In this document: in pieces, positions 1-64,000 of the stretch
How positions within the stretch are numbered: position 1 is the first letter of the stretch
How the letters are laid out: each line of letters opens with the position of its first letter
Assembly (NCBI GenBank): GCA_965220745.1
Contig: CBDCQT010000012.1
Coordinates: forward strand, 192,001-256,000
DNA length: 64,000 nt
Reading direction: 5' to 3'
Source of the DNA: Alphaproteobacteria bacterium
Lineage (GTDB): Bacteria > Pseudomonadota > Alphaproteobacteria > UBA828
Made by a program: the position numbers and the translations under genes
Notes under the pieces: model-generated
The model's input: the letters and a program-made list of their open reading frames with translations, nothing else
Databases searched by the model: none
What the model was told of the DNA's origin: nothing

Positions 1-200
1 GGGAACACGAAGAGCCCAACGGGCACCACCACGAAGTACGAAATCTCTTGCTCGATCATCGCTCCGCACCCGACGACGATCAGCAGGCAATAGAGAATCG
101 CCCACAGGCAGGCGCGAAGGTTTGAGCGGTCGATCAAGACGGATATCCCGAACCCCGTGGCCAACGCATTCAATCGGCAGCCATCTGGCCGGTCAAGCAT
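1..200 (-). CDS. Partial (runs off the window) putative membrane protein, N-terminal part
   Basis: Open minus frame from ATG 200 (or TTG 173) to the window edge; hydrophobic stretches LWAILYCLLIVVGCGAMI and ISYFVVVPVGLFVFP. No family recognised. Confidence 0.35.
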   Translation of the reverse strand, partial: MLDRPDGCRLNALATGFGISVLIDRSNLRACLWAILYCLLIVVGCGAMIEQEISYFVVVPVGLFVF

Positions 201-337
201 GCGGGCGGCAGCGGCTCACGGTCGGAGATCACGGCTATCAGGCCCGCGCGTTCGTCTGCCGTGACCTGCCGTGATAGGGTTTCTGCGGTCCATCGGGCGC
301 ACGTGCCGCCGGTCTCGGGGCAGGGAGGGGATGGCTC

Positions 338-1687
338 ATGGAGGGACTGGAGCGCTACCTCAAGCTCGATGAAGGGCTGATCAGCCGCAAGATCTTCTTC
401 GACCCGGAGATCTACCAGCTAGAGCTCGAGCGCATCTTCGCGCGCTGCTGGCTGTTCCTTGGGCACGAGTCCCACATTCCCGAGCCCGGCGACTACATGA
501 CGTCCTACATGGGCGAGGATCCCGTCCTCATCTGCCGGGGCGACGACGGGGCGATTCGCGCGTTCCTCAATTCATGCCGCCACCGGGGCATGCGGGTCTG
601 CCGGGCGGACCGCGGCAACGCGCGCCAGTTCACCTGCAGCTTTCACGGCTGGACCTACGCCAACACGGGCAGGCTCAAGGGCGTGCCGCTGGAACGGGAT
701 GCCTATGGCGACCGCCTCGACCGGGACCGCTGGGGCCTGCTCGAGGTGCCCAAGCTGGCGGTCTATGGCGGCATGATCTTCGGCAACTGGGACGCCGGCG
801 CCGACAGCCTCGATGACTTTCTCGGCGATCTTCGCTGGTATCTGGATGTGATGATCGAGCGCCACGTCGGCGGGATCGAGTTCGTTCCCGGCGTTCAGCG
901 CTACTCCCTCAACGCCAACTGGAAGATCGCGAGCGAGAACTTCACGGGCGACACCTACCATCTGCCCTACTCGCACGGGTCGATGTACAAGCTCGACATC
1001 CCGCAAATCAATCCGGCCAACCCGAGCTTCCGCGGCAAGGAGGACGAGTACTTCAACATCGGCCTCGACAACGGCCACGGCATGACGGGGATCGTCTTCG
1101 GCGGCGAGCGCTACGACGTCGACCGCAAGCTCGCCGAGTCCTACGGGCCGGAGGTGGTCGAGTACGTCGAGGAGTGCCAGCAGCGGCTCGTCAAGGCGTT
1201 TCCCAAGCACCAGGCCGGCCTCTACGCGCTCTCGTTCAGCAACATGTTCCCCAATCTCTCGTTCAACGACTTCAGCGCGCTGCGGCCGATCGGGTTCTAC
1301 CTCTGGATCCCCAAGGGGCCAGACCGTTTGGAAGCCTGGAACTGGTGCGCGGTGGATCGCGATGCGCCACGAGTGATCAAGGAGCAAGCGCGGGTCGACT
1401 TCACCCGCATCCAGGCGGTCAGCGGGATCGCCGCGCAGGACGATACAGAGAACTTCGAGCAGGTGACCGAGGCCACCCGCGGCGTGGTGGGTCAGCGGCT
1501 GGACTTCAACTATCAGATGAATGTGGGCCAGCCGTTGCTGGATGGACCCGAGGGCTGCCCCGGGCGCTTCTCGCCCTACATCTCGGAGACCAATCAACTG
1601 AACTTCTACCAGCACTGGGCGGCGCTGCTTGATGCGCCGTGGTCCGGGCGGTCTCGTGGTCGACGCCGCGCTGCAGCACCGCGTTGA
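338..1687 (+). CDS. Rieske aromatic ring-hydroxylating oxygenase, alpha subunit
   Basis: Rieske motif CRHRG...CSFHGW; mononuclear Fe ligands in [14 protein letters not shown] and QDDTENFE; GGAGGGG RBS upstream. Confidence 0.95.
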
Positions 1688-2153
1688 GCAGTTCCTTTAC
1701 CGCGAGGTTCGCCTGCTGAGCGAGCTTCGCCTCGAGGAATGGCTCGAGCTCTTCACCGACGACGCCCGCTACTGGATGCCCGCGCGCGAGACGGTGGACG
1801 GGCAATCCGACGCCGTGGCCGCCGATGGCGAAATGGCCTTCTTCGACGACGACAAGGCCTTTCTCGCCGCCCGGATCGAGCGCCTGCGCTCCTCGCTGGC
1901 CCATGCGGAACAGCCGCCTTCTCGGATGCGCTATTTCGTCTCGAACGTGGAGATCGAGGAGGCGGACGATGACGAGCTCGACGTGCGCTGCAACCTGCTC
2001 GTCTACCAGTCGCGCCTGGAGCGCACGGAAGTGCTGTATGTCGGGCGCCGCGAGGACCGTCTTCGCCCTGACGGCGGCTCGTGGCGCATCGCGCAGCGCA
2101 AGGTTATCCTCGACCAGACGCTGATCCCTCGGACCATGTCGACGTTTTTCTGA
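1656..2153 (+). CDS. Ring-hydroxylating oxygenase, beta subunit
   Basis: [12 protein letters not shown]...[24 protein letters not shown] and GRREDRLR...[12 protein letters not shown] pattern; overlaps the alpha subunit 3' end. Start uncertain (GTG 1656 or ATG 1632). Confidence 0.92.
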
Positions 2154-2194
2154 TGTCCAGCTCATAGCGCCGCAGTGCCTTAGTGGAGTAGCTC

Positions 2195-4261
2195 ATGCCC
2201 CGCGATCCCCGTTTCGACGTTCTTTTCGAGCCCGTCCAACTCGGCCCCGTAACGGCGCGCAACCGCTTCTTCCAAGTGCCGCACTGCAGCGGCATGGGCC
2301 ACCTGCTGCCGCGCTCCGATGCTGCCATGCGAAGCATGAAGGCCGAGGGCGGATGGGCCGTGGTCTGCACCGAGCAGTGCTCGTTCCACCCCCATGCCGA
2401 GGCAGCCCCCTATCCCGAGACGAAGCTTTGGGACCAAGACGACGTCATCCGCATGCGGCATTGGACCGATACGATCCACGCCCACGGCGCGCTCGCCGGC
2501 ACCGAAATCGTCAGCAATGCCTCTGCGCTCGCCAACTACTACAGCCGCGAGATCCCGCTCGGGCCGTCGCACACGCCGGTGACCTACAGCCCCGATCCGG
2601 TGCAGGCGCGCGCCATGGACCTGGACGACATCCGCGAGTTTCGCCGCTGGCACCGCGACGGGATGTTGCGGGCCAGGGATGCGGGCTTCGATCTGGTCTA
2701 CGTCTATTGCGCCCATGACATCGCCATGCCGATGGATTTCCTCTCCCGGCGCCGCAACCGGCGGACGGACGAGTACGGCGGCCCTTTGGAGAACCGTGTG
2801 CGGCTCCTGCGCGAGCTGCTTGAAGACACCGTGGAAGCCGTGGGCGGCAGCATGGCGATCGGGCTCCGGTTCGCCACCGACGAGCTCCTGGGCAAGGACG
2901 GTATCACCTGGGAGGACGAGGGCTGCAAGGTGGTCGAGATGCTCGCCGACCTGCCCGATTTCTGGGATGTGAACGTCAGCGACTGGACCCACGATTCCGC
3001 GAGCTCGCGCTTCACCTCGGAGGGCTATCAGGAGCCTTACATCGCGTTCGTGAAGGGCATTGTGAAGAAGCCCGTCATCACCGTCGGTCGCTACACCTCG
3101 CCCGAGACCATGCTTTCGCTGATCACGCGGGGGATTGCCGACTTCGTCGGCTGCGCCCGTCCGTCGATCGCCGATCCCTTCATCCCCCGCAAGATCGAGG
3201 AAGGGCGGCTCGACGACATCCGCGAATGCATTGGCTGCAATATCTGCGTGACCGGGCAACACATGAAGACCCCCATGCGTTGCACGCAGAACCCGACCGT
3301 GGGCGAGGAGTGGCGCCGCGGCTGGCATCCGGAGAAGATCAAACCCAAGGGCTCCGACTCATCGGTGCTCGTGGTGGGCGCCGGGCCGGCGGGCCTGGAA
3401 TGCGCGCTCGCGCTGGGGCAACGCGGTTACCAGGTCGGGCTCGCCGAGGCCTCGCGCGAGCTGGGCGGGCGTGTCACCCACGAAGCCGCTTTGCCCGGCC
3501 TCTCCGAATGGGCGCGCGTGCGCGACTACCGCACCTATCAGATCGAGAAGCTGCACGAGTTAGTCGAGGTCTTCCGCGAGAGCGAGATGACGGCCGAGAC
3601 GGTGCTCGAAGCCGGCTACCGGCACGTCGCCGTCGCCACCGGTGCCCGCTGGCGCCAGGACGGCATCGGCCGCACGCATACGGCAGCATCGATTCCGGGC
3701 AGCGATGCCGCGCATGTGCTCACACCCGACGACCTCTTCGCCGGCGCCGCGCCGGCGTCCCCGGTCGTGGTGTTCGATGACGATTGCCACTACATGGGTG
3801 GCTCGATCGCGGAGAAACTGGCCAATGACGGCCTCGCAGTCATTCTCGTGACACCCTCGCCGGTGGTCTCCGCCTGGGCCGAGGAGGCCCTCGAGCAGCA
3901 CGGAATTCAGACCAACCTGGTCAAGATCGGCGTGCAGATCGTCACCAGCCAAAGCCTGACACGGATCGACGCGGGTGGCGTGCAGGTGGAGGGAGTCTAC
4001 GGCGAGGGCGCGCGGACCATCGAGTGCGCCTCCGTCGTGATGGTGACATCGAGGCTGCCGAACGATGCCCTCTACTACGCGCTCAAGGATTCGCCGGAGC
4101 GCCTCGCGGATGCCGGCATCCAATCGGTCAAGCGGATCGGCGATGCCCTCGGCCCCGGACTGATTGCCGCCGCCGTGTGGAGCGGCCACCGCTTCGCCCG
4201 CGAGCTCGACGCGCCGCCGCCCGGCGACGTTCCGTTCAAGCGCGAGCTGGTGGTTGTGTAG
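2195..4261 (+). CDS. Histamine/trimethylamine dehydrogenase-family iron-sulfur flavoprotein (paralogue 1, histamine-dehydrogenase-like)
   Basis: NRFFQVPHC (Cys for 6-S-cysteinyl-FMN), KAEGGWAVVCTEQ, YVYCAH, [4Fe-4S] motif ECIGCNIC...RCTQNP, dinucleotide motif VVGAGPAG. Confidence 0.92.
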   Translation: MPRDPRFDVLFEPVQLGPVTARNRFFQVPHCSGMGHLLPRSDAAMRSMKAEGGWAVVCTEQCSFHPHAEAAPYPETKLWDQDDVIRMRHWTDTIHAHGALAGTEIVSNASALANYYSREIPLGPSHTPVTYSPDPVQARAMDLDDIREFRRWHRDGMLRARDAGFDLVYVYCAHDIAMPMDFLSRRRNRRTDEYGGPLENRVRLLRELLEDTVEAVGGSMAIGLRFATDELLGKDGITWEDEGCKVVEMLADLPDFWDVNVSDWTHDSASSRFTSEGYQEPYIAFVKGIVKKPVITVGRYTSPETMLSLITRGIADFVGCARPSIADPFIPRKIEEGRLDDIRECIGCNICVTGQHMKTPMRCTQNPTVGEEWRRGWHPEKIKPKGSDSSVLVVGAGPAGLECALALGQRGYQVGLAEASRELGGRVTHEAALPGLSEWARVRDYRTYQIEKLHELVEVFRESEMTAETVLEAGYRHVAVATGARWRQDGIGRTHTAASIPGSDAAHVLTPDDLFAGAAPASPVVVFDDDCHYMGGSIAEKLANDGLAVILVTPSPVVSAWAEEALEQHGIQTNLVKIGVQIVTSQSLTRIDAGGVQVEGVYGEGARTIECASVVMVTSRLPNDALYYALKDSPERLADAGIQSVKRIGDALGPGLIAAAVWSGHRFARELDAPPPGDVPFKRELVVV

Positions 4262-4403
4262 TGCAGATGAGCCGTGCCGGCCGTGCCCAGCGGGCGCAGT
4301 CGTGGCAACATGAACCTGAAACTTGTGGAACCCGCATCGCGTCCAGGCCGCGCTGCGGGGTAGCGCCATGGGAACGGTCTGGATGCAAAATGGGGAGATT
4401 TCG

Positions 4404-5801
4404 ATGATGAACAGGCCGATACATCAACGCGTAAAGGCGCTGGCTCTTGCTGGTGCCCTGGTGGTGGGCGCCGCCGGGGGCTTAGCGTCGACGGAGGCGT
4501 CGGCGTGGTCGCTGGAGGAAGCCGCCAAGCCTTACGCCGGCACCGAGGTCCGGGGTATCTGCGACGGCTATTCCCCCTGCCTCGCCTACACCGAAATGGC
4601 CAAGAAGTTCGAGGAGCTGACGGGAATCAAGGTGCTCCTGGAAGTCGCCGATCTCGAAGCGGTCTGGCGCCAGGTGCTGGCCGATCAGCTGACGGGCGGG
4701 GAGTACTACGACATCTTTCCCGCCGCCAACAACCAGACCGTGGCCTTCGCCGCACCGGGCTTCACCAGCGACCTCAACCAATTCATGAACGATCCTGCGC
4801 TGCGCGATCCCGCCGTCAAGGTCGAGGACTTCGTTCAGGCCCACTTCGAGATCTCGGGCTACTACAACGACGCGCTCGTCTCCGTGCCCTACCACTACCT
4901 GCCGCCATATGCGGCGTATCGGACGAGCCTCGCCAACGACCCTACCGAGCAGGCCAATTTCGAGGCGGCCTACGGCTACGCCATGCCGCTGCCGCCCACG
5001 ACCTGGGAGGAGTTCCGCGACCTTGCCGAGTTCTTTACTCGGGAGAAGGGCGAGACGCTGGCGGGCGAGACCCTCGAATCCAACTTCTACGGCACGATCG
5101 CGGCGTTCAAGCGTCACCTCACGGTCTACTACGACTATGAGCGCATCCTGCTTGCGATGGGCGGCGAGTATGTGGATGCGGACCTGAACGTTGCCATCGA
5201 CAGGGACGACACCGCCGTCAGGGCGCTGCAACTCATGCTCGACCTGCGCCAGTTCGCGCCGCCCGGCCATACCGAGGCGACGTGGGACACCGAGTATTCC
5301 GAGATGTGCAGCGGCAACGTGTTCATGATCTTCACCTGGGGAGACACGACGCCCTATCTCGAGATTCCCGGCGACTGCCCCGCGTCGGCGGGCGACATGA
5401 CCTATTTCGTCCACCCGGGGAATCACGTGACGGCGGCCTACGGGCAGTCGTGGATGATCCCCAAGAGCGCACAGAACAAGGAAGCGGCCTGGCTCTTCGT
5501 TCAATGGCTGCTGACGAAGGAAATCCAGAACGAATGTCTGCCGCTCGGTTGCCTCGCCGTCCGCAGCGACGTTCTTGCCGACCCGCGTTGGGAAGACGAG
5601 GCCTGGGAGAACCGCCAGCGCGAGGCTATCCACATCTGGCTGGACGAGAACGGCCTGCTCTACGAGCTGCCCAACACGCCGAACTGGTTCGTGTGGCAGG
5701 ACATCATCATTGAGGAGCTGAGCGCAGCCGGTGCCGACCAGAAAGACGCGGCATCGACCATCGCCGACATCGCCTCACGCATGCGCGAGGCGGTCGAATA
5801 A
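4404..5801 (+). CDS. Extracellular solute-binding protein (carbohydrate/SBP_bac_1-like), no permease adjacent
   Basis: Signal peptide ending ASA-WS; AAKPYAGTEV, FEELTGIKV, PPTTWEEFRDLAEFF and SAQNKEAAWLFVQW motifs; ATG 4404 follows a GGGGAG RBS. Confidence 0.85.
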   Translation: MMNRPIHQRVKALALAGALVVGAAGGLASTEASAWSLEEAAKPYAGTEVRGICDGYSPCLAYTEMAKKFEELTGIKVLLEVADLEAVWRQVLADQLTGGEYYDIFPAANNQTVAFAAPGFTSDLNQFMNDPALRDPAVKVEDFVQAHFEISGYYNDALVSVPYHYLPPYAAYRTSLANDPTEQANFEAAYGYAMPLPPTTWEEFRDLAEFFTREKGETLAGETLESNFYGTIAAFKRHLTVYYDYERILLAMGGEYVDADLNVAIDRDDTAVRALQLMLDLRQFAPPGHTEATWDTEYSEMCSGNVFMIFTWGDTTPYLEIPGDCPASAGDMTYFVHPGNHVTAAYGQSWMIPKSAQNKEAAWLFVQWLLTKEIQNECLPLGCLAVRSDVLADPRWEDEAWENRQREAIHIWLDENGLLYELPNTPNWFVWQDIIIEELSAAGADQKDAASTIADIASRMREAVE

Positions 5802-5815
5802 CAAGCCTGCGAGAG

Positions 5816-5846
5816 CGATGGCCCCGCCACGGGTGCGGGGCCATCG
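5816..5846. terminator. Stem-loop between convergent genes, probable intrinsic terminator
   Basis: CGATGGCCCCGC ... GCGGGGCCATCG, a 12-bp stem followed by TTCTCAGTTT. Confidence 0.65.
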
Positions 5847-5882
5847 TTCTCAGTTTACCGTGGTCCCGGTGAGAATTGCGGG

Positions 5883-6785
5883 TCAGTGCCGGCTCGACTC
5901 GCCAAGTACCGCCGTCTTGAAGAGCGTGCTGTCGTCAACATACTCGCCGCCCTCTGACACTGCCGGCATGACGTCGCGGTAGCGATCCTCCAGCACGATG
6001 TGAGGATCGTGCCCCTCGACCCATCCCAGGAATATGTCGTGCAGGTGGTAGCCAATCAGGTGCTGCACGTCTTCGCGCAGGTCTTTTGCCACGGCCGGAG
6101 GGACGGCGAGGTACTGGTTCTCCTCCTGACGCAACCATCCCAGGCTGTAGCCGGTAATCGCGCCGGTGCGCCACTCGTCCTCGGTATTGTTCCGGCCACC
6201 GCCGTGATAGACCGAGCCCAGATAGATCAGGCACGAGCCGCGCGGCATGGCGGCATAGGCTCTCGGGGTGTCGTCGTCGGGATAGGTGTCGTCGTCCCAG
6301 ACATGGCTTCCCAGAACCACGTTGGTGGCGCCGTTCTCGTATGTGAAGTCGGTGAGCGCCCACATCGTGTTGCACAGGCATTGCGGCCCAGGATGGCGGA
6401 AGGGCATCAGTGCGTCGTCGCGGTGGATGATCTGCAGTCCCTGACCGGGGCCGATCCGCACCGCCTGGGTGACGTGAAGCTGGTAGCGTTCGCAGCGCGG
6501 CAGCAGAAGGCGGTCCATCACGCCAAGGATCTGCGGGCACGTGGCAAGCTCTTCGCCGTAGCTCTTGGACTTCGCGACCAGGGAGCTGACCCGCTTCGTC
6601 TTGTTCCCCCAGAACTCGCCCTCACCGTAGTAGGCGCGTGACAGGAAGGGCTCGAGCTCGGTATTGACTCTGTCGATCGCCTCGTCATCGACGACCTGGC
6701 GGTAGATGACGGCACCATCCTCTTCGAGGATCGCCATCGCCTCGTCGGCCGACGCATGCCGGTCGATGGAACGCACTGTGTCCAT
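5883..6785 (-). CDS. Phytanoyl-CoA dioxygenase (PhyH) family Fe(II)/2-oxoglutarate dioxygenase
   Basis: HRDD (HxD) ... YHGGG facial triad; WALTDFTYENGAT and GWLRQEENQYL motifs. Confidence 0.9.
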   Translation of the reverse strand: MDTVRSIDRHASADEAMAILEEDGAVIYRQVVDDEAIDRVNTELEPFLSRAYYGEGEFWGNKTKRVSSLVAKSKSYGEELATCPQILGVMDRLLLPRCERYQLHVTQAVRIGPGQGLQIIHRDDALMPFRHPGPQCLCNTMWALTDFTYENGATNVVLGSHVWDDDTYPDDDTPRAYAAMPRGSCLIYLGSVYHGGGRNNTEDEWRTGAITGYSLGWLRQEENQYLAVPPAVAKDLREDVQHLIGYHLHDIFLGWVEGHDPHIVLEDRYRDVMPAVSEGGEYVDDSTLFKTAVLGESSRH

Positions 6786-6998
6786 GGTTGCCTCTCTCTG
6801 CTCGGTTGGACGATTCTAGCCCGGAACATTTGCCACGGTCACGGCCTGCTGGACCGGCGCTCGAGGGCGCGCGGCGGCTTCAGGCAGTTGGGCTACGGCA
6901 AGGACGAGGCGCACCACGCGCCGGAGAAGTTCAGCGAATACAAGAAAACACCTGGATCAAGCCATCGGGCGGACCGCGCCAGCAAATTCCCCTCTCGA

Positions 6999-9077
6999 TC
7001 AAGCGACCGCGCTTTCGAGACGAACGTACTCCACCTTGTAGGGCACGTCGGCGATGGCGCCTGCATCGAGCTCACGGGCGAACCGGTGACCCTCGTAGAC
7101 CGCGTGCTGGATCGTGCCGGCCGCCACGCAGTCGCCGACGCGGGCGAGCGTGGTAATCCCGGCCTTCTCCAGCTTGTCCGGTTCCGCCGCAAGCTCCCGG
7201 TAGAGCGTGTCGTTCGGCAGGCGCGAGGTGGCGAGAACGAGAGACTGATAGCCGAGATGCTGTCGCTTCTCCTCGTGATAGACGTTGTAGATCTCGATGC
7301 TGTTGTCGCCGATGTGGGCGATGTTTTGATCGGTGATCAGCTCGATCCCCATGGAGAGGACCTGGCTCATGATCTTCTCCATCTCCAGGGTGTACTCCGA
7401 CCAGCGCGAGAGCTCCATCAGTGGGGTGACGATGGTCACCTCGTGACCTGCGGCCCGGAGCTTCTCGGCAATGACGCCGCCCATGTAGTAGTGATCGTCG
7501 TCGAACACGACGATGGGACCCTCCAGCGCCTTCCCGTCCATCACGTCATCGGGGGTGAAGACCTTCTTGCCGTCGCTCCCCGGGATCGCATGCGTGTTGG
7601 TGTAGGCGGCGCCGTCGCCGCGCCAGTGCGAGCCGGTCGCGATGACCACGGTCTCGGCGCCGTAGTCGAGCACGTCCTGCATCGATAGGCGCGAGCCCGT
7701 GTGCACCTCGACATTCTTCATCTTCGCGATCTGGCCGACGCGGTAATCGCGCACGCGGCCCCATGCGGCGAGGCCCGGCAGCGCGCTCTCGCGCGACACG
7801 CGTCCGCCCATGTCGGCCTCCGCCTCGACGAGGTGAACCGTGTAGCCCCGCTCTCCGAGCGCGCGTGCACATTCCAACCCGGCCGGGCCGGCGCCGACGA
7901 TGAGTACGCCGTTGTCGGACCCCTTCGCCTCGATCGTCTCCGGGTGCCAGCCACGCCGCCACTCCTCGCCTGCGGTCGGGTTCTGCGTGCAGCGGAACAG
8001 GCTCCCCGTGTTCTCCGAGGCCACGCACATGTTGCAGCCGATACACTCGCGGATGTCGTCGTTCCGTCCCTCTTCGATCTTCTTCGGCAGGAAGGGATCG
8101 GCGATCGAGGGGCGCGCCGCGCCGATGAAGTCCGTGATCCCGCGACCGATCTGGGAGATCATCGTATCCGGCGAGGTGTAGCGCCCGACCGTCACGACCG
8201 GCTTGTCCGTCTTCTGCTTGACGAAGGCGACGTAGGGCTCCTGGAAGGCCTCGTCGGTGAACCGCGACGTGGCGGAATCGTAGGCCCAGTCGCTGATGTT
8301 CACGTCCCAGAGATCGGGCAGGTCGGAGAACATCTCGACCACGGCCTGGCCTTCCTCCTGCCAGGTGATGCCGTGCTCGCCCCGGTTCTCGTCGACCGCG
8401 AATCTCAATGCGACCGCCGCCCGGTCGCCGACGGCCTCCTTGGTGTCCTCCAGAAGCTCGCCGATCAGGCGGGCGCGGTTCTCGACGCTGCCGCCGTACT
8501 CGTCGGTGCGGTGATTGGTGTGGGGCGAGAGAAAGTGCTGCGGCAGAGCGATATCGTGGCCCGCATAGATGTAGACGATGTCGTAGCCCACGTTGACCGC
8601 GCGTTTCGCGGCTTCGACTTGCCAGCGCCGGAACTCGCGAATGTCGGCCTTGTCCATCTCGCGGCCCATGATGGGATCCCAGTTGTAGTGCACCATGTTG
8701 GGCGAGGGACCCAACGGGAACTCCTTCGTCTTGCGGTTGGAGAAGCCGAGCCCGTTATGGACCAGCTCCACGGCGGCGAGCGCACCGTACTCGTGCATGG
8801 TGTCCACCCAGCCGCGAAGCTGCTCCGCGTACTCGTCGTTCCAGAGCCGGCGTTCGCCGTAAGGGGCGGCGCAGGAGCTTGGATGGATGCTGCATTGCTC
8901 CGTGCAAATGACGGCCCAGCCGCCTTCGGCCTTCATGCGCCGATGCGCGACATCGCCGTGGTGCTCGCCGTACCCCATCGCATTGCAGTGGGGCACTTGA
9001 TAGAAGCGGTTCTTGGCGATCTTCGGGCCGATCTTGATCGGCGTGAACAGGATGTCGTAACGGGGATCGCGGGCCAT
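6999..9077 (-). CDS. Histamine/trimethylamine dehydrogenase-family iron-sulfur flavoprotein (paralogue 2, histamine-dehydrogenase-like)
   Basis: MARDPRYDILF start at ATG 9077 after GGGAGG; VPHC, CTEQC, YIYAGH, ECIGCNMC...RCTQNP, GAGPAG. Confidence 0.92.
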   Translation of the reverse strand: MARDPRYDILFTPIKIGPKIAKNRFYQVPHCNAMGYGEHHGDVAHRRMKAEGGWAVICTEQCSIHPSSCAAPYGERRLWNDEYAEQLRGWVDTMHEYGALAAVELVHNGLGFSNRKTKEFPLGPSPNMVHYNWDPIMGREMDKADIREFRRWQVEAAKRAVNVGYDIVYIYAGHDIALPQHFLSPHTNHRTDEYGGSVENRARLIGELLEDTKEAVGDRAAVALRFAVDENRGEHGITWQEEGQAVVEMFSDLPDLWDVNISDWAYDSATSRFTDEAFQEPYVAFVKQKTDKPVVTVGRYTSPDTMISQIGRGITDFIGAARPSIADPFLPKKIEEGRNDDIRECIGCNMCVASENTGSLFRCTQNPTAGEEWRRGWHPETIEAKGSDNGVLIVGAGPAGLECARALGERGYTVHLVEAEADMGGRVSRESALPGLAAWGRVRDYRVGQIAKMKNVEVHTGSRLSMQDVLDYGAETVVIATGSHWRGDGAAYTNTHAIPGSDGKKVFTPDDVMDGKALEGPIVVFDDDHYYMGGVIAEKLRAAGHEVTIVTPLMELSRWSEYTLEMEKIMSQVLSMGIELITDQNIAHIGDNSIEIYNVYHEEKRQHLGYQSLVLATSRLPNDTLYRELAAEPDKLEKAGITTLARVGDCVAAGTIQHAVYEGHRFARELDAGAIADVPYKVEYVRLESAVA

Positions 9078-9211
9078 TGTTGCCTCCCTGCACCGTATTT
9101 GGGCAGCGCCTCGGCGGCGCGCCCTCATGCATGCACCGAACGACCAGCCAACAGCGAGCGCGCCACGCGCGTGAGCGCACGGCGCAGCGCCGCCGGGATG
9201 TGAGAGCCCGC

Positions 9212-9592
9212 CTAGGCGGCGAGCTGCTCGGACTCGGGATCGTGAATGAAGAAAACCTTGCGGACGGTCTCCTCGATCACCCAGGTCACCTTCTCGCCTT
9301 TGTTCGTGTAGAAGATGTCACCGGCGGTATAGGTGTGGGTGGTGCCGTCCTGTTCGGTCACGTGGATTTTGCCCTTGAGCAGGGTGCAGATCTCGTCGCC
9401 CGGATAGGTGTATTCGAAACTGCCCGGCGTGCACTGCCAGACACCTGCCATCGTGCGCATGCCGAAGCCGCCCAGATCGAAACGCCCCTCGTGCACCGGG
9501 TTCCCGTCGAGAACGTTCACGAACGGCAGCTCCTCCAGCGGCGGCCACGGCTCGAGCCCGCCCTCGTCCTTCAGCGTCACATAGTCGAGCAT
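9212..9592 (-). CDS. Cupin domain protein (DUF861/EutQ-like)
   Basis: AGVWQCTPG...DEICTLLKGKIHV...YTAGDIF...W...ETVRKVF pattern; ATG 9592 after AGGGAGAGGA. Confidence 0.85.
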   Translation of the reverse strand: MLDYVTLKDEGGLEPWPPLEELPFVNVLDGNPVHEGRFDLGGFGMRTMAGVWQCTPGSFEYTYPGDEICTLLKGKIHVTEQDGTTHTYTAGDIFYTNKGEKVTWVIEETVRKVFFIHDPESEQLAA

Positions 9593-9684
9593 CCTCGTTC
9601 TCCTCTCCCTTATCGGCCAGTGAGTTGAGCCATTGTTGACATCGCAGAAGCCTGTCGGCGCGATACTAGGACATTCTTCACCGA

Positions 9685-11862
9685 TCAGGCGACCCGCTTG
9701 GGAAACGTCTCGTGACCCCAGACCTGGCGTTCGCGGATCCATGGCAGCGGCTGTTGCGGATCGTCGGATTCGAACTCGCGCGCGAGCCTGTGGCCGTCGA
9801 AGATGGCGTTAGCGACGATGCGCGGGGCGTGGCAGTCGCCGACCCGATAGACCGCCTGGATGCCTTGGCCGGCCCACTCCGCGCTGCGCGCCTTGACCTC
9901 GCGAAACACCCTGTCGTCGCTCACCCGTGCCGTGCACAGGACGACACTGTCGCACTCCAGCTCAGTCACCTCGGTGCCGGCACGGCGCGAATACTCGCCC
10001 TTCTTTGGCGTCAACGTCCGAACATAGCCGTCCCGATAGAGGTAGAAAATCGCCAGCTTAACTGCATTGCCTATCTCCAATTTTTCCGCCCAATGCAGCG
10101 TATGTTGCTCGATGTTCTTCTCGTGCATCATGCGGCGAATATCGTGAATCTCCTCGGTATAGATGCAGTGAGACGCGACGTTATCGAAGTTGGTGACGAT
10201 GCTGACGTCTTTGCCTTGATCGGCAAGCAGCTCCGCCATGCTCACGCCGGTGTAATAGCCCTCGTAGTCGAGCACGACGACGCGCTCTCCGGTCTCCTTG
10301 CCGGCCATGATCTGCTCGGGAGTGCAGATTTCCGGTAGCGACGCATCTGCGCCGCTGAGCGGGGCCTGGGTCACGCCGCCGAGACCGTTCGTCGACCAAC
10401 GCGCTCCGGTGGCGAAGACCACCTTGTCGGCGCCGTATTCCAGAACGCTGTCGGCGCTCATCTCGCCGACCCCGGTGTGCACCTCGACGTTCTTGAGCTT
10501 GTCCAGCTGGCCCTGCCTGTAGCTGATGACGCGGCCCCATTCGGCGAGATGGGGATAGCGCATGATGTCCTTCATGCAGCCGCCGGTCTCGTCCAACGCC
10601 TCGCGCAGGTGGACGTCGTAGCCCCGCTCTCCCAGGACACGCGCGCACTCCATCCCTGCAGGGCCGGCGCCGACGACGAGAACTGAGCACGGATCCTCCG
10701 CGCGCTCGAACTTCTCAGGATGCCAGCCGCGCCGGTATTCCTCCATCGACGTGGCGTTCTGCGTGCAGATCAGGGGCGTCGTCTGCCACCACTTCGAGAG
10801 ACACATGTTGCAGCCGATGCATTCGCGGATGTCGTCGGTCCGGCCTTCGTCGATTTTGTTGGGGAGGAAGGGATCGGCGATGGAGGGACGCGCGGCGCCG
10901 ATCAGGTCGGCCTGCCCGGACTTGATGATCTGCACCATCTCATCGGGGCTGGTGACACGGCCGGCGCTGACCACCGGAACACTACAGGCCTTCTTGGCTT
11001 CCCTGATCCAGGGCGCCATGTAGTTGGAGGCCGTGGAGCGCGAGGCGGCGATTTCCAGCGCGAGCTCGGAGTAGCGGCCGACCTTCATGTCCCAGACGTC
11101 GCACAGGCCTTCCCTCTCGTGAAGCTCGATGAAGCGAATGCCGTCCTCCCAGACCTCGAGCCCGTCCGGGCCGTCCATGGTATCGACCGAATAGCGATAG
11201 CCGACCGCGCACTCATCGCCGACGGCCTTTTTGGTCGCCTCCGAGACTTCGAGGGCAAAGCGAGCGCGGTTCTCCATCGAGCCGCCGTACTTGTCCGTCC
11301 TCTTGTTGTAGTAGGGCTGAAGGAACTGGTTCATGATCATCGAGTCCGAAACCAGGTTCTCGATGATGTCGAAGCCTGCATCCCGCGCCCGCTTCGCCGC
11401 ATCGACGTGCATCTGGATGACGGCGCGGATGTCGTCGTCGTCCATCTCGCAGGTGCTCGCCAGGGGAATCGCCTCCGACGGCGCTTGACTGGGCGCACGG
11501 CTGATCGCGCGGGATTCACCGCTCTGAGAGTGCAAACCGGCGTAGTAGAGCTCGACGCCGGCCAGCGCGCCGTGCGTGTGAATGCTGTCTGTCACGTGCC
11601 GCAGGCTGATCACGTCGCCTTCGTCCCAGAGACGCGCGGACCAATGCGGTGAATCGTCTGATTCCGGGTGGATCGCGGTGTACTCGATGAAGACGGTCCC
11701 CCAACCGCCTTCGGCTTTCATGCCGCGGAACGCGGCCTGGGTGCCGGGGCGATCCGAGCCCGCGCTGTTGCAATGGGGCGTCTGCCAGAACCGATTCTTC
11801 GTTGCTTTTGGGCCGACATTGACCGACTCAAACAAAACGTCGTGTTCTGGATTTCGCGCCAT
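9685..11862 (-). CDS. Trimethylamine/dimethylamine dehydrogenase-like flavoprotein (paralogue 3, altered active site)
   Basis: Colinear with TMADH along its length (TPHC, EYTAIHPESDD, SARLWDEGDV, YYNKRTDKYGGS, ECIGCNMC, CTQNATSMEEYRRGWHPEKF, C-terminal HRLAREFE...WG); 725 aa. Confidence 0.9.
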   Translation of the reverse strand: MARNPEHDVLFESVNVGPKATKNRFWQTPHCNSAGSDRPGTQAAFRGMKAEGGWGTVFIEYTAIHPESDDSPHWSARLWDEGDVISLRHVTDSIHTHGALAGVELYYAGLHSQSGESRAISRAPSQAPSEAIPLASTCEMDDDDIRAVIQMHVDAAKRARDAGFDIIENLVSDSMIMNQFLQPYYNKRTDKYGGSMENRARFALEVSEATKKAVGDECAVGYRYSVDTMDGPDGLEVWEDGIRFIELHEREGLCDVWDMKVGRYSELALEIAASRSTASNYMAPWIREAKKACSVPVVSAGRVTSPDEMVQIIKSGQADLIGAARPSIADPFLPNKIDEGRTDDIRECIGCNMCLSKWWQTTPLICTQNATSMEEYRRGWHPEKFERAEDPCSVLVVGAGPAGMECARVLGERGYDVHLREALDETGGCMKDIMRYPHLAEWGRVISYRQGQLDKLKNVEVHTGVGEMSADSVLEYGADKVVFATGARWSTNGLGGVTQAPLSGADASLPEICTPEQIMAGKETGERVVVLDYEGYYTGVSMAELLADQGKDVSIVTNFDNVASHCIYTEEIHDIRRMMHEKNIEQHTLHWAEKLEIGNAVKLAIFYLYRDGYVRTLTPKKGEYSRRAGTEVTELECDSVVLCTARVSDDRVFREVKARSAEWAGQGIQAVYRVGDCHAPRIVANAIFDGHRLAREFESDDPQQPLPWIRERQVWGHETFPKRVA

Positions 11863-12106
11863 TGTTTAGTTCCCCCTGTTTGCACAATTGCACCCAAACT
11901 ATGACGTCGCATTGTCGCTTATTCGAGCATAGCCGATAGAGGCTCCGGTGCAAGTTTCATCTCTGGCTGCGCGACTGTCGACCGGTCGATTCAACACTGT
12001 CATGCGGTCCGACCGGTCGAACGCAGCCGGAGGCGGCGCCCTTGCCCGAGCGGGGCCACCGGTTGCAAGCTGGGTATCCAATGCCCGCAGGGAGGAGGAC
12101 GGCGCC

Positions 12107-13627
12107 ATGGCGGACTCACAATACGACGCGATCATCGTCGGCGCCGGCCACAACGGGCTGGTCGCTGCCTTCTATCTGGCGCGTGCCGGGCGCAAGGTGC
12201 TGCTCTGCGAGCGAAGGCCGTTCGTCGGCGGTGCGTGCGCGACCGAAGAGCTTTTCGAGGGCTACCGCGTCTCGTCCTGCTCCTACGTCATGTGGAAACT
12301 GGAGCAGAAGGTGCGCGACGACATGGGGCTCGACGCGCGCGGGTTGACCATGCACCTGATCGACCCGCCCGTGTTCCTGCCTTACGAAGACGGCTCGCAC
12401 GCATTCCTTCACTACGACATGGAGCGCACGATCGATTCGATCGCGCGGCTGAACGCGCGCGATGCCGAGCGCTTTCCCGAGTGGGTGGACCTGTGGAGCC
12501 GGGCGACCGGGCTGGTGCAGCCCTACATGCTGACCGACCCGCCGACGCTCTCCGACGTTTGGGAGCGTGCCAGGGAAAACGGCGACGAGGCCGTGCTGGA
12601 GCGCTTTCTGACCACCTCCCTCGTCGACCTCGCGGCTGACTATTTCGAGGACGAGCGCGTGCGCGCGATGATGCTCTACGTGCAGGATATGGCCGACCCC
12701 TACGCCAATGGCAGCGCCTGGGCAGAGGTTTTCTTCCAGTTCGGCGCCGCCGGCGGACACGGCTTCTACGTCGTGGAAGGCGGCATGGGCTCCATCACCC
12801 GCTATATGGCCGAGGCGGTCGAAGAGCAGGGCGGCGAGATCCGCTGTGACGCCCCGGTCGCGCAGGTGCTGGTGGAGGACGGCGCGGCCACCGGCGTGCG
12901 CCTCGGCTCGGGCGAAGAGATCCGCGCGCAGATCGTGCTCTCGAATGCCGATCCCAAGCGCACCTACCGCACTCTCTTCGCGCCAGAAGACCTGCCGGGC
13001 GATCTCCTGGACCGCGTGGAACGGCTCAAGACCGAAACCGGCTACTTCAAGTTTCATTGCGTGATGGATGAGCCCCCGGACGTTTCAGGCTATCTCAACG
13101 GCTACGATGGCCCGCCGATCTCTTACATCCTGATAGCGCCGAGCCTGGATCACTACGCCCTGGCGGGTGCGGAAATGCGCGCAGGCGAGCCCTGCGGCGA
13201 GCCGATCTGCCACCTTCAGGTGCCGACCCTCTACGACGACACCCTGACCGATCGGGACGGGCACATCTGCTCGATCTGGGGTCTCTACGCGCCTCCCCGT
13301 CTCGCCACAGGCACCTGGGAGGAGCGCCGCGAAGAGGTGGGCGAAGGAGTAATCGACTACGTGACGCAGTTCGTTCCCAACTTCCGCTCCGCCATCCGGG
13401 AATGGATGTTCATGAGCCCCTGGGACATCGAGCAGCGAACGGGGATCACCGACGGCGCCATCCGCCATCTCGACGTCGTGCCGAGCCAGTTCCTGAACGG
13501 GCGGCTCAGCTACGATACCGAAATCCGCAACTTCTACCTCTGCGGCGGCGGCACGCACCCGGCCGGCGAGGTCACCGGCGCTCCCGGTCACAACGCGGCC
13601 CACCACATTCTGCGCGCCAACGCCTGA
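12107..13627 (+). CDS. Phytoene-desaturase-like FAD oxidoreductase (COG1233/PYROXD2-like)
   Basis: YDAIIVGAGHNGLVAAFYLA, GGACATEE, EGGMGSIT and C-terminal YLCGGGTHPAGEVTGAPGHNAA; ATG 12107 after GGAGGAGG. Confidence 0.88.
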   Translation: MADSQYDAIIVGAGHNGLVAAFYLARAGRKVLLCERRPFVGGACATEELFEGYRVSSCSYVMWKLEQKVRDDMGLDARGLTMHLIDPPVFLPYEDGSHAFLHYDMERTIDSIARLNARDAERFPEWVDLWSRATGLVQPYMLTDPPTLSDVWERARENGDEAVLERFLTTSLVDLAADYFEDERVRAMMLYVQDMADPYANGSAWAEVFFQFGAAGGHGFYVVEGGMGSITRYMAEAVEEQGGEIRCDAPVAQVLVEDGAATGVRLGSGEEIRAQIVLSNADPKRTYRTLFAPEDLPGDLLDRVERLKTETGYFKFHCVMDEPPDVSGYLNGYDGPPISYILIAPSLDHYALAGAEMRAGEPCGEPICHLQVPTLYDDTLTDRDGHICSIWGLYAPPRLATGTWEERREEVGEGVIDYVTQFVPNFRSAIREWMFMSPWDIEQRTGITDGAIRHLDVVPSQFLNGRLSYDTEIRNFYLCGGGTHPAGEVTGAPGHNAAHHILRANA

Positions 13628-13709
13628 CACCCCGGCCTCGCTTCGTGATCCCGACACCCCGCTGGTACACTCGCGCGCGCCAAGCACTGAGCCAAAGAGA
13701 CGGCAGCGG

Positions 13710-16157
13710 ATGACCCAGGGGTTTACCGACCAGGCGCGCGTCGTGATTATCGGCGGCGGGGCGATCGGCTGTGCCACCGCGTACCATCTGGCCAAACACG
13801 GCCGCGACGATGTCGTCCTGGTCGAGAAGGCCAAGCTCACGTCGGGCTCGACCTGGCACGCCGCCGGCGCTTTTGCGCAGTTCCGCACCGATCCCAATGC
13901 CGGCCGGCTCATGGCCTACGGTGCCGACCTCTACGCGTCGCTGGAGGAGGAGACCGGCCAGGCCACCGGCTGGCACCGGACGGGCGGCATGCGGGTCGCC
14001 TCCAATCGCGACCGTCGGCGCGAGTACGAGCGGGCGATCACGACGGCGCGCTCCTTCGGCGTCGAGATGGAGCTGATTTCCGCCAAGGAAGCGCAGGCAC
14101 TATTTCCCTTCATGACCATCGATCACGTGGATTGCGCGCTCTACATCCCCACCGACGGCGCCTTGAGCCCGTCGGATACGTGCATGGCGCTCGCCAAGGG
14201 GGCACGCCAGTACGGCGCCCGGCTCTTCGAGGACACGGCGGTTACCGGCTTCGAGATCGAGCAGGGCCGCGTCGCCGCCGTCGTTACGGAGCGCGGCACG
14301 ATCCGCTGCGAGATCGCGGTGATCTGCTGCGGCATCTGGTCGCGCGAGATTGGGCGGCTCGCGGGTGTGAACGTCCCGATCCAGCCCTCGCATCACTGCT
14401 ACTTCATCACCGAGCCGATCGAGGGCGTGACTCGCGACCTGCCGACGACGCGGGACCCGGACCTCTGGCACTACATCCGGGAGGAGGTCGGCGGGCTGCT
14501 CGTCGGCCAGTACGATCCCGATCCCATCCCGTTCACGGATCCGATCCCCAAGGACCATGAGTTCAAGCTCATGCCCGAGAACCTCGACCACTTCATGCCG
14601 CGGCTCGAGGGCTTGCTCGACTGGATTCCCGTGCTCAAGACCGCCGGCATCAAGAGCTGGTTCAACGGCCTGGAAGCCTTCACCGAGGATCAGAATCCGG
14701 TGATGGGCGAGGCGCCGGAGGTGCGCAACATCTTCGTGAGCGCGGGCTTCAACGCTTACGGGCTCACCGGCTGTGGCGGCGCCGGCATGGCGCTCGGCGA
14801 GTGGATTCTGAACGGCGAGCCGCCCTACGACATCTGGAGCTTCGACATCCGCCGCTTCGCCGGCTACCACCGCGCCGACAGCCAGGTTCTGGTGCGCTCT
14901 CTGGAGGGCCAGGGTCACCACTACACCATCGTCTGGCCCCGTGAGGAGATGAAGGCCGGGCGGCCGCTCAGGCGCAGCGCGATCTATGATCGCCTCAGGG
15001 ACAATCGCGCCTGCTTCGGCGCCAAGTTTGGTTGGGAGCGGCCCAACTGGTTCGCGCCCGAGGGTGTCGAGCCGGTGGAGATCGACAGCTTCACGCGCCC
15101 TCGCTGGCACGCGCACGTGGCCGTCGAGCACGCGGCTTGCAGGGACACGGCCGCGCTCTTCGACCAGTCGTCCTTCGCCAAGTTCGCGCTGGTCGGCCGC
15201 GACGCGGAGGCCTGCCTGCAGCGTATCTGTGCCGCCGATGTCGGCAAGCCACCGGGGCGGATCACCTACACACAAATGCTCAACCGGAACGGCGGGATCG
15301 AATGCGACCTGACCGTCGCGCGGATCGCAGAGGACTCCTTCTACATCGTTACCGGCACGGGCTTCGCGACCCACGACTTCGACCACATCAGCCGGAACAT
15401 CGACCCGGATGCCCACGCCTCGCTGGTCGACATCACCTCGGCCTACGGGGTGCTCGCGCTGATGGGGCCGCGCGCCCGCGAAATCCTCGCGTCCGTGGCG
15501 GAGGGCGAGCTGGGAGCGGAGGCATTCCCATTCGGTGCGGTGAGAGAAATCTACGTGGCGGGCGCGCCCGTTCGCGCCATGCGCATCACCTTCGTGGGCG
15601 AGCTGGGCTGGGAGCTTCACGTCGCCACCGAGTACATGCTCACGGTCTATGACGCGCTGAAGGCGGCAGGAGCCGCGCACGGTCTGCTTGACGCGGGCTA
15701 CTGGGCGATCAACAGCCTGCGGCTGGAGAAGGGCTACCGCGTCTGGGCGGCGGATATCGGCCCGGACTTCAACCCGCTGGAGGCGGGCCTCGGCTTCGCG
15801 GTCGCGTTCGACAAGCCCACGGCGTTCATCGGGCAGGACGCCGTGCGCAAGCAGCGGGAACAGCCGCTGACCCGCCGGCTCGCGACCTTCACCATCGACG
15901 ATGATCCGGAGGTGCAGCTCTGGGGCCGCGAGACGATCATCCGAAACGGCGAGCGCGTCGGCTGGCTCGCCTCCGGCGGCTTCGGCCATACCGTCGGCCG
16001 GAGCATCGGCATGGGCTATGTGCGGAACCCGGCGGGTGTCAGCGACGATTACCTGGCCAGCGGCACGTACTCGCTGGAAGTCGCGACCCGCGAGGTGCCG
16101 GCCGAGCTCCACCTGCGGCCGCTCTACGACCCCGGCAATGACCGGGTCAGGGCATGA
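13710..16157 (+). CDS. GcvT-family FAD-dependent oxidoreductase (dimethylglycine/sarcosine dehydrogenase-like)
   Basis: IIGGGAIG, LTSGSTWHAAG (covalent FAD His), FGWERPNWF, folate-binding GcvT domain (DQSSFAKF, GELGWELH, SLRLEKGY). Confidence 0.92.
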   Translation: MTQGFTDQARVVIIGGGAIGCATAYHLAKHGRDDVVLVEKAKLTSGSTWHAAGAFAQFRTDPNAGRLMAYGADLYASLEEETGQATGWHRTGGMRVASNRDRRREYERAITTARSFGVEMELISAKEAQALFPFMTIDHVDCALYIPTDGALSPSDTCMALAKGARQYGARLFEDTAVTGFEIEQGRVAAVVTERGTIRCEIAVICCGIWSREIGRLAGVNVPIQPSHHCYFITEPIEGVTRDLPTTRDPDLWHYIREEVGGLLVGQYDPDPIPFTDPIPKDHEFKLMPENLDHFMPRLEGLLDWIPVLKTAGIKSWFNGLEAFTEDQNPVMGEAPEVRNIFVSAGFNAYGLTGCGGAGMALGEWILNGEPPYDIWSFDIRRFAGYHRADSQVLVRSLEGQGHHYTIVWPREEMKAGRPLRRSAIYDRLRDNRACFGAKFGWERPNWFAPEGVEPVEIDSFTRPRWHAHVAVEHAACRDTAALFDQSSFAKFALVGRDAEACLQRICAADVGKPPGRITYTQMLNRNGGIECDLTVARIAEDSFYIVTGTGFATHDFDHISRNIDPDAHASLVDITSAYGVLALMGPRAREILASVAEGELGAEAFPFGAVREIYVAGAPVRAMRITFVGELGWELHVATEYMLTVYDALKAAGAAHGLLDAGYWAINSLRLEKGYRVWAADIGPDFNPLEAGLGFAVAFDKPTAFIGQDAVRKQREQPLTRRLATFTIDDDPEVQLWGRETIIRNGERVGWLASGGFGHTVGRSIGMGYVRNPAGVSDDYLASGTYSLEVATREVPAELHLRPLYDPGNDRVRA

Positions 16158-17131
16158 CGAAGACTCCCACCTCCGACGACGATGTCTACGATCTGATCGG
16201 CGGCGCCCGAGGCATGGAGGCGCGCAGCGGTGCGGCGGTCGAACGCGCCCGCGCGCTGCCGATCTGGAGCGGCCCGGTCGAGCCCGTCCTGCTGAGCGGG
16301 GGCTTGAGCAACATCAACCTCACCGCAGACGACGCTGGCGAGCGCTACGTGATCCGTGTTGGCGAGGACGAGCCCTTCTTCGGCGTCTCCCGCGAGAACG
16401 AGCTCCAGGCCTTCCGTGCCGCCCACGCGGCGGGCGTCGCGCCGGAGGTGGTCTACGCCGAGCCCGGCCTGATGGTGATCCGCTTCATCGAAGGCCGCTC
16501 GCTCCTGCCTGCCGACGTGCACGAACCCGCATGTCTCGCCAAGGTGGCCCGTCTCTTTCGTCAGCTCCATCGCGAGGCCCACAAGCACCTGGACTCGACG
16601 GGCTTCATGTTCTGGCCGTTCCAGCATCATCGCGCGTATATCCGGCTGCTGCAGGAGCGCTCCGACCGGCTCTACGGGCGATGGCGCGACATGCTGCCGG
16701 GCCTCGCCGCCGCGAACGAGGCGCTGGAGCGCACGATGGGGCCGGCGACCATCGTCTTCGGCCACAACGACCTCAACCCGCAGAACATCATGGACGACGG
16801 CGAGCGGGTCTGGTTCGTGGACTGGGAGTTCGGCGGGTTCACGGTGGATCTGTTCGACCTCGGCGTGCTCGCCATGAACATCGAGATCAGGCCGGACGAG
16901 ATCGACCCTTATCTCGAGCCCTATTTCGAGACGCCGGCCACCGATGAGCTGCGCCACCGCTTCGCCGCCGCGACGGTCGTCGCCGCCATCCGCGAGACGA
17001 CCTGGAGCTTCGTCTCCGAGGTGATGGACAAGCCCATCGACTTCGACTTTCGCATCTACTCCACGATGAATGCGGAGCGCTACGAGCGCATGTACGCCGA
17101 GTACCGCGACACCTACGGCGCCTCGGGGTAG
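16154..17131 (+). CDS. Choline/ethanolamine kinase-like phosphotransferase
   Basis: LSGGLSNIN, Brenner-type HNDLNPQNI and DWEFGG; ATGA overlap with the upstream gene. Confidence 0.85.
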   Translation: MTKTPTSDDDVYDLIGGARGMEARSGAAVERARALPIWSGPVEPVLLSGGLSNINLTADDAGERYVIRVGEDEPFFGVSRENELQAFRAAHAAGVAPEVVYAEPGLMVIRFIEGRSLLPADVHEPACLAKVARLFRQLHREAHKHLDSTGFMFWPFQHHRAYIRLLQERSDRLYGRWRDMLPGLAAANEALERTMGPATIVFGHNDLNPQNIMDDGERVWFVDWEFGGFTVDLFDLGVLAMNIEIRPDEIDPYLEPYFETPATDELRHRFAAATVVAAIRETTWSFVSEVMDKPIDFDFRIYSTMNAERYERMYAEYRDTYGASG

Positions 17132-17146
17132 CGAGGAGAACGATCG

Positions 17147-18034
17147 ATGAGCGAAGAGAGACAGCCCGACGAGACCTGCCGTGTCGCCGTGGAGGGCGGC
17201 GAGGTGGCGGTCTACAGCTTCGGCACCGGCGAGCGCGTGCTTCTCTGTCTGCACGGCGGCCCCGGCCTGCCCTGCGACTACGTGCGAGACAGCCACTCGG
17301 TGTTGGCGGATCACGGCTATCGCGTGGTGGCCTACGACCAGCTCGGCTGCGGCCAGTCCGACAGGCCGGACGATACCTCGCTCTACAACGTCCCCCGCTA
17401 CGTTGACGAGGTCGAAGCGGTGCGGACCGCACTCGGGCTCGGCCGCGTCCACCTGCTCGGTCAGTCGTGGGGAACCTGGCTGGGCACCGATTACTGCCTG
17501 AAATATCAGGAGAACGTTGCGTCCTACGTGATCGCGAACGGTTCAGGCTGCGTGCCGCACACGGTCACCGAGATGAAGCGCCTCCGCGCCGCCCTCGGGC
17601 CCGAGACGGTGGCCATGATGCAGCGCCACGAGGCCCAGGGAACCACCGACCACCCTACGTATGAGGCCGCCATCACGATCCTGTACCACCGGCACCTGTG
17701 CCGGCTCGACGCGTGGCCCGCGTCCCTGCAACGCTCGCTCGACGGCATCAACATGGATGTCTACGGCACCATGTGGGGCCCCAACGAGTTCTGCTGCGTC
17801 GGTACGCTCAAGGACTGGGACCGGCTCGCTGAGATGGGGCGCATCAAGGTGCCCTGCCTGATCTTGAGCGGCCTCCACGACGAGCTCACGCCCGAAGGCG
17901 CCATGCTCATGCAGGACGTGCTGCCGAACGCGACGAGCGTGGTCTTTCCCAACAGCTCGCACACGCCGTTCTTCGAGGAGCCCGAGGCCTACTTCGCGGC
18001 GCTGCGCGACTTCCTCGATCGCCAGAGCGGGTGA
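17147..18034 (+). CDS. Proline iminopeptidase / L-amino acid amidase family alpha/beta hydrolase
   Basis: LHGGPG, YDQLGCGQSD, nucleophile GQSWG, MWGPNEF, HDE and SSHTPFFEEP. Confidence 0.9.
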   Translation: MSEERQPDETCRVAVEGGEVAVYSFGTGERVLLCLHGGPGLPCDYVRDSHSVLADHGYRVVAYDQLGCGQSDRPDDTSLYNVPRYVDEVEAVRTALGLGRVHLLGQSWGTWLGTDYCLKYQENVASYVIANGSGCVPHTVTEMKRLRAALGPETVAMMQRHEAQGTTDHPTYEAAITILYHRHLCRLDAWPASLQRSLDGINMDVYGTMWGPNEFCCVGTLKDWDRLAEMGRIKVPCLILSGLHDELTPEGAMLMQDVLPNATSVVFPNSSHTPFFEEPEAYFAALRDFLDRQSG

Positions 18035-18048
18035 GCCCTCCAGCCGCG

Positions 18049-18834
18049 TTAGTGGATGCTGAGTCCTGCGCAGACGTTGATCGCCTGGCCGGTGACGTAG
18101 CGGCCGGGTTCGCCGGCGAGGTAGACGGCCATCTCGGCGATCGCAGTCGGCGGGATCAGGGCGCTCAGCATGTTGGTGCGCATGCTCTCGTCATAGACCT
18201 TCTCGTAGGGCTCGCCGAGATCGCGCGCCATGTCTTCATGCAGCGCCACCGCCATCTTGGTCTCGATCCAGCCGGGACAGATGGCGTTGACCCGGATGTT
18301 GTGCTCTCCCACCTCGGCGGCAAGACAGCGCACGAAGCCGACCAGGCCGTGCTTGGTCGTGTTGTAGGCGGTCCACTCCGCATCCGCCGTCTTGGCGTTG
18401 GTGGACGCGTTGAAGAGCTGCACACCGCCCGCGCCCTGCTCGATCATCGTTGGCAGCGTGTGCTTGGAGACCAGGTACGGCGCCTTCAGGTTGACGGCCA
18501 TGATCCAGTCCCACATGGCCTCGTCCATGTCGACGACCTTCTTGACGTCGGCGACCCCGGCGTTGTTCACGACCACGTCGATGCCGCCGAGCCGCTCGAT
18601 GGCGGCCTTGCACATCCCCTCGATGGCCGCGGCGTCGGTCAGATCGGCCGGTGCAGCGAAGGCCTTGCCGCCGGCATCGGCGATGGCGTCGAGTGTCTCC
18701 GCCGCCCGCGCTTCGCTCCGTGCGTGAACCGCGACCGTCGCCCCTTCTCGCGCGTAGGCCTCGGCGATGGCGCGCCCGATGCCGCTCGCGGCTCCCGTAA
18801 CCAGTGTCCGCTTGCCCTCCAGACCGACTCTCAT
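18049..18834 (-). CDS. Short-chain dehydrogenase/reductase (SDR)
   Basis: TGAASGIG, NNAG, YNTTK (YxxxK), NAICPGWIET. Confidence 0.92.
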   Translation of the reverse strand: MRVGLEGKRTLVTGAASGIGRAIAEAYAREGATVAVHARSEARAAETLDAIADAGGKAFAAPADLTDAAAIEGMCKAAIERLGGIDVVVNNAGVADVKKVVDMDEAMWDWIMAVNLKAPYLVSKHTLPTMIEQGAGGVQLFNASTNAKTADAEWTAYNTTKHGLVGFVRCLAAEVGEHNIRVNAICPGWIETKMAVALHEDMARDLGEPYEKVYDESMRTNMLSALIPPTAIAEMAVYLAGEPGRYVTGQAINVCAGLSIH

Positions 18835-18875
18835 GGCTTTCTCCCCAAGGCTGTCGGCATCGCGACCAGCTTAGC

Positions 18876-19586
18876 CTAAGCAACGCCGAGATAGGTGTGC
18901 TGCACCTTGTCGTTCTCGCGCAGGTCGGCCGCCGGGCCCTCGAGAACGATCCGTCCCGTCTCCATCACGTAGCCTTTCTGGGCAAGCGCCAAGGCAAGAC
19001 GGGCGTTCTGCTCGACCAGCACGATCGTCCGCTTCTCGCTATGCAACGCACGGATGATGCGCGCGATTTCGCGGCACATGATGGGCGAGAGTCCGAGTGA
19101 CGGCTCGTCCATCAGAATCACGTTCGGCTTCGACATCAGCGCGCGTCCCATGGCGAGCATTTGCTGCTCGCCGCCGCTGAGCGTACCGGCGAGTTGGTTG
19201 GCGCGCTCCAGCAACCGGGGGAAGCGCCTGAACACGTCGTCGAAATCCGCGCGCAGGCCGTCGGCATCCTTGCGCAGGTAGGCGCCCATCTCCAAATTCT
19301 CGCGCACCGTCATCATGGGGAAGACGCGCCGTCCTTCGGGCACGTGGGCGATGCCAAGCCCGGCGATCTTCTCCGGCGAGGCGCCGTCGATGCGCTTGCC
19401 CTCAAGGCGGATTTCGCCGCCGCTCAGCCGTTCCAGGCCCGAGATCGCCCGCAATGTGGTGGACTTGCCCGCGCCGTTGGCACCGATCAGGGTGACGATC
19501 TCACCCTCCTCGACGCCGATGGTAATTCCCTTTACGGCCTCGATCTTGCGATAGCGGACCGATACGTCCTCGAGCTCAAGCAGCAA
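18876..19586 (-). CDS. livF: Branched-chain amino acid-type ABC ATPase
   Basis: GANGAGKST, HVPEGRRVF, LSGGEQQMLA, DEPSLGL. Confidence 0.9.
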   Translation of the reverse strand: MLLELEDVSVRYRKIEAVKGITIGVEEGEIVTLIGANGAGKSTTLRAISGLERLSGGEIRLEGKRIDGASPEKIAGLGIAHVPEGRRVFPMMTVRENLEMGAYLRKDADGLRADFDDVFRRFPRLLERANQLAGTLSGGEQQMLAMGRALMSKPNVILMDEPSLGLSPIMCREIARIIRALHSEKRTIVLVEQNARLALALAQKGYVMETGRIVLEGPAADLRENDKVQHTYLGVA

Positions 19587-20361
19587 AGTCGTCGTCTCCC
19601 AAGATGTCCTCGGAGCCGAGATAGGCCTCGATCACCTCCGGGTTCGAAACGATCTCCGCCGGCGCACCCTCTGCAAGCTTCTTTCCGAAGTTCAGGACCG
19701 TGATGTACTCGCAGAGCCCCATCACGGTCTTCATGTCATGCTCGACCAGAATGATCGTGATGTTCCACTCGTCCCGCAGCTTGCGAATGATGCCGGTCAT
19801 TCGTTCCGTCTCGGCAGGGTTCATGCCGGCGACCGGCTCGTCCAGCATGAGGATATGCGGCTCGGTGGCGAGCGCCATTGCGACGCCGAGCGCTCTCTGA
19901 TGGCCGTGAGAGAGGTTGGGCGCGAGTTCGTCCCTGAATGCGCTCAAGCCGATGAATTCGAGGATTTCCAGTGCCCGCGCCTCATTGGCCTTCTCCATGC
20001 TGCGCGCGGTGCCGACGATCGCGCCGAACAGGCTCTCGCGCGCATGCAGGTGCCGCGCGATCGACACGTTCTGCAACACGGTGAAATCGCTGAACATGGC
20101 GGAGCGCTGAAAGGTGCGCACCCCGCCCTTGCCGGCAATGCGGCTCGGGCGCAAGCCGGTGAGCTTGTCGCCGTTGAGAAAGACGTCGCCCGAGGTCGGC
20201 TTGTACGTGCCCGAGATGACGTTGAAGAGCGTGGTCTTGCCCGCACCGTTGGGTCCGATGATCCCGCGGATTTCGCCTTCCTCGACTGTCATGTCGAGAT
20301 CGGCAATGGCGAGCAGGCCGCCGAAGCGCTTGCTCAGTTTCCTGACTTCGAGGAGCGACAC
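19576..20361 (-). CDS. livG: Branched-chain amino acid-type ABC ATPase
   Basis: GTG start at VSLLEVRKLSKRFGG; GPNGAGKTT, LSHGHQR, DEPVAGMN, EHDM, VIEAYLG. Confidence 0.9.
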   Translation of the reverse strand: MSLLEVRKLSKRFGGLLAIADLDMTVEEGEIRGIIGPNGAGKTTLFNVISGTYKPTSGDVFLNGDKLTGLRPSRIAGKGGVRTFQRSAMFSDFTVLQNVSIARHLHARESLFGAIVGTARSMEKANEARALEILEFIGLSAFRDELAPNLSHGHQRALGVAMALATEPHILMLDEPVAGMNPAETERMTGIIRKLRDEWNITIILVEHDMKTVMGLCEYITVLNFGKKLAEGAPAEIVSNPEVIEAYLGSEDILGDDDFAA

Positions 20362-20372
20362 GAGACCGGCCC

Positions 20373-21419
20373 CTACGTTCGCGATGCGAAGGTCGTGAAC
20401 CAGGTGCGCAGACGCTGGAATTGCTGCCCCGGCGGCGTGCGCAGTGCACTGCCGACCTTGGGAAAGAGGCTCTCCAGCCCGCCCGGCAGGAAGATGAGGA
20501 AGAAGATCAGAACGGCGCCGAACATCAGAGGGCGCCATTCCAGCAGCGGCCGGCTCCATTCGAAGGCGATGGTCACCACGACCAGTCCCACGATCGGCCC
20601 CCAGAAGGTCGCCGTTCCGCCGACCACCACCCAGATGATCAGATAGATCATCGTGGTCAGGTCGAAGTTTCGCGGATCGATCGAGCCCATTCTGTAGGCC
20701 AGCAGAGCGCCGGCAATACCGGCAAAGAACGCGCCTGTGATAAAGGCGAGGCTGCGGTACCGCGCAACGTCGATGCCGACGCACTCGGCGAGAAGATCGT
20801 CGCTGTGGATCGACTTCCAGGCGTTGCCGATCCGCGATTTGTCGAGCCTCCACATGATGAAGACGGCGGCGAGCATGACGATGAAGCAGGTGAAGTAGAA
20901 CGGCACCGGCGGCGAGAGCCTGAGCCCCACGATCTCCGGCGACGGAATATTGATGATCCCTCGCGTGCCGCCGAACGGAAACTGCACCTTTACCCAGATG
21001 AGCCGCACCAGCTCACCCATGGCGAAGGAGGCGATAAAGAAGCCGAAGCCTGCCGTTCGCAGCAGCGGGATGATGAAGGCCGCGCCCACGATCGCGGCGG
21101 TGATCCCGGCCATCGGCACGACGACCCCGAAGGGCAGGCCGGCATGCTTTGCAATCAGCGCCGCGCCATAGGAGCCCGCGCCCATCAGCACGACATGGGC
21201 GAAGCTCCAGTCCCCGGTCGTGGTGATGAGCCGATAGCTCGTCACCATGATGACGTTGATGAAGAAAACGATCGCGAGCTCGCGGTGGTAGGGCTTCAGC
21301 TCGAAGCCGAGGACGCACAGAACGGCGAGCACCGCGGCGAGGAGGAGCAACGGCGCGATCCGCCGCAGCGCGGTCGCGGACGTGAGGCCCGTGCTGGCTA
21401 CCTCGTCAGGCGCGCTCAC
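20373..21419 (-). CDS. livM: Branched-chain amino acid-type ABC permease
   Basis: Multiple TM helices; GGTRGI, SRIGNAWKSI, VVVGG...GPIVG. Confidence 0.85.
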   Translation of the reverse strand: MSAPDEVASTGLTSATALRRIAPLLLLAAVLAVLCVLGFELKPYHRELAIVFFINVIMVTSYRLITTTGDWSFAHVVLMGAGSYGAALIAKHAGLPFGVVVPMAGITAAIVGAAFIIPLLRTAGFGFFIASFAMGELVRLIWVKVQFPFGGTRGIINIPSPEIVGLRLSPPVPFYFTCFIVMLAAVFIMWRLDKSRIGNAWKSIHSDDLLAECVGIDVARYRSLAFITGAFFAGIAGALLAYRMGSIDPRNFDLTTMIYLIIWVVVGGTATFWGPIVGLVVVTIAFEWSRPLLEWRPLMFGAVLIFFLIFLPGGLESLFPKVGSALRTPPGQQFQRLRTWFTTFASRT

Positions 21420-22275
21420 GGCCGAGCAGCCCCTGCGGGCGAACGATCAGAGTGAGCGCCATGAAGCCGACGCCAACCATCGTCGCGATCAGGTTGTCGG
21501 TCACCGTCGTGACGAAGGTGTGGATGAAGCCGAGGATGACGGCCGCCAGGATCGCGCCTTCGATGCTGGCCATGCCGCCCACGATCACGACCACGAAGGC
21601 GATCAGGATGACCCCGTGGCCCATGTAGGGCGTGACGGAATGGATCGGCGCCATCAGCGCGCCGGCGAGCCCCGCCGAGGCGCCGGCGAGCGCCATCGCC
21701 AGCGCCGTCATGCGGTTGGTGCGGATGCCCTGCAGTGCGGCGATTTCGGGATCCTGCGCGCAGGCGCGCAGCGCCTTGCCCAGCTTGACGCGATAGAGGA
21801 AGAAGCGCAGCGCGAGCAGCATCGCGAACGCGCAGGGGATGACGATGAGACGCTGCCAGCCGATCGTGGCGTCGCCCACGTCGGCAGCGCCCATGTAGGG
21901 TGTTGGAATGCTCTTGGCGATGCCGACGCCCCAGATCTGTCCCGCCAGCACTTGCAGGATGAACGCAAGCCCAGCGGTGGCCATGAAACCGGCCAGGATG
22001 TTCTTTCGCGTCGGCCGGAAGATCAGGCGCTCCGCCACCAACCCGAACAGTGCCACGATCGGGATCGCAAGGATGACTGCGAGCGGGAACGGCAGGCCGA
22101 CGAGCGCGTAGAGAACGTAGACGCAGTAGGCGCCGACCATGAAGAACTCGCCATGGGCGAAGTTCGCCATCTTCATGACGCCGAACGCGAGCGCCAGTCC
22201 GACCGCCACGAGCGCATAGATCGACGACGCCACAACGGAGTTCAGCAGCGTCTGGATCAGGGTAACGGTGTCCAT
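21406..22275 (-). CDS. livH: Branched-chain amino acid-type ABC permease
   Basis: IYALVAVGLALAFGVM...NFAHGEF, LGKALRA, VIVGGMASI, RPQGLLG. Confidence 0.9.
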   Translation of the reverse strand: MDTVTLIQTLLNSVVASSIYALVAVGLALAFGVMKMANFAHGEFFMVGAYCVYVLYALVGLPFPLAVILAIPIVALFGLVAERLIFRPTRKNILAGFMATAGLAFILQVLAGQIWGVGIAKSIPTPYMGAADVGDATIGWQRLIVIPCAFAMLLALRFFLYRVKLGKALRACAQDPEIAALQGIRTNRMTALAMALAGASAGLAGALMAPIHSVTPYMGHGVILIAFVVVIVGGMASIEGAILAAVILGFIHTFVTTVTDNLIATMVGVGFMALTLIVRPQGLLGRERA

Positions 22276-22291
22276 ACGACCGGACTCTGAG

Positions 22292-22322
22292 CAGCGGTCC
22301 CCGGACTATCCGGGGACCGCTG
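22292..22322. promoter_or_regulatory. Intercistronic stem-loop between SBP and permease genes
   Basis: Perfect 14-bp inverted repeat CAGCGGTCCCCGGA-CTA-TCCGGGGACCGCTG, in the typical position of an mRNA-stabilising or attenuating hairpin. Confidence 0.6.
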
Positions 22323-22400
22323 GACCGTACACTATCGTGTCCGCTACGGAAAAGCAGGGCGAGCGTTCATGTCGTTGATTTGCCCGCCCCTTTCACACGC

Positions 22401-23711
22401 TTACTGGCGCTGATCCCACATCTGACCGCGATCCCGCACGTGGGCGATGATCGACTCCTTGTGGGCGTCGAACCAGGGCTCGAAACGCATCATGGAGACG
22501 ATGCGCTTGCAGTTGCAGTCGGCGTCGAAGACGTTGGTCGGGATCGGATGCGACATCATATTCTTGATGCCCCACATGTCCTCGCCCGAGATCAACGCCG
22601 GCCCCTCGATCGTCATGATCGCTTTCTCGGCGCGGATGGCCTCCAGCACCGCATCGGGATCGAAGCTGCCGGCCTTCTCCAAACCGTGCAGATAGACCTG
22701 AACGATCGGCATGTAGAGCCAATCGATGCCGGTCATCGGCGCGTTCACGTCTTCCGGCGCACCGTCGCCGAAGCGGGCCTGCCAATCGTCAACGAACTGG
22801 CTCTGCATCGAGGGGTTGCCCCACCAGGGGTCGTCCATAGTGGGATAGCTGTCGTAGCCGCCAACCTTCGCGGCCCACTCCGGCGGCACCTTCTGCAGCA
22901 CCGATTCCCATTCGATGTAGTTCGCGTTGATGGGCCCTTCAAAGCCCTGCAGATAGAGCTGCTCCAGCACCAGCGGAATGAAATCGGGCCAGGTGATGTT
23001 GAGCGCCACCGCGTCCGGCTTGGCCGCAAGTAGTGCGGTTACGACGGGCGCGAAATCTGTGGTCTCGGGCGAGAAGTGCTCGTCGTAGACGATCTCCCAA
23101 CCCGCCGCCTTTGCCGCGCCAACCTCCCAGGCCTGCCCGACGAATGTCACCGCATCTTCCTGCGCGATGACCCCGTAGGTCTTCAGCTCGGGATAGACGT
23201 TCTTGATGTAGAGCGGGCGCATCATTTCGCCGCGAGGGAACGAGTCCTCGCCGGCGATCACGTAGGGGCGGTTGGGGTTGATGTCGGTGGACGCAAGCGG
23301 CGCATAGAATACGCCGTTGTCCATCAGGAACGGGATCTGGGAGTCCCCGGTCGTGCCGCCGACACCCAGCACCATCTTGACCTCGTTCTCGAAGACAAGC
23401 TGCTTCGCGCCCTGTAGTGCCTTGCTCGGTACATACTCGTTATCGAACTGGTGGATCTCGATCATATGGCGCGTGTCACCGACCAGGAGCCCGCCTTCCG
23501 AGTTGATCCAGTCGGCCAGGATCTTCAGGCCGGTGAGCCCAGGCAGACCCCAGCCCGCGACCGGGCCGGACAGCGGTGCATTGAAGCCGATGCCGATGGG
23601 ATCGCCGACATTCTCCTCGGCGTTTGCTTGAGAGAACGTGCCGAGCGCGAGAACACCGGAAACTGCAAGTATTCCGACGCAGCGGAGCACTGTTTTTCCT
23701 AGCGACTTCAT
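22401..23711 (-). CDS. LivJ/LivK-type periplasmic binding protein
   Basis: Signal peptide; IGFNAPLSGPVAGWG, INSEGGL, TTDFAPVV; ATG 23711 after GGGAGA. Confidence 0.88.
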   Translation of the reverse strand: MKSLGKTVLRCVGILAVSGVLALGTFSQANAEENVGDPIGIGFNAPLSGPVAGWGLPGLTGLKILADWINSEGGLLVGDTRHMIEIHQFDNEYVPSKALQGAKQLVFENEVKMVLGVGGTTGDSQIPFLMDNGVFYAPLASTDINPNRPYVIAGEDSFPRGEMMRPLYIKNVYPELKTYGVIAQEDAVTFVGQAWEVGAAKAAGWEIVYDEHFSPETTDFAPVVTALLAAKPDAVALNITWPDFIPLVLEQLYLQGFEGPINANYIEWESVLQKVPPEWAAKVGGYDSYPTMDDPWWGNPSMQSQFVDDWQARFGDGAPEDVNAPMTGIDWLYMPIVQVYLHGLEKAGSFDPDAVLEAIRAEKAIMTIEGPALISGEDMWGIKNMMSHPIPTNVFDADCNCKRIVSMMRFEPWFDAHKESIIAHVRDRGQMWDQRQ

Positions 23712-24010
23712 GTTGTCTCCCTTTCCCTCGTTGGGTCTTCGCATCAACCAGAGATCCACCCCCAGCGCGGAGCATAGCCGCGCCAAAACGGGCGTTCAAG
23801 CCGACCACGCCCGCCGCCAAGTGCCGACACGCCCCGTGAAGGAAGATGTCCGCGGCCGGACGTTCTCGGGAAAGCAACCGCCGCGCGCCGTTGCATAAAG
23901 CTGCACGCTCCGACAACCTGACGTTCGAGAATGCCTCGGCCTTGCTGTTGACAACCCGAATACGAGTGCCTCGAGTCAGGTGTTTGAACCGATCGCACTA
24001 CCATCCAAGA

Positions 24011-25669
24011 TTAGGTTCCATACTGCACCTCAATACTCCGCTGGTCGGCAAGATCGGGGAACGTCCCTGTTCCGGGCTTCGTCCTGGTTGGTATGGTTGG
24101 CGGTGGATCGGGGATTTGGAACAGGTGTTCGGGTCTGTCGTTGTAGGCGTGTGCGCGCAGCAGCCCGGCCCTGTGCCATCTGTGTACCGTGTCGTCGGAC
24201 CCTCCGAGCCGGTCAGCGGCTTCCAAGGCCGTCAACAGCCCGCGTTCGCGCAGCCGGTCACGGCGGGTCTTGAGAGCGTAGTTGACCCGGACCACCTTCA
24301 CCGATATCGGGTCGAAGGCGTGGCCGTGTCCGGTTCGGTACCCGCGCCGGTTGAGGATCGCTGCGATCTCGCCCTCGGTGTGATCGTTCAACAGCCTGTC
24401 GACCTCGGCGACGACCTCGTCGCTGGTCTTGGTGAGCTGGGAAGGGTGAGGGTCCGGCGTCCAGGTGATCTGTCGGGTCGCGCCGCCGCGCAGGCGCACC
24501 CCGAGGCTCCGCGTGGCCTTGGTCAGGGTCACGTCCTCGATCAGCAGCCGCGCCATCCGCTTGCGCTCGCGGTGCGGCGTCGCCGGATCGTTCCACAGGC
24601 GCGGGAAGTCGCTGGCCAGGGCGAGGATTCGCTCGCGTTGCGCGTCGTCCAACCCCTGGCCCGGTTCGGCGCGGCTGCGCTCGCGCTGGGCCTCGTCGAG
24701 TGCGCGAAGCTTCGCGTTCCACTCCGCCTCCAGCACGTCGGCCACCATCCGGTTGTCGGGATGGGTCTGCATGAACCGCTGGCGGGCCAGGTCGGCTTCC
24801 TCGCGGGCGCGCTGCACCCGCTGGGCGCGCCACAGATCCGCCTCTCCGGCGCGCGCGGCGAGTTCGTCCTGCACCTGCAACGCGACGTCCAGCGTGAGCG
24901 GTGTCATCAGCTCGACCAGCAGCGCGCCGACCGCCCGGTCGATGGCGCCGCCGGATATGCTCTGGCAATTCTCCGCGCTCGCCGTCTCGACCCTTTCGCG
25001 ATTACACAGGTACTGGGGGCTTTGTTGCCCTTTTACGGTTCGGTAGCGCACCGTCATGTTCCTGCCGCACACGCTGCAGATCGCCAGGCCCTGCAGCAGC
25101 GCGGACCCTTCGCGCGGGGCGCCGCGTCGCTCCGCCGCGGCGTGCGCATGGGCATTGTCCCGGAGCTGGCGCTGGTTCTGCTCGAAGCGCTCCCAGGTGA
25201 TGTAGCCCGGGTGGGCATCGCGCAGCAGCACCGTCCATTCCTCTCGCGGAACGCTTCTGGTCTCGACACCGCCGCCGGGACGGCGCCGGCTGCGGCTGCG
25301 CCCGTACGCGAAAGCGCCGGCGTATCGCGGGTTGTGCAGAAGCCCGCACACGCGCGAGAACCTCAGGGGTTTCCAATGCAGTTCACCGCTGTGGAGCCCG
25401 CCTTGAGGACGGTACGGAAACAGCAGCTTCTCGTTGTTGAAATGCCTGACCGTGGCGCTGGCCGAGCCGGTCCGCGTGAAGGTGTCGAATATCAGGCGCA
25501 GACTGTGCTGCACCTGCTCGTCGGGGTCGAGCGCCACGTTGCCGAGCGGGTCGTAGACCAGCCCCACCGGCAGCGACACCTTCAACTCCCCGCGCCTGGC
25601 CTTGGCCAGCACTCCGCCACGCAGCCGGATGCGCATCATGTGCAGCTCCGCTTCCGACATGGTCCCTTT
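24011..25669 (-). pseudogene. Large serine recombinase, C-terminal part (recombinase, zinc-ribbon, coiled-coil and HTH domains)
   Basis: KGTMSEAELH...KARRGEL...LPVGLVYD, LHNPRYAGAFAYGR, HPGYITWE, LLQGLAICSVCG; continues in frame from the 29149-29565 fragment once the RIT is removed. Confidence 0.88.
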
Positions 25670-25731
25670 GAGCCCATATGTAGGACAGCCCGCTATGTCG
25701 GGCAGCATGCGCAACCTACTGTCAACACGAG
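25670..25731 (+). repeat. RIT left inverted repeat
   Basis: 60/62 identical to the reverse complement of 29067-29128; imperfect extension to 25757. Confidence 0.92.
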
Positions 25732-25815
25732 CTTTTTCTCCAAGCTGTCTGACATAATTTTCTCGGTGCGATTCGTCTGACATGACGTCATCTCCACGAG
25801 TACTGGAGGTGAATC

Positions 25816-27060
25816 ATGTTCGAAACTCTCTACAAGGACCCCGCCACCATCGACAGATATCGGCTTGCGCCCCTGTTGGAGGATCGCGAACGGTATCTGT
25901 GCGCCGTGCTCGCCTCGGGTGCGGTCGTTGAGGTCGCACGCCGGGTCGCGCGTGCTCAGCTCGCCCTCATCGATCTGCTGAACCTGCCCGATGCCGACGT
26001 TCCGGTCGATTTTGCGGCGGTAGAGGCGGCTGTTCAGGAGTGGTGTCGGAACGTTCCCGCAGTTTCGGCCGCGAATTTCCGGCGCCATGCCTTTCGCTGG
26101 CTGCGTTTCCTCGGCTGGCTGGAAGAGCCGGTTGGGAATGCCCATCCGCACGCCCGGCAGGTGGAGGCTTTCGCCGCCTGGATGCGGGACGACCGGGGGC
26201 TGTCCGAAGCGACCATCGGCAACTGCTGCTACGAGAGCGACCGTCTCTTTGCCTGGGCAGCAGGCAGGAACCTGATGCTCGCCGACATGACGATCGGCGA
26301 CGTCGACGAGTTCCTTGCCGCGCGGATTGCCGACGGAGGTCTTCGTCGAACGTCCGCGCGCGCCGCGGCCGGGTGTCTGCGCAGCTTTTTCCGTTTCGCC
26401 GAAACGCGGAACTGGTGCCGGTCGGGCATCGCCGGGTGCATCATGCCGCCGCTGGCCTATCCCGACCGACCGGTTCCCAAGGGGTTCGATCACGACGAAG
26501 TCGAGAGGCTGCTCGCCACGACGGAGGGTTCGACCCCGGCAGACGTTGGCGACCGTGCGGTGCTGACGATCCTTGCAACCTGCGGGCTCAGGGCCGGCGA
26601 AGTTGGCGCTCTGCGCGTCGAGGACATCGACTGGGAGCGGGACAAGCTGCGCGTGTTCCGTCCCAAGACCGGCCGAACCGACACCTTCCCGCTCACCCCC
26701 TCCGTCGGCAACGCGTTGATGGACTATCTCCTCAAGGTGCGCCCGGAGGCGGGACGGGAGCGGGCCTTGTTCCTGACGTTGCAGGCTCCGTTCAGGCCGC
26801 TGACGAGCAGCGCCATAGGGATGATCGTCCGCAGCCGCGCGAACCGCCTTGGCATCACCGGCAAGCGCCTGGGCGCCCATGCGCTTCGCCATGCGGCGGC
26901 ACAGCGGCTGGTCGACGAGGGGTGCGGACTCAAGACCGTCGGCGACTTCCTCGGCCATTCCAGCCCGAGCGCGACGGCCGCATACGCAAAGATCGATCTC
27001 GCCTCGCTTCGCCCGGTCGCCGACATCTGCCTGAAGGAGCTGCTCGATGACGCTGCGTGA
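25816..27060 (+). CDS. RIT tyrosine recombinase A
   Basis: CGLRAGEV, RPKTG, HALRH, LGH...AAY catalytic residues; long N-terminal region typical of the first RIT gene. Confidence 0.92.
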   Translation: MFETLYKDPATIDRYRLAPLLEDRERYLCAVLASGAVVEVARRVARAQLALIDLLNLPDADVPVDFAAVEAAVQEWCRNVPAVSAANFRRHAFRWLRFLGWLEEPVGNAHPHARQVEAFAAWMRDDRGLSEATIGNCCYESDRLFAWAAGRNLMLADMTIGDVDEFLAARIADGGLRRTSARAAAGCLRSFFRFAETRNWCRSGIAGCIMPPLAYPDRPVPKGFDHDEVERLLATTEGSTPADVGDRAVLTILATCGLRAGEVGALRVEDIDWERDKLRVFRPKTGRTDTFPLTPSVGNALMDYLLKVRPEAGRERALFLTLQAPFRPLTSSAIGMIVRSRANRLGITGKRLGAHALRHAAAQRLVDEGCGLKTVGDFLGHSSPSATAAYAKIDLASLRPVADICLKELLDDAA

Positions 27061-28036
27061 GGCCGTTGACCGCTATGTTGCGTGGCAGCGCGACCACGGC
27101 GCCAAGTTCCGCTCAAGCGCCGAGACCCTCGATACCTTCTGTCGCCGGATCGGAGAGGACAGGGACTGTGACACGGTGGGCGAGGATGAAGTCCGCCGCT
27201 TCCTTGCCGGCAAGGGGACGCTCACGAGAACACGCGCCGTAAAATACGGAACGCTTGCCGGGTTCTACGGCTTCGCGCTGAGCCGGAGCCATGTGAGTTG
27301 CATGCCCATGCCGCCGCGGGAGGCGGAACCGCGGCCGCCCGAGGTCGCGCCGCCCTTCATCTTCACTCATGAGGAATTGCGGCGCCTGTTCAAGTCGGCA
27401 GGCGGGGGCCGCAGGCGTTGCCTCAAGCTCGATATCGAGACCTTCCGGACATTCCTGCTCCTGCTCTACGGCGCCGGACTGCGCTCCGGAGAAGCGCGGC
27501 GACTGAGCGTGGCGGACGTGGACCTGGACTCCGCGGTGCTCGCGGTGAACGACACGAAGTTCTACAAGAGCCGTCTCGTGCCGGTCGGCGCCGACCTCGC
27601 CGGCATGCTTCGCCGATACGCCGCCATCCGGACACAGCGCCCCCTCCCCGAGGGATCGGCATCCACCTTCCTCGCCTGCCGCGACGGGACGCCGCTGAAA
27701 AAGGCCATCGTACGTCACGCCTTCCATAAGACGCTTCGGGCGGCCGGAATCGAGAACAGAAAACCCGGATGCCGGGCGCCCTGCCTGCATTCGCTGCGCC
27801 ATAGCTTTGCCACCCATCGCCTGACCTCCTGGCATCGCGAGGGGGCCGACGTTCAACGGCTCCTGCCGGCGCTTTCGACCTACCTCGGCCACGGCAGCGT
27901 GGCAGCGACGCAGGTCTACATATCGATGACCCCGGACTTGCTCGACGAGGCCAGCCGCCGGTTCGAGCGCTACGTTGAGCACAACCCAGGCCCGGATGCC
28001 GGGCAGCATCGGAAAGGGGGTACAAGCCATGCCTGA
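27047..28036 (+). CDS. RIT tyrosine recombinase B
   Basis: AGLRSGEA, TKFYKSRLVP, HSLRHSFA, LPALSTYLGH...TQVY. Confidence 0.92.
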   Translation: MTLREAVDRYVAWQRDHGAKFRSSAETLDTFCRRIGEDRDCDTVGEDEVRRFLAGKGTLTRTRAVKYGTLAGFYGFALSRSHVSCMPMPPREAEPRPPEVAPPFIFTHEELRRLFKSAGGGRRRCLKLDIETFRTFLLLLYGAGLRSGEARRLSVADVDLDSAVLAVNDTKFYKSRLVPVGADLAGMLRRYAAIRTQRPLPEGSASTFLACRDGTPLKKAIVRHAFHKTLRAAGIENRKPGCRAPCLHSLRHSFATHRLTSWHREGADVQRLLPALSTYLGHGSVAATQVYISMTPDLLDEASRRFERYVEHNPGPDAGQHRKGGTSHA

Positions 28037-29030
28037 ACGCAGCTCCGCTCTCGGCACATGGATCAAGCGCTTCCTCTTGGAGTATCTCCCGACCGAGCGC
28101 AATCTGGCGGTCAATACCTTGAAGAGTTATCGCGACGGCCTGACGCTGCTGTTGCCCTTCGTGGCCGAGCGCTGCGGCAAGGCAGTGGAGCGGCTCGCGG
28201 TCGAAGATCTGTCCGCCGACCGCGTGACGGCCTTTCTCGGCCACCTGGAACGGGAACGGGGCTGCTCGGCGCAGACCCGCAACCTGCGCCTTACAGCGAT
28301 CCGCTCCTTCGCCCGCTACGTCGCGGTGCGCGACGCCGCACTTGTCGAATGGGCCGGCAGCATCCGCGCCATTCCGCTCAAGAAAACGGTGCGGCCCCGG
28401 ATCGTCTGGCTGTCGGCGGAGAACATGGACGCCATGATCGCCGGGCCGGACAGGCGCACCGTAGCAGGGCGGGTCGAGCACGCCCTTCTCCTGTTCCTCT
28501 ACAACACCGGGGCGAGAGCCTCCGAGGCGGCGGGACTGCAGGTGGAGGATCTGCATCTCCCGGAACGCACGGGCGAAAACGCGCGTGCAACGATCCATGG
28601 CAAGGGAGGAAAGGTCCGCGTCACGCCGATCTGGACGAGCACCGCCAAGGCCCTCGCCGCTCTCTCCAGGGACCGCCCACCCGGCTGCGGGAGCATCTTC
28701 TGGAGCCGGCATCGCAAGCCCTACACCCGGCATGGAATCATCGAACTCGTGGAGCGTGCCGCCGCTCGCGTGCCGGAACTCAAGGGGCAGAAGATCACGC
28801 CGCACGTGCTGCGGCACAGCTGCGCCTGTCACCTGCTTCGCTCCGGCATCGACATCAACACCATTCGTGCCTGGCTCGGTCACGTCTCCCTCGCGACCAC
28901 CAACATCTACGCCGAGGTCGATCTCAAGGCGAAGGAAGAGGCGATGAAATCCACCTGCCCCGGCGATCCCGGGGACAAGCCGCGATGGAAGGCACGAGGT
29001 GGCCTGCTCGAACAGCTGAAGGCAATCTGA
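28029..29030 (+). CDS. RIT tyrosine recombinase C
   Basis: YLPTERNLAVNTLKSYRD, TRNLRLTAIRSF, TGARASE, HGKGGK, HVLRHS, WLGHVSLATTNIY; ATG 28029. Confidence 0.92.
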   Translation: MPERSSALGTWIKRFLLEYLPTERNLAVNTLKSYRDGLTLLLPFVAERCGKAVERLAVEDLSADRVTAFLGHLERERGCSAQTRNLRLTAIRSFARYVAVRDAALVEWAGSIRAIPLKKTVRPRIVWLSAENMDAMIAGPDRRTVAGRVEHALLLFLYNTGARASEAAGLQVEDLHLPERTGENARATIHGKGGKVRVTPIWTSTAKALAALSRDRPPGCGSIFWSRHRKPYTRHGIIELVERAAARVPELKGQKITPHVLRHSCACHLLRSGIDINTIRAWLGHVSLATTNIYAEVDLKAKEEAMKSTCPGDPGDKPRWKARGGLLEQLKAI

Positions 29031-29066
29031 ACGACAAATATTATGTCGGGCAGTCCGGCGAATAAT

Positions 29067-29128
29067 CTCGTGTTGACAGTGGGTTGCGCATGCTGCCCGA
29101 CATAGCGGGCTGTACTACATATGGGCTC
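29067..29128 (-). repeat. RIT right inverted repeat
   Basis: Reverse complement of 25670-25731 with 2 mismatches. Confidence 0.92.
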
Positions 29129-29154
29129 TTATGTGGGCCATGACATAAGAGCCC
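29123..29154. repeat. Terminal palindrome at the RIT right end
   Basis: GGGCTCTTATGT-gggccatg-ACATAAGAGCCC: perfect 12-bp arms with an 8-bp spacer. Confidence 0.85.
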
Positions 29155-29565
29155 GAGCAGTAGCCGATCATTGAAGTCGCCGGGGTCGTAGACGCCGTCC
29201 TCGTCGAGGATCAGCGTCTCGCTCAGGGCGCAGATCTCAAGCAGGCGGTGCCACTCGGTAGAGTTGCGCGCGAGGCGGCTGACCTCGAGCCCGAGCACGA
29301 TCCCGGCCCGGCCCATGCCGACCTCGGCGACCAGGCGCTGGAATCCCTCGCGGTCCCTGTCGGCGCCGGAGAGACCGAGATCGCTGTCGATCACGACGAT
29401 GCTCTCGCTCGGCCAGCCCAGCGCCACCGCCCGCTCCCGCAGCGCGTACTGGCGGCGCGTGCTCTCGCCATGCTCGAACACCTGACGCGGGGTGGACTGA
29501 CGCACGTACAGGTAGGCATCGCGGCTCAGGTGGTTCGCGGCCACCTTCTGGTGAGCGGGGTTCAT
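29149..29565 (-). pseudogene. Large serine recombinase, N-terminal catalytic (resolvase) domain
   Basis: AYLYVRQST (catalytic Ser), DLGLSG, REGFQRL, EVSRLARN; cut by the RIT after DRLLLGL. The reconstructed protein is 691 aa. Confidence 0.9.
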
Positions 29566-29870
29566 GCGGCTTCCCTCCCCATATGGCCCCTGAGCATCGC
29601 GAGCAGAATGTCGATCACCGGCCTTTCGACGTCGGCGGGCAGCGGCTCCGGGGAAGCGCCGCCGCAAACGGCAGCCGGCGGGGCGGGCAGTTCGGCGAAG
29701 GCATGCAGCCAGGCCGCGACGCCGCGCAGCGCCACCACGGCGAGCCCGTGGCGACCGTGGCCGGCGCCGGGCTCGACGGCATGACGGCGCATCCGCTCGT
29801 AACCGTGCCCGTAGGCGGAATGCTCCGCCGCGGGGAGCGCGGCGCATGGCGGCGGGCTGTGCATCGTCAT
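29562..29870 (-). CDS. Small accessory protein of the serine-recombinase element
   Basis: ATGA overlaps with both neighbours; YERMR...GLAVVALRGVAAW pattern. Confidence 0.65.
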   Translation of the reverse strand: MTMHSPPPCAALPAAEHSAYGHGYERMRRHAVEPGAGHGRHGLAVVALRGVAAWLHAFAELPAPPAAVCGGASPEPLPADVERPVIDILLAMLRGHMGREAA

Positions 29871-30325
29871 CGTTTTTTTCCCCGCGCGAGGGCGCGATCG
29901 ATGCTGCTGCGATGGATCGAGATGCCGAAGCGTTCGCGCACGAACTCGACCAGCGCGGCGGCGGTCAACTCCGGCTGTTCGCTCTTCGCCGCCTGCAACG
30001 CCTCGACCACCTCGTCGCTGAGCTTGTGCGGCCGGCGCGGACCCGGCCGATCCGGTAGCAGCCCCGGCAGCCCGCCGGCGTCGTAGGCGCGCTGCGCCTG
30101 ATACCAGGTGGGCCGCGAGACGCCGAAGCTGGCGGCGGCGTGGCTCACCGTCACGCCGTCCTCGCGCACCCGGCGCAGCATCTCGTACCTGACCTGGAGC
30201 AGGTCGCGCGGGTCGAAGAACTCGTTCGACAGGAACAGCTCGTCGCGCACCGACTCCGCGCGCGGGTTCAGGCAGCCGTGCTCCTTGAGGGAGCGGGACT
30301 TGGCATCGGCGGGGCGTCTGGCCAT
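29867..30325 (-). CDS. Helix-turn-helix protein of the serine-recombinase element
   Basis: LNPRAESVRDELF...FFDPRDLLQVRYEMLR, HTH AAASFGVSRPTWYQ, GLPGLLPDRPGPRRPHKL. Confidence 0.8.
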   Translation of the reverse strand: MARRPADAKSRSLKEHGCLNPRAESVRDELFLSNEFFDPRDLLQVRYEMLRRVREDGVTVSHAAASFGVSRPTWYQAQRAYDAGGLPGLLPDRPGPRRPHKLSDEVVEALQAAKSEQPELTAAALVEFVRERFGISIHRSSIDRALARGKKR

Positions 30326-30506
30326 TGCACGGGCTCCATCGGAAAGGGAATGTAAATATATTTATACAACTTCCCAGAGCCCAATCAATCCCCCTCTCCC
30401 TGCCTGTCGCCGAAAACGTACAGAACTTCCCCATGTATGCGCCACTCCTTGCCGTCTCCCGGCCGCCGTGACGCCATGTCCCCGCCATTCATGCGCAACA
30501 ATATCA

Positions 30507-30854
30507 TTACACATGCGGCAAAATCTCCTTGGCAGTCTCCGCCCCGTCGTCGCTCTCCCGCATAGTGCGGGCGTCCCCGTCCAGGCTGTCCAGCAATGCC
30601 GCCAGCGCAAGCAGGTCCGAGACGCGGAACGCCGACCGGCCCGCCGCTACCCTCACAAACGGATCCGCCGCCGCGGCGCTCGTAAACGCCTGCCGAATCG
30701 TCCGCAGCGCTCCATCGTCAGCCGTGTAATGAACCAGCCCCACCCCCAGCACCGACGTGGTCTCGATCAGTTCGAACTCACGTCCGTGAAGCGGATGAAA
30801 CGGGTGCGTCACCCGGACGAGCTGCCGCTCGACGCATCCGAGGGGTGCACTTGA
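30507..30854 (-). CDS. DUF5372 (Y4bD/Y4pK-like) ORF, frame open up to the element end
   Basis: VTHPFHPLHGREFEL...DPFVRVAAGRSAFRVSDLLAL motif; only a GTG (30812) without an obvious RBS; no stop between it and the junction at 30855. Confidence 0.7.
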   Translation of the reverse strand, partial: SSAPLGCVERQLVRVTHPFHPLHGREFELIETTSVLGVGLVHYTADDGALRTIRQAFTSAAAADPFVRVAAGRSAFRVSDLLALAALLDSLDGDARTMRESDDGAETAKEILPHV

Positions 30855-30856
30855 AT

Positions 30857-31400
30857 GCCCAGTCCCAGTGCCCGCACAATGGTTGCACCTATGCGCTCTG
30901 CCGCTGCCTCGATCTCACGGTCGCCGACATGGGCGTAGCGCAGCGTCATGCTCGGCCGCTTGTGGCCAAGCAGGCGCGAGACGACCGGGAGCGGGATGCC
31001 CTGCAGCACGGCGTGGCTCGCGAATGTGTGGCGCAGGTCGTGCAGGCGCACGTCCTCGATCCCGGCTTCCTTGCGCACCGAGTACCAGAGCGGCAAGTCG
31101 GAGCACAGTGGCCGGTCCGGATTGAGCGACGAGGGAAAGACGAAGGCGCTGCCCGACCGCGGCTGCCGCTCCAAGATGGCGCGGGCCGGCGCATTCAGCA
31201 GCACCTGTCTCGGTCCGGTCTTGGCGTCGACCAGATTGAGCGCATCTCCATCGACGTCCTGCCAGCGCAGGGTCACGATCTCGCTCTTGCGGCAGCCAGT
31301 CAGCAGCAGCAGGCGGATGATGTCGGCCTGTTGCGCGCGCGAGATCCGGTCTCCGGCATGGCGGTCCAGCTCGCGGTGAAGGCGGCGGATCTGCGCGGCA
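30857..31400 (-). pseudogene. Tyrosine integrase, catalytic domain only
   Basis: LLLLTGCRKSEI, DAKTG, HDLRHTFAS, LLGH...TLRYAH; no recognisable N-terminal domains; 3' end interrupted by the serine-recombinase element. Confidence 0.8.
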
Positions 31401-31980
31401 CGGTCGACGGCCTTCTCGCCAGGGACGAACGCTGGGCGTTCAACCGGAATCGGGTCGAGGCATTCCTCGTGCGGGCCGCGGAGGCCGAGCGTGCGCGGAA
31501 CGCTCTGACGCAGATGGACGTCACGACTTCGTCGTTCGAGGAGCGTCTGCAGGCCCGGCAGGACCATATCATTCTCGCCTCAACAATGCCTTAGCCTGTC
31601 CAACCGCCCCAAAGGGAGCATTGATTCCATTGGGGAAAATCGTGCGATGTCCAACCCAAATCCGGGGCGGGCCGATGAGCGTGCGCGCGATGGCCTGGGC
31701 CTTCGGGTGTCGAGCCAGCGCTCGATTTCGGCTGCAGTGGCCTCCTTGTCGCCAGTATAGATGCCGTTCAGCCGGGGTGCGGTGCCGGAGGCCTGCCCAC
31801 CGATCTGATCGGCGGCGCAGGCCCGCAACGAAAAGCTGAGTTTCTGGTGATTGAAAACTCCAGCGAGTCTCGAAGACCGACAAAAATGCTCTAGGATACG
31901 CACCTGCCAAGCGGCGAGGCCCGTCGTGCCCGCCGCGACATGACCGGTGAGCAACCTTCGCAGGAGAGGGAGAGAAAACC

Positions 31981-33108
31981 ATGCGACTGCTCAAGATATG
32001 CGCCCTGGCCGCCGCCGGGATGTTTTTCGCCGTATCGGCGAGCGCCGACTACGAGGGCGTTCCCCGCACCTTCCTGTGGAACCCCGGCAGCGTCGACATC
32101 TACGACGCGGCCGAGCACAAGAAGGACGGCCCCTACGTTATCGGCTTTTCCAACGCGAGCCTGTCCAATCCCTGGCGCGTGGCCATGCTGCATGGCATCG
32201 AGGCCGCCGCCGAACGCAACAAGGACAAGCTGGAGCGCTTCATCATCACCGACGCCAACGACAACCCCTCGAAGCAGGCCGCGGACATCCAGGACCTGCT
32301 CGCTCAGGGCGTCGACATCCTGCTCGTCAGCCCGGCAACTGCCGAGGCGCTCGATCCCGCGCTGCGCAGAGCAAACAAGAGCGGTGTCCCGATCGTCCTA
32401 GTCGACCGCGAGGTCACGTCGAAGGACAGCTACATCACCTTCGTCACCGCCTCCGACCAGGCGCTGGGGCGCATCTCCGCCCAGTGGCTGGCCGAGACGC
32501 TGAACTTCGAGGGCAAGGTCGTGATGCTGGGCGGTCTGGCCGGAGCGTCGCCGGCTGAGAACCGGATCAAGGCGGCACACGAGGTCTTCAACCAGTATCC
32601 CGGCATCGAGGTGCTGGAGGTCCAGTACACCTCCTGGTCGCCAGCCAACGGCAAGACGATCATGTCGGCCCTGATTCAGAAGTACGGCCAGGACATCGCC
32701 GGCGTCTGGGCCGATTCCGGCCTGCAGGGCTCGGGCTCCATCGAGGCCTTCCTCGCCGCCGGCTACGAGGCCGGCACGATTCCGCCGCACACCGGCGGAG
32801 ACTTCAACGCGATGTACCAGCTGAGCGTGCAGAACCAGGTGCCGATGGTGGGCATCGACTACCCACCGGCCATGGGCGCGGTGTCGTTCGAGCTGCTGTT
32901 CGATGTGCTGGCAGGCAAGGGCATTCCGCGCCGGATCGAGGTAAACCAGCAGATCGTCGTCTCCGAGGGCGCGGAGACCGCGTCGGTCCAGGCGGATGTC
33001 TACGTCAAGGACTACGCCCTGATGGACAAGCCGGGCTCGGTCATCATGTCAAGCGGCGTGGGCCCCGACTACGATCCGGAGACCTTCTCGGCCGACTATC
33101 CGAGGTAA
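31981..33108 (+). CDS. Monosaccharide ABC substrate-binding protein (RbsB-like)
   Basis: Signal peptide; IGFSNASLSNPWR, KQAADIQDLLAQGVDILLVSP, VPIVLVDR. Confidence 0.9.
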   Translation: MRLLKICALAAAGMFFAVSASADYEGVPRTFLWNPGSVDIYDAAEHKKDGPYVIGFSNASLSNPWRVAMLHGIEAAAERNKDKLERFIITDANDNPSKQAADIQDLLAQGVDILLVSPATAEALDPALRRANKSGVPIVLVDREVTSKDSYITFVTASDQALGRISAQWLAETLNFEGKVVMLGGLAGASPAENRIKAAHEVFNQYPGIEVLEVQYTSWSPANGKTIMSALIQKYGQDIAGVWADSGLQGSGSIEAFLAAGYEAGTIPPHTGGDFNAMYQLSVQNQVPMVGIDYPPAMGAVSFELLFDVLAGKGIPRRIEVNQQIVVSEGAETASVQADVYVKDYALMDKPGSVIMSSGVGPDYDPETFSADYPR

Positions 33109-33126
33109 AGCGCCGACAAATGGTAG

Positions 33127-33156
33127 ACGGCCCCGCCGCACCCGCTGCGGGGCCGT
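33127..33156. promoter_or_regulatory. Intercistronic stem-loop after the SBP gene
   Basis: ACGGCCCCGC ... GCGGGGCCGT, a 10-bp stem. Confidence 0.5.
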
Positions 33157-33198
33157 TCGCCACAGCGGCCGGATGGCGCCCCCCGGAGGAAAGGCGAC

Positions 33199-34719
33199 AT
33201 GGCTGATCCGGTGCTTGCCGCACGGGGCTTGACGAAATCCTTTGGCAGCAACGAGGTCCTCCGCAACGTCGATTTCGAGGTCATTGCCGGGCGCAACATC
33301 GCGCTCTGCGGCGAGAACGGCGCCGGCAAATCGACCCTCATCAAGCTCATGACCGGCGTCTACACGCCGTCGGCCGGGCAGGTCCTGCTGGACGGCGAAC
33401 CAGTGGCCTTCGCCGGGCCGAAGGACTCGATTGCTGCCGGCATCGCCGTCGTCCACCAGGAGTTCTCGACCATCTCGGCGCTCACGGTGGCCGAGAACGT
33501 GTTTCTGGAGAAGGAGCCGCGCAACCGGCTCGGCCTGGTCGACCGGCGCACGCTTCGCCGCGACTGCGCCGACCTGCTCCGGGAGCTGGGCATCGATCTG
33601 GACCCCGACACGACTCTCGACAGGCTCAGCGTCGCCGAGGCGCAGATGGTGGAGATCGCCAAGGCGCTGCGCTCCAGCGCCCGCGTGCTGATTCTGGATG
33701 AGCCGACGGCGGTGCTCTCGCACCGGGAGATCGATCATCTGTTCCGGATTCTGCGCGACCTGCGGGACCAGGGGATGGGGCTCGTCTACGTCTCGCACCG
33801 CTTGGACGAGATCTTCGAAATCTGCACCGACATCTGCGTCCTGAAGGACGGCGACGTCACGTCCGCGGGGCCGATCGCCGACTACGACCACGACAGGGTC
33901 GTCGCCGCGATGGTCGGCCGCAGCCTGGGCGAGCTGTTCCCGCCCAAGAGCGGGCCGGCGAGCGATGCGGCGCCAGCGCTCTCGCTGCGCGGCCTCGTCG
34001 CAGAGGGCGGCGGGCCGCCGATTGATCTGGACCTCCGCCCCGGCGAGATCGTGGGGCTGGCCGGCCTGGTCGGCTCCGGGAGAACCGAGCTCGCGCTCTC
34101 GATCTTCGGCGCGGCGCGCGGCAGCGGCGCCGTCGAGCTCTCAGGCAAGTCCTACAACAGACGCTCGCCGGGCCGCAGCCTTGCCGGCGGTCTCGCCATG
34201 CTGACGGAGGACCGCAAGGCGAATGGCCTCTTCCCCGAAGCCTCGGTCGCCTGGAACTTCGCGGCGTCGACGCTCGGCAAGGGTGCGCGGACGCTCGCGC
34301 TTTCGCCGCGGAGCGAAGAGGAGCGCTCCCGCTCCGTCGTCGAGCGCTTCAAGGTCGTCGTCGATCATGTCGGCCAGCCCATCTCGGCGCTCTCCGGCGG
34401 CAACCAGCAGAAGGTGCTGATCGGCCGCCTGCTTGAAAATACCCCGAAGGTTCTGCTTCTCGATGAGCCGACCCGAGGCGTGGATGTCGCCACCAAGGCG
34501 GAGATCTACCGCACCCTGCGCCGCCTGGCCGAAGAGGGCGTGGCCGTCCTGGTCATCTCCTCCGAGCTGATCGAGGTCGTCGGGCTGTGCGACCGCGTCC
34601 ACGTCATGCGCGACGGTGCGCTGGTCGCGGAACTGATTGGCGACGCCATCACCGAGGACGGAATCATGGCGGTGGCCGCCGCCGCGACGGGTGGCGTTGC
34701 GCCCCGACCGAATGTCTGA
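33199..34719 (+). CDS. Monosaccharide ABC ATPase, two domains (RbsA-like)
   Basis: GENGAGKST, DEPTA, SHRLDEI, GLVGSGRTE, LSGGNQQK, DEPTRGVD. Confidence 0.93.
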   Translation: MADPVLAARGLTKSFGSNEVLRNVDFEVIAGRNIALCGENGAGKSTLIKLMTGVYTPSAGQVLLDGEPVAFAGPKDSIAAGIAVVHQEFSTISALTVAENVFLEKEPRNRLGLVDRRTLRRDCADLLRELGIDLDPDTTLDRLSVAEAQMVEIAKALRSSARVLILDEPTAVLSHREIDHLFRILRDLRDQGMGLVYVSHRLDEIFEICTDICVLKDGDVTSAGPIADYDHDRVVAAMVGRSLGELFPPKSGPASDAAPALSLRGLVAEGGGPPIDLDLRPGEIVGLAGLVGSGRTELALSIFGAARGSGAVELSGKSYNRRSPGRSLAGGLAMLTEDRKANGLFPEASVAWNFAASTLGKGARTLALSPRSEEERSRSVVERFKVVVDHVGQPISALSGGNQQKVLIGRLLENTPKVLLLDEPTRGVDVATKAEIYRTLRRLAEEGVAVLVISSELIEVVGLCDRVHVMRDGALVAELIGDAITEDGIMAVAAAATGGVAPRPNV

Positions 34720-35659
34720 CCTCGCGCGCGCGGTCCGCTTTCAGAACGTCCATCTCGCGATCGTCGGGCTGATCGCGGCGGTCTTCATCGTCGGCGTGTT
34801 CTCGTCGGACCGCTTCGTCACCGTGCTCAACATCGCAAACGTGCAGGACCAGCTGGTCGCGCTGGCGCTGGTAGCGCTGGCCCAGACGGTGGTGATCCTG
34901 TCGGGCGGCATCGACCTCTCCTTCGCCGGGCTGCTCGGCCTCCTCTCGGTCTTGTTCGCCACCTTCGCCGGCTCCGATCCGGCGACCTTCTCTGCAGCCT
35001 ATATCTGCATCCTCGCGCTCGGCACGGCGATCGGTGCGCTTACCGGCGGGATCGTCGCCTTCAGCGGCATTCATCCCCTGATCGTGACGCTCGCGACATC
35101 GACCATCATGGCCGGCGCGGCGCTGCTCCATACGAAGCAACCCTCCGGCTCCGTGCCGCTCTTCTTCGAAGACATCGTCTATGCCCGGTTCTTCGGCTTC
35201 CTGCCGTGGGGAACGCTCTTCGTCATTGCGGCTTACGTGATCGTCGGCTTCGTGCTCTGGCGCACCCGCTTCGGCATCCGTGTCTACGCCATCGGCGATG
35301 ACGAGCGGGCGGCGACGATCTCCGGCGTCCCGGTCAGGTTGACCAAGGTGCTGATCTATGCGCTCTCCGGCTTCATTGTCGCTCTGGCGGCGATCTACCT
35401 GGTGGGCCGGTTCGGTGTGGGCGATCCGCGCGCGGGCATCGGCTTCGATCTGCGGTCGATCACGCCGGTGATCGTGGGCGGCACCCTGCTCGCCGGCGGC
35501 CGGGGCGGCGTGCTGGGCACGTTCCTGGCCGTCATCCTGCTCGCCCTTCTGGCGAACGTCCTGAACTTCCTGAACGTCTCGAACTTCTATCTGTGGATCG
35601 TGGAGGGCGTGATCATCGTCGTCGCCGTCTCGCTGTTCGTCGTGAGGGCGCGGTCATGA
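34712..35659 (+). CDS. Monosaccharide ABC permease
   Basis: GGIDLSF, TRFGIRVYAIG, VIVGGTLLAGGRG; ATG 34712. Confidence 0.9.
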   Translation: MSDLARAVRFQNVHLAIVGLIAAVFIVGVFSSDRFVTVLNIANVQDQLVALALVALAQTVVILSGGIDLSFAGLLGLLSVLFATFAGSDPATFSAAYICILALGTAIGALTGGIVAFSGIHPLIVTLATSTIMAGAALLHTKQPSGSVPLFFEDIVYARFFGFLPWGTLFVIAAYVIVGFVLWRTRFGIRVYAIGDDERAATISGVPVRLTKVLIYALSGFIVALAAIYLVGRFGVGDPRAGIGFDLRSITPVIVGGTLLAGGRGGVLGTFLAVILLALLANVLNFLNVSNFYLWIVEGVIIVVAVSLFVVRARS

Positions 35660-36609
35660 TGGCGTGGCTCCTCGGCGGCACGGGGACGGTCAGGGGCCGG
35701 AAGACCCGTGAAATCCTGATGCTGCTGGTGTTCCTCATCCTGATCTGGGGATTCACGACGGTGCTCTCGCCGCGATTCCTGAGCATCAAGAACATCACCG
35801 ATATTCTGATCCAGGCCGCACCGCTCGGCTTCGTGGTCATCGGCCAGATGATCGTGATCGTGGTGCGCGGCCTGGACCTCTCGGTGGCCTCGATCATGGC
35901 GACCGCGGCGGTGCTCTCCATCGGCGTCTTCGACAACACCGCGACCGCGTTTGTCGCCGCCTTGCTGCTCGGCGCTCTGGTGGGCGGCGTCAACGGCTAT
36001 CTCGTGAGCTACAGGCGGGTGACTCCGTTCCTCGCAACGCTGGCGACGATGATCGTGCTGCAGGGCATCCGCTTCGCCTACACCAAGGGGGCGCCGAGCG
36101 GCTCGCTGCCGGATACCTTCCGGTACCTGGCGACGGGCGACGTCGGCGGCGTGCCCGTGGTCCTGATCGTGCTGATCGGGGTCGCGTTCGTGGCGCACCG
36201 GATGCTGGAGCGCAGCGTTCCAGGCCGGCAGCTCATGCTCTACGGCGACAATCCCGAAGCCGCCCACATGAGCGGCCTGCCGGTCAAGCGCATCGTGATC
36301 TCGGCCTACGTGATCTCCGGCGTTCTCGCCGCGATCGCCGGCCTATTTCTGGTTGGCTACGTGGGGATCGTCGACAACTGGACCGGCCAGGGCTACGAGC
36401 TCGACAGCATCGCGGCGGCTGTGATCGGCGGCGCATCCTTGCGCGGCGGCAAGGGCAGCGTGATCGGCGCCCTGCTGGCAGCGCTGATCCTGGTCTCGCT
36501 CTTCAACATCGTGGTCATCCTGGGCCTCTCCATCGAGTTCCAGATGGTGGTGAAGGGCGCTCTGATCCTGCTCGCGGCGGCCGTCTATATCCGGCGCGCC
36601 CGCGACTGA
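35656..36609 (+). CDS. Monosaccharide ABC permease
   Basis: RGLDLSV, PFLATL, GYELDSIAAAVIGGASLRGGKG; ATG 35656. Confidence 0.9.
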   Translation: MMAWLLGGTGTVRGRKTREILMLLVFLILIWGFTTVLSPRFLSIKNITDILIQAAPLGFVVIGQMIVIVVRGLDLSVASIMATAAVLSIGVFDNTATAFVAALLLGALVGGVNGYLVSYRRVTPFLATLATMIVLQGIRFAYTKGAPSGSLPDTFRYLATGDVGGVPVVLIVLIGVAFVAHRMLERSVPGRQLMLYGDNPEAAHMSGLPVKRIVISAYVISGVLAAIAGLFLVGYVGIVDNWTGQGYELDSIAAAVIGGASLRGGKGSVIGALLAALILVSLFNIVVILGLSIEFQMVVKGALILLAAAVYIRRARD

Positions 36610-37469
36610 CCGTCGCCGGCAGCGACCGAAATCCCTCTCTCCTCAAGAGGAATCGACACGAAGCGGGCGGCGGCGGCCTGGGCGTCGGCGATGGCCTCCC
36701 CCATCGCGGCGGACGCGGTCAGGCGGGCTGCGAGTGCGCCCACGAACGCGTCACCGGCGCCGTGCGCGGAGGCGACCGGCACCGGGCGGACCGTGTGATG
36801 CCGTGCCCTCCCGTTCCGGTCGCGATGGACCAGGCCGTCGCTTCCCAAGGTGACGATTACCTCCCCGTCGAAGCCCCCCGTCGCCCGCGTCGTCGCCTCC
36901 AACGCGTCTTTGGAGCTTTGGATTCGAACCTCGAACAGCGCTTCCGCCTCGACGCGATTGACGATGAGAAGGTCCACCAGCCGGAGCATCTCCGGCGAAA
37001 GCGGGCGCGTCGGCGCCGCGTTGAGGATCACCGTCGCCCCGCTCTTGCGGGCTTCGGCCGCGACCGCTCGATTGACCGCCTCGGGCACCTCGTTCTGCAT
37101 GACGAGGACGCGGGCGCCCTCCGGCATCACGAAGCCATCCGCAGAGAGTTGCCGGTTGGCGGACGAGACGACCACCGCGCCGTATTCCCCGTCCGCACCC
37201 ACGACCGCGACGCTGAGGCCCGACATCGCCGCTTCGTCTCGCTGGATGAGGGAGGTGTCGACGCCGGCCTCGCGGAGATTGTCGACGAGCGACGCCGCGA
37301 AAACGTCACTGCCCACCCGCCCCAGCATGGCGGTCGGCGCGCCGTGGCGGCTGGCGGCGACCGCCTGGTTGCCGCCCTTGCCGCCGCAGACGAGAGTCAC
37401 CGCCTCGCCCATGAGGGTTTCGTCCGGGGCGGGCAGACGCGGAGCGGTGACGACGACCCCGCCGGTCAT
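36585..37469 (-). CDS. Ribokinase-like PfkB kinase, N-terminal motif missing (possible pseudogene)
   Basis: GGKGGNQAVAA, QNEVP, LNAAP, VNRVEA, HGAGDAF; lacks the GSxxxD segment before PRLP. Confidence 0.8.
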   Translation of the reverse strand: MTGGVVVTAPRLPAPDETLMGEAVTLVCGGKGGNQAVAASRHGAPTAMLGRVGSDVFAASLVDNLREAGVDTSLIQRDEAAMSGLSVAVVGADGEYGAVVVSSANRQLSADGFVMPEGARVLVMQNEVPEAVNRAVAAEARKSGATVILNAAPTRPLSPEMLRLVDLLIVNRVEAEALFEVRIQSSKDALEATTRATGGFDGEVIVTLGSDGLVHRDRNGRARHHTVRPVPVASAHGAGDAFVGALAARLTASAAMGEAIADAQAAAARFVSIPLEERGISVAAGDGQSRARRI

Positions 37470-38170
37470 CCGCCGGTCCCGTAGAGCGCGGAGGCGACGA
37501 TGCGCTGGCTCACCGTCGCGTCATGCCGGGCGATCGCCTGCGCCAGTCGTTCGTCCTCCGCCAGCACGGCGGCGACTTTTCGCAGTCGTTCGATGGTCTC
37601 GATGTTGGTCCCGCACTCCGCCACCGGGTCGAGCCCGCCCGTATCGGGGAAGGTGTCGAAGTAGATCGCCCGGTCGTAGCCGCAGCGGCGGAGCGCCACC
37701 AGCAGCTCGACGGTCTGGACGGGATGGATCGAGCCTGCCATCAGGCCGTCGTCGCGCTTGCCGTAGCCGTCGTTGAGCTGGACGCCGAGCAGCCGGGAAT
37801 GCCGATTCACGAGGTGGACGGTGTGCGCCGGCATCTCGCCCGCGTAGAGGACGTGCGCGAAGTCGAGCGTGACGCCGAGGTTTGCCGCCTCCACCTCGTG
37901 GATCGCGAGCAGGGTCGTGCCCACGTCCGGCATTAGGGAATAGCTCCGGGGCTCGTCCGGCTTGTATTCCAGCGCGATGTCGATCGCAGGATCGTGCCTC
38001 GCGATCTCGTCGAGGGCCGCGACGGTGTTGTCCCACATCCGCTCGTAATCGGCCTGGAAGGGGTAGTCGAAGCCGTCCTGGCCGAGCCAGAGCGTCATCA
38101 ACCTCCCGCCCATCTCAGCGAGTGCGTCGAGGCCACGGCGGGTGAGGTCGATAGCCTTCTGACGCCGCGA
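37466..38170 (-). pseudogene. Xylose-isomerase-like TIM-barrel sugar isomerase, 5'-truncated
   Basis: WLGQDGFDY, LEYKPDEPR, TLDFAH, LNDGYGKRDDGL, IYFDTFP; similarity begins abruptly at RQKAIDLT. Confidence 0.8.
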
Positions 38171-38172
38171 CA

Positions 38173-38754
38173 GCAAGGCATGAGAGAGCCATCGCGGAGG
38201 CGGAGGTGGGCAACGCCAGATCCCTTGCTCGGGCGAGGCTCGAGAGCGCGCGCGCCGAAACGCTGTCGGCGCGCGATAGAGCTTTGCGCAACGCGTCCGC
38301 GGCCATGAGCAACGTACGAAACGCGGATTGTGCAGATAATAAGGAGCGCAAGAAGGCCATAGCCGCCGCGAAGGAGACGTATCGGAAAGCGCAGGCGGCC
38401 GCGCAAGAGAGATATCGCAAGGAAATAGCCGACGCGAGGGCAATCTCCGAACGGGCTGAGGCCAAAGCGAGCGTAGCTTGGCGGTCCGCGCACGACGCCG
38501 CTAGGTCGGCACGCACGGCGGCGTTAGCCGGCGCAGAAGCGTCGCGGCGTGAGGAGGTCGCCGCTGCGGAGGCAACCTTTGACAGGACTATGGCGAAGCC
38601 ACGGGCGACGTATGAGAATGCGGCAGCCGAAGCGGAGATAGGCTTCCGGGAAGCGCTCATGGCAGTTTACCCTGGCCCGACAAGCAACAATCCCACAGTC
38701 ATGGAGCGCCTGCTCGTGAAGTTCCTGCGGGAGTGCGAGGAAATGCTGCGCTAG
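38173..38754 (+). pseudogene. Ala-rich coiled-coil protein fragment, probably 5'-truncated
   Basis: A/E/R-rich helical pattern continues in frame upstream of GTG 38206 to about 38173; no RBS seen. Confidence 0.45.
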
Positions 38755-38756
38755 GC

Positions 38757-38850
38757 GTCACGCCGTCGAGATCCATCGCCTGTGCGATCAAGCGGCCGTC
38801 CTTGTCCGCCGCCTCGACCAGGTGGGCGTAGCGTGCCGCGGTCCGGTGTT
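38757..38850 (-). pseudogene. C-terminal remnant of a second tyrosine integrase
   Basis: Minus frame reads TAARYAHLVEAADKDGRLIAQAMDL, matching the RYAH...EAAAERIG tail of the integrase at 30.9 kb. Confidence 0.55.
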
Positions 38851-38921
38851 GCCGGTGCTCGAGCAGCCTGCCCGCCAGGGGCAGGTGCTCGCCGGGACAT
38901 TCCGCGTCTCCTCCATAGCGC

Positions 38922-41900
38922 TCACATGCTCCACGACCGCCCCCTGTCGCGGCTCTTGGACTGGGCCTGGCGCTGCGGCGAGAGTCTGTCCATCCGCGAC
39001 ACCGAGTCGGCCACGGGTTCCACGAAGTCTTCTCCGCGCTTGAGGTGGGCGCCGTAGGTCCCGGGATCGTCGAGGATCGCCCTGCCCTCCCGGCGCAGGC
39101 GCTCGTTCCGCTCTAGCCAGTTCGCATAGGCGGGCAGGGTGGCGATGCGCACGTCGAGCGCCCTGGCGCGGTGCCTCAGCTTGTGGAAGCGCTTCCAGTG
39201 CTCGTCGGAGGCCTTGAGCCAGTTCTGAACGTGGGTGCGCGTCCGGACGTGCGCGAGGTGACCGTCGACCATAGCTTGAAGTTGCCGGCGCGGCTCGGCA
39301 GGAACCCGCTCGTTCCCGGCGAACTCGGCGATGCGCTCGATCAGCGCGGCGGCGCCGTCGAGATCGTAGGGGGAGATGCCGGCCCGTTCCGCCCGTGCGC
39401 GATGCAGGTTCCAGTTGAGGCGCAGGAGCCGGTATTCAACTCCCGAAAGCGGTGACGGCACCGTGTTGTTCGCCTGACCTGTGGCTGCGGGGCGCTTCGG
39501 CGGGTGGGCCGGGGGGCGAGCCTCCGTCTCGACCGACTTCTCCGCGGAACGTGCCTCCTGTGCTTCCTGCGAGCGCTCCGGTTGCGACCGCCGGACTTGC
39601 GCGGCCTTGCCGGCGACAGAGCGGCGGTATCTGCCCGCCCGGGCATACACGTCCCCGAGCTCATCGATCTCGCCCTGGCCGATGCCGGCGCGCTCGGCCA
39701 GCAGGCGCTCGAAGACCTGCGGCCTGGCACGGAACGTTTCTGCCTGCCTCATCAGTGCGCCGTGGCGGTCGAGGGTCTCGCGGAAAGCCGGGCTCAGCGC
39801 AACCGCATCGCCCTCGCTGCGCGTCCTCTCCCGAAGCGAATCCCACGCTGCCAGTACGTGCGTACGCTCGGCGGCGAATGCGTCCACCGCCGGGCCGTGG
39901 CGCCAGCCGGCAACCGCGTGGCGGATTTCTTCGGCAATGCGCACGATCGCGTTGTCATTCGCAGCGGCGTGGGTCTGGGTCTCGGTCGCCTCTCCACTCC
40001 CGTCGCTGGGACCGTCATGCCCTCTACCGTTCGATCGGCTACCGCCGTTGCCGACGTCCGTCCGCGCACCTTCGTGCGCATCCCGCCACGCGTCGTCCGA
40101 GACGTAGTCAAGCGCCGCTTCCTTGGGCTCGGACCGCGACCAGCGCTCCGCCAGATACGCACGCACATCTGAGTCCATCACGGGCAACTCGGCCTGATCC
40201 TCCGGTCGGCGCTCTGCGATGTCGAGGGTGATCGGCGAGCGGTTGACGTAGATGTCGATGCCCTCGCGATGCCGGGTAGCCGCCGGATAGATCGTCTCCC
40301 GTGCGGGCCGGTCGTCCACCAGCAGGAAGGCCCAGTCCACCGTCAGCCCCTGGGCGGAGGCGATGGTCATCGCATAGCCGTAGTCGAGGCGGATGTTGTC
40401 GTGCCAGTCGCGGATCTCGTCGTGGCGGAACGAGACCCTGCGCCCGTCGTCGGTCCGGGCCGTAACGTGGATGGGGGGCTCGTCCCACGAGCGCTTCGGC
40501 TCGGAACCGTCGATGTCGGCCGCCGTCTCCCGCCCGCCGGCTCGCCGGTTCCGGGCCTTGCGCGACACCGGGGTGTCTTTCGCGGGCCGCACTTCGAGGT
40601 CTTCCACCGTGACCACGGTGCCGTTGAAGAGCTGCTTCTCCCAATGAGTCGCGCCGATGCGGATGCGGTCGCCCACCGCGATCTCCAGCGGCTCCGTCAC
40701 CCGCCCGTCCAGGTCCCGGCTCACCTGGATGACCGCGCGCTTCGCGTTGGGGGTTTGCGCCAGTACCCGCTCCCGCATCAGCCAGGACAGCGCCCGCGCC
40801 TCGGCGCGCGTGCGCGCGAGCACGACGGTGGACGTCTCGGGCTCCGCACGCACATGCCGTTCCCAGTCCTCAACGAGCTTGGTCAGGGTCTTCTCTTCGT
40901 CGTGGTGGAGATGGAGCCGGTTGCGCAGATGCCAGGCCTCGATCGCCTGCTCCGCCTCCCCGTCCCTGAGCGCTTCCGAGACCGCCACCTGCCACGGCGT
41001 GAACAGGGGTTTCTTCTCCATCGCCTCGTACTCGGCGAGGATCGCGTCGCGCTCCTGCGGATTGGTCAGGCCCGCCCGGAAGCGCGCCTGCTCCGGCGTC
41101 TCCTTGTGCACGTGGACCAGCACGTCCTCGAGGTCCGCCTTCTGGCGCCTGATGCGGTCCACGCGAATGCTGCCCGCGACGTCCCGGATCAGTCGCAGTC
41201 CGGGCCCCGCCTCCACCGGCTGCTGCTGCCGGGTGTCGCCCGCGAACACCACCTTGGCGCCGTGGCGCTCGGAGAGCTGCAGGATGTGATGGGCCTGCCG
41301 CGTCGACAGCATCCCCGCCTCGTCCACCACGATCAGCGTATTGCGACCGATCTCCACCTGGCCCTTTGCGGCAAGCTTGAGGAGCTTGTCGACGCAGTAG
41401 GTGCGCGCATCACAATCATCGCCCAACGCCACCGCCGTCCGCCATGCGACGGCTGTCGGTACGATCTCGTAGCCGTGCTCCTTGTGAAGGTCCGTGATGG
41501 GTCTGAGCGTGGTGGTCTTGCCCGAGCCTGCCGCGCCCTCGATCACCGCGACACGTCCGTCCTTTATCGTGGCATGACGGATGGCCAGCGACTGCTCCTG
41601 GCTCAGCGGGTAGCCCTCCGCCAGCAGGGTGTCCACCTTCTCCTTGACCGCCTCTTCCGGCAGGCCGTGGCCGGTATCGGCGGCCATGGCTTGCGTCATG
41701 TCCTTGACCGCCTGTTCCAGTCCCAGGTTGTGGCGGGTAGAATAGACTTCCGTGTGGACCATGCCGGCCCTGGATTCGGCCGTGGGCTTCTTCGGCTCAA
41801 GCCGCTCGATCTCCGGGTTGCGGCGCAGACGCTCGATGGCCGTCCCCACCGCCTCCCGACCCATCAGCCTTGCCGCCGCGTTCGCCGCCGCCTCCACCAT

Positions 41901-42935
41901 GTCCGGGCGCCGGAATACCGCCTCTTCCCGGGCCAGATGGGCGGGAAGATCGTCGAGCCTCTCCGTCACTTCGCGGATGGCCTCCCGGCCGATCTTCACG
42001 TCATGGCCGGTGAGAGCGGCGATCAATTCCTCCCTCTCGACGAAGCCCTCGGCCTCGCTGCGCCAGCGCCGGTGCCTCACCTCCGGATCGTTGTCGTGCG
42101 ACTTCCCTTCGCGCGTGAGCTTGTTCACCCCCGCCATGCGCGATGCGTTGCCCAATGACAGGATGCCCAATTCCCCGGCCCGCGCGACGATCGCCTTTCT
42201 GCGCTTCGACCAGAACGCCTGCAAATCCTCCGGCATCCCTTCTATGCGCGTGAACTCCGCGTTGGGACCGTACTGCTGCATCCTGACGCCCAGACTCTGT
42301 TGCAGCTCCCACGCCACATAGGCGCGGAACAGGGCGCCCGCCGCCTTCTTCCAGCTGTAGACCGGGTACTGGTGATGCGCCCGCCACTTGCCGTCCTCGC
42401 GGGTGCGCGCGATGTTGAAGATCGTGCAGTGGACGTGAAGCTGCGGGTCGTTCTCACGGCTGGTGCCGTGGACGAAGGTCGCGCCCATCAGGTCCGCTTC
42501 CACCGGCCGAGCGACCCCTTTCTCGCTGACGCGGGTGTAGCTGCAATGTCTCAGCACCGTGTCTTCGAGCGCCGCCCGCGCTGAGGCCACCGCCATCGTC
42601 TCGATCCGCTCGCGCATCTCCGGCTCTGCGATGGCCCACAGCGCCGAGACGCTCTTGTCCACCGAGAACGTCATGTCGCCGCCGGGGGAGCGGTCCGGAT
42701 TGCCGGCGCGCTGCACCAGCTTGCCCGATCCGTCCGGGGCGAAGCCCGAGTAGAGGCGGTGGAAGTGGCCGGAATCTACCTTGCCGCCATCTTCAAGGCC
42801 GAACAGGTTCTTGGGGTTGAACCAGGTGCCGTCCGGCTCCTCTCCCGCCGTGTAGTACTCGTTGGGGTGCCGGAACGAGCGCTGGCTCTCCAGGTAGTAC
42901 TCGGCAGATGCCATCTGCCCGATGGTCGCTACCAT
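38922..42935 (-). CDS. MOB_F (TrwC-type) relaxase-helicase
   Basis: N-terminal YY...YY tyrosines, DMTFSVDKSVS, HGTSRENDPQLHVH, WSKRR; RecD-like helicase GAAGSGKTT, VDEAGM, GDTRQ, YAMTIASAQGLT. Confidence 0.93.
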   Translation of the reverse strand: MVATIGQMASAEYYLESQRSFRHPNEYYTAGEEPDGTWFNPKNLFGLEDGGKVDSGHFHRLYSGFAPDGSGKLVQRAGNPDRSPGGDMTFSVDKSVSALWAIAEPEMRERIETMAVASARAALEDTVLRHCSYTRVSEKGVARPVEADLMGATFVHGTSRENDPQLHVHCTIFNIARTREDGKWRAHHQYPVYSWKKAAGALFRAYVAWELQQSLGVRMQQYGPNAEFTRIEGMPEDLQAFWSKRRKAIVARAGELGILSLGNASRMAGVNKLTREGKSHDNDPEVRHRRWRSEAEGFVEREELIAALTGHDVKIGREAIREVTERLDDLPAHLAREEAVFRRPDMVEAAANAAARLMGREAVGTAIERLRRNPEIERLEPKKPTAESRAGMVHTEVYSTRHNLGLEQAVKDMTQAMAADTGHGLPEEAVKEKVDTLLAEGYPLSQEQSLAIRHATIKDGRVAVIEGAAGSGKTTTLRPITDLHKEHGYEIVPTAVAWRTAVALGDDCDARTYCVDKLLKLAAKGQVEIGRNTLIVVDEAGMLSTRQAHHILQLSERHGAKVVFAGDTRQQQPVEAGPGLRLIRDVAGSIRVDRIRRQKADLEDVLVHVHKETPEQARFRAGLTNPQERDAILAEYEAMEKKPLFTPWQVAVSEALRDGEAEQAIEAWHLRNRLHLHHDEEKTLTKLVEDWERHVRAEPETSTVVLARTRAEARALSWLMRERVLAQTPNAKRAVIQVSRDLDGRVTEPLEIAVGDRIRIGATHWEKQLFNGTVVTVEDLEVRPAKDTPVSRKARNRRAGGRETAADIDGSEPKRSWDEPPIHVTARTDDGRRVSFRHDEIRDWHDNIRLDYGYAMTIASAQGLTVDWAFLLVDDRPARETIYPAATRHREGIDIYVNRSPITLDIAERRPEDQAELPVMDSDVRAYLAERWSRSEPKEAALDYVSDDAWRDAHEGARTDVGNGGSRSNGRGHDGPSDGSGEATETQTHAAANDNAIVRIAEEIRHAVAGWRHGPAVDAFAAERTHVLAAWDSLRERTRSEGDAVALSPAFRETLDRHGALMRQAETFRARPQVFERLLAERAGIGQGEIDELGDVYARAGRYRRSVAGKAAQVRRSQPERSQEAQEARSAEKSVETEARPPAHPPKRPAATGQANNTVPSPLSGVEYRLLRLNWNLHRARAERAGISPYDLDGAAALIERIAEFAGNERVPAEPRRQLQAMVDGHLAHVRTRTHVQNWLKASDEHWKRFHKLRHRARALDVRIATLPAYANWLERNERLRREGRAILDDPGTYGAHLKRGEDFVEPVADSVSRMDRLSPQRQAQSKSRDRGRSWSM

Positions 42936-43094
42936 GGCGGGGCCGTTCCGAAGCAGTGAAGGCGGGCGATCATCGGAACGACGGGTCCGCCATGGGTATT
43001 CTGTGCTGTGGGCGTGTCGCCGCGCGGCAGTAACGCCCTGTAAACACGGGGTCGTTCGCTCGCACCGCGCGCATTTCCGTCATCCACGACCACT

Positions 43095-43150
43095 CTACAA
43101 GCCCTATACAACGGCCCTGCAAGCGTCAGCTTGCACAGGTGTGACGGGCT
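43095..43150. promoter_or_regulatory. Candidate oriT hairpin
   Basis: TGCAAGC-GTCA-GCTTGCA (43118-43135), about 180 bp upstream of the relaxase start. Confidence 0.35.
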
Positions 43151-43508
43151 GTCTTTTCTCTCATGTGCTTCGCTCACGACGAGATACATCATATAGTGGG
43201 TCGCCCGACGGGGATGGGCGACGGGGCGATGGCGGTCGTCTTGGCGAAGCCTGTACAAACCACCATGAGCGCCATCGATGTGCGGACCGGTTGCGAGAGC
43301 GCAGGTTCGAGCAACGGTCCGGGGGTGTGGTGCTGACGATTGCCGCCTGGCGACACAGTGGCGAGACGGCATGGAAGGGCGTTGGCCAAGAGGGGAGAGA
43401 GGAGCGCGGGCGATGGCTCCTCAGCCTCTTTGAGATAGAGAGAAGCGCTCAGACTAATGTGAAGTTTCGGCTGACTTATAAAGGCGAACTGCGCCCCACC
43501 GGACGCCG

Positions 43509-43712
43509 TCAGTAGCGGCGGAAGCTGCGCTCGCTCATCCCCGGAAGCTCCACCGCCTCCAGGGAGGAAAGCCGCCGTGCTTGCCAGTGTCCCACCTCCT
43601 GAAGGCTCTGCATCCTGCGATCCTGTAGCAACGCCGTCCGGTTCATCGCCCCCCGAGAAACCAAACCGGACAATTCGTGTGCTACATAAAACCGGACACA
43701 TAATCTGCTAGG
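43509..43712 (-). mobile_element. ISNCY/IS1202-like left-end remnant with degenerate transposase N-terminus
   Basis: MNRTALLQDRRM...ELPGMSERSFRRY then a stop; repeated AAACCGGACA units upstream as seen in such IS ends. Confidence 0.6.
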
Positions 43713-44059
43713 GAAGGTCTGAATAAGTGCCTCCTGCATTTCTCAGACGCGCAAGGCGGAAGCGCGCTTTCCGCTTTGCTCACATTTTCAGTGACTTACA
43801 GCCACCGAAAATGGTGGCACATCCCTGTGCCACGGGAACCCCTGATAAATCAGAGGTTCCCTAGGGGACACGCACACGCCTCGCGCACACGCCTCGCGCT
43901 TGACACCTTCTCGGGCACCAAACATCATTCCTGCAGGGTGCCGGTCGGACGGCAGTTATCAAGAATAAGAACAATTTTGATGTCTTGCCGGGCAGCGGTC
44001 CGCGAAAACCTGACCCCTGACCGGCAGCCATCGACTGGTCATCCAAGGGAGGTCAAGAA

Positions 44060-45385
44060 ATGATCCGACAATCAAGGCAGACCAAACGCTCCGCTGCCGT
44101 TGCTGCAGCATTCGCCGGCGCATTCGCGCTACTTCTCACGACCGGCGCGCCATCCGCGACCGCCGCCGACGTCTACACCCCGGCGCCGCCCGAGCCCGGC
44201 ACCGACATTCCGACGGCGGAAGTGAACTTCGGCATGCGCCCCTATGCCGACAACACCTTCTACGTCATCGCAATGAAGAAGGGCTGGTTCGCAGACGCCG
44301 GCATCACGATCGGGCCGGAAGAGCTCGGCCTGAAGGTCACCGACACCAACGTCAACGCGCTGCTCCTCAACGGTCAGCTCGACATCTCGAGCCAATACTG
44401 TCCGTTGATGCTGCCGACCTACAAGAGCGCGAACACGCTGAAGTGCATCGCGTTCACCGACAACTTCCTCGGCACCGCGCTGCTCGCCAACCCCGAGCTC
44501 GGGCTGAAGAGCTTCAAGGAGTACATCGCCGAGGGCATGGGCTTCGAGGAGGCAATCACGGCCTCGTTGGCGCCGATGAACGGCAAGACCCTGGTGGGCT
44601 CGCCGGTGCTGAGCAAGCGGCCGTTCGAGGAGGCCGTCTCGGCGTTCTCAGGCGCGACCTGGGATCTCGACCTGATGGACGATGCCAAGTCGCTCGTGCT
44701 GGCCAAGGCCGGCCGTATCGACTTCGTCAATCCCGAAGGCGCGCCGATCGTCTATACCCTGATGAAGGCGGGATGGACCAACCTCATCGACGTCGGCGAC
44801 CTCTACAACTACGGGCCCGGCGGCGTGGATTCGCCCATGCAGAAGCTGGTGACCATCGTCGGCATCGCGTCGAACTCGAACTACATCAACGAGAACCAGA
44901 ACACGATCCTGCGCTTCCTCTCCGTGGCGTGGCGCACGCTCGCCGCGGTCGACGAAGACCCCTCTCTCTATGAGCTCCAGGCGCCCTATCTGAACAGCGT
45001 CGCGGGAACCGACCTGGATGCCAAGGGAGTGGAAGAGACGGTCGCCATCCTGCATCCCTACTCGTCGTTCGAGTACAACGAGAAGTACTACCGCGACGAG
45101 TCGAGCCTGCTCTACTACCTGAACGCCTGGCCCGCGATCATCGCGGACTGGGCCGAGAAGGGCCTGCTGCCTGCGGATGCGGTCACGGCCGAGCAGTTCG
45201 TCTGGGGCGCGGCGATCTGGGAGCAGATGAAGGACTACCAGGCGAAGTCGGCGGCGATGATCGCCGATCTCGAAGGCCAGTCCCTTGATGCCGACAAGCA
45301 GGCGCTGCTGGACCAGGCCAAGCAGTACTTCGAGTGGTTCAACTTCCTGGATGCCTACCGTCTGGCAACTGCTGCGTCGTCGTAG
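44060..45385 (+). CDS. ABC substrate-binding protein (NitT/TauT/SsuA-type, divergent)
   Basis: Signal peptide; IAMKKGWFADAGI; first gene of a NitT/TauT-type operon; GGGAGG RBS. Confidence 0.8.
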   Translation: MIRQSRQTKRSAAVAAAFAGAFALLLTTGAPSATAADVYTPAPPEPGTDIPTAEVNFGMRPYADNTFYVIAMKKGWFADAGITIGPEELGLKVTDTNVNALLLNGQLDISSQYCPLMLPTYKSANTLKCIAFTDNFLGTALLANPELGLKSFKEYIAEGMGFEEAITASLAPMNGKTLVGSPVLSKRPFEEAVSAFSGATWDLDLMDDAKSLVLAKAGRIDFVNPEGAPIVYTLMKAGWTNLIDVGDLYNYGPGGVDSPMQKLVTIVGIASNSNYINENQNTILRFLSVAWRTLAAVDEDPSLYELQAPYLNSVAGTDLDAKGVEETVAILHPYSSFEYNEKYYRDESSLLYYLNAWPAIIADWAEKGLLPADAVTAEQFVWGAAIWEQMKDYQAKSAAMIADLEGQSLDADKQALLDQAKQYFEWFNFLDAYRLATAASS

Positions 45386-45546
45386 GCACGGGCGTTTGAC
45401 CCTCGCCTGACGAGAGGCGCAAGGGATCAATTCAAGGCCGGCCGGCGCGCAGCGTCAGTTACGACCAGCGCGCCGGCCGTGCCGTCCCCGCCGGGGGGCG
45501 GTGCAACGGTCTGGATGGCCCACGGTGAAGCCGGCATAGTTCGGTG

Positions 45547-46344
45547 ATGGCGCAGCGGTTTGACGTTCTCGGCCTGATCGGTCTCGTGCTCCTGGTGGCC
45601 GTCTGGCAGCTGCTGACGTTCGCCATCCCGCTGATCGCGCTGCCGCATCCGGCCCACGTGGCCGAGCGCATCGGCGAGGACTTTATCGTCGCGGACTACC
45701 TGCTGTTCTACGGATTGCCCGAGACGGGCCTCCTCGACAGCATGATCTACACGACCCAGAACGTCCTGATCGCGGTGGCCCTCGGGGCCACCGTCGGCAC
45801 CGTGTGTGGCCTGGTGACGGCACGCTTCGATCTGATCCGAGCGGTCATCGATCCGGTGCTCTTGGTGCTGGGGACAATCCCCATCCTCGTCCTGGCGCCG
45901 TTCTTCCTGATCTGGTTCGGCACTGGCAGGACCAGCGCCGTGCTGCTGGTGGCCATCTACGTTGCCGTCATCCTCTATATCTACGCCCAGCGCGCCGCGA
46001 GCACGCTGAATCCGGTCTACGAAGACGCCGCCTACACGCTGGGCGCGAGCCGCCGGCGTGTCGTCTGGGACGTGCTCATCAAGGGCACGGTGCCGCAGAT
46101 CCTCGGCGGCATCCGGATCGCGTTGGCGGGCGCCTGGGGCCTGGAGGCCATCGCCGAGCTGCTCGGCGCGCAGCAGGGCATCGGCAAGATCGTCCAGGTC
46201 CTCGCCGGCTCCACGGACATGGAGGGCATCTTCGCCGCTCTCCTCGTGCTCGGTATCCTGGCGGTTGTGTTCGATGCCTTCACCGCCCGATTCTTCTCCT
46301 ACGTCTCGGCGTGGAGCGTCGAGGCCCGCACCGGCGGAGGGTGA
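45547..46344 (+). CDS. NitT/TauT-type ABC permease
   Basis: TIPILVLAPFFLIWFG, EDAAYTLGASR (EAA loop), AELLGAQQGIG. Confidence 0.88.
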   Translation: MAQRFDVLGLIGLVLLVAVWQLLTFAIPLIALPHPAHVAERIGEDFIVADYLLFYGLPETGLLDSMIYTTQNVLIAVALGATVGTVCGLVTARFDLIRAVIDPVLLVLGTIPILVLAPFFLIWFGTGRTSAVLLVAIYVAVILYIYAQRAASTLNPVYEDAAYTLGASRRRVVWDVLIKGTVPQILGGIRIALAGAWGLEAIAELLGAQQGIGKIVQVLAGSTDMEGIFAALLVLGILAVVFDAFTARFFSYVSAWSVEARTGGG

Positions 46345-46348
46345 TCCA

Positions 46349-47185
46349 GTGGCAAGGGCGGCAGACGGCAGAGACGTCATCGTGGCCAGCAATCTGTCGC
46401 GAACCTTCCGGCGCGCGGACCGGCAGATGGTGACGGCGCTCGACGACGTGACCTTCGGGATCGACCGGGGCCAGTTCGTCTGCCTGGTCGGGCCGTCCGG
46501 TTGCGGCAAGTCGACGCTGCTCAAGCTCATCGCCGGGCTCATGCTGCCGTCCTCCGGCGCCCTCGAGGTGGAGGGCGAGAGCGTCACCCAGCCCGGCCCC
46601 GAGCGCGGCATGGTGTTCCAGCAGGACAGCGTCTTCCCCTGGCTGCGCGTGATCGACAACGTCGAGTACGGGTTGAAGTGCAGGGGCGTCGGCAGGGCCG
46701 AGCGGCGCAAGAGCGCCGAGTTCTACCTGGAGCGCGTGGGCCTCTCGCATGTCGCCAGGGCGTGGCCGCGCGAGCTCTCCGGCGGGATGCTGAAGCGGGT
46801 CGCCGTGGCCACGGTCTTCGCCAACGGCGCGAACGTGCTGCTGCTCGACGAGCCCTTCGGCGCGGTCGACTACGTCACCAAGCGCAACCTCCACGACGTT
46901 CTGTTGGCGCTGTGGACCGAGGCGGGCTCGACCGAACGCCGTACCGTGGTTTTCGTGACCCACGACGTGGACGAAGCGCTGATCCTGGCGGACCGCATTC
47001 TGGTCATGCACAGCGGCCGCATCGTCGACGATCTCGCGGTCACGGCACCCAGGCCGCGCACGACCGACGGGCTCATGGAGCCCACCATGGTGCGGCACAA
47101 GCATGTTCTGCTCGCGCACCTCGGCCTCGAGAGCCGGCAGGGCGCCGCCGAGGCGCCGGCGGGCGGGGAGGGGACTGCGCCATGA
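46349..47185 (+). CDS. NitT/TauT-type ABC ATPase
   Basis: GPSGCGKST, VFQQDSVFPW, LSGGM, DEPFGA, VTHDVDEA; GTG 46349. Confidence 0.92.
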   Translation: MARAADGRDVIVASNLSRTFRRADRQMVTALDDVTFGIDRGQFVCLVGPSGCGKSTLLKLIAGLMLPSSGALEVEGESVTQPGPERGMVFQQDSVFPWLRVIDNVEYGLKCRGVGRAERRKSAEFYLERVGLSHVARAWPRELSGGMLKRVAVATVFANGANVLLLDEPFGAVDYVTKRNLHDVLLALWTEAGSTERRTVVFVTHDVDEALILADRILVMHSGRIVDDLAVTAPRPRTTDGLMEPTMVRHKHVLLAHLGLESRQGAAEAPAGGEGTAP

Positions 47186-48054
47186 AGTGGCTGATCGCCC
47201 AGTTCCGCCGCCGCCTCGTCTCGATCCTGGTGCTGCTCGCGATGGCCGGAATCTGGCAGATCCTGTCGACGATCTACACTGCGGAAGCGGTTCCGGGCGA
47301 GCCCATGGTGCCGGGCTGGCAGATCGTGTTCAGCCGCACCCTGCTCTCGCTCTCGGATTATTGGCAGGGAGGCCTTGGCGTCCCATCGGTCGCCGAGGGC
47401 GCACCGCAGAGCTACCTCGCCGCGCTGCTCTCCATCCTGGACCACTCGGTCGACACCATCGTGCGGCTCTACGTCGGCCTCCTGATCGGCGGCATCGTCG
47501 GCTCGCTGCTCGGCATGGCGGTGTCGTGGTCGCCGTGGACTCGCCGGATCGTCGACCTGCCGGTCCAGCTCCTGCGGACCCTGCCGCTGCTCGCCATGGT
47601 GCCGATGTTCCAGCTCTGGTTCGGCATCGACTTCGTCGGCAAGATCGCCTTCGTCGGCTACGGCGTTGGCGTCATCTTCTTCGCCGGCGTGGTGAACGCG
47701 GTGAAGAACGTCCCGCAGATTTATATCGACAACGCGCGGACCCTCGGCGCCTCGCGCCTGCAGATCTACCGCACCGTCGTTCTGCCGGCGATCTTTCCCG
47801 AGATGCGGGGGACCATCCTGCTCAGCCTCGGTATCGGCTGGGCGGCGGTGCTCGGCGCGGAGTACCTGGGCGCCCAGTCCGGGCTCGGCTACGTGATCAT
47901 CTACTCCGAGCAGTTCGCGTATCTGGACAGGATGTTCGTGGTGGCGCTGATCTTCGTGTTCTACGCCTCGATCAGCTACGCCATCTTCGACCGGCTATCG
48001 AGACGGCTGCTGCAGTGGACGCCGCAGGCGGGGCGCGTGGTTGCCCACGGCTGA
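47182..48054 (+). CDS. NitT/TauT-type ABC permease
   Basis: LRTLPLLAMVPMFQLWFG, NARTLGASR, AEYLGAQSGLG; ATG 47182. Confidence 0.88.
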   Translation: MKWLIAQFRRRLVSILVLLAMAGIWQILSTIYTAEAVPGEPMVPGWQIVFSRTLLSLSDYWQGGLGVPSVAEGAPQSYLAALLSILDHSVDTIVRLYVGLLIGGIVGSLLGMAVSWSPWTRRIVDLPVQLLRTLPLLAMVPMFQLWFGIDFVGKIAFVGYGVGVIFFAGVVNAVKNVPQIYIDNARTLGASRLQIYRTVVLPAIFPEMRGTILLSLGIGWAAVLGAEYLGAQSGLGYVIIYSEQFAYLDRMFVVALIFVFYASISYAIFDRLSRRLLQWTPQAGRVVAHG

Positions 48055-48111
48055 GGCCGTCGCGGTGCGCGCCTATCCATCAGCGGCGACATCGAAGGGA
48101 GTGAAGGCATC

Positions 48112-49554
48112 GTGAGCGAATTCGATCTGGTGATCCGCAACGGCAGGATCGCGACGGCGGCGGACGTCTTCACCGGCGACATCGGCATCGTGGACGGCAG
48201 AATCGAGGCCATGGCGTCCACCCTCGGCCAGGGGCGCGAGGAGATCGACGCTGCGGGTCGAACCATCACCCCCGGCGGCATCGACGGGCACATCCACCTG
48301 GAGCAACGCCTGCCCGACGGCGCCGAGATCGCCGACAACTTCTATACCGGCTCGCGCTCGGCCGCGTGCGGGGGCACGACGACCATCATCCCCTTCGCCT
48401 TTCAGGACCACGGCGCATCGCTGAGCCAGGTGCTCGCCGATTACCGCGAGAGCGCCGAGGGACGCTGCTTCATCGACTACGCCTTCCACGCCATCATCAC
48501 CGACCCCACCGCGCAGGTGCTGAACCAGGAGCTGCCCTCGCTCGTGCGCGAGGGCTACACCTCCTACAAGCTCTACATGACCTACGAGGGCCTGCAGCTC
48601 ACCGATCGCCAGGTGCTCGACGTGCTGACCGCGATGCGCCGCGAGCAGGCGATCAGCATGGTGCACGCGGAGAACACGGAGTTCATCGAGTGGTTGACCG
48701 AGCGACTGGTGGACAAGGGCCTGACCGCGCCCAAGTACCATACGAAGGCGCACCCCGTGATCGGCGAACGCGAGGCCACGCACCGCGCCATGTCCATGTC
48801 CGAGCTCGTGGGCGTGCCCATCGTGCTCGTGCACGTCTCCGCGCGCGAGGTGGTAGAGCAGATCGACTGGGCCCGTGCCAGGGGCCTCGCGATCCATGCC
48901 GAGACCTGCCCCCAGTATCTGCTGCTGACCGAGGATGCCTACGACGTGGAGGGCTTCGAGGGGGCGAAGTTCATCTGCACGCCGCCGCCCCGCACCGCCG
49001 ACGATCAGGAGGCGATCTGGGCCGCGCTCGCCCGCGATGTCTTCGACATCGTCTCCTCGGACCACTCACCGTTTCGCTACGCCGACCCCAAGGGCAAGCA
49101 GATCGCCGGGACAAGCGCCGGCTTTCACAAGGTGCCGAACGGCGTCCCCGGCGTGGAGACGCGGATGCCACTGCTCTACTCAGAAGGCGTGCTCAAGGGA
49201 CGGATCGACGTCAACCAGTTCGTCAGGATGACGTCCACCAACGTCGCCAAGCTCTACGGCCTCTATCCGCGCAAGGGGGCGATCGCGCTCGGCGCCGACG
49301 CCGACCTGGTGATCTGGGATGAGGACACGCCGGTCACCGTCACCAACGACCGGCTGCACCATGACTGCGACTACACCCCTTACGAGGGGATGACCCTCGG
49401 GGCGTGGCCCGCCGTCACGCTGTCGCGGGGGCGCCCGGTGTGGCGCGATGGCGCGCTCTGCGTGGACGCCGGACACGGAGAGTTCCAGGCCTGCGAACGT
49501 CCCGCCGTCGCGCGCGCGCCGCGCCCGACCCGGATCCCTGAACTCATTCAGTAG
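48112..49554 (+). CDS. hydA: Dihydropyrimidinase / D-hydantoinase
   Basis: PGGIDGHIH, SYKLYMTY (carboxylated Lys), VHAEN, VHVS, AETCPQYL, SSDHSPF, VPNGVPGVETR. Confidence 0.9.
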   Translation: MSEFDLVIRNGRIATAADVFTGDIGIVDGRIEAMASTLGQGREEIDAAGRTITPGGIDGHIHLEQRLPDGAEIADNFYTGSRSAACGGTTTIIPFAFQDHGASLSQVLADYRESAEGRCFIDYAFHAIITDPTAQVLNQELPSLVREGYTSYKLYMTYEGLQLTDRQVLDVLTAMRREQAISMVHAENTEFIEWLTERLVDKGLTAPKYHTKAHPVIGEREATHRAMSMSELVGVPIVLVHVSAREVVEQIDWARARGLAIHAETCPQYLLLTEDAYDVEGFEGAKFICTPPPRTADDQEAIWAALARDVFDIVSSDHSPFRYADPKGKQIAGTSAGFHKVPNGVPGVETRMPLLYSEGVLKGRIDVNQFVRMTSTNVAKLYGLYPRKGAIALGADADLVIWDEDTPVTVTNDRLHHDCDYTPYEGMTLGAWPAVTLSRGRPVWRDGALCVDAGHGEFQACERPAVARAPRPTRIPELIQ

Positions 49555-50082
49555 GCAGCCTTCAGCAGGGCCAGGCGACTCTGCGAGCATCACTCGCCCG
49601 CCCAGAATCGTCCGGTCGGAATTCGCGTATCTCAAGGCAGTTCGCATCAGCCGCCCGGTGCTAAGGGAAAGGGCAGGAATGAACGCGTACGGGTGAGCCA
49701 GGCAACACGGCGGCTCTGCGGACGCGTTCGCCGCCGGTGCACGCCGGCATCTCGCTCGCAACGGCCGCTACTCCCACGACTACAAATTCACCGAGGCTGC
49801 CCTGGAGAACTACAGGGAAATGGCGCCTACCGCATGGCGGGACCGGAATTTCGCCGCTTCGATGGCATACTTCACAGGGTCTGCAACGGCGCCGAGCCCC
49901 GTTGCTCAAGAGGCGCTGCAGTTGCTTGGGTAAGGAGAACCGACACTGAAGGGCGGCTGCGCCTGCGAAGCCTGAGGCGAAGACCTGCGGCGCCGGCCGC
50001 TAGACGGGCAAGGTCCAGAGGCGGCGCCGCAGCCAACCCGTGCGATAGTGTCGCGAGCTCACCCGCCGGAGGACCACCGCGC

Positions 50083-50637
50083 ATGTCCAGAGTACCCCTC
50101 GCCGATCCGCAAGACCTGCCGCCCTTCCTCAAGACCATGCACGACGGTGCTGGTGCGGAGGACTGGTCGACCCGCCATTGCGCCCGCGCCTTCGCGGCGC
50201 ACCCGGACATCCTGGAGCGCTATCTCGCCTTCTACTATCCCTTCCACGCGAGCGAGCCGGGAAGCCTGTTGGACTGCCGCACAAAAGAGCTGGTGAGACT
50301 GCGCATCGCCACCCTCAACGGCTGTAAGACCTGCAAGGCCGCTCGGCTCGCGCCCAGCGAGGTGAGCGAGCAGGAGGCGGCGGTCGGAGTCGACGACCTG
50401 GCCGAAGCAGAGTTCTCCTCGAGGGAACGCGCCGCGCTCACCCTCGCTGAGCAGATGGCACTCGACCACCATAGCTTCGACGACGGGGCGATGCGCGCGT
50501 TACGTCAGCACTTCTCGCGGGCCGAGACCCTCGAACTCATGATGATGATCGGCCAGTACATCGGCTTCGGCCGGATGCTGGCGATGCTCCAGCTCGAAGA
50601 GATACGCTGCTCCATCGGCCCAGTGGACGATACTTAG
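50083..50637 (+). CDS. AhpD/carboxymuconolactone decarboxylase family protein
   Basis: KELVRLRIATLNGCKTC (CxxC), FSSRERAAL, LRQHFS; ATG 50083 after GGAGG. Confidence 0.82.
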   Translation: MSRVPLADPQDLPPFLKTMHDGAGAEDWSTRHCARAFAAHPDILERYLAFYYPFHASEPGSLLDCRTKELVRLRIATLNGCKTCKAARLAPSEVSEQEAAVGVDDLAEAEFSSRERAALTLAEQMALDHHSFDDGAMRALRQHFSRAETLELMMMIGQYIGFGRMLAMLQLEEIRCSIGPVDDT

Positions 50638-50784
50638 AGCGCGTCCGTCTTTGACGGACGCGCGACAGGCCGCGACCGCGGCCCGCCGCTTATGCGGCGC
50701 CCTCGCGGAGGCGCCGGCCGTGGGCCGGCTGCCGTGAGCGACGAATCGCTAGAGCGTTTCCGTGTGAAGCGGAAACGCTCTAGC
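50634..50784. repeat. CIR/BRU-RS-like palindromic intergenic repeat
   Basis: TTAGAGC at the left end, internal hairpin GCGCGTCCGTC-TTT-GACGGACGCGC, and a 15-bp stem GCTAGAGCGTTTCCG...CGGAAACGCTCTAGC at the right end. Confidence 0.6.
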
Positions 50785-51568
50785 CCCAGACCGCCGGGTC
50801 CTTGAGGTAGTCGTGCACCACGCGGCCGAAGTTCAGGTCGAAGTCGACGACGGCGAAGAAGCCGCCCAGGATGCGCACGGGCGCCAGCTGATGCCATGAA
50901 TCGGCGGCGGTGCTCGCGAGCGTGAGCGCGGCACGGCCCGCGTAGAGCTCGGGGCTGCCGTCTCCGCTCTTGCGCAGCGCGCCCGTCACGTCGAGCCGCA
51001 CCAGCTCCGAGACGCTCGGTCGCTCCGCCGTCTCCGCGCTCGGGATGTGGCGGTAGGAAAGCACCGGCGATTCGGCAAGCTCGTCGGGCGAGGCCTTGCG
51101 GTCGCACACCATCGAGGCAGTCATCAGGCGCTGCCCGCGCGGCCGTTCCACCGTAAGCAACAGTTGCTCCATATAGGGCCTGACGTCGCCGCCCCAGTTG
51201 TGCTCGATCACGGCGACCTTCTTGGCGTAGCCCCAGATCTCGCGGCCGGCGCCGAGAGGGATATCGTTATCGACCAGGATCGCCGGCTGATACATGTAGC
51301 GCGTACCGTGCAGCGTCACGTCGACCATGACGAAGGCCTCGTGATAGGGGCCGAAGGCCGAGAACGGGACCCAGCGCGCCCACGAGGTGCAGATTACCGG
51401 ATCGTCTGCCGGCTCCACGTGGGGCGGCAGCAGCTCCACCACTGCGGTGCTGTCAGCCTCGTAGCGGATCATCAGGTCCTGCACGCCGCGGAAGGGATAG
51501 GGTGGGGCCTCATACATCGGGCCGCCCAGCGGCATGCTGAAGTGGCGCTTGAAGGTGGCGATGTCCAT
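50780..51568 (-). CDS. Acetoacetate decarboxylase family protein
   Basis: FSMP...PPYPF, SAFGPYHEA, GREIWGYAKK (Schiff-base Lys), VVHDYL. Confidence 0.88.
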   Translation of the reverse strand: MDIATFKRHFSMPLGGPMYEAPPYPFRGVQDLMIRYEADSTAVVELLPPHVEPADDPVICTSWARWVPFSAFGPYHEAFVMVDVTLHGTRYMYQPAILVDNDIPLGAGREIWGYAKKVAVIEHNWGGDVRPYMEQLLLTVERPRGQRLMTASMVCDRKASPDELAESPVLSYRHIPSAETAERPSVSELVRLDVTGALRKSGDGSPELYAGRAALTLASTAADSWHQLAPVRILGGFFAVVDFDLNFGRVVHDYLKDPAVWG

Positions 51569-51592
51569 GGCGGGTTTCCCTGGCGCGCGGGC

Positions 51593-52366
51593 CTAGCCGT
51601 TTTCCGTGTCGAGCGCGGACCAGTCGTCGAGCCTGCCGTAGAGGTAGGGCACAAATTCATCGGCCGGCAGGCGGGCCAACGGACGGCAGGTGGAAAGCAG
51701 GTCGCCCTCGATGTAGGAGGCGCCGCGCACCTCGCAGACCTCGATGTCGGCCAGCGGATCGTGCGCCGTCGAGCGCAGCGCGAGCGTGCCGGTCCCCTCG
51801 CGTCGCACCGTCAGATGATTGTCGAACTCGGCGAGCGTCAGCACGGGATCGTCCTCAAGGCCTGTACCGGTGCAGGACGGCAACGCCTTGATGTTGAAGT
51901 TGGCGCCCGTCTCGCGGCCAGCCTCACGCTCATGCGGCAGCGTCGCCTCGATCTCGATCACGCGTGTACCGAGCCGCTCGATATAGCCGTGCATGGCATT
52001 GCCGCGGCGCTGTAGGCGCGTCGTGGCCTGCTTCTTCGGCTCGCCGAAGAGGTCGCGCCCGAAGATGATCGCGTGGTCCTGATCCATAAACATCGCGAGC
52101 ACGTAGGGCGCCTCGATCTCCCCGTGCCGGGCCATGACGTAGATCGCGCCACCAGTGAAGTCAGCAACACAGTTGGAGCGCCAGCGGCCCACCATCGCGA
52201 TCACCAGCGGCTCCGCCACGGGCTCCAGCCCCGGCGGCAGGACCTCGGCCACGATCTCAGTCCGCGTGAGGAAATCGATCATCAGCATCTCGGCACCGAC
52301 GAAGCGCGGCCGCTTCATCACTGCCTCGATGCGCTTTACCTCCTCGGGCGTTTTCACGAAGCCCAT
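51593..52366 (-). CDS. Acetoacetate decarboxylase family protein
   Basis: VLPPGLEP, YVLAMFMD, GRDLFGEPKK, HDPL. Confidence 0.85.
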   Translation of the reverse strand: MGFVKTPEEVKRIEAVMKRPRFVGAEMLMIDFLTRTEIVAEVLPPGLEPVAEPLVIAMVGRWRSNCVADFTGGAIYVMARHGEIEAPYVLAMFMDQDHAIIFGRDLFGEPKKQATTRLQRRGNAMHGYIERLGTRVIEIEATLPHEREAGRETGANFNIKALPSCTGTGLEDDPVLTLAEFDNHLTVRREGTGTLALRSTAHDPLADIEVCEVRGASYIEGDLLSTCRPLARLPADEFVPYLYGRLDDWSALDTENG

Positions 52367-52401
52367 GGCGCGATCCTCCTGTTTCGGCCGGCGAGCGTCC
52401 C

Positions 52402-53109
52402 TCAGGCGCCCAGATAGGCGCGGCGCAGCCGCTCCGAATCCCTGAGCGCGTCGACGGTGCCGCTGAAGCTGACCTCACCGCCGGAGATGACGGTCCCGTT
52501 GTCGGCGACCCGGAGCGCGAAGTCCGCGTTCTGTTCGGCGACGACGATGGTGAGGCCCAGAGATTTGAGCGCGCGGAAGGTGTCGACGAGCGTGTTGATG
52601 ATGGCGGGCGCGAGGCCCAGCGTCGGCTCGTCCACCATGAGTAGCCTGGGCTGCGCCATCAAGCCGCGCGCAATGGTGAGTTGCTGCTGCTCTCCGCCCG
52701 AGAGCGTGCCGCCTGCTTGCCGGGCGCGCTCCTTGAGGATGGGGAACATCGCGTAGTTGCGCTCGATCAGCTCGCGCGTCTTCGCCCGTTCGCGGATGTG
52801 CACCGTGGCGCCCACCAGCAGATTGTCGAGTACGCTCATCTCCGGGAAGATGCGCCGCCCCTCGGGCACGTGGGCGATCCCGTCCAGCACGATCCGGTCC
52901 GGCGATCGCCGGAGAAGCGACTTCCCTTCGAAGTCGATCTGCCCCGCAAGCGGGCGCATGAGGCCGCTGATCGCCCGCAGGATCGACGTCTTGCCCGCGC
53001 CGTTGGGGCCGAGCAATGCGCAGACTTCCCCCTGATCCACCGACAGGTTGAAACCGCGCACCACGCGGTTCACACCGTAGACGAGCGTCAGGTTGTCGAT
53101 CGCCAACAT
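52402..53109 (-). CDS. livF: Branched-chain amino acid-type ABC ATPase
   Basis: GPNGAGKT, HVPEGRRIF, LSGGEQQQL, DEPTLGL. Confidence 0.9.
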   Translation of the reverse strand: MLAIDNLTLVYGVNRVVRGFNLSVDQGEVCALLGPNGAGKTSILRAISGLMRPLAGQIDFEGKSLLRRSPDRIVLDGIAHVPEGRRIFPEMSVLDNLLVGATVHIRERAKTRELIERNYAMFPILKERARQAGGTLSGGEQQQLTIARGLMAQPRLLMVDEPTLGLAPAIINTLVDTFRALKSLGLTIVVAEQNADFALRVADNGTVISGGEVSFSGTVDALRDSERLRRAYLGA

Positions 53110-53110
53110 C

Positions 53111-53860
53111 TCAGTGCTCGCCGCCGAGATAGATGCTGACCACCTGCTCGTTTGAGCGGATTTCGTCAGGTGTGCCCGAGACCAGCAGCGCGCCGTGATG
53201 CATGACGAACAGGTACTCGCACACGTCCATGACTACTTCCATGTTGTGGTCGATCAAGAGCGTGGTAAGCCCGCCCCGCTGGCATTCGCGCAGGTGCTCG
53301 ATCAGGTCGAAGGACTCCTCCCGGCTGAAGCCGGCGAAGGGCTCGTCCAGCAGGAGCACCTTGGGGCCGAGCGCAAGCGCCTGCGCAATCTCGGCGCGCC
53401 GGCGCAGCAGGTGGCTGAGATCGGTTGGCAGGTCGCCGCGGACGGCCTCCAGTTCGAAGAACTCGAGCAGCGCGTCGCAGCGCACGTCCTCGTCGCCGGT
53501 GCAGCCGGGGTAGCTCAAGTCGCGGCCTCCGTGCCGGCCGCCCCAGATCATCGCTGTCCTGATGTTTTCCTCCACCGACTCTTCGGTGAAGAGGCGGTTC
53601 TTCTGGTAGGTGCGGCTGAGGCCGCTGCGCGCGACCTTGTAAGACGGCAGACGGTGGATCGGCTTCGAGTCCAGCGTCACCGTGCCCGCATCGGGCGCCG
53701 CATGCTTGGTGACGAGGTTGACGAAGGTGGTCTTGCCGGCGCCGTTGGGCCCGATCAGGCCGACCAGCGCGCCGCGCGGCACGTCGAAGCTCACGTCGCG
53801 CACGGCTTCGACGCCGCCGAAGCGCTTGCTCAGGTTGCGGACCTCGAGGATCGCGTCCAT
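53111..53860 (-). CDS. livG: Branched-chain amino acid-type ABC ATPase
   Basis: LSKRFGG, GPNGAGKTT, DEPFAG, DHNM, IYLG. Confidence 0.88.
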   Translation of the reverse strand: MDAILEVRNLSKRFGGVEAVRDVSFDVPRGALVGLIGPNGAGKTTFVNLVTKHAAPDAGTVTLDSKPIHRLPSYKVARSGLSRTYQKNRLFTEESVEENIRTAMIWGGRHGGRDLSYPGCTGDEDVRCDALLEFFELEAVRGDLPTDLSHLLRRRAEIAQALALGPKVLLLDEPFAGFSREESFDLIEHLRECQRGGLTTLLIDHNMEVVMDVCEYLFVMHHGALLVSGTPDEIRSNEQVVSIYLGGEH

Positions 53861-53866
53861 CGGCCG

Positions 53867-54904
53867 CTACTGTCCCCTCGCGCCGCCGCCGAGCGCCTCG
53901 GCCACTCTCTGCCTGATGCCGGCGGACTCGAGGGCGAAGCGCCAGAGCAGATTGGCGCCGCCCCAGAGTCCACCGCGGAAGAACAACACCGTGACCACGA
54001 TCAGGCCACCGAGGACGATTTGGTTCCACTTGCCGAAATCCTGGATGAACTGATCGAGAACCACCAGGAAGACGACTCCGATGGCGGGTCCCAACAGCGT
54101 GCCGGAGCCGCCAATGATGACGTAGATCACGTACTGGAAAGAGCTCCAGATGGTGAACGAGCTCGGGTCGATGGCGATCTGCATGGAGGCATAGAGTGCA
54201 CCGGAGAGGCCTGCGAAGCCGGCGGCGAAGACGAAGACAAGCTGCTTGTAGCGGAAGACGTCGAGGCCGCGCGCAGCCGCAAGGTCCTCGTCCTGGCGGA
54301 TCGCGCTCAAGGCGCGCCCCACGTGGCCGCGCGCGAGCCACCACGAGGAGAACGCCGCGATCACGAGGAAGAAAAGCACCACGATAAGGAAGCGCGCATT
54401 GGTGACGAAGGCGTAGTCGCCGAGCGCGGGCCGTGCGATGCCGGCGGTGCCGTGCGGACCGCCGGTGAACCACTCCCAGCTGTCGAACATGATGTAGAGA
54501 AGCTGGCCGACGGCGAGGGTGCCGATGGCGAAGTGGTAGCCACGCAGCCGGAACAGCGGATAGCTCAGCAGATAAGCGAGCGCGCAGGTAATGATGATGG
54601 CGCAGGGCAGCGCGGCCCAGAAGTCGAACTCGAACTGTTGCACCGTGAGCACGCCCACCACGTAGGCGCCGACACCGACAAAGCCGCCCTGACCCATGGC
54701 GAGGTAGCCCATGTGGCCCATGAGCAGCCCGAAGGGGATGACCGCGATCATCGCCGTGCCCGCCCCCACCAGCAGGCGCAGGTGATAGTTGTTGTCGACA
54801 GTCGCCCAGAGGATGCCGAGGAAGGCGAGCAGGACGAGCCAGCCGATCACGGCCCGCGTGCTGCGGTCTCGAAGCGATATCTGTGGGGCTCGCAAGATCG
54901 TCAT
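53867..54904 (-). CDS. livM: Branched-chain amino acid-type ABC permease
   Basis: RLRGYHFAIGTL, FTGGPHG, GRALSAIRQDE, IIGGSGTLLGP. Confidence 0.9.
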   Translation of the reverse strand: MTILRAPQISLRDRSTRAVIGWLVLLAFLGILWATVDNNYHLRLLVGAGTAMIAVIPFGLLMGHMGYLAMGQGGFVGVGAYVVGVLTVQQFEFDFWAALPCAIIITCALAYLLSYPLFRLRGYHFAIGTLAVGQLLYIMFDSWEWFTGGPHGTAGIARPALGDYAFVTNARFLIVVLFFLVIAAFSSWWLARGHVGRALSAIRQDEDLAAARGLDVFRYKQLVFVFAAGFAGLSGALYASMQIAIDPSSFTIWSSFQYVIYVIIGGSGTLLGPAIGVVFLVVLDQFIQDFGKWNQIVLGGLIVVTVLFFRGGLWGGANLLWRFALESAGIRQRVAEALGGGARGQ

Positions 54905-55776
54905 GCGTTGCGATCCGGCAGACCGAAGAGCCCCTGCGGGCGGATCATGAGAATCGCCAGAAGCACCAGGAAGGGCACTAGATCGCCGAGCTTGGAGCCG
55001 ACGTAGAAGACCGTGAGGTTGTAGAGAATGCCGAGGATGAGGCCGGCGACGATTGAGCCCGCGATGCTGCCCATCCCGCCGAATATGATGATGACCAGCG
55101 CCATGAGCAGCGGCTGAAAGCCCATGTCCGGCCGCACGTTGAACAGCGCGCCGAGCATGGCACCGGCAGCACCGCCGAGCGCGCCGCCGAGGAAGAACAC
55201 GATCGCCGCCACGCGGCGCTTCTTGATGCCCATCAGGGCGGCGGTCTCCTCGCCCTGGGCAGTGGCGCGCATGGTGCGCCCGAGGTGAGTGCGGTAGACG
55301 ACGAAATAGAGTAACGCGAACAGGACGAGCGTAATGGCGATGGTGACCAGTCGCGCGCCGTCGATACGAATGTCGCCTGCCGTCAGCGCCCAGTCCTCCC
55401 CCGGCATGGCGATCGGTCGCGCCTCGAAGTCGCCCCAGATGCGAAGCGCCGTGGTACCGAGAACCATGTAGAGGCCGAGCGACGCCAGCAGCTGGTCGGT
55501 CAAGGGCCGCCGTTGAAGGAAGCGGAAGACCGCGTTCTCCAGCACGATGCTGAGCAGCCCCATGACGATCATGGCGGCGAAGAAGCCGACGAAGAAATGG
55601 GTACCGAGCTGCGTCGCGACCACGTAGGCCACGAAGCCGCCCAGCATGATGAGCTGGCCGTGGGCGAGGTTGATGACCCTGTAGACGCCGAAGATGAGGG
55701 CGAGGCCCGCCGCCGCGACGGCAAGGTTCATGCCATAGGAGGCGCCGTAGATCAGCTGCTGGGCGAACGCGGTCAC
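54901..55776 (-). CDS. livH: Branched-chain amino acid-type ABC permease
   Basis: GLALIFGV...INLAHG, LGRTMRA, IIFGGMGSI, RPQGLFG. Confidence 0.9.
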   Translation of the reverse strand: MTAFAQQLIYGASYGMNLAVAAAGLALIFGVYRVINLAHGQLIMLGGFVAYVVATQLGTHFFVGFFAAMIVMGLLSIVLENAVFRFLQRRPLTDQLLASLGLYMVLGTTALRIWGDFEARPIAMPGEDWALTAGDIRIDGARLVTIAITLVLFALLYFVVYRTHLGRTMRATAQGEETAALMGIKKRRVAAIVFFLGGALGGAAGAMLGALFNVRPDMGFQPLLMALVIIIFGGMGSIAGSIVAGLILGILYNLTVFYVGSKLGDLVPFLVLLAILMIRPQGLFGLPDRNA

Positions 55777-55914
55777 AGCCGAAGCCGCTCCGGCTGCGCG
55801 TCAGCGCCCAGCGATTGAGGGCAAAAGAGAGGCGGCGCGCACCCTCCCGGGCAGGCGCCGCCCCAGCGTCTGCTCAACCTGCGGAATCCGGCCTAAACCG
55901 TCCCCGCGGCGGAG

Positions 55915-57294
55915 TTATTTCGGCAACTTGTCGCCGTACACGTACGGCCCGTAGAAGAGCTCGTCCCGGTAACTGATGCCGGTGTACCAGACCTTCTCGT
56001 CTGCGACGCCAATGATGTACTCGGTCGCGAAGAGCTGGCCGGTTTTCTCGCCGGTATCGGGCCGGGTGAAGAACTCGTTTGTCGGCCCGCGCAGGCCGTT
56101 GATCTTCAGGTTGCGCCAGGCTTCCACGATCTTGTCGTTGTCGGTGTGGTCGCCCGAGGCCTGCACGCCGTAGAGGAACCAGATGGCGGCGTCGTAGGCG
56201 CCGCGATCGAACGGGCTCGAGTTCCCGACTTCAGTCTCGCCGTACTTCGCGTTGTAGATCGGCACGTATTTCTCGACGCGCGCCAGCGTGGCTTCGTCCT
56301 GCGCCGGGTTGTGCTCTTGCCAGCCCCAGACGTAACCCGACGACATGTTGATGCCTTGATCCTTGGCCACGTCGACGAAGATCTGGAGCATCAGCACGTC
56401 GTTGCCCAGCAGGATGATCTCGCCGGTCTCGTAGTTGAGCCCCTGCTTCTTCATCTCATTCATGATCGCCAGCATGTCGGGGAAGATGTAGGCGTCCATC
56501 AGGACGATGTCGGGGTCCTGTTCCGCGAGCTTGGCGACGTGGGGCGCGAAGTCCGTGGTGCCGAAGGGATAGAGCACCGCCCAGTCGTGCTGGTACTCGT
56601 ACCGGCCGCCGCCCTTCTCTACCGCTTCCTGCCAGCCGATAGAGCCGTGCACGGTGTAGAGCTCGTTGCGGCCGATGAAGCCGAGCTTCTTGCGCCCATC
56701 GAAGAGGGCGGGATCGATGCCGTGCTCCGCCAGCCTCTCGGGCGTCTCATGGATGAACTCGCCCATGGCGTGCTTCTCGATCACGCCGGTGTCGGTGATG
56801 TCGTGGCCATACTCGCGGCCCACGGTCATCGCCGGGCTCGAGCAGATCGCGCAGATGCTGATGATTCCCTGCGGATCGAGGATCGACGCGGCAGACAGCA
56901 GCGCCGAATTCATCCGGGGGCCCCAGATCGCGCGGGCTTCGTCCTGCTCGACCAGGCGGATGACGGCGTCGATCGACTTCTTGTCTTCGGAGACGTCGTC
57001 ATAGGCCGTCCACTCAATGGGGATGACCTTGTCGCCGATCTTGAGGCCGCCGCCCTCGCACGGTTGCGGTGGTACGGCTTCGACAATGCAATCGCCTTTC
57101 ATGAACTGCTCGACGGCGAGCCTCACGGCCGCTTCCTCGAAGAGCCCCAGGAACGAAGCCGGACCCGACAGCGTGAAGACGCCGCCAAACTTGAAGGTGT
57201 CTTCCGCCTTGGCCAGTTGCGGGCCGGCCACGAGCCCCGCACAGAGCGCCGCACCCAGCAGCCCTGCCCGAATTACGCCAAAGGATGATGCCAT
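55915..57294 (-). CDS. LivJ/LivK-type periplasmic binding protein (divergent)
   Basis: Signal peptide; FGGVFTLSGPAS, TTDFAPHVAKL, AYDAA. Confidence 0.8.
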   Translation of the reverse strand: MASSFGVIRAGLLGAALCAGLVAGPQLAKAEDTFKFGGVFTLSGPASFLGLFEEAAVRLAVEQFMKGDCIVEAVPPQPCEGGGLKIGDKVIPIEWTAYDDVSEDKKSIDAVIRLVEQDEARAIWGPRMNSALLSAASILDPQGIISICAICSSPAMTVGREYGHDITDTGVIEKHAMGEFIHETPERLAEHGIDPALFDGRKKLGFIGRNELYTVHGSIGWQEAVEKGGGRYEYQHDWAVLYPFGTTDFAPHVAKLAEQDPDIVLMDAYIFPDMLAIMNEMKKQGLNYETGEIILLGNDVLMLQIFVDVAKDQGINMSSGYVWGWQEHNPAQDEATLARVEKYVPIYNAKYGETEVGNSSPFDRGAYDAAIWFLYGVQASGDHTDNDKIVEAWRNLKINGLRGPTNEFFTRPDTGEKTGQLFATEYIIGVADEKVWYTGISYRDELFYGPYVYGDKLPK

Positions 57295-57396
57295 CTCCCT
57301 CTCCCTAAGTTCCGCGCTGTGCGCGCTACGATAAACCGCTCAAATTCGGTTCCGGAGTATGGTGAGCGCCCCAAATGGTGTCAAACGACGCTCCGG

Positions 57397-58185
57397 TCAC
57401 GAGCCGAACGCCTCGATCAGGGGACCGCGCCACCCGTGATTGGTCATGTCCAGCTGGATCGGCGTGACCGAGATCGCGTTTTCGTGGATCGCGTGGAGAT
57501 CGGTCCCGGGGTGTTTGCCGCCGTCCTTGTAGCTGATCTCGACCCAGAAATAGGGCACGTGGCGCGTGTCGATGCGCCCGTCGATGGTGAAGGAGCCCGG
57601 CGGACGCTGCCCCTGCGTCGTGATATGGACACCGCTCACCGCTTCCGGCGGCGCATCCGGGAAGTTGACGTTGACCAGCGTGCCCGACGGCCAGTCGGGC
57701 AGGCGCATGAGGGTCTCGATCACGTCAGGTGCGAAGGCTTCCGCCGTGGCCCAGAGCGCTTCGTCCCCCATGGTGAACACTTGGCTGAGCGCGATCGAGG
57801 GGATGCCGAGCAGGGTTCCTTCCATCGCCGCAGCGATGGTGCCCGAATAGGTCATGTCCTCCGCGAGGTTCGCGCCGCGATTGATGCCGGAGAGCAGGAC
57901 CGTGGGCGGGCTCTCGGTCATCAGCTCGTGGATCGCCATCAGCGCGCAGTCGGTGGGCGTACCGTCCACTGCGTAGCGCTTCTCGCCCATCTGGCGCAGG
58001 CGGATCGGTGTGTGCATCGAGATGGAATGGCCGGCGCCGCTCCGCTCGTGATCCGGCGCGACGACCCAGACGTCGTCCGTCAGGCTTCGCGCGGTCGCCT
58101 CAAGTATCTTGAGCCCCCTGGCGTGGATGCCGTCGTCGTTGGTGACCAGGATGCGGTGGTGGGAGAGATCGCTCTCCGCTGGCAT
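57397..58185 (-). CDS. surE: 5'/3'-nucleotidase SurE
   Basis: RILVTNDDG, ERSGAGHSIS, GTPTDC, SGINRGANL, YSGTIAAAMEG, ISVTPIQLD; ATG 58185. Confidence 0.95.
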   Translation of the reverse strand: MPAESDLSHHRILVTNDDGIHARGLKILEATARSLTDDVWVVAPDHERSGAGHSISMHTPIRLRQMGEKRYAVDGTPTDCALMAIHELMTESPPTVLLSGINRGANLAEDMTYSGTIAAAMEGTLLGIPSIALSQVFTMGDEALWATAEAFAPDVIETLMRLPDWPSGTLVNVNFPDAPPEAVSGVHITTQGQRPPGSFTIDGRIDTRHVPYFWVEISYKDGGKHPGTDLHAIHENAISVTPIQLDMTNHGWRGPLIEAFGS

Positions 58186-58304
58186 GGCGGGGATCCTTTC
58201 GGGCACGCGCGGCGGGGGCGGCAGTCTCTTCGCCGTGCCAACAGAGCGCAAGGACGCTTCCGAGTAACGCTGAAATGCGGGGCCGGCGATGCGGTGTGCC
58301 GGCA

Positions 58305-58333
58305 TTGACAGCCCAAAGGGCGATCCGCATGTT
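58305..58333 (+). promoter_or_regulatory. Candidate sigma70 promoter for the PEP-utiliser operon
   Basis: TTGACA-N17-CATGTT, about 40 bp upstream of the GTG start. Confidence 0.35.
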
Positions 58334-58371
58334 GGCGCCTCCGTTCCGGCGAGCCTGCCCTGGGGGAGAGA

Positions 58372-59124
58372 GTGGCCAAGCTTTACGTGGACACGGACAA
58401 GTACGGCGACCAGGCACACTCGCCCACCGTCGAGGCCTTCCACAGCGCGATAAAAGACCTAGTAAGGCGCCGCCTCGACGAGAGCGGGGTCGACTGGAAC
58501 AGCTTCGTCTTCGACAAGTCCTACGATCTCATCACCGCGGCCGACTTCGAGGAGATCGAGAGGAAGCTGCTCGACGCCGGGCACCGCTACGACTTCTCCG
58601 CCGTAATCTCGGTGAACGAACGGCCCGAGGCCTACAAGCCGGCCGAAGGCATCCTGGGCGACGACCCTGACTGGACCATGGAGCATCCGGACGCGCCCTC
58701 CGCCGAAGCCGATGCGGAGGGCCGCGCCCTCTGCGGCGTCGGCGACAACGTGATGCGCGTCTCCGAGAATACCGTGGGCACCGCGCGCTACGTCCGTTCC
58801 AGCAGCCAGGTCATGCACTACCTCGGAGACGGCGTACCGCCGGAGACCATCGCCATCATCGATGACTCTGGTGGCACACTGACGGCGCCAATCCTGGAGC
58901 AATTCACCGGCATCATCTGCATGGGCGGCACGGTGCGCTCCCACCTCGGCATTCTATCGCGGGAATACGGTATTCCCTGCTTCATGAATGCCAAGATTAC
59001 TGGGATCAAGGAAGGCCAGCGGGTGGAGATGGAAACGGCCGCGGCGGCCAAGACGGCTGAAGCCTACCAGAAGGGCGAGGAGATGACCGCCAACATCTGG
59101 AAGCTGGCACAGGAGGCTTCGTGA
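58372..59124 (+). CDS. Stand-alone PEP-utilising phosphohistidine (swivel) domain protein with an unknown N-terminal domain
   Basis: GIICMGGTVRSHLGILSREYGIPC matches the GGxTSHxxIxxRExGxP phospho-His motif. Confidence 0.85.
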   Translation: MAKLYVDTDKYGDQAHSPTVEAFHSAIKDLVRRRLDESGVDWNSFVFDKSYDLITAADFEEIERKLLDAGHRYDFSAVISVNERPEAYKPAEGILGDDPDWTMEHPDAPSAEADAEGRALCGVGDNVMRVSENTVGTARYVRSSSQVMHYLGDGVPPETIAIIDDSGGTLTAPILEQFTGIICMGGTVRSHLGILSREYGIPCFMNAKITGIKEGQRVEMETAAAAKTAEAYQKGEEMTANIWKLAQEAS

Positions 59125-60677
59125 TGGTCGGCGCACCTCGCCTCTCCTACGCCCAGCTGCTGGAAACCAACAACCTTCTGCAGACCTTCACCGACGAGAC
59201 CTACTGGCTCTGCGTCACGCGCACCGTGCAGGAATCGAAGCTCTTCCCGGTGCCGCCCTACATGCTGCTCTCCTACCTCAACGCCTTCTATCGCTATCCC
59301 TCGCTCTTGCGGAAGGTGGAGAGCGTGATGACGGCGGAAGAGATCGGCGACCGCGCCCGAGCAGGGCGCCCGCCCGGCAAGAGCGCCATGGGCTGGGGGA
59401 TGCCGGGCTTCTACTTGCTCGGCCGCGAGTGGCTCATCAACATGGGTCTGCTGCGGCCGCAGGACGCTGCCGAGGATGTTGTCTACCTGATGGACTTCTG
59501 GAAGCGCCTGCAGCTCTCCTGGCACCGCAACGACGGGCACATCACCAACAAGGAATTCGGCCACCGCTGTCAGATCCTGCCCGAGCGGCGGCTTCAGGTC
59601 TTCGAGTCCGACGCCTACGGCTGCGAGGCCGGCGATCCGCTGCACAGCGCGGCGACGCAGTTCATGGCTTCTGCGGCGCAATACGGATTTCTCGTGAGCT
59701 GCGAGAGCCGCATCAGCCTGCTCAATACCGGGCCCTACAAGCTGGCCGACGGCAACGAGATGATCGTCCGCGAATTCATGGACCTCGGCGAAGGCGACTT
59801 TCCCTGGCTCGACGACGTGGCGGCCGATATCCCCTACAACAATCTCACCGTCCCGATGCTGGTGAAGGACTGCCACTTCTACTTGGTCGACGACTGGGGA
59901 AGCTTCGAATCCGAGCCCGAGTTCCGGGCCGAAAACATCGTCGGCGTCGGCCTCTACACCTCCGACCCGCTCACCGACGGGCACATTCCGGTGGGAATGG
60001 AGAGTCGTGAGACCCTGACCGAGACCTTCCGCACGCTGGACGGGCTCTTCAAGGAGGCGACGGCGCGGCTCTGGAAGCGCATCGCGGGCTGGAGCCGCGA
60101 CCAGATGCTCGACGCGGGCGCGCTCACCTATTTCGGCATCTGCAAGGACCTCGCCCACGTCGCGGGCGTCTACGCCCAAGAGGACTGGATGCTGATCGAC
60201 GAACGGGCCGAGCGCTTCCGCCCCCTGCTCAACGACGAGTTTAGCCGCGATTGCCTGGGCGAATTGGTCGGGCTGCTGACGCTGCCGAGCCATCGCCTCT
60301 CCTCCTACAGCATGATGCAGCACGGCAACGGCCCGACCGGCATGTACACACCGATCCCCTACGCGGTCCTGGACGGCGAGGATTACGTGCCCACCTGCGG
60401 CCCGGTCTATCCTGGCGCCACCACGTTGCCGGCCAAGGCCGACCGCTACCGCACCAGCCAGGGCGTGCTGACGTTGGAGGACTATAACCATCGGGTCCGT
60501 GACTTCACGCCGCAGTCCGACCGGTATCGTTTCCTGGACGAGACCTGGCTCAAGTACAACCACGACACAGCGCGTGCCGACGAGATGTACCGGCACGAGC
60601 AGGTACGGGCGCGCAAGATCCAAGGTCGCGGGGCGTCGCTCGGCGCTGCGGAGCTGGCGGCGCTCCCCCGCGACTAG
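59121..60677 (+). CDS. Hypothetical 518-aa protein, no recognisable domain
   Basis: Long ORF with host-like codon usage; start overlaps the upstream stop (GTGA). Confidence 0.8.
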   Translation: MMVGAPRLSYAQLLETNNLLQTFTDETYWLCVTRTVQESKLFPVPPYMLLSYLNAFYRYPSLLRKVESVMTAEEIGDRARAGRPPGKSAMGWGMPGFYLLGREWLINMGLLRPQDAAEDVVYLMDFWKRLQLSWHRNDGHITNKEFGHRCQILPERRLQVFESDAYGCEAGDPLHSAATQFMASAAQYGFLVSCESRISLLNTGPYKLADGNEMIVREFMDLGEGDFPWLDDVAADIPYNNLTVPMLVKDCHFYLVDDWGSFESEPEFRAENIVGVGLYTSDPLTDGHIPVGMESRETLTETFRTLDGLFKEATARLWKRIAGWSRDQMLDAGALTYFGICKDLAHVAGVYAQEDWMLIDERAERFRPLLNDEFSRDCLGELVGLLTLPSHRLSSYSMMQHGNGPTGMYTPIPYAVLDGEDYVPTCGPVYPGATTLPAKADRYRTSQGVLTLEDYNHRVRDFTPQSDRYRFLDETWLKYNHDTARADEMYRHEQVRARKIQGRGASLGAAELAALPRD

Positions 60678-60718
60678 GCGCGCGCGCCTCTCCCTTCGCA
60701 TCCGAGCGGCCTGACCTC

Positions 60719-62212
60719 ATGCAGATCGGTGAGTACATCCGGCGCGCTGGCGCCATGTACGGCGAGGCGCTGGCGCTGACCGAAGGCGCACGCACGCTGA
60801 GCTTCCGCGAGTTCGATGCGGCGACGGATCGGCTCGGCAACGCGCTGCTGGCGCAGGGCTTCGAGCCGGGCGACCGCGTCGGCGTGCTGCTGCCCAACGG
60901 GATCGATTGTCTGATCGCTTACTACGCGCTCGCCAAGTGCGGCCTCGTGCGGGTCTCGCTCAACGTCCGCGAGACAGCGTCGGACCACCGCTACAAGCTC
61001 GGCGACAGCGGCGCGCGCGGCCTCATCCACGACGATGTCGACGATGCCGAGGGCTTCGGCGCGCCGATGGTCTATGGCCGCGAGGCGCTGCGCCGCCTCA
61101 TCGACGACGGAGCGTCCGGCGCCTGCCGAGTGGACCGCGACCTTGAGGCCCCCTTTCGCCTGGGCTTTACCGGCGGAACCACCGGCGCGCCCAAGGCGGT
61201 CACGCTGACCACGCTGGGCGAGACCGCGGAACTCGCGGCCTTTCTCATGGACCTGGTGCCTGATCTCGCACCGGGCGACCGCTTCCTCCACGCCGCTCCC
61301 ATCGCGCACGCGTCAGGCGCTTTCTTCCTGCCCTCCCTGGTGCGGGGTGTGCACCAGCTGATCATGCCGCACTTCGACGCCGCCGGCCTCATCACGATGG
61401 CGGCGAAGGCGCGCGCGACCCACACGTTTCTGGTGCCGACCATGCTGGCCATGATCATGGAGGAGCCCGCGCTGGAGACCGCCGACCTCGGCTTCAAGCG
61501 CATCTGCTACGGCGCCTCGCCGATCGCGCCGAGCCTCTTGGAGCGTGCCATGGCCCGCTTCGGCCCGGTCTTCGCACAGACCTACGGTCAGGCGGAATCC
61601 CCCATGGTGATCACCTTCCTCCGGCCGGAAGACCACGACCGCGTGGGCTCGTGCGGGCGGCCCTATACCACCGTCGACGTGGCAATCTTCGACGATGACG
61701 ACAGGCCGGTGCCCGCCGGCGAGCAGGGCGAGATCGTCTGCCGCGGCACCCAGCTCATGGCCCGTTACTGGAACCGCCCGGAAGAGACCGCCAAGGCTTT
61801 CCACAACGGTTGGCTCCATACCGGCGACATCGGTCGCATGGACGAGGACGGCTTCGTCTACATTCTCGACCGCAAGAACGACATGCTCATCAGCGGCGGC
61901 TACAATGTCTATCCCCGCGAGATCGAGGATGTGCTGCTGGCCCACGAAGGCGTCGTCGAGGCTGCGGTCGTGGGCTTGCCGGACGAAAAATGGGGCGACC
62001 GCGTCCACGCCGTGGTCGCTGGACGGCCCGGCCTGGACCCGGAGACGGTGCGGCAGTTCTGCCGCGAGAGACTCGCCGGCTACAAGTGCCCGAAGAGCGT
62101 CGAGATCTGGGACGCGCTGCCCAAGAGCGGGGCCGGCAAGCTCCTGCGCCGCGCGGTGCGCGACCGCGTTATCGCCTCCGCCGACGCAACGCCTGAGCGG
62201 CAGAGTGCCTGA
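60719..62212 (+). CDS. AMP-forming acyl-CoA ligase (ANL superfamily)
   Basis: FTGGTTGAPK, TYGQAE, LHTGDIG, RKNDMLISGGYNVYPREIE, LPKSGAGK. Confidence 0.93.
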   Translation: MQIGEYIRRAGAMYGEALALTEGARTLSFREFDAATDRLGNALLAQGFEPGDRVGVLLPNGIDCLIAYYALAKCGLVRVSLNVRETASDHRYKLGDSGARGLIHDDVDDAEGFGAPMVYGREALRRLIDDGASGACRVDRDLEAPFRLGFTGGTTGAPKAVTLTTLGETAELAAFLMDLVPDLAPGDRFLHAAPIAHASGAFFLPSLVRGVHQLIMPHFDAAGLITMAAKARATHTFLVPTMLAMIMEEPALETADLGFKRICYGASPIAPSLLERAMARFGPVFAQTYGQAESPMVITFLRPEDHDRVGSCGRPYTTVDVAIFDDDDRPVPAGEQGEIVCRGTQLMARYWNRPEETAKAFHNGWLHTGDIGRMDEDGFVYILDRKNDMLISGGYNVYPREIEDVLLAHEGVVEAAVVGLPDEKWGDRVHAVVAGRPGLDPETVRQFCRERLAGYKCPKSVEIWDALPKSGAGKLLRRAVRDRVIASADATPERQSA

Positions 62213-62215
62213 GCA

Positions 62216-62818
62216 ATGACCGACGCCTATCTCGTCCTGCACGGCCTCGCGATCAAGAAGCACGCGGATGCTGGTGCGGTCGCCGCCGCGCTTGGACTCG
62301 CCGAAGACGAGGTGCGCGCCATGCTGGAGGATGCAGTGACGAAGGGCCGTGCAGCGTGCGCAGGCGGGGCATATTCGCTCACACCCGTCGCCCGTGTGGC
62401 GCTCGACGGGGCCTATTCCAGGCTGTTCGCCGCGCAACGGACCAATGCAGCCTTCGCCGCTGCCCACGAGCGCTTCGAGGCGATCAATCGAGAGCTCAAG
62501 GCACTGATGACCGCGTGGCAGACCATCGAAATCGATGGCGAGAGCGTGCTAAACGATCACAGCAACAAGGACTACGACGACCGCCTGATCGACCGCCTCG
62601 GGGCCCTGCACGAGCGGGCCGAGGCGATCCTCCGGCAGCTCGCCGCCGGCCTGCCGCGCCTCGCGATCTACGCGCGCAAGCTGGAAGCCGCGCTGGAAAA
62701 GGCCGAGGACGGTGCCATCGAGTGGGTCAGCGGCGCGAAGATCGAGTCCTATCACACAGTGTGGTTCGAGCTTCACGAGGACCTGCTGCGGATCCTCGGC
62801 CGCACGCGGCAGGAATAG
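62216..62818 (+). CDS. Winged-helix plus helical-bundle protein (Rv1126c-like, associated with short PPDK genes)
   Basis: N-terminal wHTH-like segment; C-terminal SYHTVWFELHEDL motif. Confidence 0.7.
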   Translation: MTDAYLVLHGLAIKKHADAGAVAAALGLAEDEVRAMLEDAVTKGRAACAGGAYSLTPVARVALDGAYSRLFAAQRTNAAFAAAHERFEAINRELKALMTAWQTIEIDGESVLNDHSNKDYDDRLIDRLGALHERAEAILRQLAAGLPRLAIYARKLEAALEKAEDGAIEWVSGAKIESYHTVWFELHEDLLRILGRTRQE

Positions 62819-62820
62819 GC

Positions 62821-64000
62821 ATGGGTGCGTTTGACTGCTGGGTCCTCCCCCTCGATCGCGCCGCGCTGCCCGACCGCGCGCTCATCGGCGGCAAGGCATG
62901 GGGCATCGCCGTCATGCGCCACGCGGGCCTGCCGGTGCCGCCCGCCTTCGTCGTGACGACAGAGGCCTGCCGCGCCTATCTCGCGGAAGGCGCGCTGCCG
63001 GAGGGTCTCCTCGACGAGCTGCACGCCGGCATCACCATGCTTGAGACCGAGACCGGGCGTCGCTTCGGCGTGCCCGAGCGCCCGCTGCTGCTGGCCGTTC
63101 GCTCCGGCGCCGCCGTCAGCATGCCGGGCATGCTGGACACGGTGCTCAACCTGGGAATGAGCGAAGAGATCGAGGCGGCTCTAGCGCGGGAAAGCGGCGA
63201 CGCCGCCTTTGCCCGTGACACGCATCGGCGCTTCCACGAGATGTACGAGCGCACCGTGCTCAAGGCGGGGATCGACGGGCTCGCGCCCGAAGGATCCGTC
63301 GAAAATTGGCGCGCCGCCGTGGCGGCGGCTGGGGCCACGGGCAACGTGCCAACGGACCCGCGCGATCAGCTTTTAGGCGCGGTCAGCGCCGTCTTCGACT
63401 CCTGGAACGGCCGGCGCGCGCGGCGCTATCGCAAGCATCACGGGCTGTCCGACGACGCGGGCACTGCCGTCACAGTTCAGGCCATGGTGTTCGGCAACCT
63501 CGGCGAGAACAGCGGGACCGGCGTCCTCTTCAGCCGCAATCCACTCAGCGGGGCGCCCGAGCCATACGGCGAATACCTTGCCCGTGCCCAGGGCGAGGAC
63601 GTGGTCTCCGGCCAGCGGACGCCACAGGGACTGGATGCGCTGGCGTCGTCCCTGCCAGACGCGCACGCCGCCCTGATCGACGCCGCGCGCAAGCTCGAAA
63701 CCCTGAACCGGGATGTGCAGGACATCGAATTCTCGGTACAAGATGGCACGCTCTACCTGCTACAGACTCGCACCGCCGCGCGGGCCCCCGCCGCGGCCGT
63801 CCGCATCGCGGTCGATCTGGTGAACGAGGGAACCATTTCCACCGACGAGGCTCTCGCCCGCGTTAGTGCGAACCAGGTCCGCGCGCTGCTCATGCCGCGC
63901 CTTGCTGATGGCGCCGCCGAGACCGCCCCTCTTCTCGCGGAGGGAGAGGGCGCGAGCCCCGGCGTCGGCATTGGCGCGGCCGTGCTGGACGCCGATGCGG
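62821..64000 (+). CDS. Pyruvate phosphate dikinase-like protein, partial (ATP-grasp domain and start of the His domain)
   Basis: Absent from the ORF track because no stop lies in the window. From ATG 62821: IGGKA, LPVPPAF, VRSGAAVSMPGMLDTVLNLG, VQAMVFGN, QGEDVVSG, DIEF...LLQTR, GASPG. Confidence 0.9.
   Translation, partial: MGAFDCWVLPLDRAALPDRALIGGKAWGIAVMRHAGLPVPPAFVVTTEACRAYLAEGALPEGLLDELHAGITMLETETGRRFGVPERPLLLAVRSGAAVSMPGMLDTVLNLGMSEEIEAALARESGDAAFARDTHRRFHEMYERTVLKAGIDGLAPEGSVENWRAAVAAAGATGNVPTDPRDQLLGAVSAVFDSWNGRRARRYRKHHGLSDDAGTAVTVQAMVFGNLGENSGTGVLFSRNPLSGAPEPYGEYLARAQGEDVVSGQRTPQGLDALASSLPDAHAALIDAARKLETLNRDVQDIEFSVQDGTLYLLQTRTAARAPAAAVRIAVDLVNEGTISTDEALARVSANQVRALLMPRLADGAAETAPLLAEGEGASPGVGIGAAVLDADA

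Follow-up and report, generated by a model that had tools for sequence, protein, structure and literature searches.

Positions 24006 to 30867 of the window—the whole 64,000-nucleotide stretch of DNA analysed here—are one copy of a small IS-like element moved by a large serine recombinase, and the first gene of this element, DUF5372, appears to be split between the element's two ends. Joining the ends would complete the DUF5372 cistron, with promoter, ribosome site and start codon all coming from the other end. In the chromosomal state DUF5372 would be severed from these three; in the excised circle it would become the last gene of an HTH-orfX-recombinase operon. The explanation that we favor, with some reserve, is that of an IS-like serine element with an end-split cistron whose product acts as a directionality cofactor, its supply being set by the topology of the element.

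The element is 3.39 kb long, and its circle, without the passenger described below, would be 3,387 bp. The genes come in the order DUF5372, HTH, orfX and recombinase (Table 1). The DUF5372 domain matches its profile with 74.8 bits (gathering cut-off, 25) over profile positions 1–77 of 78, and the genome from which the window comes has one copy of it. HTH follows DUF5372 in 30 of 35 loci; its product resembles, below cut-off, the N-terminal parts of IS630 and IS481 transposases. A gene is annotated at the orfX position in Bradyrhizobium. In most lineages ATGA overlaps chain HTH to orfX and orfX to the recombinase gene, and Shine–Dalgarno sequences precede both HTH and the recombinase gene. The only conserved promoter of the element is the one 5′ of HTH: its TTGA and ATAA-TA columns are kept in at least 80% of 15 lineages, with GGAG and the HTH ATG coming next, and a consensus promoter scanner made no call there.

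By its domain set, and by a 2-bp core in an imperfect inverted repeat, the recombinase is a large serine recombinase. PF00239 matches the intact recombinase of a related locus, L007, with an E-value of 9.7e-20; PF07508 and PF13408 match the 3′ fragment in the window, and L007 at residues 194–310 and 328–386, the latter being the Zn_ribbon_recom span. R21, Q22 and S23 are invariant in 14 recombinase sequences, and S23 is presumably the nucleophile. That the zinc ribbon domain also holds a coiled-coil motif is no more than an implication of the ∼130 residues that come after the zinc ribbon and of the interface modeled below. An extra, MerR/HTH_17-like, domain lies at the C-terminus. In the window this gene is not intact: it is split by a 3,473-bp RIT element, whose three adjacent genes, all on one strand, give Phage_integrase matches with E-values of 3.8e-29, 6.4e-22 and 1.9e-27. 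Locus L003 is collinear but lacks the RIT, and comparison with it sets the break point, 6 nt being common to both RIT edges. Because the RIT trio splits the recombinase gene, the window's copy of the element is dead.

Table 1. Features of the element and of its insertion site, in window coordinates
Feature	Position	Strand	Basis or remark
attR crossover dinucleotide TG, true right boundary	24006..24007	−	equals attL TG; paralogues uninterrupted there
Right end (P arm): 14-nt spacer 24008-24021 + inverted repeat GGTGCAGT 24022-24029	24008..24029	−	end alignments
Recombinase 3′ part (Recombinase, zinc ribbon, C-terminal MerR/HTH_17-like HTH)	24011..25675	−	stop TAA 24011-24013, inside element
Shine–Dalgarno-like GAGGTG 24026-24031 + ATG 24019-24021, proposed true DUF5372 start	24019..24031	−	in frame with TCA codon at 30854 across joint (27 nt)
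RIT element in recombinase gene; tyrosine recombinase genes 25816-27060, 27047-28036, 27975-29030	25676..29148	+	three Phage_integrase ORFs
Recombinase 5′ part (Resolvase domain)	29149..29565	−	PF00239, E 8.7e-14; ATG 29565-29563
orfX (∼102 aa, no family)	29562..29870	−	no Pfam match; start overlaps HTH stop, stop overlaps recombinase start, both ATGA
Helix-turn-helix gene (HTH; 152 aa)	29867..30325	−	HTH_32, HTH_28, HTH_29 matches
Sigma-70-like promoter 5′ of HTH: −35 TTGATT 30383-30388, 16-nt spacer, −10 TATAAA 30361-30366	30361..30388	−	column conservation
Conserved motif across DUF5372 stop (TGTAA-N-T-rich)	30496..30511	−	15 aligned lineages; doubled in four
DUF5372 reading frame, open from left end; domain from GTG at 30812; stop 30507-30509	30507..30865	−	PF17342, E 5.7e-21
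Left end (P′ arm): inverted repeat AGTGCAC 30845-30851 + 14-nt spacer 30852-30865	30845..30865	−	alignment of left ends
attL crossover dinucleotide TG, true left boundary	30866..30867	−	14 nt outside left inverted repeat; same as 24006-24007
Target: 5′-cut tyrosine-recombinase gene fragment; displaced 3′ tail 23976-24005	30868..31400	−	Phage_integrase, E 6.5e-22

The boundaries come from a comparison of 23 related loci with both ends, grouped as 18 lineages. An identical dinucleotide lies 14 nt beyond each terminal inverted repeat at both ends in 21 of these loci, and in all 18 lineages, and it is at this core—TG in the window—that the element would cross over. The two arms are equal in length and symmetric about the core; TCA-ACTGCAC is conserved in the aligned left ends of more than 20 loci, and two ambiguous loci, L033 and L034, fit the scheme only with a 15-nt left spacer. 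The core is TT in 10 lineages, TG and CG in two each, and TC, CT, AC and AG in one each, seven different cores altogether, and GA occurs at both ends in no lineage. Two contigs, L027 and L035, start and finish exactly at TT; in one run, L027 has a depth of 111, against 22 for a flank contig. That the element is bounded by the outer dinucleotide, and that no recombinase–DUF5372 fusion forms, we regard as practically certain.

The element has no tightly defined target, and lineages differ in their core dinucleotide. The window copy sits in a fragment of a tyrosine-recombinase gene, in its 3′ end; this fragment is 84% identical to paralogues of ∼387 aa over their residues 58–233 only. The window's own integrase tail reads RIGATIVRAL, then DGSAIGSNT-stop, the latter being the displaced part. 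All 11 of the paralogous integrase loci match the left flank of the window as far as the core. Beyond it, L045 and L051 run on as the window's right flank does, L042 has a different insertion at the same TG, and the uninterrupted paralogues cross the TG without a break. The joined flanks of another locus, L059, lack 6 nt that IS21 istA paralogues have. The interrupted targets are genes of other mobile elements.

At the right end, at a distance of 14 nt from the core, a conserved GAGGTG-N4-ATG coincides with the recombinase stop or adjoins it. The start codon is ATG in 17 of the 18 lineages and GTG in the other, and in all 18 it is in frame with DUF5372 and open across the joint; in silico, the core falls in codons 5–6 of an open frame. 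Over 17 lineages, the ambiguous L033 and L034 included, this frame has no stop in 315 codons, compared with 5 and 16 stops in the other two; multiplied together, the shuffle probabilities give 6e-6 with lineages treated as independent. Length differences 5′ of the domain are whole codons (L029). In the main family, however, site geometry dictates the ATG–TCA spacing, and so the frame does not amount to 18 independent observations; and because GAGGTG lies within the inverted repeat and the ATG within a recombinase-binding arm, constraint on the DNA site alone could preserve both. With these cautions, the junction ATG is probably the real start of DUF5372. The junction start is in frame and the promoter lies only 5′ of HTH, and so DUF5372 has the look of a final cistron, in an operon found in the circle alone; the sequence thereby suggests that the right-end ATG is used, and that DUF5372 is expressed from the joined circle.

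A preliminary description of this DNA had proposed something else, that crossover at a shared AT makes the circle encode a recombinase–DUF5372 fusion, and the recombinase thus comes in long and short isoforms. The empty-site paralogues and the matching outer dinucleotides refute this. The minus-strand letters that it quoted are correct (GAG GTG CAG TAT GGA ACC TAA at one end, GGGCAT TCA AGT GCA CCC CTC at the other), the TCA frame does run without a stop into the DUF5372 domain, and a join at the two ATs is, as calculated, in frame—a one-in-three event for any arbitrary shared dinucleotide. The left-end dinucleotide at that position varies, however, and so the ends agree there in merely five of the 23 loci. 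The AT at 30855–30856 falls within the left arm, the true ends lying 13–14 bases outward of 30856–30855 and 24021–24020, and the uninterrupted paralogues place the empty site at the outer TG, instead. Ten of these were compared with the integrase tail said to be restored by excision, LGLGMEPNLGW; none has it, and they continue from TG in the same way as the right flank. Nor does the recombinase stop lie outside the element, as had been thought: TAA (24013–24011) is inside, as it is in all 18 lineages, and with its recombinase terminating there, in the right arm, excision could not fuse DUF5372 to it. Because the stop is internal and the frames differ at the true joint, there is no fusion, and there are no isoforms. 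Across lineages the recombinase enters the right end in at least three frames, with its stop at ATG+8, +1, −4, −11, −22 or further upstream. DUF5372 is a separate cistron and not a split-off recombinase domain, and all six of the longer DUF5372 proteins found in a search of 5.8 billion proteins lack a serine-recombinase Pfam domain. One of these, P0123, reads as DUF5372 followed by a recombinase tail, an order such as an internal deletion would give. What survives of the earlier proposal is that end-joining completes a frame into DUF5372, from the right-end ATG and not from the recombinase, and that a state-dependent directionality device, working otherwise than through recombinase isoforms, is still a live reading.

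DUF5372 might, on the other hand, be an ordinary gene that begins at the internal GTG (30812) or at a nearby codon and owes its transcription to read-through out of the flank, or to an unrecognized promoter; the recombinase binding site and GC-rich sequence would then have yielded the open joint frame, the GAGGTG and the right-end ATG as by-products. We take this possibility seriously, but consider it rather unlikely. PGAP calls the GTG start in Bradyrhizobium, most called homologues run for 101 aa from that codon, and GTG is indeed found there in 14 of 21 lineages; in the other seven the codon is GTA, GTC, ATA or ATC, however, a share close to that expected from Val/Ile codon usage by itself, and roughly a third of the best 120 are called from a later Met, at 80–83 aa, instead. 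The absence of a conserved start belonging to DUF5372 itself, asserted in the preliminary description, is thus borne out. Among the 18 lineages with both ends, six, the multi-copy L035 being one, have no start codon of any kind in the left end, and the alignment, as we read it, has no conserved Shine–Dalgarno sequence before the GTG, except for AAGGAG in L004. The left end provides ∼55 nt 5′ of the domain, all of it att site, and this is too short for a promoter. In favor of a by-product, the GAGGTG belongs to the inverted repeat that both ends carry. Codon periodicity, too, is absent upstream: the entropies by codon position are 1.10, 1.24 and 1.12 5′ of the Val codon, whereas the domain has 0.21, 0.19 and 1.05. 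It follows that the extension is no conserved peptide, and that the main coding signal is the openness of the frame, which is open in every lineage while the other two hold stops. The AlphaFold2 model places residues 11–15, 5′ of the GTG, in the first strand of the fold with high confidence (pLDDT 89 for block 11–20). The junction form itself did not appear where we looked: the best 120 homologues include none of its length, 124 aa; a pattern scan of metagenome contigs for a natural joined end gave two matches, both unrelated; and a go-back joint on L027 is missing from the Logan contigs of four runs, which is weak evidence because such contigs lose rare forms. A different route would be for DUF5372 to be made in the chromosome by read-in from the interrupted gene, either fused to its product or through re-initiation, with the supply then reporting a landing in an expressed gene. 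Into the left flank the frame stays open over 4 to 409 codons, two of the six longer homologues are N-terminal parts of tyrosine integrases that run into DUF5372, and the mobile-element targets are in keeping with the idea. In the window, though, integrase and DUF5372 are in different frames, and upstream only 20 codons are open; L025, L029 and L059 are antisense to the rve-type gene that they interrupt; and the long upstream frames read like chance frames of GC-rich DNA. We judge this route improbable.

If the DUF5372 cistron is completed in the circle, as we prefer to think, then what might its product do? The protein is modeled as a small beta-barrel with a C-terminal helix. Modeled together with the recombinase, it scored 0.77 in three runs, the best of three controls scoring 0.00; of 80 solved complexes 58 attain this mark, as do 2 of 110 mismatched pairs. 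Contacts agreed by at least 73% between runs and the pLDDT of the partner was at least 69, from self-built alignments that are shallow (14 rows). The predicted interface joins recombinase residues 334–339, 391–410 and 479–537 to conserved DUF5372 motifs. Directionality factors dock at the zinc-ribbon domain and the coiled coil's base, according to two papers (PMC11795197, PMC11722253), and the model supports the placing of DUF5372 on that same site of the recombinase. It is reasonably likely, we believe, that DUF5372 is a recombinase cofactor; the modeling suggests that it binds the recombinase, and it would then presumably favor one reaction. Because the circle is the only state able to make DUF5372, we lean toward action on the circle, either in integration or in blocking the back-reaction. 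Against this, re-integration would be hampered if a canonical directionality factor were produced solely after excision.

Several known systems invite comparison. One is that of the large serine integrases and their recombination directionality factors (phiC31 gp3, Bxb1 gp47, TG1, SPbeta SprB). The integrases have the same Resolvase, Recombinase and zinc ribbon set, and likewise a 2-bp core centered in an imperfect dyad. Their directionality factors, too, are small, unrelated partners, predicted in our case to sit at the zinc-ribbon/coiled-coil base. Here, in contrast, the attachment site would break up the cistron of the partner, which would therefore be whole solely after excision; the element, of 3.4 kb, is IS-like and not a phage, with loose targets and a variable core; and the recombinase has its extra C-terminal MerR/HTH_17-like domain. 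Tn4451/Tn4453 (TnpX) and Tn5397 (TndX) are also small and moved by a large serine recombinase, through a circle such as the one presumed here, and the circle joint of Tn4451 alters the expression of an element gene, as the joint proposed here would. In Tn4451 that joint builds a promoter for the recombinase itself, whereas here the promoter is internal and the joint would equip a separate ORF, the putative cofactor's, with operon, ribosome site and start codon. Beyond the recombinase domains, these transposons are not known to be akin in sequence to the present element. Elements of the Tn4451/Tn5397 type have a fixed GA core, whereas here the cores are TT, TG, CG, TC, CT, AC and AG.

The same unit of DUF5372, HTH, small ORF and recombinase is present on rhizobial plasmids, as Y4bD/Y4pK and 'DUF5372 family protein' genes. 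All four genes are annotated on plasmids of Bradyrhizobium barranii and Mesorhizobium, but merely as unrelated hypothetical genes; L059 has the same ends, a TT core and a right-end ATG in frame. Our literature search turned up no description of the four-gene unit as an element, and no treatment of DUF5372, y4bD, y4pK, y4bA or y4pH.

Crossover inside a reading frame, with different products from the integrated and excised forms, as proposed here, underlies integration-dependent immunity in mycobacteriophages, and in Mx8 intP and SSV1 int the attachment site lies within the gene. In those systems the integrase is a tyrosine enzyme, and what is altered is a repressor or integrase gene at its 3′ end. 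Here a serine site would remove the 5′ end, instead: the promoter, ribosome site, start codon and 5–6 codons of a putative cofactor. Because the recombinase here is a serine enzyme, and phage genes are absent, the phage switches are an analogue of this element and not its class. Expression that needs joined ends is described as well for ICEclc Pcirc, ICEKp1 P3′end and IS circle junctions (PMC13023037), and the proposed expression of DUF5372 is alike in this respect. Those junctions act on integrase or transposase genes, and on transcription only; in the element described here the joint would supply transcription, ribosome site and start codon together.

The element, in which genes for DUF5372, a helix-turn-helix (HTH) protein, orfX and a large serine recombinase follow one another, belongs to a family that is widespread but rare, being present in seven of 401 genomes sampled across the phylum. 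We collected 35 loci that encode a DUF5372 relative; an HTH gene follows DUF5372 in 30 of them and a recombinase in 28, and 23 have both ends. In the aligned loci, the right end (the side of the recombinase stop) comprises an inverted repeat and then a conserved ATG with 11 more bases, and the left end (the DUF5372 side) comprises 14 conserved bases ending in TCA and then the inverted repeat. On both sides the conserved sequence extends 13–14 bases beyond the AT dinucleotide at which the preliminary description had placed the crossover. At the dinucleotide 14 nt outside the repeats the two ends match in 21 of 23 loci and in 18 of 18 lineages, the chance of such a match being 1 in 16 per lineage. 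At the AT they match in 5 of 23 loci and, if any copy is allowed to count, in 4 of 18 lineages; the right end is nearly always AT there, and the left end is variable. With the outer dinucleotide as the core, both arms are equally long, which fits what is expected of a serine-recombinase site. The core is TT in ten lineages, TG in two, CG in two, and TC, CT, AC and AG in one each.

The two exceptions at the outer position, L011 and L015, belong to an old, duplicated and diverged insertion, and their mismatches are point changes in the diverged flanks. The multi-copy set that contains them (L010–L031) is unusable for boundary mapping because its copies represent a single old insertion duplicated later together with its flanks: all have the same 2.1 kb of left flank, and an IS4-like element interrupts several at one place. 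Two further loci, L033 and L034, are ambiguous and are not among the 18 lineages. With a 15-nt left spacer, and only then, their TT cores match and the junction frame is open, whereas with a 14-nt spacer the cores differ and the frame closes.

The window's core is TG (30867–30866 and 24007–24006). Three independent lines of evidence concur on the outer core. In eleven paralogous integrase genes of the same genus, most of them uninterrupted, the match to the window's left flank extends exactly to this TG, and past it two integrase paralogues (L045 and L051) match the window's right flank. At that TG, locus L042 carries a further copy of the left end of the element. The short metagenome contigs L027 and L035 start and finish exactly at TT; in one run the depth of L027 was 111 versus 22 for a contig that enters the flank, as a multi-copy repeat would show. 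In the Bradyrhizobium plasmid copy (L059), the element is flanked by the two halves of an IS21 istA gene, intact paralogues of which lack both conserved arms. The empty site taken from istA paralogues fits the left side up to the TT (54 of 60 identical), and six extra nucleotides then precede the resumption of the right flank, so that this case is inexact. The extra bases are GGCTTT or GGCCTT, between two TTs (L061, 1652–1665; L062, around 300), and might reflect either natural variation in IS21 or a small loss at insertion.

The sequence letters quoted in the preliminary description were correct, and a join at its two AT dinucleotides would be in frame, as it said. It had gone on to propose that the recombinase stop lies outside the element, that excision fuses the recombinase to the DUF5372 ORF and so yields two recombinase isoforms, and that a target integrase tail, LGLGMEPNLGW, is restored. 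The fusion, the isoforms and the restored tail are not real, because the stop is inside the element, the two frames differ by one base at the true joint, and no fused homologue was found. The window's TAA (24013–24011) is three bases inside the right boundary, and in other lineages the stop falls at ATG+8, ATG+1, ATG−4, ATG−11, ATG−22 or further upstream—always within the element—and at least three frames are represented among the recombinases at this end. In the window, the integrase tail is RIGATIVRAL, then DGSAIGSNT-stop. A search for longer DUF5372 proteins returned six, none with a serine-recombinase domain; two are N-terminal parts of tyrosine integrases that continue into the inserted element, and one of these two (P0123) looks, from its sequence, to be an internal deletion derivative. 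Frame arguments at serine-recombinase junctions, evidently, require that the crossover be mapped first.

Joined at the outer core, the ends have a different consequence. The right arm carries GAGGTG, four bases, and ATG (24031–24019). The distance to the core is 14 bases both for this ATG and for the end of the TCA codon across the joint, and because of this equal spacing the 27 bases from the ATG lead into DUF5372 in frame. In silico joining of the ends gives an ATG start in 17 lineages and a GTG start in one, and no stop interrupts the frame before the domain in any of the 18, among them L030, the distant L058 and the Bradyrhizobium copy. In 17 lineages (a count that includes the ambiguous L033/L034) the junction frame has no stop in 315 codons, versus 5 and 16 in the other frames. 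Shuffled sequences give each lineage about an even chance of an open frame, the product of which is 6e-6 if the lineages are independent, as they only partly are. The frame relation is also partly fixed by the geometry of the site, and GAGGTG and ATG belong to the recombinase binding arm, too. In L030 the recombinase ends 520 bases upstream, so its right end is not recombinase coding sequence; the intervening stretch of about 520 bp (9312–9833) holds a small ORF.

DUF5372 might instead start within the left end, at the internal codon called as its start. Fourteen of 21 lineages have GTG at that codon, and the other 7 have GTA, GTC, ATA or ATC, a mix roughly like ordinary Val/Ile codon usage. 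In six lineages, of which one is multi-copy, the left end is devoid of any start codon, and an alignment read by eye showed no conserved Shine-Dalgarno before the GTG. In the AlphaFold2 model, residues upstream of the GTG lie in the first strand of the fold, in a block of pLDDT 89. The extension upstream of the domain shows no codon periodicity. The annotated 5′ ends of DUF5372 genes are probably wrong.

The stretch from the left boundary to the DUF5372 domain is just some 55 bases long and consists entirely of attachment site, and so there is no room for a promoter 5′ of DUF5372. The spacer between DUF5372 and HTH, aligned in 15 lineages, contains a conserved −35 TTGA, −10 ATAA-TA, GGAG and the HTH ATG; consensus scans for promoters and terminators found nothing on the coding strand, and this putative promoter is visible only by lineage alignment. 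Rfam gave no match at E ≤ 0.1 in 23500–31600. The HTH gene is linked to orfX, and orfX to the recombinase, by ATGA or GTGA overlaps in most lineages, and in 15 of 18 the recombinase stop comes no more than about 11 bases from the right-end ATG, with which it forms ATGA in five or six. Given the promoter position, the overlaps and the proximity of this stop to the ATG, DUF5372 would in the circle be the fourth, translationally coupled cistron of promoter–HTH–orfX–recombinase–DUF5372, and in the chromosome it would be severed from all its signals. It would, in short, be a split gene, with promoter, ribosome site, start codon and first five codons at the right end and the remainder at the left, and its product, a putative recombinase cofactor, would be made only when the ends are joined.

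Features of the element, its insert and its target in the window
Feature	Position	Strand	Remarks
Tyrosine-recombinase gene fragment (target)	30868 to about 31400	minus	
DUF5372 reading frame	stop at 30507–30509	minus	PF17342, E 5.7e-21
Putative promoter boxes	−35 30383–30388; −10 30361–30366	minus	lineage alignment
Helix-turn-helix (HTH) gene	29867–30325	minus	
orfX, small conserved ORF, about 102 aa	29562–29870	minus	without Pfam or NCBIfam family
Large serine recombinase, two pieces	29149–29565 and 24011–25675	minus	
RIT trio insert, three tyrosine recombinase genes, 3,473 bp	25676–29148	plus	splits recombinase

Several other features of the element deserve mention. A TGTAAG-N5-TTTTG motif is conserved across the DUF5372 stop (window 30496–30511, minus strand; same place in L004–L035) and doubled in L028, L029, L030 and L035; it is perhaps an operator for the HTH protein, or else the remnant of a terminator. 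TTACA lies just downstream of the −10 box. The fourth conserved gene, orfX, with an ATGA overlap on either side, is annotated as hypothetical in Bradyrhizobium. The recombinase C-terminus is a MerR/HTH_17, excisionase-like helix-turn-helix (residues 617–656 of the intact copy, L007; window 24011–24300, minus strand). Distant DUF5372-like ORFs of 154–205 aa, with their own upstream ATG, adjoin serine recombinase fragments in another bacterial family (L054–L057, in genomes G300, G291, G405 and G108), and might represent a lineage with an unsplit gene.

Mobile DNA is nested three deep in the window (24006–31400): the RIT trio is within the serine-recombinase element, which is within a 5′-cut tyrosine-recombinase gene. 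The edges of the RIT are fixed by L003, a close relative of the window locus that carries the same element at the same place without it. The window copy of the element is dead, and L003 may be inactive too, because it has 157 extra bases in the 3′ part of its recombinase (8599–8757) and an apparent frameshift, suggested by the overlap of the two N-terminal matches (7404–7411). Elsewhere, a segment of the recombinase tail is present twice in L008 (9285–9585), and a 2.9-kb insertion separates HTH from recombinase in L025 (6963–9834).

Insertions of the family tend to fall in recombinase or transposase genes that belong to other mobile elements: rve-type transposase genes (L025, L029), the IS21 istA gene (L059), and tyrosine integrases (the window, L042, and the longer DUF5372 proteins P0123 and P0125). 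Several sites lie, by eye, at DNA encoding the conserved catalytic-Glu motif of the rve domain. The tyrosine-recombinase family that serves as target in the window has 50 matches in the window's own genome (G000), and at least 70 among the matches listed in some genomes of the genus. The core dinucleotide varies by lineage, even though the two partner sites of a serine recombinase must share one core.

AlphaFold2 models DUF5372 as a small beta-barrel with a C-terminal helix. A fold search with this model found no PDB match at E ≤ 0.001, the best being the small beta-barrel of ribosomal protein eS4 (E 5e-3) and an SH3-like protein, neither of which provides a functional lead; a profile search of PDB sequences gave nothing below E 0.27. 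When the intact L007 recombinase was modeled with its own DUF5372, the complex scored 0.77 in three runs, and the best of three controls 0.00. The score mark used is attained by most solved complexes (58 of 80) and by few mismatched pairs (2 of 110). The runs, built on 14-row alignments of our own making, agree in at least 73% of contacts, with partner pLDDT of at least 69. In the modeled interface, invariant DUF5372 motifs touch recombinase residues 334–339 (zinc ribbon, Pfam 328–386), 391–410 and 479–537. The model supports binding of DUF5372 to the recombinase, and predicts that it sits on a known directionality hotspot.

A cofactor made by the circle and acting on integration would reverse the way in which directionality factors are thought to be deployed. 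An excision factor of canonical type that was made only after excision would be odd, which leaves two possibilities: DUF5372 promotes the integration step, or its short GTG form does something other than the long form. Natural joined ends were sought in metagenome contigs with a strict degenerate right-end/left-end pattern, which misses divergent joints; there were two matches, neither with homology to the element's proteins, and among the best 120 homologues no DUF5372 had the 124 aa expected of the junction form. Public contigs on L027 (four runs, two studies) cover the element and indicate multiple copies, with no go-back joint, a result that is neutral on excision because contigs cannot show rare circles. 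The boundaries, frames, signals and layout are shown by the sequences; that the ATG is used, that the two proteins bind and which way the effect runs are inferred. The proposal in full is that the attachment site of the element divides the gene for its own directionality cofactor, that the cofactor is made only by the circle, topology being sensed without a regulator, that it acts on integration, not excision, and that the family seeks transposase and integrase genes of other mobile elements and tolerates many cores. We would bet neither for nor against it.

Large serine recombinases serve in genome engineering, where the chief practical problem still to be solved is how to control their direction. 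To our knowledge, every enzyme described so far depends on a separate, unrelated directionality factor, and such factors are usually hard to find. This family offers a compact four-gene element together with a dedicated small partner, from the uncharacterised family DUF5372, the supply of which seems to depend on whether the element is integrated or excised. If true, this would be a minimal, self-contained directionality switch, and a new coupling of gene expression to DNA topology. The element's real junction logic is interesting, and since live-looking copies exist in harmless, cultivable rhizobia, it is directly testable. The soybean symbiont Bradyrhizobium barranii CC829, for one, carries two near-identical copies.

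The literature searched gave us no case of a serine-recombinase crossover that parts a cofactor cistron from its promoter, ribosome site and start codon. Searches on joints, start codons and serine recombinases yielded nothing of this kind among the matches listed, and no paper searched mentions DUF5372; the five matches to y4bD, y4pK, y4bA or y4pH concern unrelated subjects. A joint-dependent promoter is reportedly known in Tn4451. Joint-dependent promoters are known also in ICEs (PMC13023037), and attachment sites inside genes are known for tyrosine-integrase phages (PMC9635641). In the way it works, the element resembles known serine-recombinase elements and their directionality factors.

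Follow-up and report, generated by a model that had tools for sequence, protein, structure and literature searches.

RIT elements are common on the plasmids and islands of many bacteria, and no reproduction of their movement is known. The sites loxP and FRT (both 13-8-13) and dif (11-6-11) consist of inverted binding elements around a spacer of 6-8 bp. Tn916, which moves with one integrase and Xis, tolerates unlike overlaps and takes along six bases of its previous site, which end up at either end of the element. At CTX attP(+) and the integron attC sites, inverted sequences fold into a recombination site, and one strand exchange by Xer-like or integron-type recombinases is followed by replication.

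RIT elements have been described as three adjacent, overlapping tyrosine recombinase genes between imperfect inverted repeats, about 3.5 kb in length and with several identical copies in one genome (PMC3414803, PMC2864759). The CH34 genome has one copy in an IS66 tnpA gene and one in radC (PMC2864759). RitA with two core-binding domains and RitC with an extra C-terminal helix have been given as marks of the subfamily (PMC8138268). Van Houdt 2012 noted a palindrome close to ritC as well as 'sequence variation at the ends', and the available part of that paper names no convincing binding sites (PMC3414803). A table in a 2023 review gives both the target specificity and the movement of RIT elements as untested; according to the same source, the SE and Tn554 elements are site-selective, and a new insertion has on one side the 6-bp spacer from their joined ends and on the other the target's own 6 bp, with no duplication (PMC10214605). 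Nielsen 2017 reported RIT DNA that was protected from exonuclease, without read pairs across a circle junction, and proposed hairpin molecules (PMC5737581). The accessible portions of the RIT literature searched, with Ricker 2013 and Van Houdt 2009 outside it and possibly bearing on our claims, give no account of a 6-20-6 tail, a tail on either side of the element, carried spacers or a fixed target polarity.

The window, i.e. the whole stretch of 64,000 nucleotides that was analysed, contains ritA, ritB and ritC on one strand inside the gene of a large serine recombinase (Table 1). All three Rit proteins contain the Phage_integrase domain (PF00589), and inspection of the sequences reveals HxxR ... 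H ... Y near the C-terminus of each; RitA gives a single PF02899 match in Pfam. Their best NCBIfam models are XerC and XerD, with scores below the cut-offs, and a Rit-specific model is absent from NCBIfam. The overlap of ritB and ritC reads ATGCCTGA, with the likely ATG start of ritC 8 bp inside the end of ritB (the longest ORF begins at 27975), and the ORFs of ritA and ritB overlap by 14 bp. With the adjoining hexamers included, the terminal inverted repeat measures 92 nt and is 88% complementary (25670-25761 / 29037-29128); there is no fourth gene between the repeats, which enclose only the three recombinases of 329-414 aa. Three adjacent same-strand recombinase genes with short overlaps, imperfect inverted repeats and a length of about 3.5 kb mark the element as a RIT in its genes and repeats. 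Genomes with several identical copies were seen among relatives only, the window having one copy, and a near-identity search of the plasmid collection with the whole element gave no match.

In the vicinity of the RIT, ABC transporter and catabolic genes surround a further, solitary tyrosine recombinase ORF (30809-31567, minus strand) and a TrwC-type relaxase-helicase (38922-42935, minus strand). The window probably belongs to a plasmid or an integrative conjugative element; no drug-resistance gene was seen between 13.7 and 43 kb of the window.

Table 1. Positions of the RIT element, its right-end tail and the interrupted gene in the window
Feature	Position	Strand	Remarks
C-terminal part of serine recombinase	24011-25675	-	Pfam Recombinase and Zn_ribbon_recom; begins GLKGTMSEAELH
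Far hexamer t (minus-strand GGGCTC, Gly-Leu codons)	25670-25675	-	target's own by analogy with relatives
Left terminal inverted repeat	25676-25761	+	13-nt motif at 25676, 25693 (forward), 25745 (reverse)
ritA, tyrosine recombinase, 414 aa	25816-27060	+	PF00589 3.8e-29, PF02899; HALRH...LGH...Y
ritB, tyrosine recombinase, 329 aa	27047-28036	+	PF00589 6.4e-22; HSLRH...LGH...Y
ritC, tyrosine recombinase	28029-29030	+	PF00589 1.9e-27, PF02899; HVLRH...LGH...Y
Right terminal inverted repeat	29037-29122	+	13-nt motif at 29041 (forward), 29093, 29110 (reverse)
Internal core-type site	29110-29141	+	motif copy, 6-bp spacer, motif copy (13-6-13); spans 29117-29134
Inner hexamer GGGCTC	29123-29128	+	putative element-borne spacer; differs between otherwise identical loci
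20-bp near-palindrome, two half-sites	29129-29148	.	degenerate in window, perfect in many relatives
Tail-side hexamer c (minus-strand GGGCTC)	29149-29154	-	element-carried by analogy; equals t in window
N-terminal part of serine recombinase, Resolvase domain	29155-29565 (ORF to 29847)	-	PF00239 7.5e-13; ends ...NDRLLLGL

The serine recombinase gene is split at the Gly-Leu codons of the motif NDRLLLGLKG, the start of its N-terminal part being placed at the first plausible Met, at about 29565. Among the matches listed for the C-terminal part, 120 homologues were compared: 87 have it beyond residue 100, all with just one dipeptide in front of KG (GL in 81, GF in 4, GM in 2), 22 lie outside the search pattern, and 11 were matched near their start. 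Five of these 11 are N-terminally shortened forms that also have the single dipeptide, and the other six are C-terminal halves read out of the RIT repeat (...TTY followed by GLKG). As the intact homologues have a single dipeptide before KG, the inserted DNA amounts to 3,479 bp (25676-29154), including 26 bases beyond the right repeat. The six read-out halves are protein clusters of the public collection (P0128, P0129, P0144, P0162, P0173 and P0222; 572-602 aa, without a Resolvase domain) with a false N-terminus from the RIT repeat (...LPDIAGCxTY followed by GLKG). This suggests that RIT-split copies of the serine recombinase are common and are annotated as whole proteins. In the window, the ORF tool wrongly extends the C-terminal half into the RIT repeat, as far as 25783 (24011-25783, minus strand).

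Read directly, the left junction consists of GAGCCC (25670-25675) and ATATGT (25676-25681), and the right end of ACATAT (29117-29122), GGGCTC (29123-29128), TTATGT (29129-29134), gggccatg (29135-29142), ACATAA (29143-29148) and GAGCCC (29149-29154). These are exactly the junctions given in the original prediction, which had pointed out that the hexamer occurs three times, as two direct copies and one inverted internal copy; its predicted circle junction, ACATAA-GAGCCC-ATATGT, is indeed the exact reverse complement of 29117-29134. The core-site-like motif that it saw there corresponds to two inverted copies of a 13-nt motif, wTATGT-4 nt-CAk, around a 6-bp spacer, and apart from the copies in the terminal repeats (Table 1) this motif is found in forward orientation at 29129. 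The pattern ACATAW-N6-WTATGT has 1 match in the 64-kb window versus 0 in 100 shuffles. The 12-bp arms GGGCTCTTATGT and ACATAAGAGCCC are predicted to fold into a hairpin as single-stranded DNA (-14.3 kcal/mol, z = -3.2). As the layout recurs in 30 of 30 resolved complete elements (see below), the right-end pattern is not a product of chance, and we consider it probable that these 38 bases are an asymmetric, one-sided tail of the RIT transposon, with a palindrome between two 6-base spacers. The three hexamers of the window are identical, and the carried and native roles are thus assigned there by analogy.

A genome scan with RitC as the query yielded 53 loci. Motif scans were applied to the window and L001-L029 and then, for TATGT/GATGT-type tails, to all 53 loci, and a generic palindrome finder was run on L016-L058. 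In addition, a tblastn search of the plasmid collection with RitB gave 342 records, of which five were taken for analysis, and a near-identity search with the S. meliloti copy gave 122 records, 45 of them nearly full length, of which twelve were analysed. In total 30 complete elements of several RIT lineages were resolved, the window included, with RitC 53-93% identical in the genome loci and RitB 30-34% identical in the plasmid examples. Many of the relatives are metagenome-assembled contigs, and the evidence throughout is comparative and drawn from integrated copies.

When the elements are oriented tail first, all 30 have the same layout: N-flank, tail-side hexamer (c, 6 bp), palindrome (20 bp), inner hexamer (6 bp; its reverse complement is denoted i), repeat-body-repeat, far hexamer (t, 6 bp) and C-flank. 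In 20 elements the tail is found on the ritA side, in 9, including the window, on the ritC side, and one is left without assignment. The palindromes are lineage-specific and often perfect (CTATGTGGGGCCCCACATAG, AGATGTTGCATGCAACATCT, TTATGCCGCGCGCGGCATAA, TCACGTTGAGCTCAACGTGA), and the repeats are 97-100% complementary in relatives versus 88% in the window. Co-variation of the palindrome half-sites with their own repeat termini amounts to a weak trend (7.3/10 with own versus 6.4/10 with other termini) and was not used as evidence.

Several loci stand outside these counts: two have a variant geometry, of which L055 fits only with an IS91-like insertion between the inner spacer and the palindrome, and L056 only with an 18-bp palindrome and 8-nt spacers; in L054 (Mesorhizobium) no palindrome was found in the 8.9 kb searched, and an IS91-like element abuts the repeat and hexamer; in L067 and L073 the tail is missing or cut; and L001, L003, L004, L012 and L028 are affected by contig ends or interruption. 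The palindrome finder gave no matches in L017, L018 and L024-L027, nor in L030-L053, which encode distant recombinases (RitC at most 41% identical) and many of which are probably not RITs.

The relatives also offer a number of further observations. On two plasmids of different classes (L054:6038-8600, Mesorhizobium; L055:6050-8664, Paraburkholderia), the RIT repeat and inner hexamer are directly followed by a transposase gene of the IS91 family, accompanied by a small integrase gene of its own, and this element may insert preferentially at RIT tails. L008 and L014, RIT copies at different sites with tails on opposite sides, have in common a 2.1-kb insertion 131 bp inside the left repeat region (1676-3805 in both), from which it follows that a 5.6-kb RIT with a passenger has nonetheless moved. 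In L015 the inner spacer has 7 nt (3683-3689, with an extra T), and c and t have 6 nt and otherwise equal it. The palindrome of a second, distant RIT lineage (RitC 36% identical), CTATGTCTT(C/G)CAAGACATAG, occurs in one genome near or inside first-lineage copies (L029:3663-3682, L012:10254-10273), where one RIT may be nested in another. In L001 the tail and the N-terminal half of the target gene are present on both sides as a 927-bp inverted duplication (468-1394 / 7045-7971, 99.35% identical), and L067 is its mirror, with the tail missing and C-side flanks on both sides. L001 and L067 have the appearance of paired outcomes of a recombination event between two RIT copies, by which the host replicon would be rearranged; for L001, a metagenome contig, misassembly is a possible alternative.

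The three hexamers vary between elements: all are equal in 7 of the 30, including the window, only c and i in 4, only c and t in 6, only i and t in 2, and all differ in 11. Among the first 20 elements the mean number of mismatches out of six is 0.70 for c-i, 0.85 for c-t and 0.90 for i-t, versus 3.06 when c is set against the i of a different element (lowest value among 2,000 shuffles, 2.15). The variation of the spacers between elements, and their covariation within an element, which far exceeds chance, are therefore as anticipated in the original prediction. The two sites it proposed would appear as an inverted pair once the ends are joined, but their identity is not general (c = i in 11/30), and in the rhizobial family of 11 elements c never equals i and c differs from t by 0-4 bases. 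The loci L064 and L065 have their flanks and t in common, and of the 4,108 bases in their alignment 4,102 agree; the six differences fall at position 515, in c, and at 539-542 and 544, in the inner hexamer. The spacers are the sole variable positions between these otherwise identical loci.

For 9 of 22 carried hexamers, some other locus has the same sequence as its far or native hexamer. In the frame of the target, c, i and t of the rhizobial family correspond to Thr/Ser/Ala-Ala/Cys/Val-type codon pairs, with the exception of one c (Thr-Pro) and one t (Met-Ala), and the carried hexamers of the window lineage to Gly-Leu/Met/Ile/Val-type pairs, except for one Glu-Leu and one Gly-Phe. The carried hexamers thus vary like target codons, for which an element-encoded sequence would have no reason, and this indicates that the spacers record earlier targets rather than setting the choice. 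Of the earlier proposal that the spacer sets or records the target, only the second half is retained, c being unlike t in 17 of 30 elements, by up to four of the six bases.

In a few cases it can be decided which flanking hexamer is native. L007 lies in a helicase gene, whose product reads ...YEDGPF-EH before the RIT and QS-QGKAVTAW after it, EH being the dipeptide of the far hexamer. Among the matches listed, 120 intact homologues (about 723 aa, about 80% identical) were compared; 115 contain the motif, all 115 with one xH dipeptide, which is EH in 95 and QS in none. In L007, then, the native copy is the far hexamer, the one on the tail side is foreign to the target, and there is no duplication. 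In L002, c encodes Glu-Leu where the 87 motif-bearing intact serine recombinases all begin with Gly, and the far hexamer is consistent with this invariant Gly; in L010, c gives DRLLL-GM, found in 0 of the 87. Five copies in one genome, with bodies 98.9-100% identical, all have GGACTG as c, and their t are GGACTG, GGGCTG, GGGCTG, GGTTTG and GTGTTC. As in Tn554/SE, L007, L002, L010 and this five-copy genome thus show carried bases on one side, the target's own on the other and no duplication, the side bias drawing on three protein-level cases, one genome by parsimony and one locus pair. Taken together with L064 and L065, these decided cases in relatives indicate that the flanking hexamers are one element-borne and one native copy, and the target duplication assumed in the original prediction has to be abandoned. 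The same applies to targeting by the internal hexamer, for which the prediction had itself named a constant internal hexamer beside varying targets as the contrary outcome: GGACTG is internal in three of the five copies, and the native hexamer varies.

Two loci are apparent exceptions. The inner hexamer of L057, AGTGCC, is the native hexamer in both intact S. meliloti sister IS copies, and the N-flank of L057 matches the IS copies that have it; an S. numidicum IS copy has ACCGCC, which is the far hexamer of L057 and the inner hexamer of L072. As to which hexamer is native in L057, the intact IS copies thus give a mixed answer. The closest intact IS copy to L072 is L061, and its hexamer is found in L072 at the inner position and not at the far one. 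In appearance, L057 and L072 are sites of one kind that differ by an interchange of i and t and by inversion of the body, and as exceptions to the rule of a native far hexamer they would call for a further event, for example an inversion or an exchange with another copy. About 190 bp upstream of its tail, L057 also has an inverted, 86% identical copy of the target hexamer and C-flank (2375-2431 / 6027-6083), which comes from a third IS66 variant and whose hexamer, ACGGCC, is one base off the c of L057.

In the window lineage 9 of 11 complete insertions are at the same Gly-Leu/Met/Ile codons of serine recombinase genes, the exceptions being the helicase gene (L007) and a lipoprotein-like ORF (L014), and the N-flanks of L001, L003, L004, L012 and L028 likewise read ...LG-x. 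In all the serine recombinase insertions it is the N-terminal half that borders on the tail. A second lineage (L016, L022, L023) occupies IS66-type transposase genes at a C-x-x-H motif, with the hexamer at the same codon position and its sequence unrelated each time, and the rhizobial lineage the motif ...LI(E/M)-TA-KLNxxDP of IS66-type transposases, with the tail bordering on the upstream portion of the gene in all 11 elements. The unrelated hexamers at the same codon position speak for recognition of the flanks, and the choice of target thus depends mainly on these and has a polarity. The body occurs in both orientations relative to the tail, both among the 98.9-100% identical copies of one genome and at orthologous sites of two genomes, where the flanks are 86-88% identical and co-linear and the bodies are 99.7% identical and inverted. 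The inversion of the body that had been predicted is thereby borne out as far as the two orientations go, but inversion in place is a plausible event only.

The arrangement is best explained by insertion via either of two inverted core sites that have the palindrome in common, in a manner similar to Tn554/SE, and we hold this explanation to be the likely one. The mobile unit would consist of c, the 20-bp palindrome of two recombinase half-sites, the inner spacer and repeat-ritABC-repeat. Joining of its ends would bring the palindrome between the repeat termini and create two inverted core-type sites, each made up of a repeat terminus, a spacer and a palindrome half. One of the two would be used, with strand exchange at the 5' edge of the spacer: the element strand would be cut between the repeat terminus and the spacer and the target strand 5' of its hexamer, which would leave the element's spacer beside the palindrome and the target's six bases beside the opposite repeat, without duplication. 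The exchanged strand would read N-c-palindrome-inner spacer-body-t-C, the arrangement observed. The choice of core site, which amounts to a choice of strand, would set the orientation of the body, with use of the other site inverting it. Completion by the second strand would give the opposite placement after replication; this was identified in none of the few cases that are decidable, most elements being indecisive, and its absence there favors a fixed first strand exchange resolved by replication, as the accessible part of the 2023 review describes for SE (PMC10214605).

New spacers would be acquired from earlier targets at excision, at inversion or by exchange between copies, and bottom-strand or complete excision would pass t to the element. 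A full exchange between the inner and far sites would invert the body and, as worked out by hand, leave daughters with (c, t, t) and (c, i, i), which would account for the class with i = t (L010, L064) and, when c = i, would offer a route to three equal hexamers. We thus infer a circular intermediate, an exchange of a single pair of strands that is resolved by replication, and a renewal of the spacers. The more specific proposal, in which one strand of a palindrome-jointed intermediate inserts via either of the mirror-image core sites and the spacers form a two-entry log of previous targets, is put forward tentatively, as a possibility that may well prove wrong. If true, the spacers alone would tell how, and in which direction, RITs have jumped in the past, both inside a genome and from one genome to another, and the three recombinases would divide the work among repeat termini, palindrome and target flanks.

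A version of this best explanation, rather than its opposite, is that one strand of the element is excised, folds and is inserted, as in CTX attP(+) and integron attC, with the repeats, spacers and palindrome forming one long hairpin. The two 18-bp sites would then be the strands of a single core site, one exchange would be followed by replication, and use of either strand would set the orientation. The joined ends would form a near-perfect palindrome, with repeats 88% complementary here and 97-100% in relatives and with many perfect centers, and the predicted product of a single exchange, N, c-palindrome-inner spacer-body, t-C, is exactly the one observed. The exonuclease-protected RIT DNA of Nielsen 2017, for which hairpins were proposed in the absence of circle-junction read pairs (PMC5737581, available in part), also agrees with it. 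However, c is unlike i in 19 of 30 elements and in all 11 rhizobial ones, so that the folded site would often contain a bubble of 1-5 bases. Moreover, a double-stranded circle with a palindromic junction would likewise evade read-pair detection, since the sequence across the junction is almost that of the integrated end on the opposite strand; this near-palindromic junction would explain why circle junctions were missed in read-pair data. We regard insertion of a folded strand as rather unlikely, if worth keeping in mind.

Clearly less probable is a classical integrase reaction, in which a double-stranded circle would recombine through a matching 6-bp overlap that is later seen as a direct repeat, with the spacer setting the target. 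The window itself, with its identical hexamers, would suit such a reaction, as would the 7 of 30 elements with all hexamers equal and the 13 of 30 with c = t. Yet the rule that the spacer must match its partner, on which the original prediction had relied, does not hold for the 17 of 30 elements in which c and t disagree, at up to four of six positions. Furthermore, the tail-side hexamer of L007 is foreign to its target, the 98.9-100% identical copies of one genome entered sites with four different hexamers, and the three IS66-type targets with the same codon position have unrelated hexamers.

It is very improbable that the palindrome and hexamers lie outside the RIT, as the remnant of an earlier element, a miniature element or a part of the target. 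The half-sites resemble repeat termini and could possibly be two abutted ends. Against this, the 6-20-6 geometry is present in 30 of 30 complete elements at unrelated targets (serine recombinase, helicase, lipoprotein-like ORF and IS66-type transposases at two motifs), the intact homologues of the targets are without the palindrome, and its sequence follows the RIT lineage. A role of the hairpin in terminating transcription of ritC or regulating it as a stem, suggested by a 12-bp stem 90 nt past the ritC stop, is the least credible and was rejected, since a simple terminator scan of 25400-29400 does not list the hairpin and the palindrome lies upstream of ritA in 20 of 29 assigned relatives.

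The end structure has consequences for annotation and experiment alike. It gives RIT elements exact borders for annotation, one being a repeat terminus and the other the tail together with its two spacers, and it offers a concrete mechanism that is open to testing. It also gives target rules: insertion in these lineages is at set codons within conserved motifs, and the genes hit encode recombinases and transposases of other mobile elements, the named targets being LLG-L/M-KG of serine recombinases and the two IS66-type motifs. The spacers would constitute a natural record that could be used to trace jumps.

The site in the window, with its 13-6-13 structure, resembles the cores of Cre, Flp and XerCD, but the RIT spacer is probably not a fixed part of the site. 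With CTX attP(+) and attC the RIT elements have in common the potential to fold and the geometry of the product; they are known from integrated copies and, in contrast to those systems, bring along three enzymes of their own. Like Tn916, they appear to carry six bases and to tolerate mismatches, but the decidable RIT cases all place the carried bases on the palindrome side. The published RIT elements have the same genes, repeats, length and multiple copies, and a model for the ends is absent from the accessible parts of the papers concerned (PMC3414803, PMC2864759). According to the available part of the 2023 review (PMC10214605), Tn554/SE and RIT are alike in using tyrosine recombinases, in the apparent lack of duplication and in having the carried and the target's 6 bp on opposite sides. 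The proteins are different: Tn554/SE encode one large and one ordinary recombinase together with TnpC/Srap, a set that is not found in the window element, whereas RIT elements encode three Xer-like recombinases. Finally, Tn554/SE have one joint site, whereas the RIT ends would form two inverted sites with a common palindrome and two spacers, and their bodies are found in both orientations.

Follow-up and report, generated by a model that had tools for sequence, protein, structure and literature searches.

The closest described systems belong to a recently discovered pathway for lignin-derived ketones. In the Hpe system (PMC9618137), 4-hydroxyacetophenone and acetovanillone are first phosphorylated by HpeHI. 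HpeCBA accepts only the phosphorylated forms for carboxylation, and HpeD then removes the phosphate before a CoA synthetase acts and beta-cleavage follows. The UPF0261 protein MarK (PMC12624787), which is unrelated to HpeHI, serves as a second kinase in this pathway, so that exchange of the kinase preceding the carboxylase is already on record. A separate line of work concerns truncated relatives of pyruvate, phosphate dikinase (PPDK). [quoted passage not shown]

Here we describe a locus at the end of a 64,000-nucleotide stretch of alphaproteobacterial DNA (the window) that, by analogy with Hpe, seems to encode a new version of the lignin-ketone pathway. What is best read as a four-component dikinase stands where the known methyl-ketone pathway has HpeHI/AcvAB or MarK.

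Results

Five co-directional ORFs (g1 to g5) lie on the + strand, all at the positions given in a first-pass annotation of this DNA, which had described five tightly spaced genes; ORFs, spacings and domain matches all agree with that description. They encode a putative carrier protein with a PEP-utilizers swivel domain (g1; 58372-59124, 250 aa), a member of a large family without a name (g2; 59121-60677, 518 aa), an AMP-forming acyl-CoA ligase (g3; 60719-62212, 497 aa), a winged-helix and helical-bundle protein (g4; 62216-62818, 200 aa) and a PPDK-like protein (g5; 62821-64000), of which the first 393 aa from the ATG at 62821 are in the window and the rest lies beyond its end. g1 and g2 overlap by 4 nt, and the following gaps measure 41, 3 and 2 nt. 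Since homologues of each gene are conserved in the same order elsewhere, these are real genes and not chance ORFs. Divergent from g1, on the - strand, is a SurE-type 5'/3'-nucleotidase/phosphatase gene (57397-58188; PF01975; 331 bits on NF001490 against a cut-off of 233), whose start at 58188 was chosen from where the domain and homologue alignments begin. The 183-bp divergent intergenic region (58189-58371) presumably holds the operon promoter; a consensus scan found no sigma-70-like site in it, and a purine-rich, Shine-Dalgarno-like stretch lies directly 5' of the GTG start of g1.

The operon runs past the end of the window. [quoted passage not shown] On gene order and homology, g1 to g5 are best read as the leading part of a catabolic operon of nine genes, g1-g2-g3-g4-g5-BCCP-biotin carboxylase-carboxyltransferase-thiolase. 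The first-pass annotation had missed the four downstream genes, and they change how the operon is read.

Conservation was surveyed in 80 loci kept out of 349 confirmed, with counts restricted to loci with sufficient flank. Gene order was kept across Alpha-, Beta- and Gammaproteobacteria, with g1 directly upstream of g2 in 77/77 loci and g4 (62/67), g5 (55/60), BCCP (54/59), biotin carboxylase (49/56), carboxyltransferase (51/54) and thiolase (47/52) almost as constant. The least conserved member was g3: 52 of 67 loci had it between g2 and g4, and in the 15 without it the carboxylase genes were still there. Strong co-conservation of this kind speaks against a chance assembly around a housekeeping PPDK, the outcome that the first-pass annotation had set against its own proposal. 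Other genes recurred nearby: a short-chain dehydrogenase adjoining the thiolase (32/44), a SurE gene in the upstream flank (32/55), acetoacetate-decarboxylase-family genes upstream (22/51) and a Y_phosphatase3 gene (18/51). Plasmid pSA1 of Novosphingobium resinovorum carries the set in shuffled order with SurE inside the cluster, and pRB98 of Rhodococcus oxybenzonivorans the same set plus an in-operon Y_phosphatase3 gene. Three loci (L050, L061 and L068) lack g5 or biotin carboxylase in cis, two (L067 and L076) have nearly none of the set after g2, and some g2 relatives sit in clusters without any carboxylase, adjoining P450, dehydrogenase and phosphatase genes. The operon is widely distributed among marine, freshwater and soil bacteria.

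The part of g5 in the window contains a PPDK_N domain (Pfam) and passes the cut-off of NF004531 (530 bits; cut-off 456), a short 'PPDK' model of 534 positions. Its last residues correspond to the start of the swivel domain in the full-length orthologue from the nearest relative (L002), which is 91% identical and 586 aa long (g2 is 98% identical between the two). This orthologue consists of a PPDK_N ATP-grasp and a PEP-utilizers His swivel domain with the catalytic His motif; a domain search found no PEP/pyruvate barrel (PF02896). It matches NF004531 end to end (709 bits) but falls short on the model of full-length PPDK (500 bits where 843 are required). A housekeeping PPDK, which the name 'pyruvate, phosphate dikinase' given to g5 orthologues by PGAP would imply, was rejected on the length of this orthologue and its missing barrel. 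By sequence, g5 is a short PPDK, as its first-pass description had anticipated, and of the VadK type. VadK is the only relative of g5 that has been studied.

In g1, an N-terminal anchoring domain precedes the phospho-His swivel domain (PF00391, residues 158-220, E 8e-7), in which His191, like the motif around it, is invariant in 15/15 aligned orthologues. g5 carries a swivel His of its own, which leaves the need for g1 unexplained. g2 matched no Pfam or NCBIfam family and, in a profile search, no PDB sequence at E<=1. Its AlphaFold model (pLDDT 81, pTM 0.84) had no PDB match at E<=0.001 with Foldseek, the best TM-score being ~0.1. The family is nevertheless large, with 988 homologues at E<=0.001 (64-96% identity among the best 120) and 433 cluster representatives at the same threshold, and invariant Arg, Tyr and Trp residues are retained in distant relatives. 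We propose that g2 would be the substrate-binding and phosphoryl-acceptor subunit.

Fusion proteins connect g1 with g2, g2 with g4, g4 with g5, and g1, g2 and g4 together. Thus 4/17 distant homologues carry g1 as an N-terminal fusion to g2-like domains, as does a 793-aa protein of Rhodococcus opacus; g2-g4 fusions of ~720 aa occur; and R. opacus B4 has a His-g2-g4 triple fusion (hhalign E 1e-21 and 1e-19). A g4-like domain lies C-terminal to the short PPDK in 83 of 109 longer hits, as in Nocardia proteins, and in two further proteins (P0393 and P0400) g3 is fused to a g4-like domain. The Nocardia proteins lend indirect support, and no more, to a possible likeness to Rv1126c, which the first-pass annotation had brought up from mycobacteria with a short ppdK beside an Rv1126c-type gene. 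Complex modelling agreed with the first of these links: the g1-g2 model reached a median score of 0.88 (best of 3 controls, 0.01), a mark attained by 58/80 solved complexes and 2/110 mismatched pairs in what is a rough calibration, own alignments having been used. The runs share at least 80% of contacts with partner pLDDT of at least 85, and the modelled interface comprises residues 185-191 of g1, His191 among them, and the invariant segments 35-46 and 361-374 of g2. Since PDB sequence and fold searches found no similar solved complex, the score is not owed to a known structure. The model supports binding of g1 to g2, and together with the fusions it bears out the tie between the 518-aa protein and the stand-alone His-domain protein. 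Fusions and model are best read as indicating that g1, g2, g4 and g5 form one multi-subunit phosphohistidine dikinase.

For g4, Pfam gave a weak FeoC winged-helix match, and the AlphaFold model (pLDDT 94.7) has a winged-helix part that leads into long helices; Foldseek returned no full-length match, only winged-helix parts at E>=0.03. Four histidines (His9, His115, His180 and His187) are invariant in 17 sequences, actinobacterial ones included. PGAP or UniRef sometimes names g4 relatives MarR-type regulators. We propose that g4 may be an adaptor or active-site partner joining g2 to g5. g3 has AMP-binding (PF00501) and AMP-binding_C (PF13193) domains, and the NCBIfam models that fit it best, those of fatty-acid/acyl-CoA ligases, all stay under their cut-offs.

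The genes after g5 were analysed in L002. The BCCP has the biotinyl-lysine motif; the carboxyltransferase combines HMGL-like and PYC_OADA domains, with pyruvate carboxylase subunit B as best NCBIfam match (score 315, cut-off 402); and the thiolase is nearest to acetoacetyl-CoA-type thiolases, under cut-off. Plasmid clusters of UPF0261, BCCP, biotin carboxylase, carboxyltransferase and HAD genes encode carboxyltransferases 39-40% identical to that of L002. In pyruvate carboxylase and OadA, a carbamyl-Lys and a His hold the metal that stabilises the enolate. The operon carboxyltransferase lacks these two canonical ligands, the carbamyl-Lys position being Tyr in 56/56 sequences and the second metal-ligand His being Asn in at least 48/60, whereas MarK-type clusters retain both. 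Given this contrast, its chemistry may differ from that of HpeB.

Discussion

We favour, with somewhat better than even confidence, a general scheme in which the dikinase phosphorylates a methyl ketone that then undergoes biotin-dependent carboxylation, dephosphorylation, CoA ligation and thiolysis. g5 would take phosphate from ATP through its ATP-grasp domain and swivel His, a step shown for VadK only, and the phosphate would reach a substrate at the g2 site with g4, either from the His of g5 itself or through g1 as a second swivel His anchored on g2; this step, and with it any His-to-His relay, is putative. The three-component biotin carboxylase would then carboxylate the acetyl methyl of the phosphorylated ketone, following the Hpe/Acv precedent. 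After removal of the phosphate, g3 would form a beta-ketoacyl-CoA, to be cleaved by the thiolase into acetyl-CoA and acyl-CoA; the adjacent short-chain dehydrogenase may provide the ketone from a secondary alcohol. The HAD phosphatase of the HpeD/AcvF kind found in Hpe/Acv is absent here. SurE is a candidate dephosphorylation enzyme in this host, as is the Y_phosphatase3 protein in others, although SurE counts among the common housekeeping genes, and its link is weaker than that of the other parts. Also weighing against the scheme are the altered metal ligands of the carboxyltransferase, the swivel His that g5 already has, the regulatory reading of VadK, and the loci in which g5, the biotin carboxylase or nearly everything after g2 is missing. 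Within this scheme we suggest only tentatively that, as in Hpe, the phosphate is placed on a hydroxyl 'handle' of a hydroxy-substituted methyl ketone.

It is also conceivable, if rather unlikely, that PPDK-type chemistry converts an acetone- or butanone-class methyl ketone to its enol phosphate, to which the carboxyltransferase would add CO2 from carboxybiotin; such a ketone carboxylase would depend on biotin and have no relation to the AcxABC/Apc type. The native reaction of the PPDK lineage does yield an enol phosphate, and loss of the carbamyl-Lys, usually with one His, would be tolerable in a carboxyltransferase whose substrate is pre-enolised; the thiolase type (though under cut-off), the upstream acetoacetate-decarboxylase-family genes and the wide occurrence of the operon fit as well. 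However, no biotin enzyme acting on an enol phosphate is known to us, and the ATP cost would exceed that of known acetone carboxylases. Moreover, the recurring phosphatase genes fit a phosphate that outlasts carboxylation, and the carboxylase-free clusters of g2 relatives suggest phosphorylation of a hydroxyl.

We doubt more strongly that g5 with g4 is a VadK-like regulatory histidine kinase tuning flux by phosphorylating or binding the carboxylase, thiolase or CoA ligase, with g1 and g2 serving as additional sensors or relay proteins and without phosphorylation of any small molecule. The published work on VadK (PMC13400623) and the winged helix of g4 with its MarR-type names would suit such a role. 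An operon shared with metabolic genes in strictly kept order, and a g4 that occurs fused to g2, g3 and g5, are instead typical of enzyme subunits; a small-molecule kinase precedes this carboxylase in three known sister pathways, and the invariant residues of g2 resemble a ligand site.

The first-pass annotation had linked the phosphorylated small molecule to the CoA ligase. An ATP-His-His relay that activates the substrate or product of g3 (an acyl phosphate, for example), with a functionally separate carboxylase, would account for the position of g3 inside the kinase block and for the g3-g4 fusions, but it now appears quite improbable: g3 is the most dispensable member, AMP-forming ligases work without an extra phosphoryl donor, and the three carboxylase components are about as tightly conserved as g4 and g5. 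By analogy with Hpe/Acv, it is most likely the biotin carboxylase that takes up the phosphorylated molecule, with the CoA ligase acting later. Least credible of all is a PEP-pyruvate-oxaloacetate node made of a split PPDK (g2 serving as the pyruvate domain) and a three-subunit pyruvate carboxylase, which the PGAP name and the best carboxyltransferase match would favour, but which conflicts with the sub-threshold scores of both enzymes, the missing barrel and carbamyl-Lys, and a g2 unlike the PEP/pyruvate barrel in Pfam and Foldseek searches, and leaves CoA ligase, thiolase and dehydrogenase unaccounted for.

The locus had been put forward as a candidate for a new enzyme system. That is fair for the kinase, since a four-component enzyme of this type has not been described before, and too strong for the pathway, whose logic (phosphorylate, carboxylate, CoA-ligate, cleave) is already in print. 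The kinase is the new part, and the operon places VadK-type truncated PPDKs in a metabolic context.

The five genes head a longer, conserved operon

The first-pass annotation had described five co-directional genes with close spacing at the end of the window, and open reading frames, junctions and domain matches bear this out in every detail. All five lie on the forward strand: g1 (58372-59124) encodes 250 aa with a PEP-utilizers mobile domain at residues 158-220; g2 (59121-60677) encodes 518 aa with no Pfam or NCBIfam match; g3 (60719-62212) encodes an AMP-forming ligase of 497 aa; g4 (62216-62818) encodes 200 aa with a weak winged-helix match; and g5 starts at 62821 and runs to the window end, with 393 aa present, including PPDK_N. 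g1 and g2 overlap by 4 nt, and the subsequent gaps are 41, 3 and 2 nt. A SurE phosphatase gene (57397-58188) lies on the opposite, minus strand, followed on the same strand by five genes for a Liv-type ABC transporter (52402-57294) and, beyond these, by two paralogous acetoacetate-decarboxylase-family genes (50780-52366). A promoter and terminator scan found neither element in the SurE/g1 intergenic region and no internal terminators above chance.

To place these genes among their relatives, an alignment of g2 relatives was run against a genome contig collection that covers 185,579 species with a single genome per species. The scan gave 363 pattern matches, 349 of which were confirmed by tblastn. 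The best 80 of these 349 loci, all with a g2 identity of at least 60%, were kept; their hosts are Alpha-, Beta- and Gammaproteobacteria. The nearest, L002, is from nearly the same organism (g2 98% identical, g5 91% identical over residues 7-392) and indicates how the operon continues. There g5 is followed by BCCP, which has the biotinyl-lysine motif and overlaps g5 by 4 nt, then by biotin carboxylase, a 486-aa carboxyltransferase of the pyruvate-carboxylase/OadA type, a thiolase and a convergent short-chain dehydrogenase.

Genes were counted by tblastn searches of the 80 loci with the proteins of the window and of L002, the denominators being the loci with enough flank. g1 lies upstream of g2 in every case (77/77), and g4 (62/67), g5 (55/60), BCCP (54/59), biotin carboxylase (49/56), carboxyltransferase (51/54) and thiolase (47/52) are nearly as regular; g3 is found in 52 of 67 loci and a dehydrogenase beside the thiolase in 32 of 44. 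Less regular neighbours are SurE (32/55), a Y_phosphatase3 protein (18/51), an SCPx-type thiolase (29/60), a second CoA ligase (29/66) and, in the upstream flank, an acetoacetate-decarboxylase-family gene; since the last recurs in 22 of 51 loci, it may belong to an extended pathway. Exceptions are few in kind: in L009 the carboxylase half is inverted and lies about 7 kb downstream of g2, L050, L061 and L068 are without g5 or biotin carboxylase in cis, and L067 and L076 have little of the gene set after g2. The full set also occurs on plasmid pRB98 of Rhodococcus oxybenzonivorans (L081; g2 identity 54%), where the operon additionally holds a DUF35/thiolase pair, a Y_phosphatase3 gene and an SRPBCC gene, and, in shuffled order, on pSA1 of Novosphingobium resinovorum (L083: g2, BCCP, BC, CT, ligase, SCPx thiolase, SurE, g1, g4, g5). 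The reading of the first-pass annotation is thus partly supported: the split, PPDK-like system for phosphotransfer, which has a new acceptor, is real and co-conserved, but it stands in the context of a biotin-dependent carboxylation pathway extending past the window.

The transporter genes behave differently. In the Rhodobacterales loci L012, L047 and L057 the cluster is preceded (upstream flanks, about 800-4500) by a sugar-type (Peripla_BP_4/CUT2) ABC transporter, not a Liv-type one. The type thus differs between loci; the transporter is not a conserved part of the cluster and offers no clear clue to the substrate. A second Liv-type permease gene pair is present in the window at 20475-22215 (minus strand), 28-36% identical to the pair at 53867-55776, and a search of PDB sequences with the neighbouring solute-binding protein gave no match.

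g5 probably encodes a short PPDK

The ATP-grasp part of g5 is clear within the window (PF01326, PPDK_N, E = 6e-43), and even this fragment scores 530 bits, against a cut-off of 456, on NF004531, a 534-position short 'PPDK' model which we take to be built on Rv1127c. Because the window stops before the swivel domain, the swivel-domain and barrel results were read from the L002 orthologue. This has 586 aa, with PPDK_N, a PEP-utilizers swivel domain (PF00391, residues 402-471) and the catalytic His motif. It reaches 709 bits on NF004531 (residues 4-579 on profile positions 8-530) and falls below the cut-off of the full-length PPDK model TIGR01828 (500 against 843). The PEP/pyruvate TIM barrel (PF02896) was not found in it, and BCCP begins at the 4-nt overlap; g5 homologues run straight into BCCP in 55 of 60 loci. 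The orthologue is thus not a full housekeeping PPDK of about 880 aa, and the window gene probably is not one either. By the profile matches of the fragment and the orthologue, g5 is a short PPDK of the type of VadK (Rv1127c), comprising ATP-grasp and His domains only.

g2 and g4 represent uncharacterised families

The g2 family is large, with at least 988 homologues at E≤0.001 (identity 64-96% among the best 120) and 433 cluster representatives at the same threshold. Ten residues (L41, Y47, P60, G101, R102, R197, Y206, W229, P266 and G349) are invariant even at 23-30% identity. The AlphaFold model of g2 is confident (pLDDT 81, pTM 0.84), and Foldseek found no match to it in the PDB at E≤0.001; TolC and the other top hits had TM-scores of about 0.1 and are meaningless. 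Rifampin phosphotransferase structures are present in the PDB. Likewise, a g2 profile gave 0 matches among PDB sequences at E≤1, the ESM Atlas gave no usable match, and the NCBIfam PRK08296 models did not match g2 at E≤0.01. A g1 profile also found no match among PDB sequences.

The model of g4 (pLDDT 94.7) shows a winged helix that leads into a helical bundle, and the family has four invariant histidines. Foldseek returned no full-length match, only the winged-helix parts of IclR, MukE and methyltransferase proteins at E≥0.03, and the single g4 profile match among PDB sequences (E = 0.65) is attributable to chance. Relatives of g4 are sometimes annotated as MarR regulators. An example is the 'MarR family regulator' of L086, on a Methylibium petroleiphilum PM1 plasmid, which in fact belongs to the g4 family (hhalign E = 3e-26). 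We found no paper in the open-access literature describing the g2 family or the operon. We regard the core of the system as a new protein family and fold.

Fusions and a modelled complex link four of the proteins

Several fusion proteins connect g1, g2, g4 and g5. g2-g4 fusions exist as proteins of about 720 aa, and R. opacus B4 has a triple fusion of 793 aa, annotated as 'PEP-utilizing enzyme', with a swivel His domain at 57-108, a g2-like core at 228-549 (hhalign E = 1e-21) and a g4-like domain at 603-789 (E = 1e-19). When 17 distant g2 homologues were scanned, 4 had an N-terminal PEP-utilizers domain, 12 had no Pfam domain and 1 looked chimeric. The chimeric-looking P0150 (356 aa) has a GTPase domain at its N-terminus as well as a region matching the C-terminal third of g2; the gene call or the assembly is probably chimeric.

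A g4 profile run against longer proteins gave 109 matches, 83 of them with PPDK_N and PEP-utilizers domains; in Nocardia elegans, for instance, a g4-like domain lies at 514-700, C-terminal to a short PPDK (E = 2e-35). The rest include g2-g4 fusions, two g3-g4 fusions (P0393 and P0400, AMP-binding ligases of 694 aa) and two Enzyme-I-like proteins (P0495 and P0497, 734 and 794 aa) in which the g4-like domain is joined to a His domain and a PEP-utilizers_C barrel.

The first-pass annotation had also suggested multimer prediction. The g2-g1 complex model had a median score of 0.88, whereas the best of 3 controls scored 0.01; the runs agreed in at least 80% of contacts, with a partner pLDDT of at least 85. 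Solved complexes attained the mark used in 58 of 80 cases and mismatched pairs in 2 of 110, counts that are only rough because our own alignments were used. Since no like complex has been solved, the pass did not come from a memorised structure. On the g1 side the modelled interface includes the N-terminal domain and residues 185-191 with His191; on the g2 side it includes segments 35-46, 106-113 and 361-378, which are rich in invariant residues. The model supports binding of g1 to g2, and together with the fusions this evidence ties g1, g2, g4 and g5 into what is probably one enzyme.

Related modules occur beside other genes. Just upstream of the main cluster on pRB98 lies a second, paralogous module (L081:4902-9272) encoding a His-domain protein of 125 aa, a g2-like short form of 398 aa, a protein of 542 aa whose His domain is N-terminal and a hypothetical protein of 381 aa; it adjoins an acyl-CoA synthetase and a ribB-type gene. 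On the Methylibium plasmid (L086:8890-11779) a g2-like short form, a 153-aa hypothetical protein, a 149-aa His-domain protein and the g4-family member adjoin genes resembling those of 2-hydroxyisobutyryl-CoA mutase. The triple fusion of R. opacus B4 (pROB02, L082:1-13773) lies beside Y_phosphatase3, two APH/EcKL-type phosphotransferases, a P450, alcohol and aldehyde dehydrogenases and a divergent short PPDK. Since this locus has no carboxylase, the kinase family appears to serve other pathways as well.

The carboxyltransferase has an altered metal site

The best PDB sequence matches of the L002 carboxyltransferase (L002:17298-18755) are 2NX9 (E = 2e-60) and 5KS8 (E = 4e-59), and the operon enzyme has the fold and most motifs in common with pyruvate carboxylase subunit B, OadA and transcarboxylase 5S. 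It departs from them at the metal site. In 2NX9 we take Asp17, Lys178 (carbamylated), His207 and His209 to be the metal ligands. In the operon enzymes Lys178 is replaced by Tyr in 56 of 56 and His209 by Asn in at least 48 of 60, whereas Asp17 and His207 are kept. The canonical arrangement of Asp, carbamylated Lys and His-x-His is thus absent from them. The carboxyltransferase on Rhodococcus pRB98 has Glu at the Lys position, and those of clusters with a UPF0261-type kinase (MarK) keep both the Lys and His-x-His. The Tyr at the carbamyl-Lys and the Asn at the second metal His argue that the chemistry of the operon is not a copy of that of Hpe.

Comparison with known ketone-carboxylating and dikinase systems

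The pathway logic of phosphorylation, carboxylation, ligation and cleavage is already in print. HpeHI phosphorylates 4-hydroxyacetophenone and acetovanillone, and HpeCBA carboxylates the phosphorylated ketones alone; HpeD carries out dephosphorylation, and the CoA ester is formed by HpeE and cleaved by HpeF (Dexter et al. 2022, PMC9618137). Dexter et al. judged the pathway to be present in comparatively few bacteria. The acvABCDEF genes of Sphingobium sp. SYK-6 are homologues of the Hpe genes (Higuchi et al., bioRxiv 10.1101/2022.04.28.489975). Hpe (Rhodococcus rhodochrous GD02), AcvABCDEF and XccBCA (Aromatoleum aromaticum) follow the same grammar as our operon: an ATP-dependent kinase gene adjoins a three-component biotin carboxylase, and a CoA ligase of the AMP-forming type and an enzyme for beta-keto cleavage are also shared. 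The three-component carboxylase with its PC-type carboxyltransferase is found in the orthologous loci, downstream of the window's end.

The kinases differ. Both use a swivelling phospho-His; in Hpe, HpeI is the ATP-grasp domain and HpeH has a swivel domain and a rifampin-binding-type domain (Dexter et al. 2025, PMC12167813). The operon kinase is not HpeHI-like in these terms: g2 has neither a Foldseek match in the PDB nor a PRK08296 match, the kinase comprises four proteins with two His domains, and its ATP-grasp protein is of PPDK lineage with a swivel domain of its own. There are differences downstream as well. The HAD phosphatase (HpeD/AcvF) is missing, tblastn with the HAD protein of L084 giving no match in the 80 loci or the window, and SurE and Y_phosphatase3 occur instead. 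A CoA synthetase (g3) and a cleavage enzyme are present, although their types differ from HpeE and HpeF, the cleavage enzyme being a thiolase in place of a hydrolase.

The same pathway is also served by MarK, an unrelated UPF0261 kinase (Hall et al. 2025, PMC12624787), and the census in that paper covered MarK or AcvAB/HpeHI kinases only. UPF0261-BCCP-BC-CT-HAD clusters occur on Sphingobium and Pseudomonas plasmids, with carboxyltransferases 39-40% identical to that of L002. This variant shows that the kinase slot before the carboxylase is interchangeable. MarK is described as a single-protein ATP kinase without a phospho-His carrier, unlike the operon kinase.

Among dikinase relatives, PpsABC, CreHI and rifampin phosphotransferase likewise have a split or modular ATP-grasp, a swivel His and a non-barrel acceptor domain, and phosphate passes from ATP to His to a small molecule (PMC12167813). 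The acceptor fold of the operon differs from theirs, with no detectable likeness, and in fused g2 relatives the swivel His lies N-terminal to the acceptor, whereas it is C-terminal in PRK08296-type proteins. The acetone and acetophenone carboxylases AcxABC and Apc are analogous in function, coupling ATP-dependent ketone phosphorylation to carboxylation and yielding a beta-keto acid. They are unrelated hydantoinase-type proteins, biotin-independent and without phospho-His.

Comparison with VadK-Rv1126c

The truncated PPDK VadK of Mycobacterium tuberculosis autophosphorylates on His422; it was co-expressed and co-purifies with its operonic partner Rv1126c, from which 2 M NaCl separates it, and its authors see in it a methylcitrate-cycle regulator (Pascoe et al. 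2026, PMC13400623). Its domain content, ATP-grasp and His without a barrel, is the same as that of the g5 orthologue (PMC13400623), which also carries the catalytic His motif. Both short PPDKs have a gene for a partner of about 200 aa beside them, and Nocardia proteins in which a g4-like domain follows a short PPDK have the same order as Rv1127c then Rv1126c. In a search with the Rhodococcus g4 homologue, the best 120 matches were all from other actinobacterial genera, with no mycobacterial Rv1126c among them. The two systems differ in that the accessible text presents VadK as a regulator without a small-molecule acceptor and does not mention g1, g2 or the carboxylase genes (PMC13400623).

A proposed mechanism and its meaning

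We consider it fairly probable that the operon encodes a kinase feeding a biotin carboxylase pathway. Two unrelated enzymes are already known to occupy the kinase slot of the Hpe/Acv/MarK grammar. On the simplest reading, a third kind of kinase, a four-component phosphohistidine dikinase made of g1, g2, g4 and g5, occupies it here. In this scheme g5 would load phosphate from ATP, g2 together with g4 would bind the substrate, and g1, docked on g2, would present the second swivel His. The kinase would be followed by the three-component biotin carboxylase, the CoA ligase and beta-cleavage, with the recurrent phosphatase and dehydrogenase alongside. Gene content, conservation, fusions, motifs and the modelled g1-g2 interface are our own observations; all statements on the substrate, the phosphorylation site, the His-to-His step and the role of SurE are inferences; the autophosphorylation of the VadK relative (PMC13400623) and the need of the Hpe carboxylase for a phosphorylated substrate (PMC9618137) were established elsewhere.

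A bolder alternative is that g2 and g4 form a new catalytic module, fed by the two phospho-His carriers, which converts acetone-class methyl ketones to enol phosphates that the metal-site-altered carboxyltransferase then carboxylates. The altered site keeps this idea alive, as a carboxyltransferase need not enolise a pre-formed enol. The Hpe/MarK precedent and the recurrent phosphatase genes nevertheless demote simple acetone enol-phosphate chemistry, and we think it unlikely. If true, it would provide a second route of ketone carboxylation, biotin-dependent and widespread in marine and soil bacteria, in which the beta and gamma phosphates of ATP may both be used productively via the two His domains. 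By extension, the mycobacterial VadK-Rv1126c pair would be the remnant of a small-molecule dikinase with an unrecognised acceptor subunit, rather than a protein-regulating kinase.

The four-component dikinase proposed here would give a large family without a name, Pfam model or structural relative a testable role, with g2 as the acceptor subunit of a multi-protein enzyme. Current labels in these loci ('pyruvate, phosphate dikinase', 'MarR family regulator', 'PEP-utilizing enzyme', 'hypothetical protein') are misleading. Through the operon, VadK-type truncated PPDKs and their partner of 200 aa would also gain a metabolic context for the first time, which bears on the reading of a protein reported as required for virulence of M. 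tuberculosis. Finally, the strategy of phosphorylating a ketone and then carboxylating it with biotin would reach beyond a few lignin degraders to many Alpha-, Beta- and Gammaproteobacteria and Actinomycetota, a distribution so wide that it implies an abundant environmental substrate.
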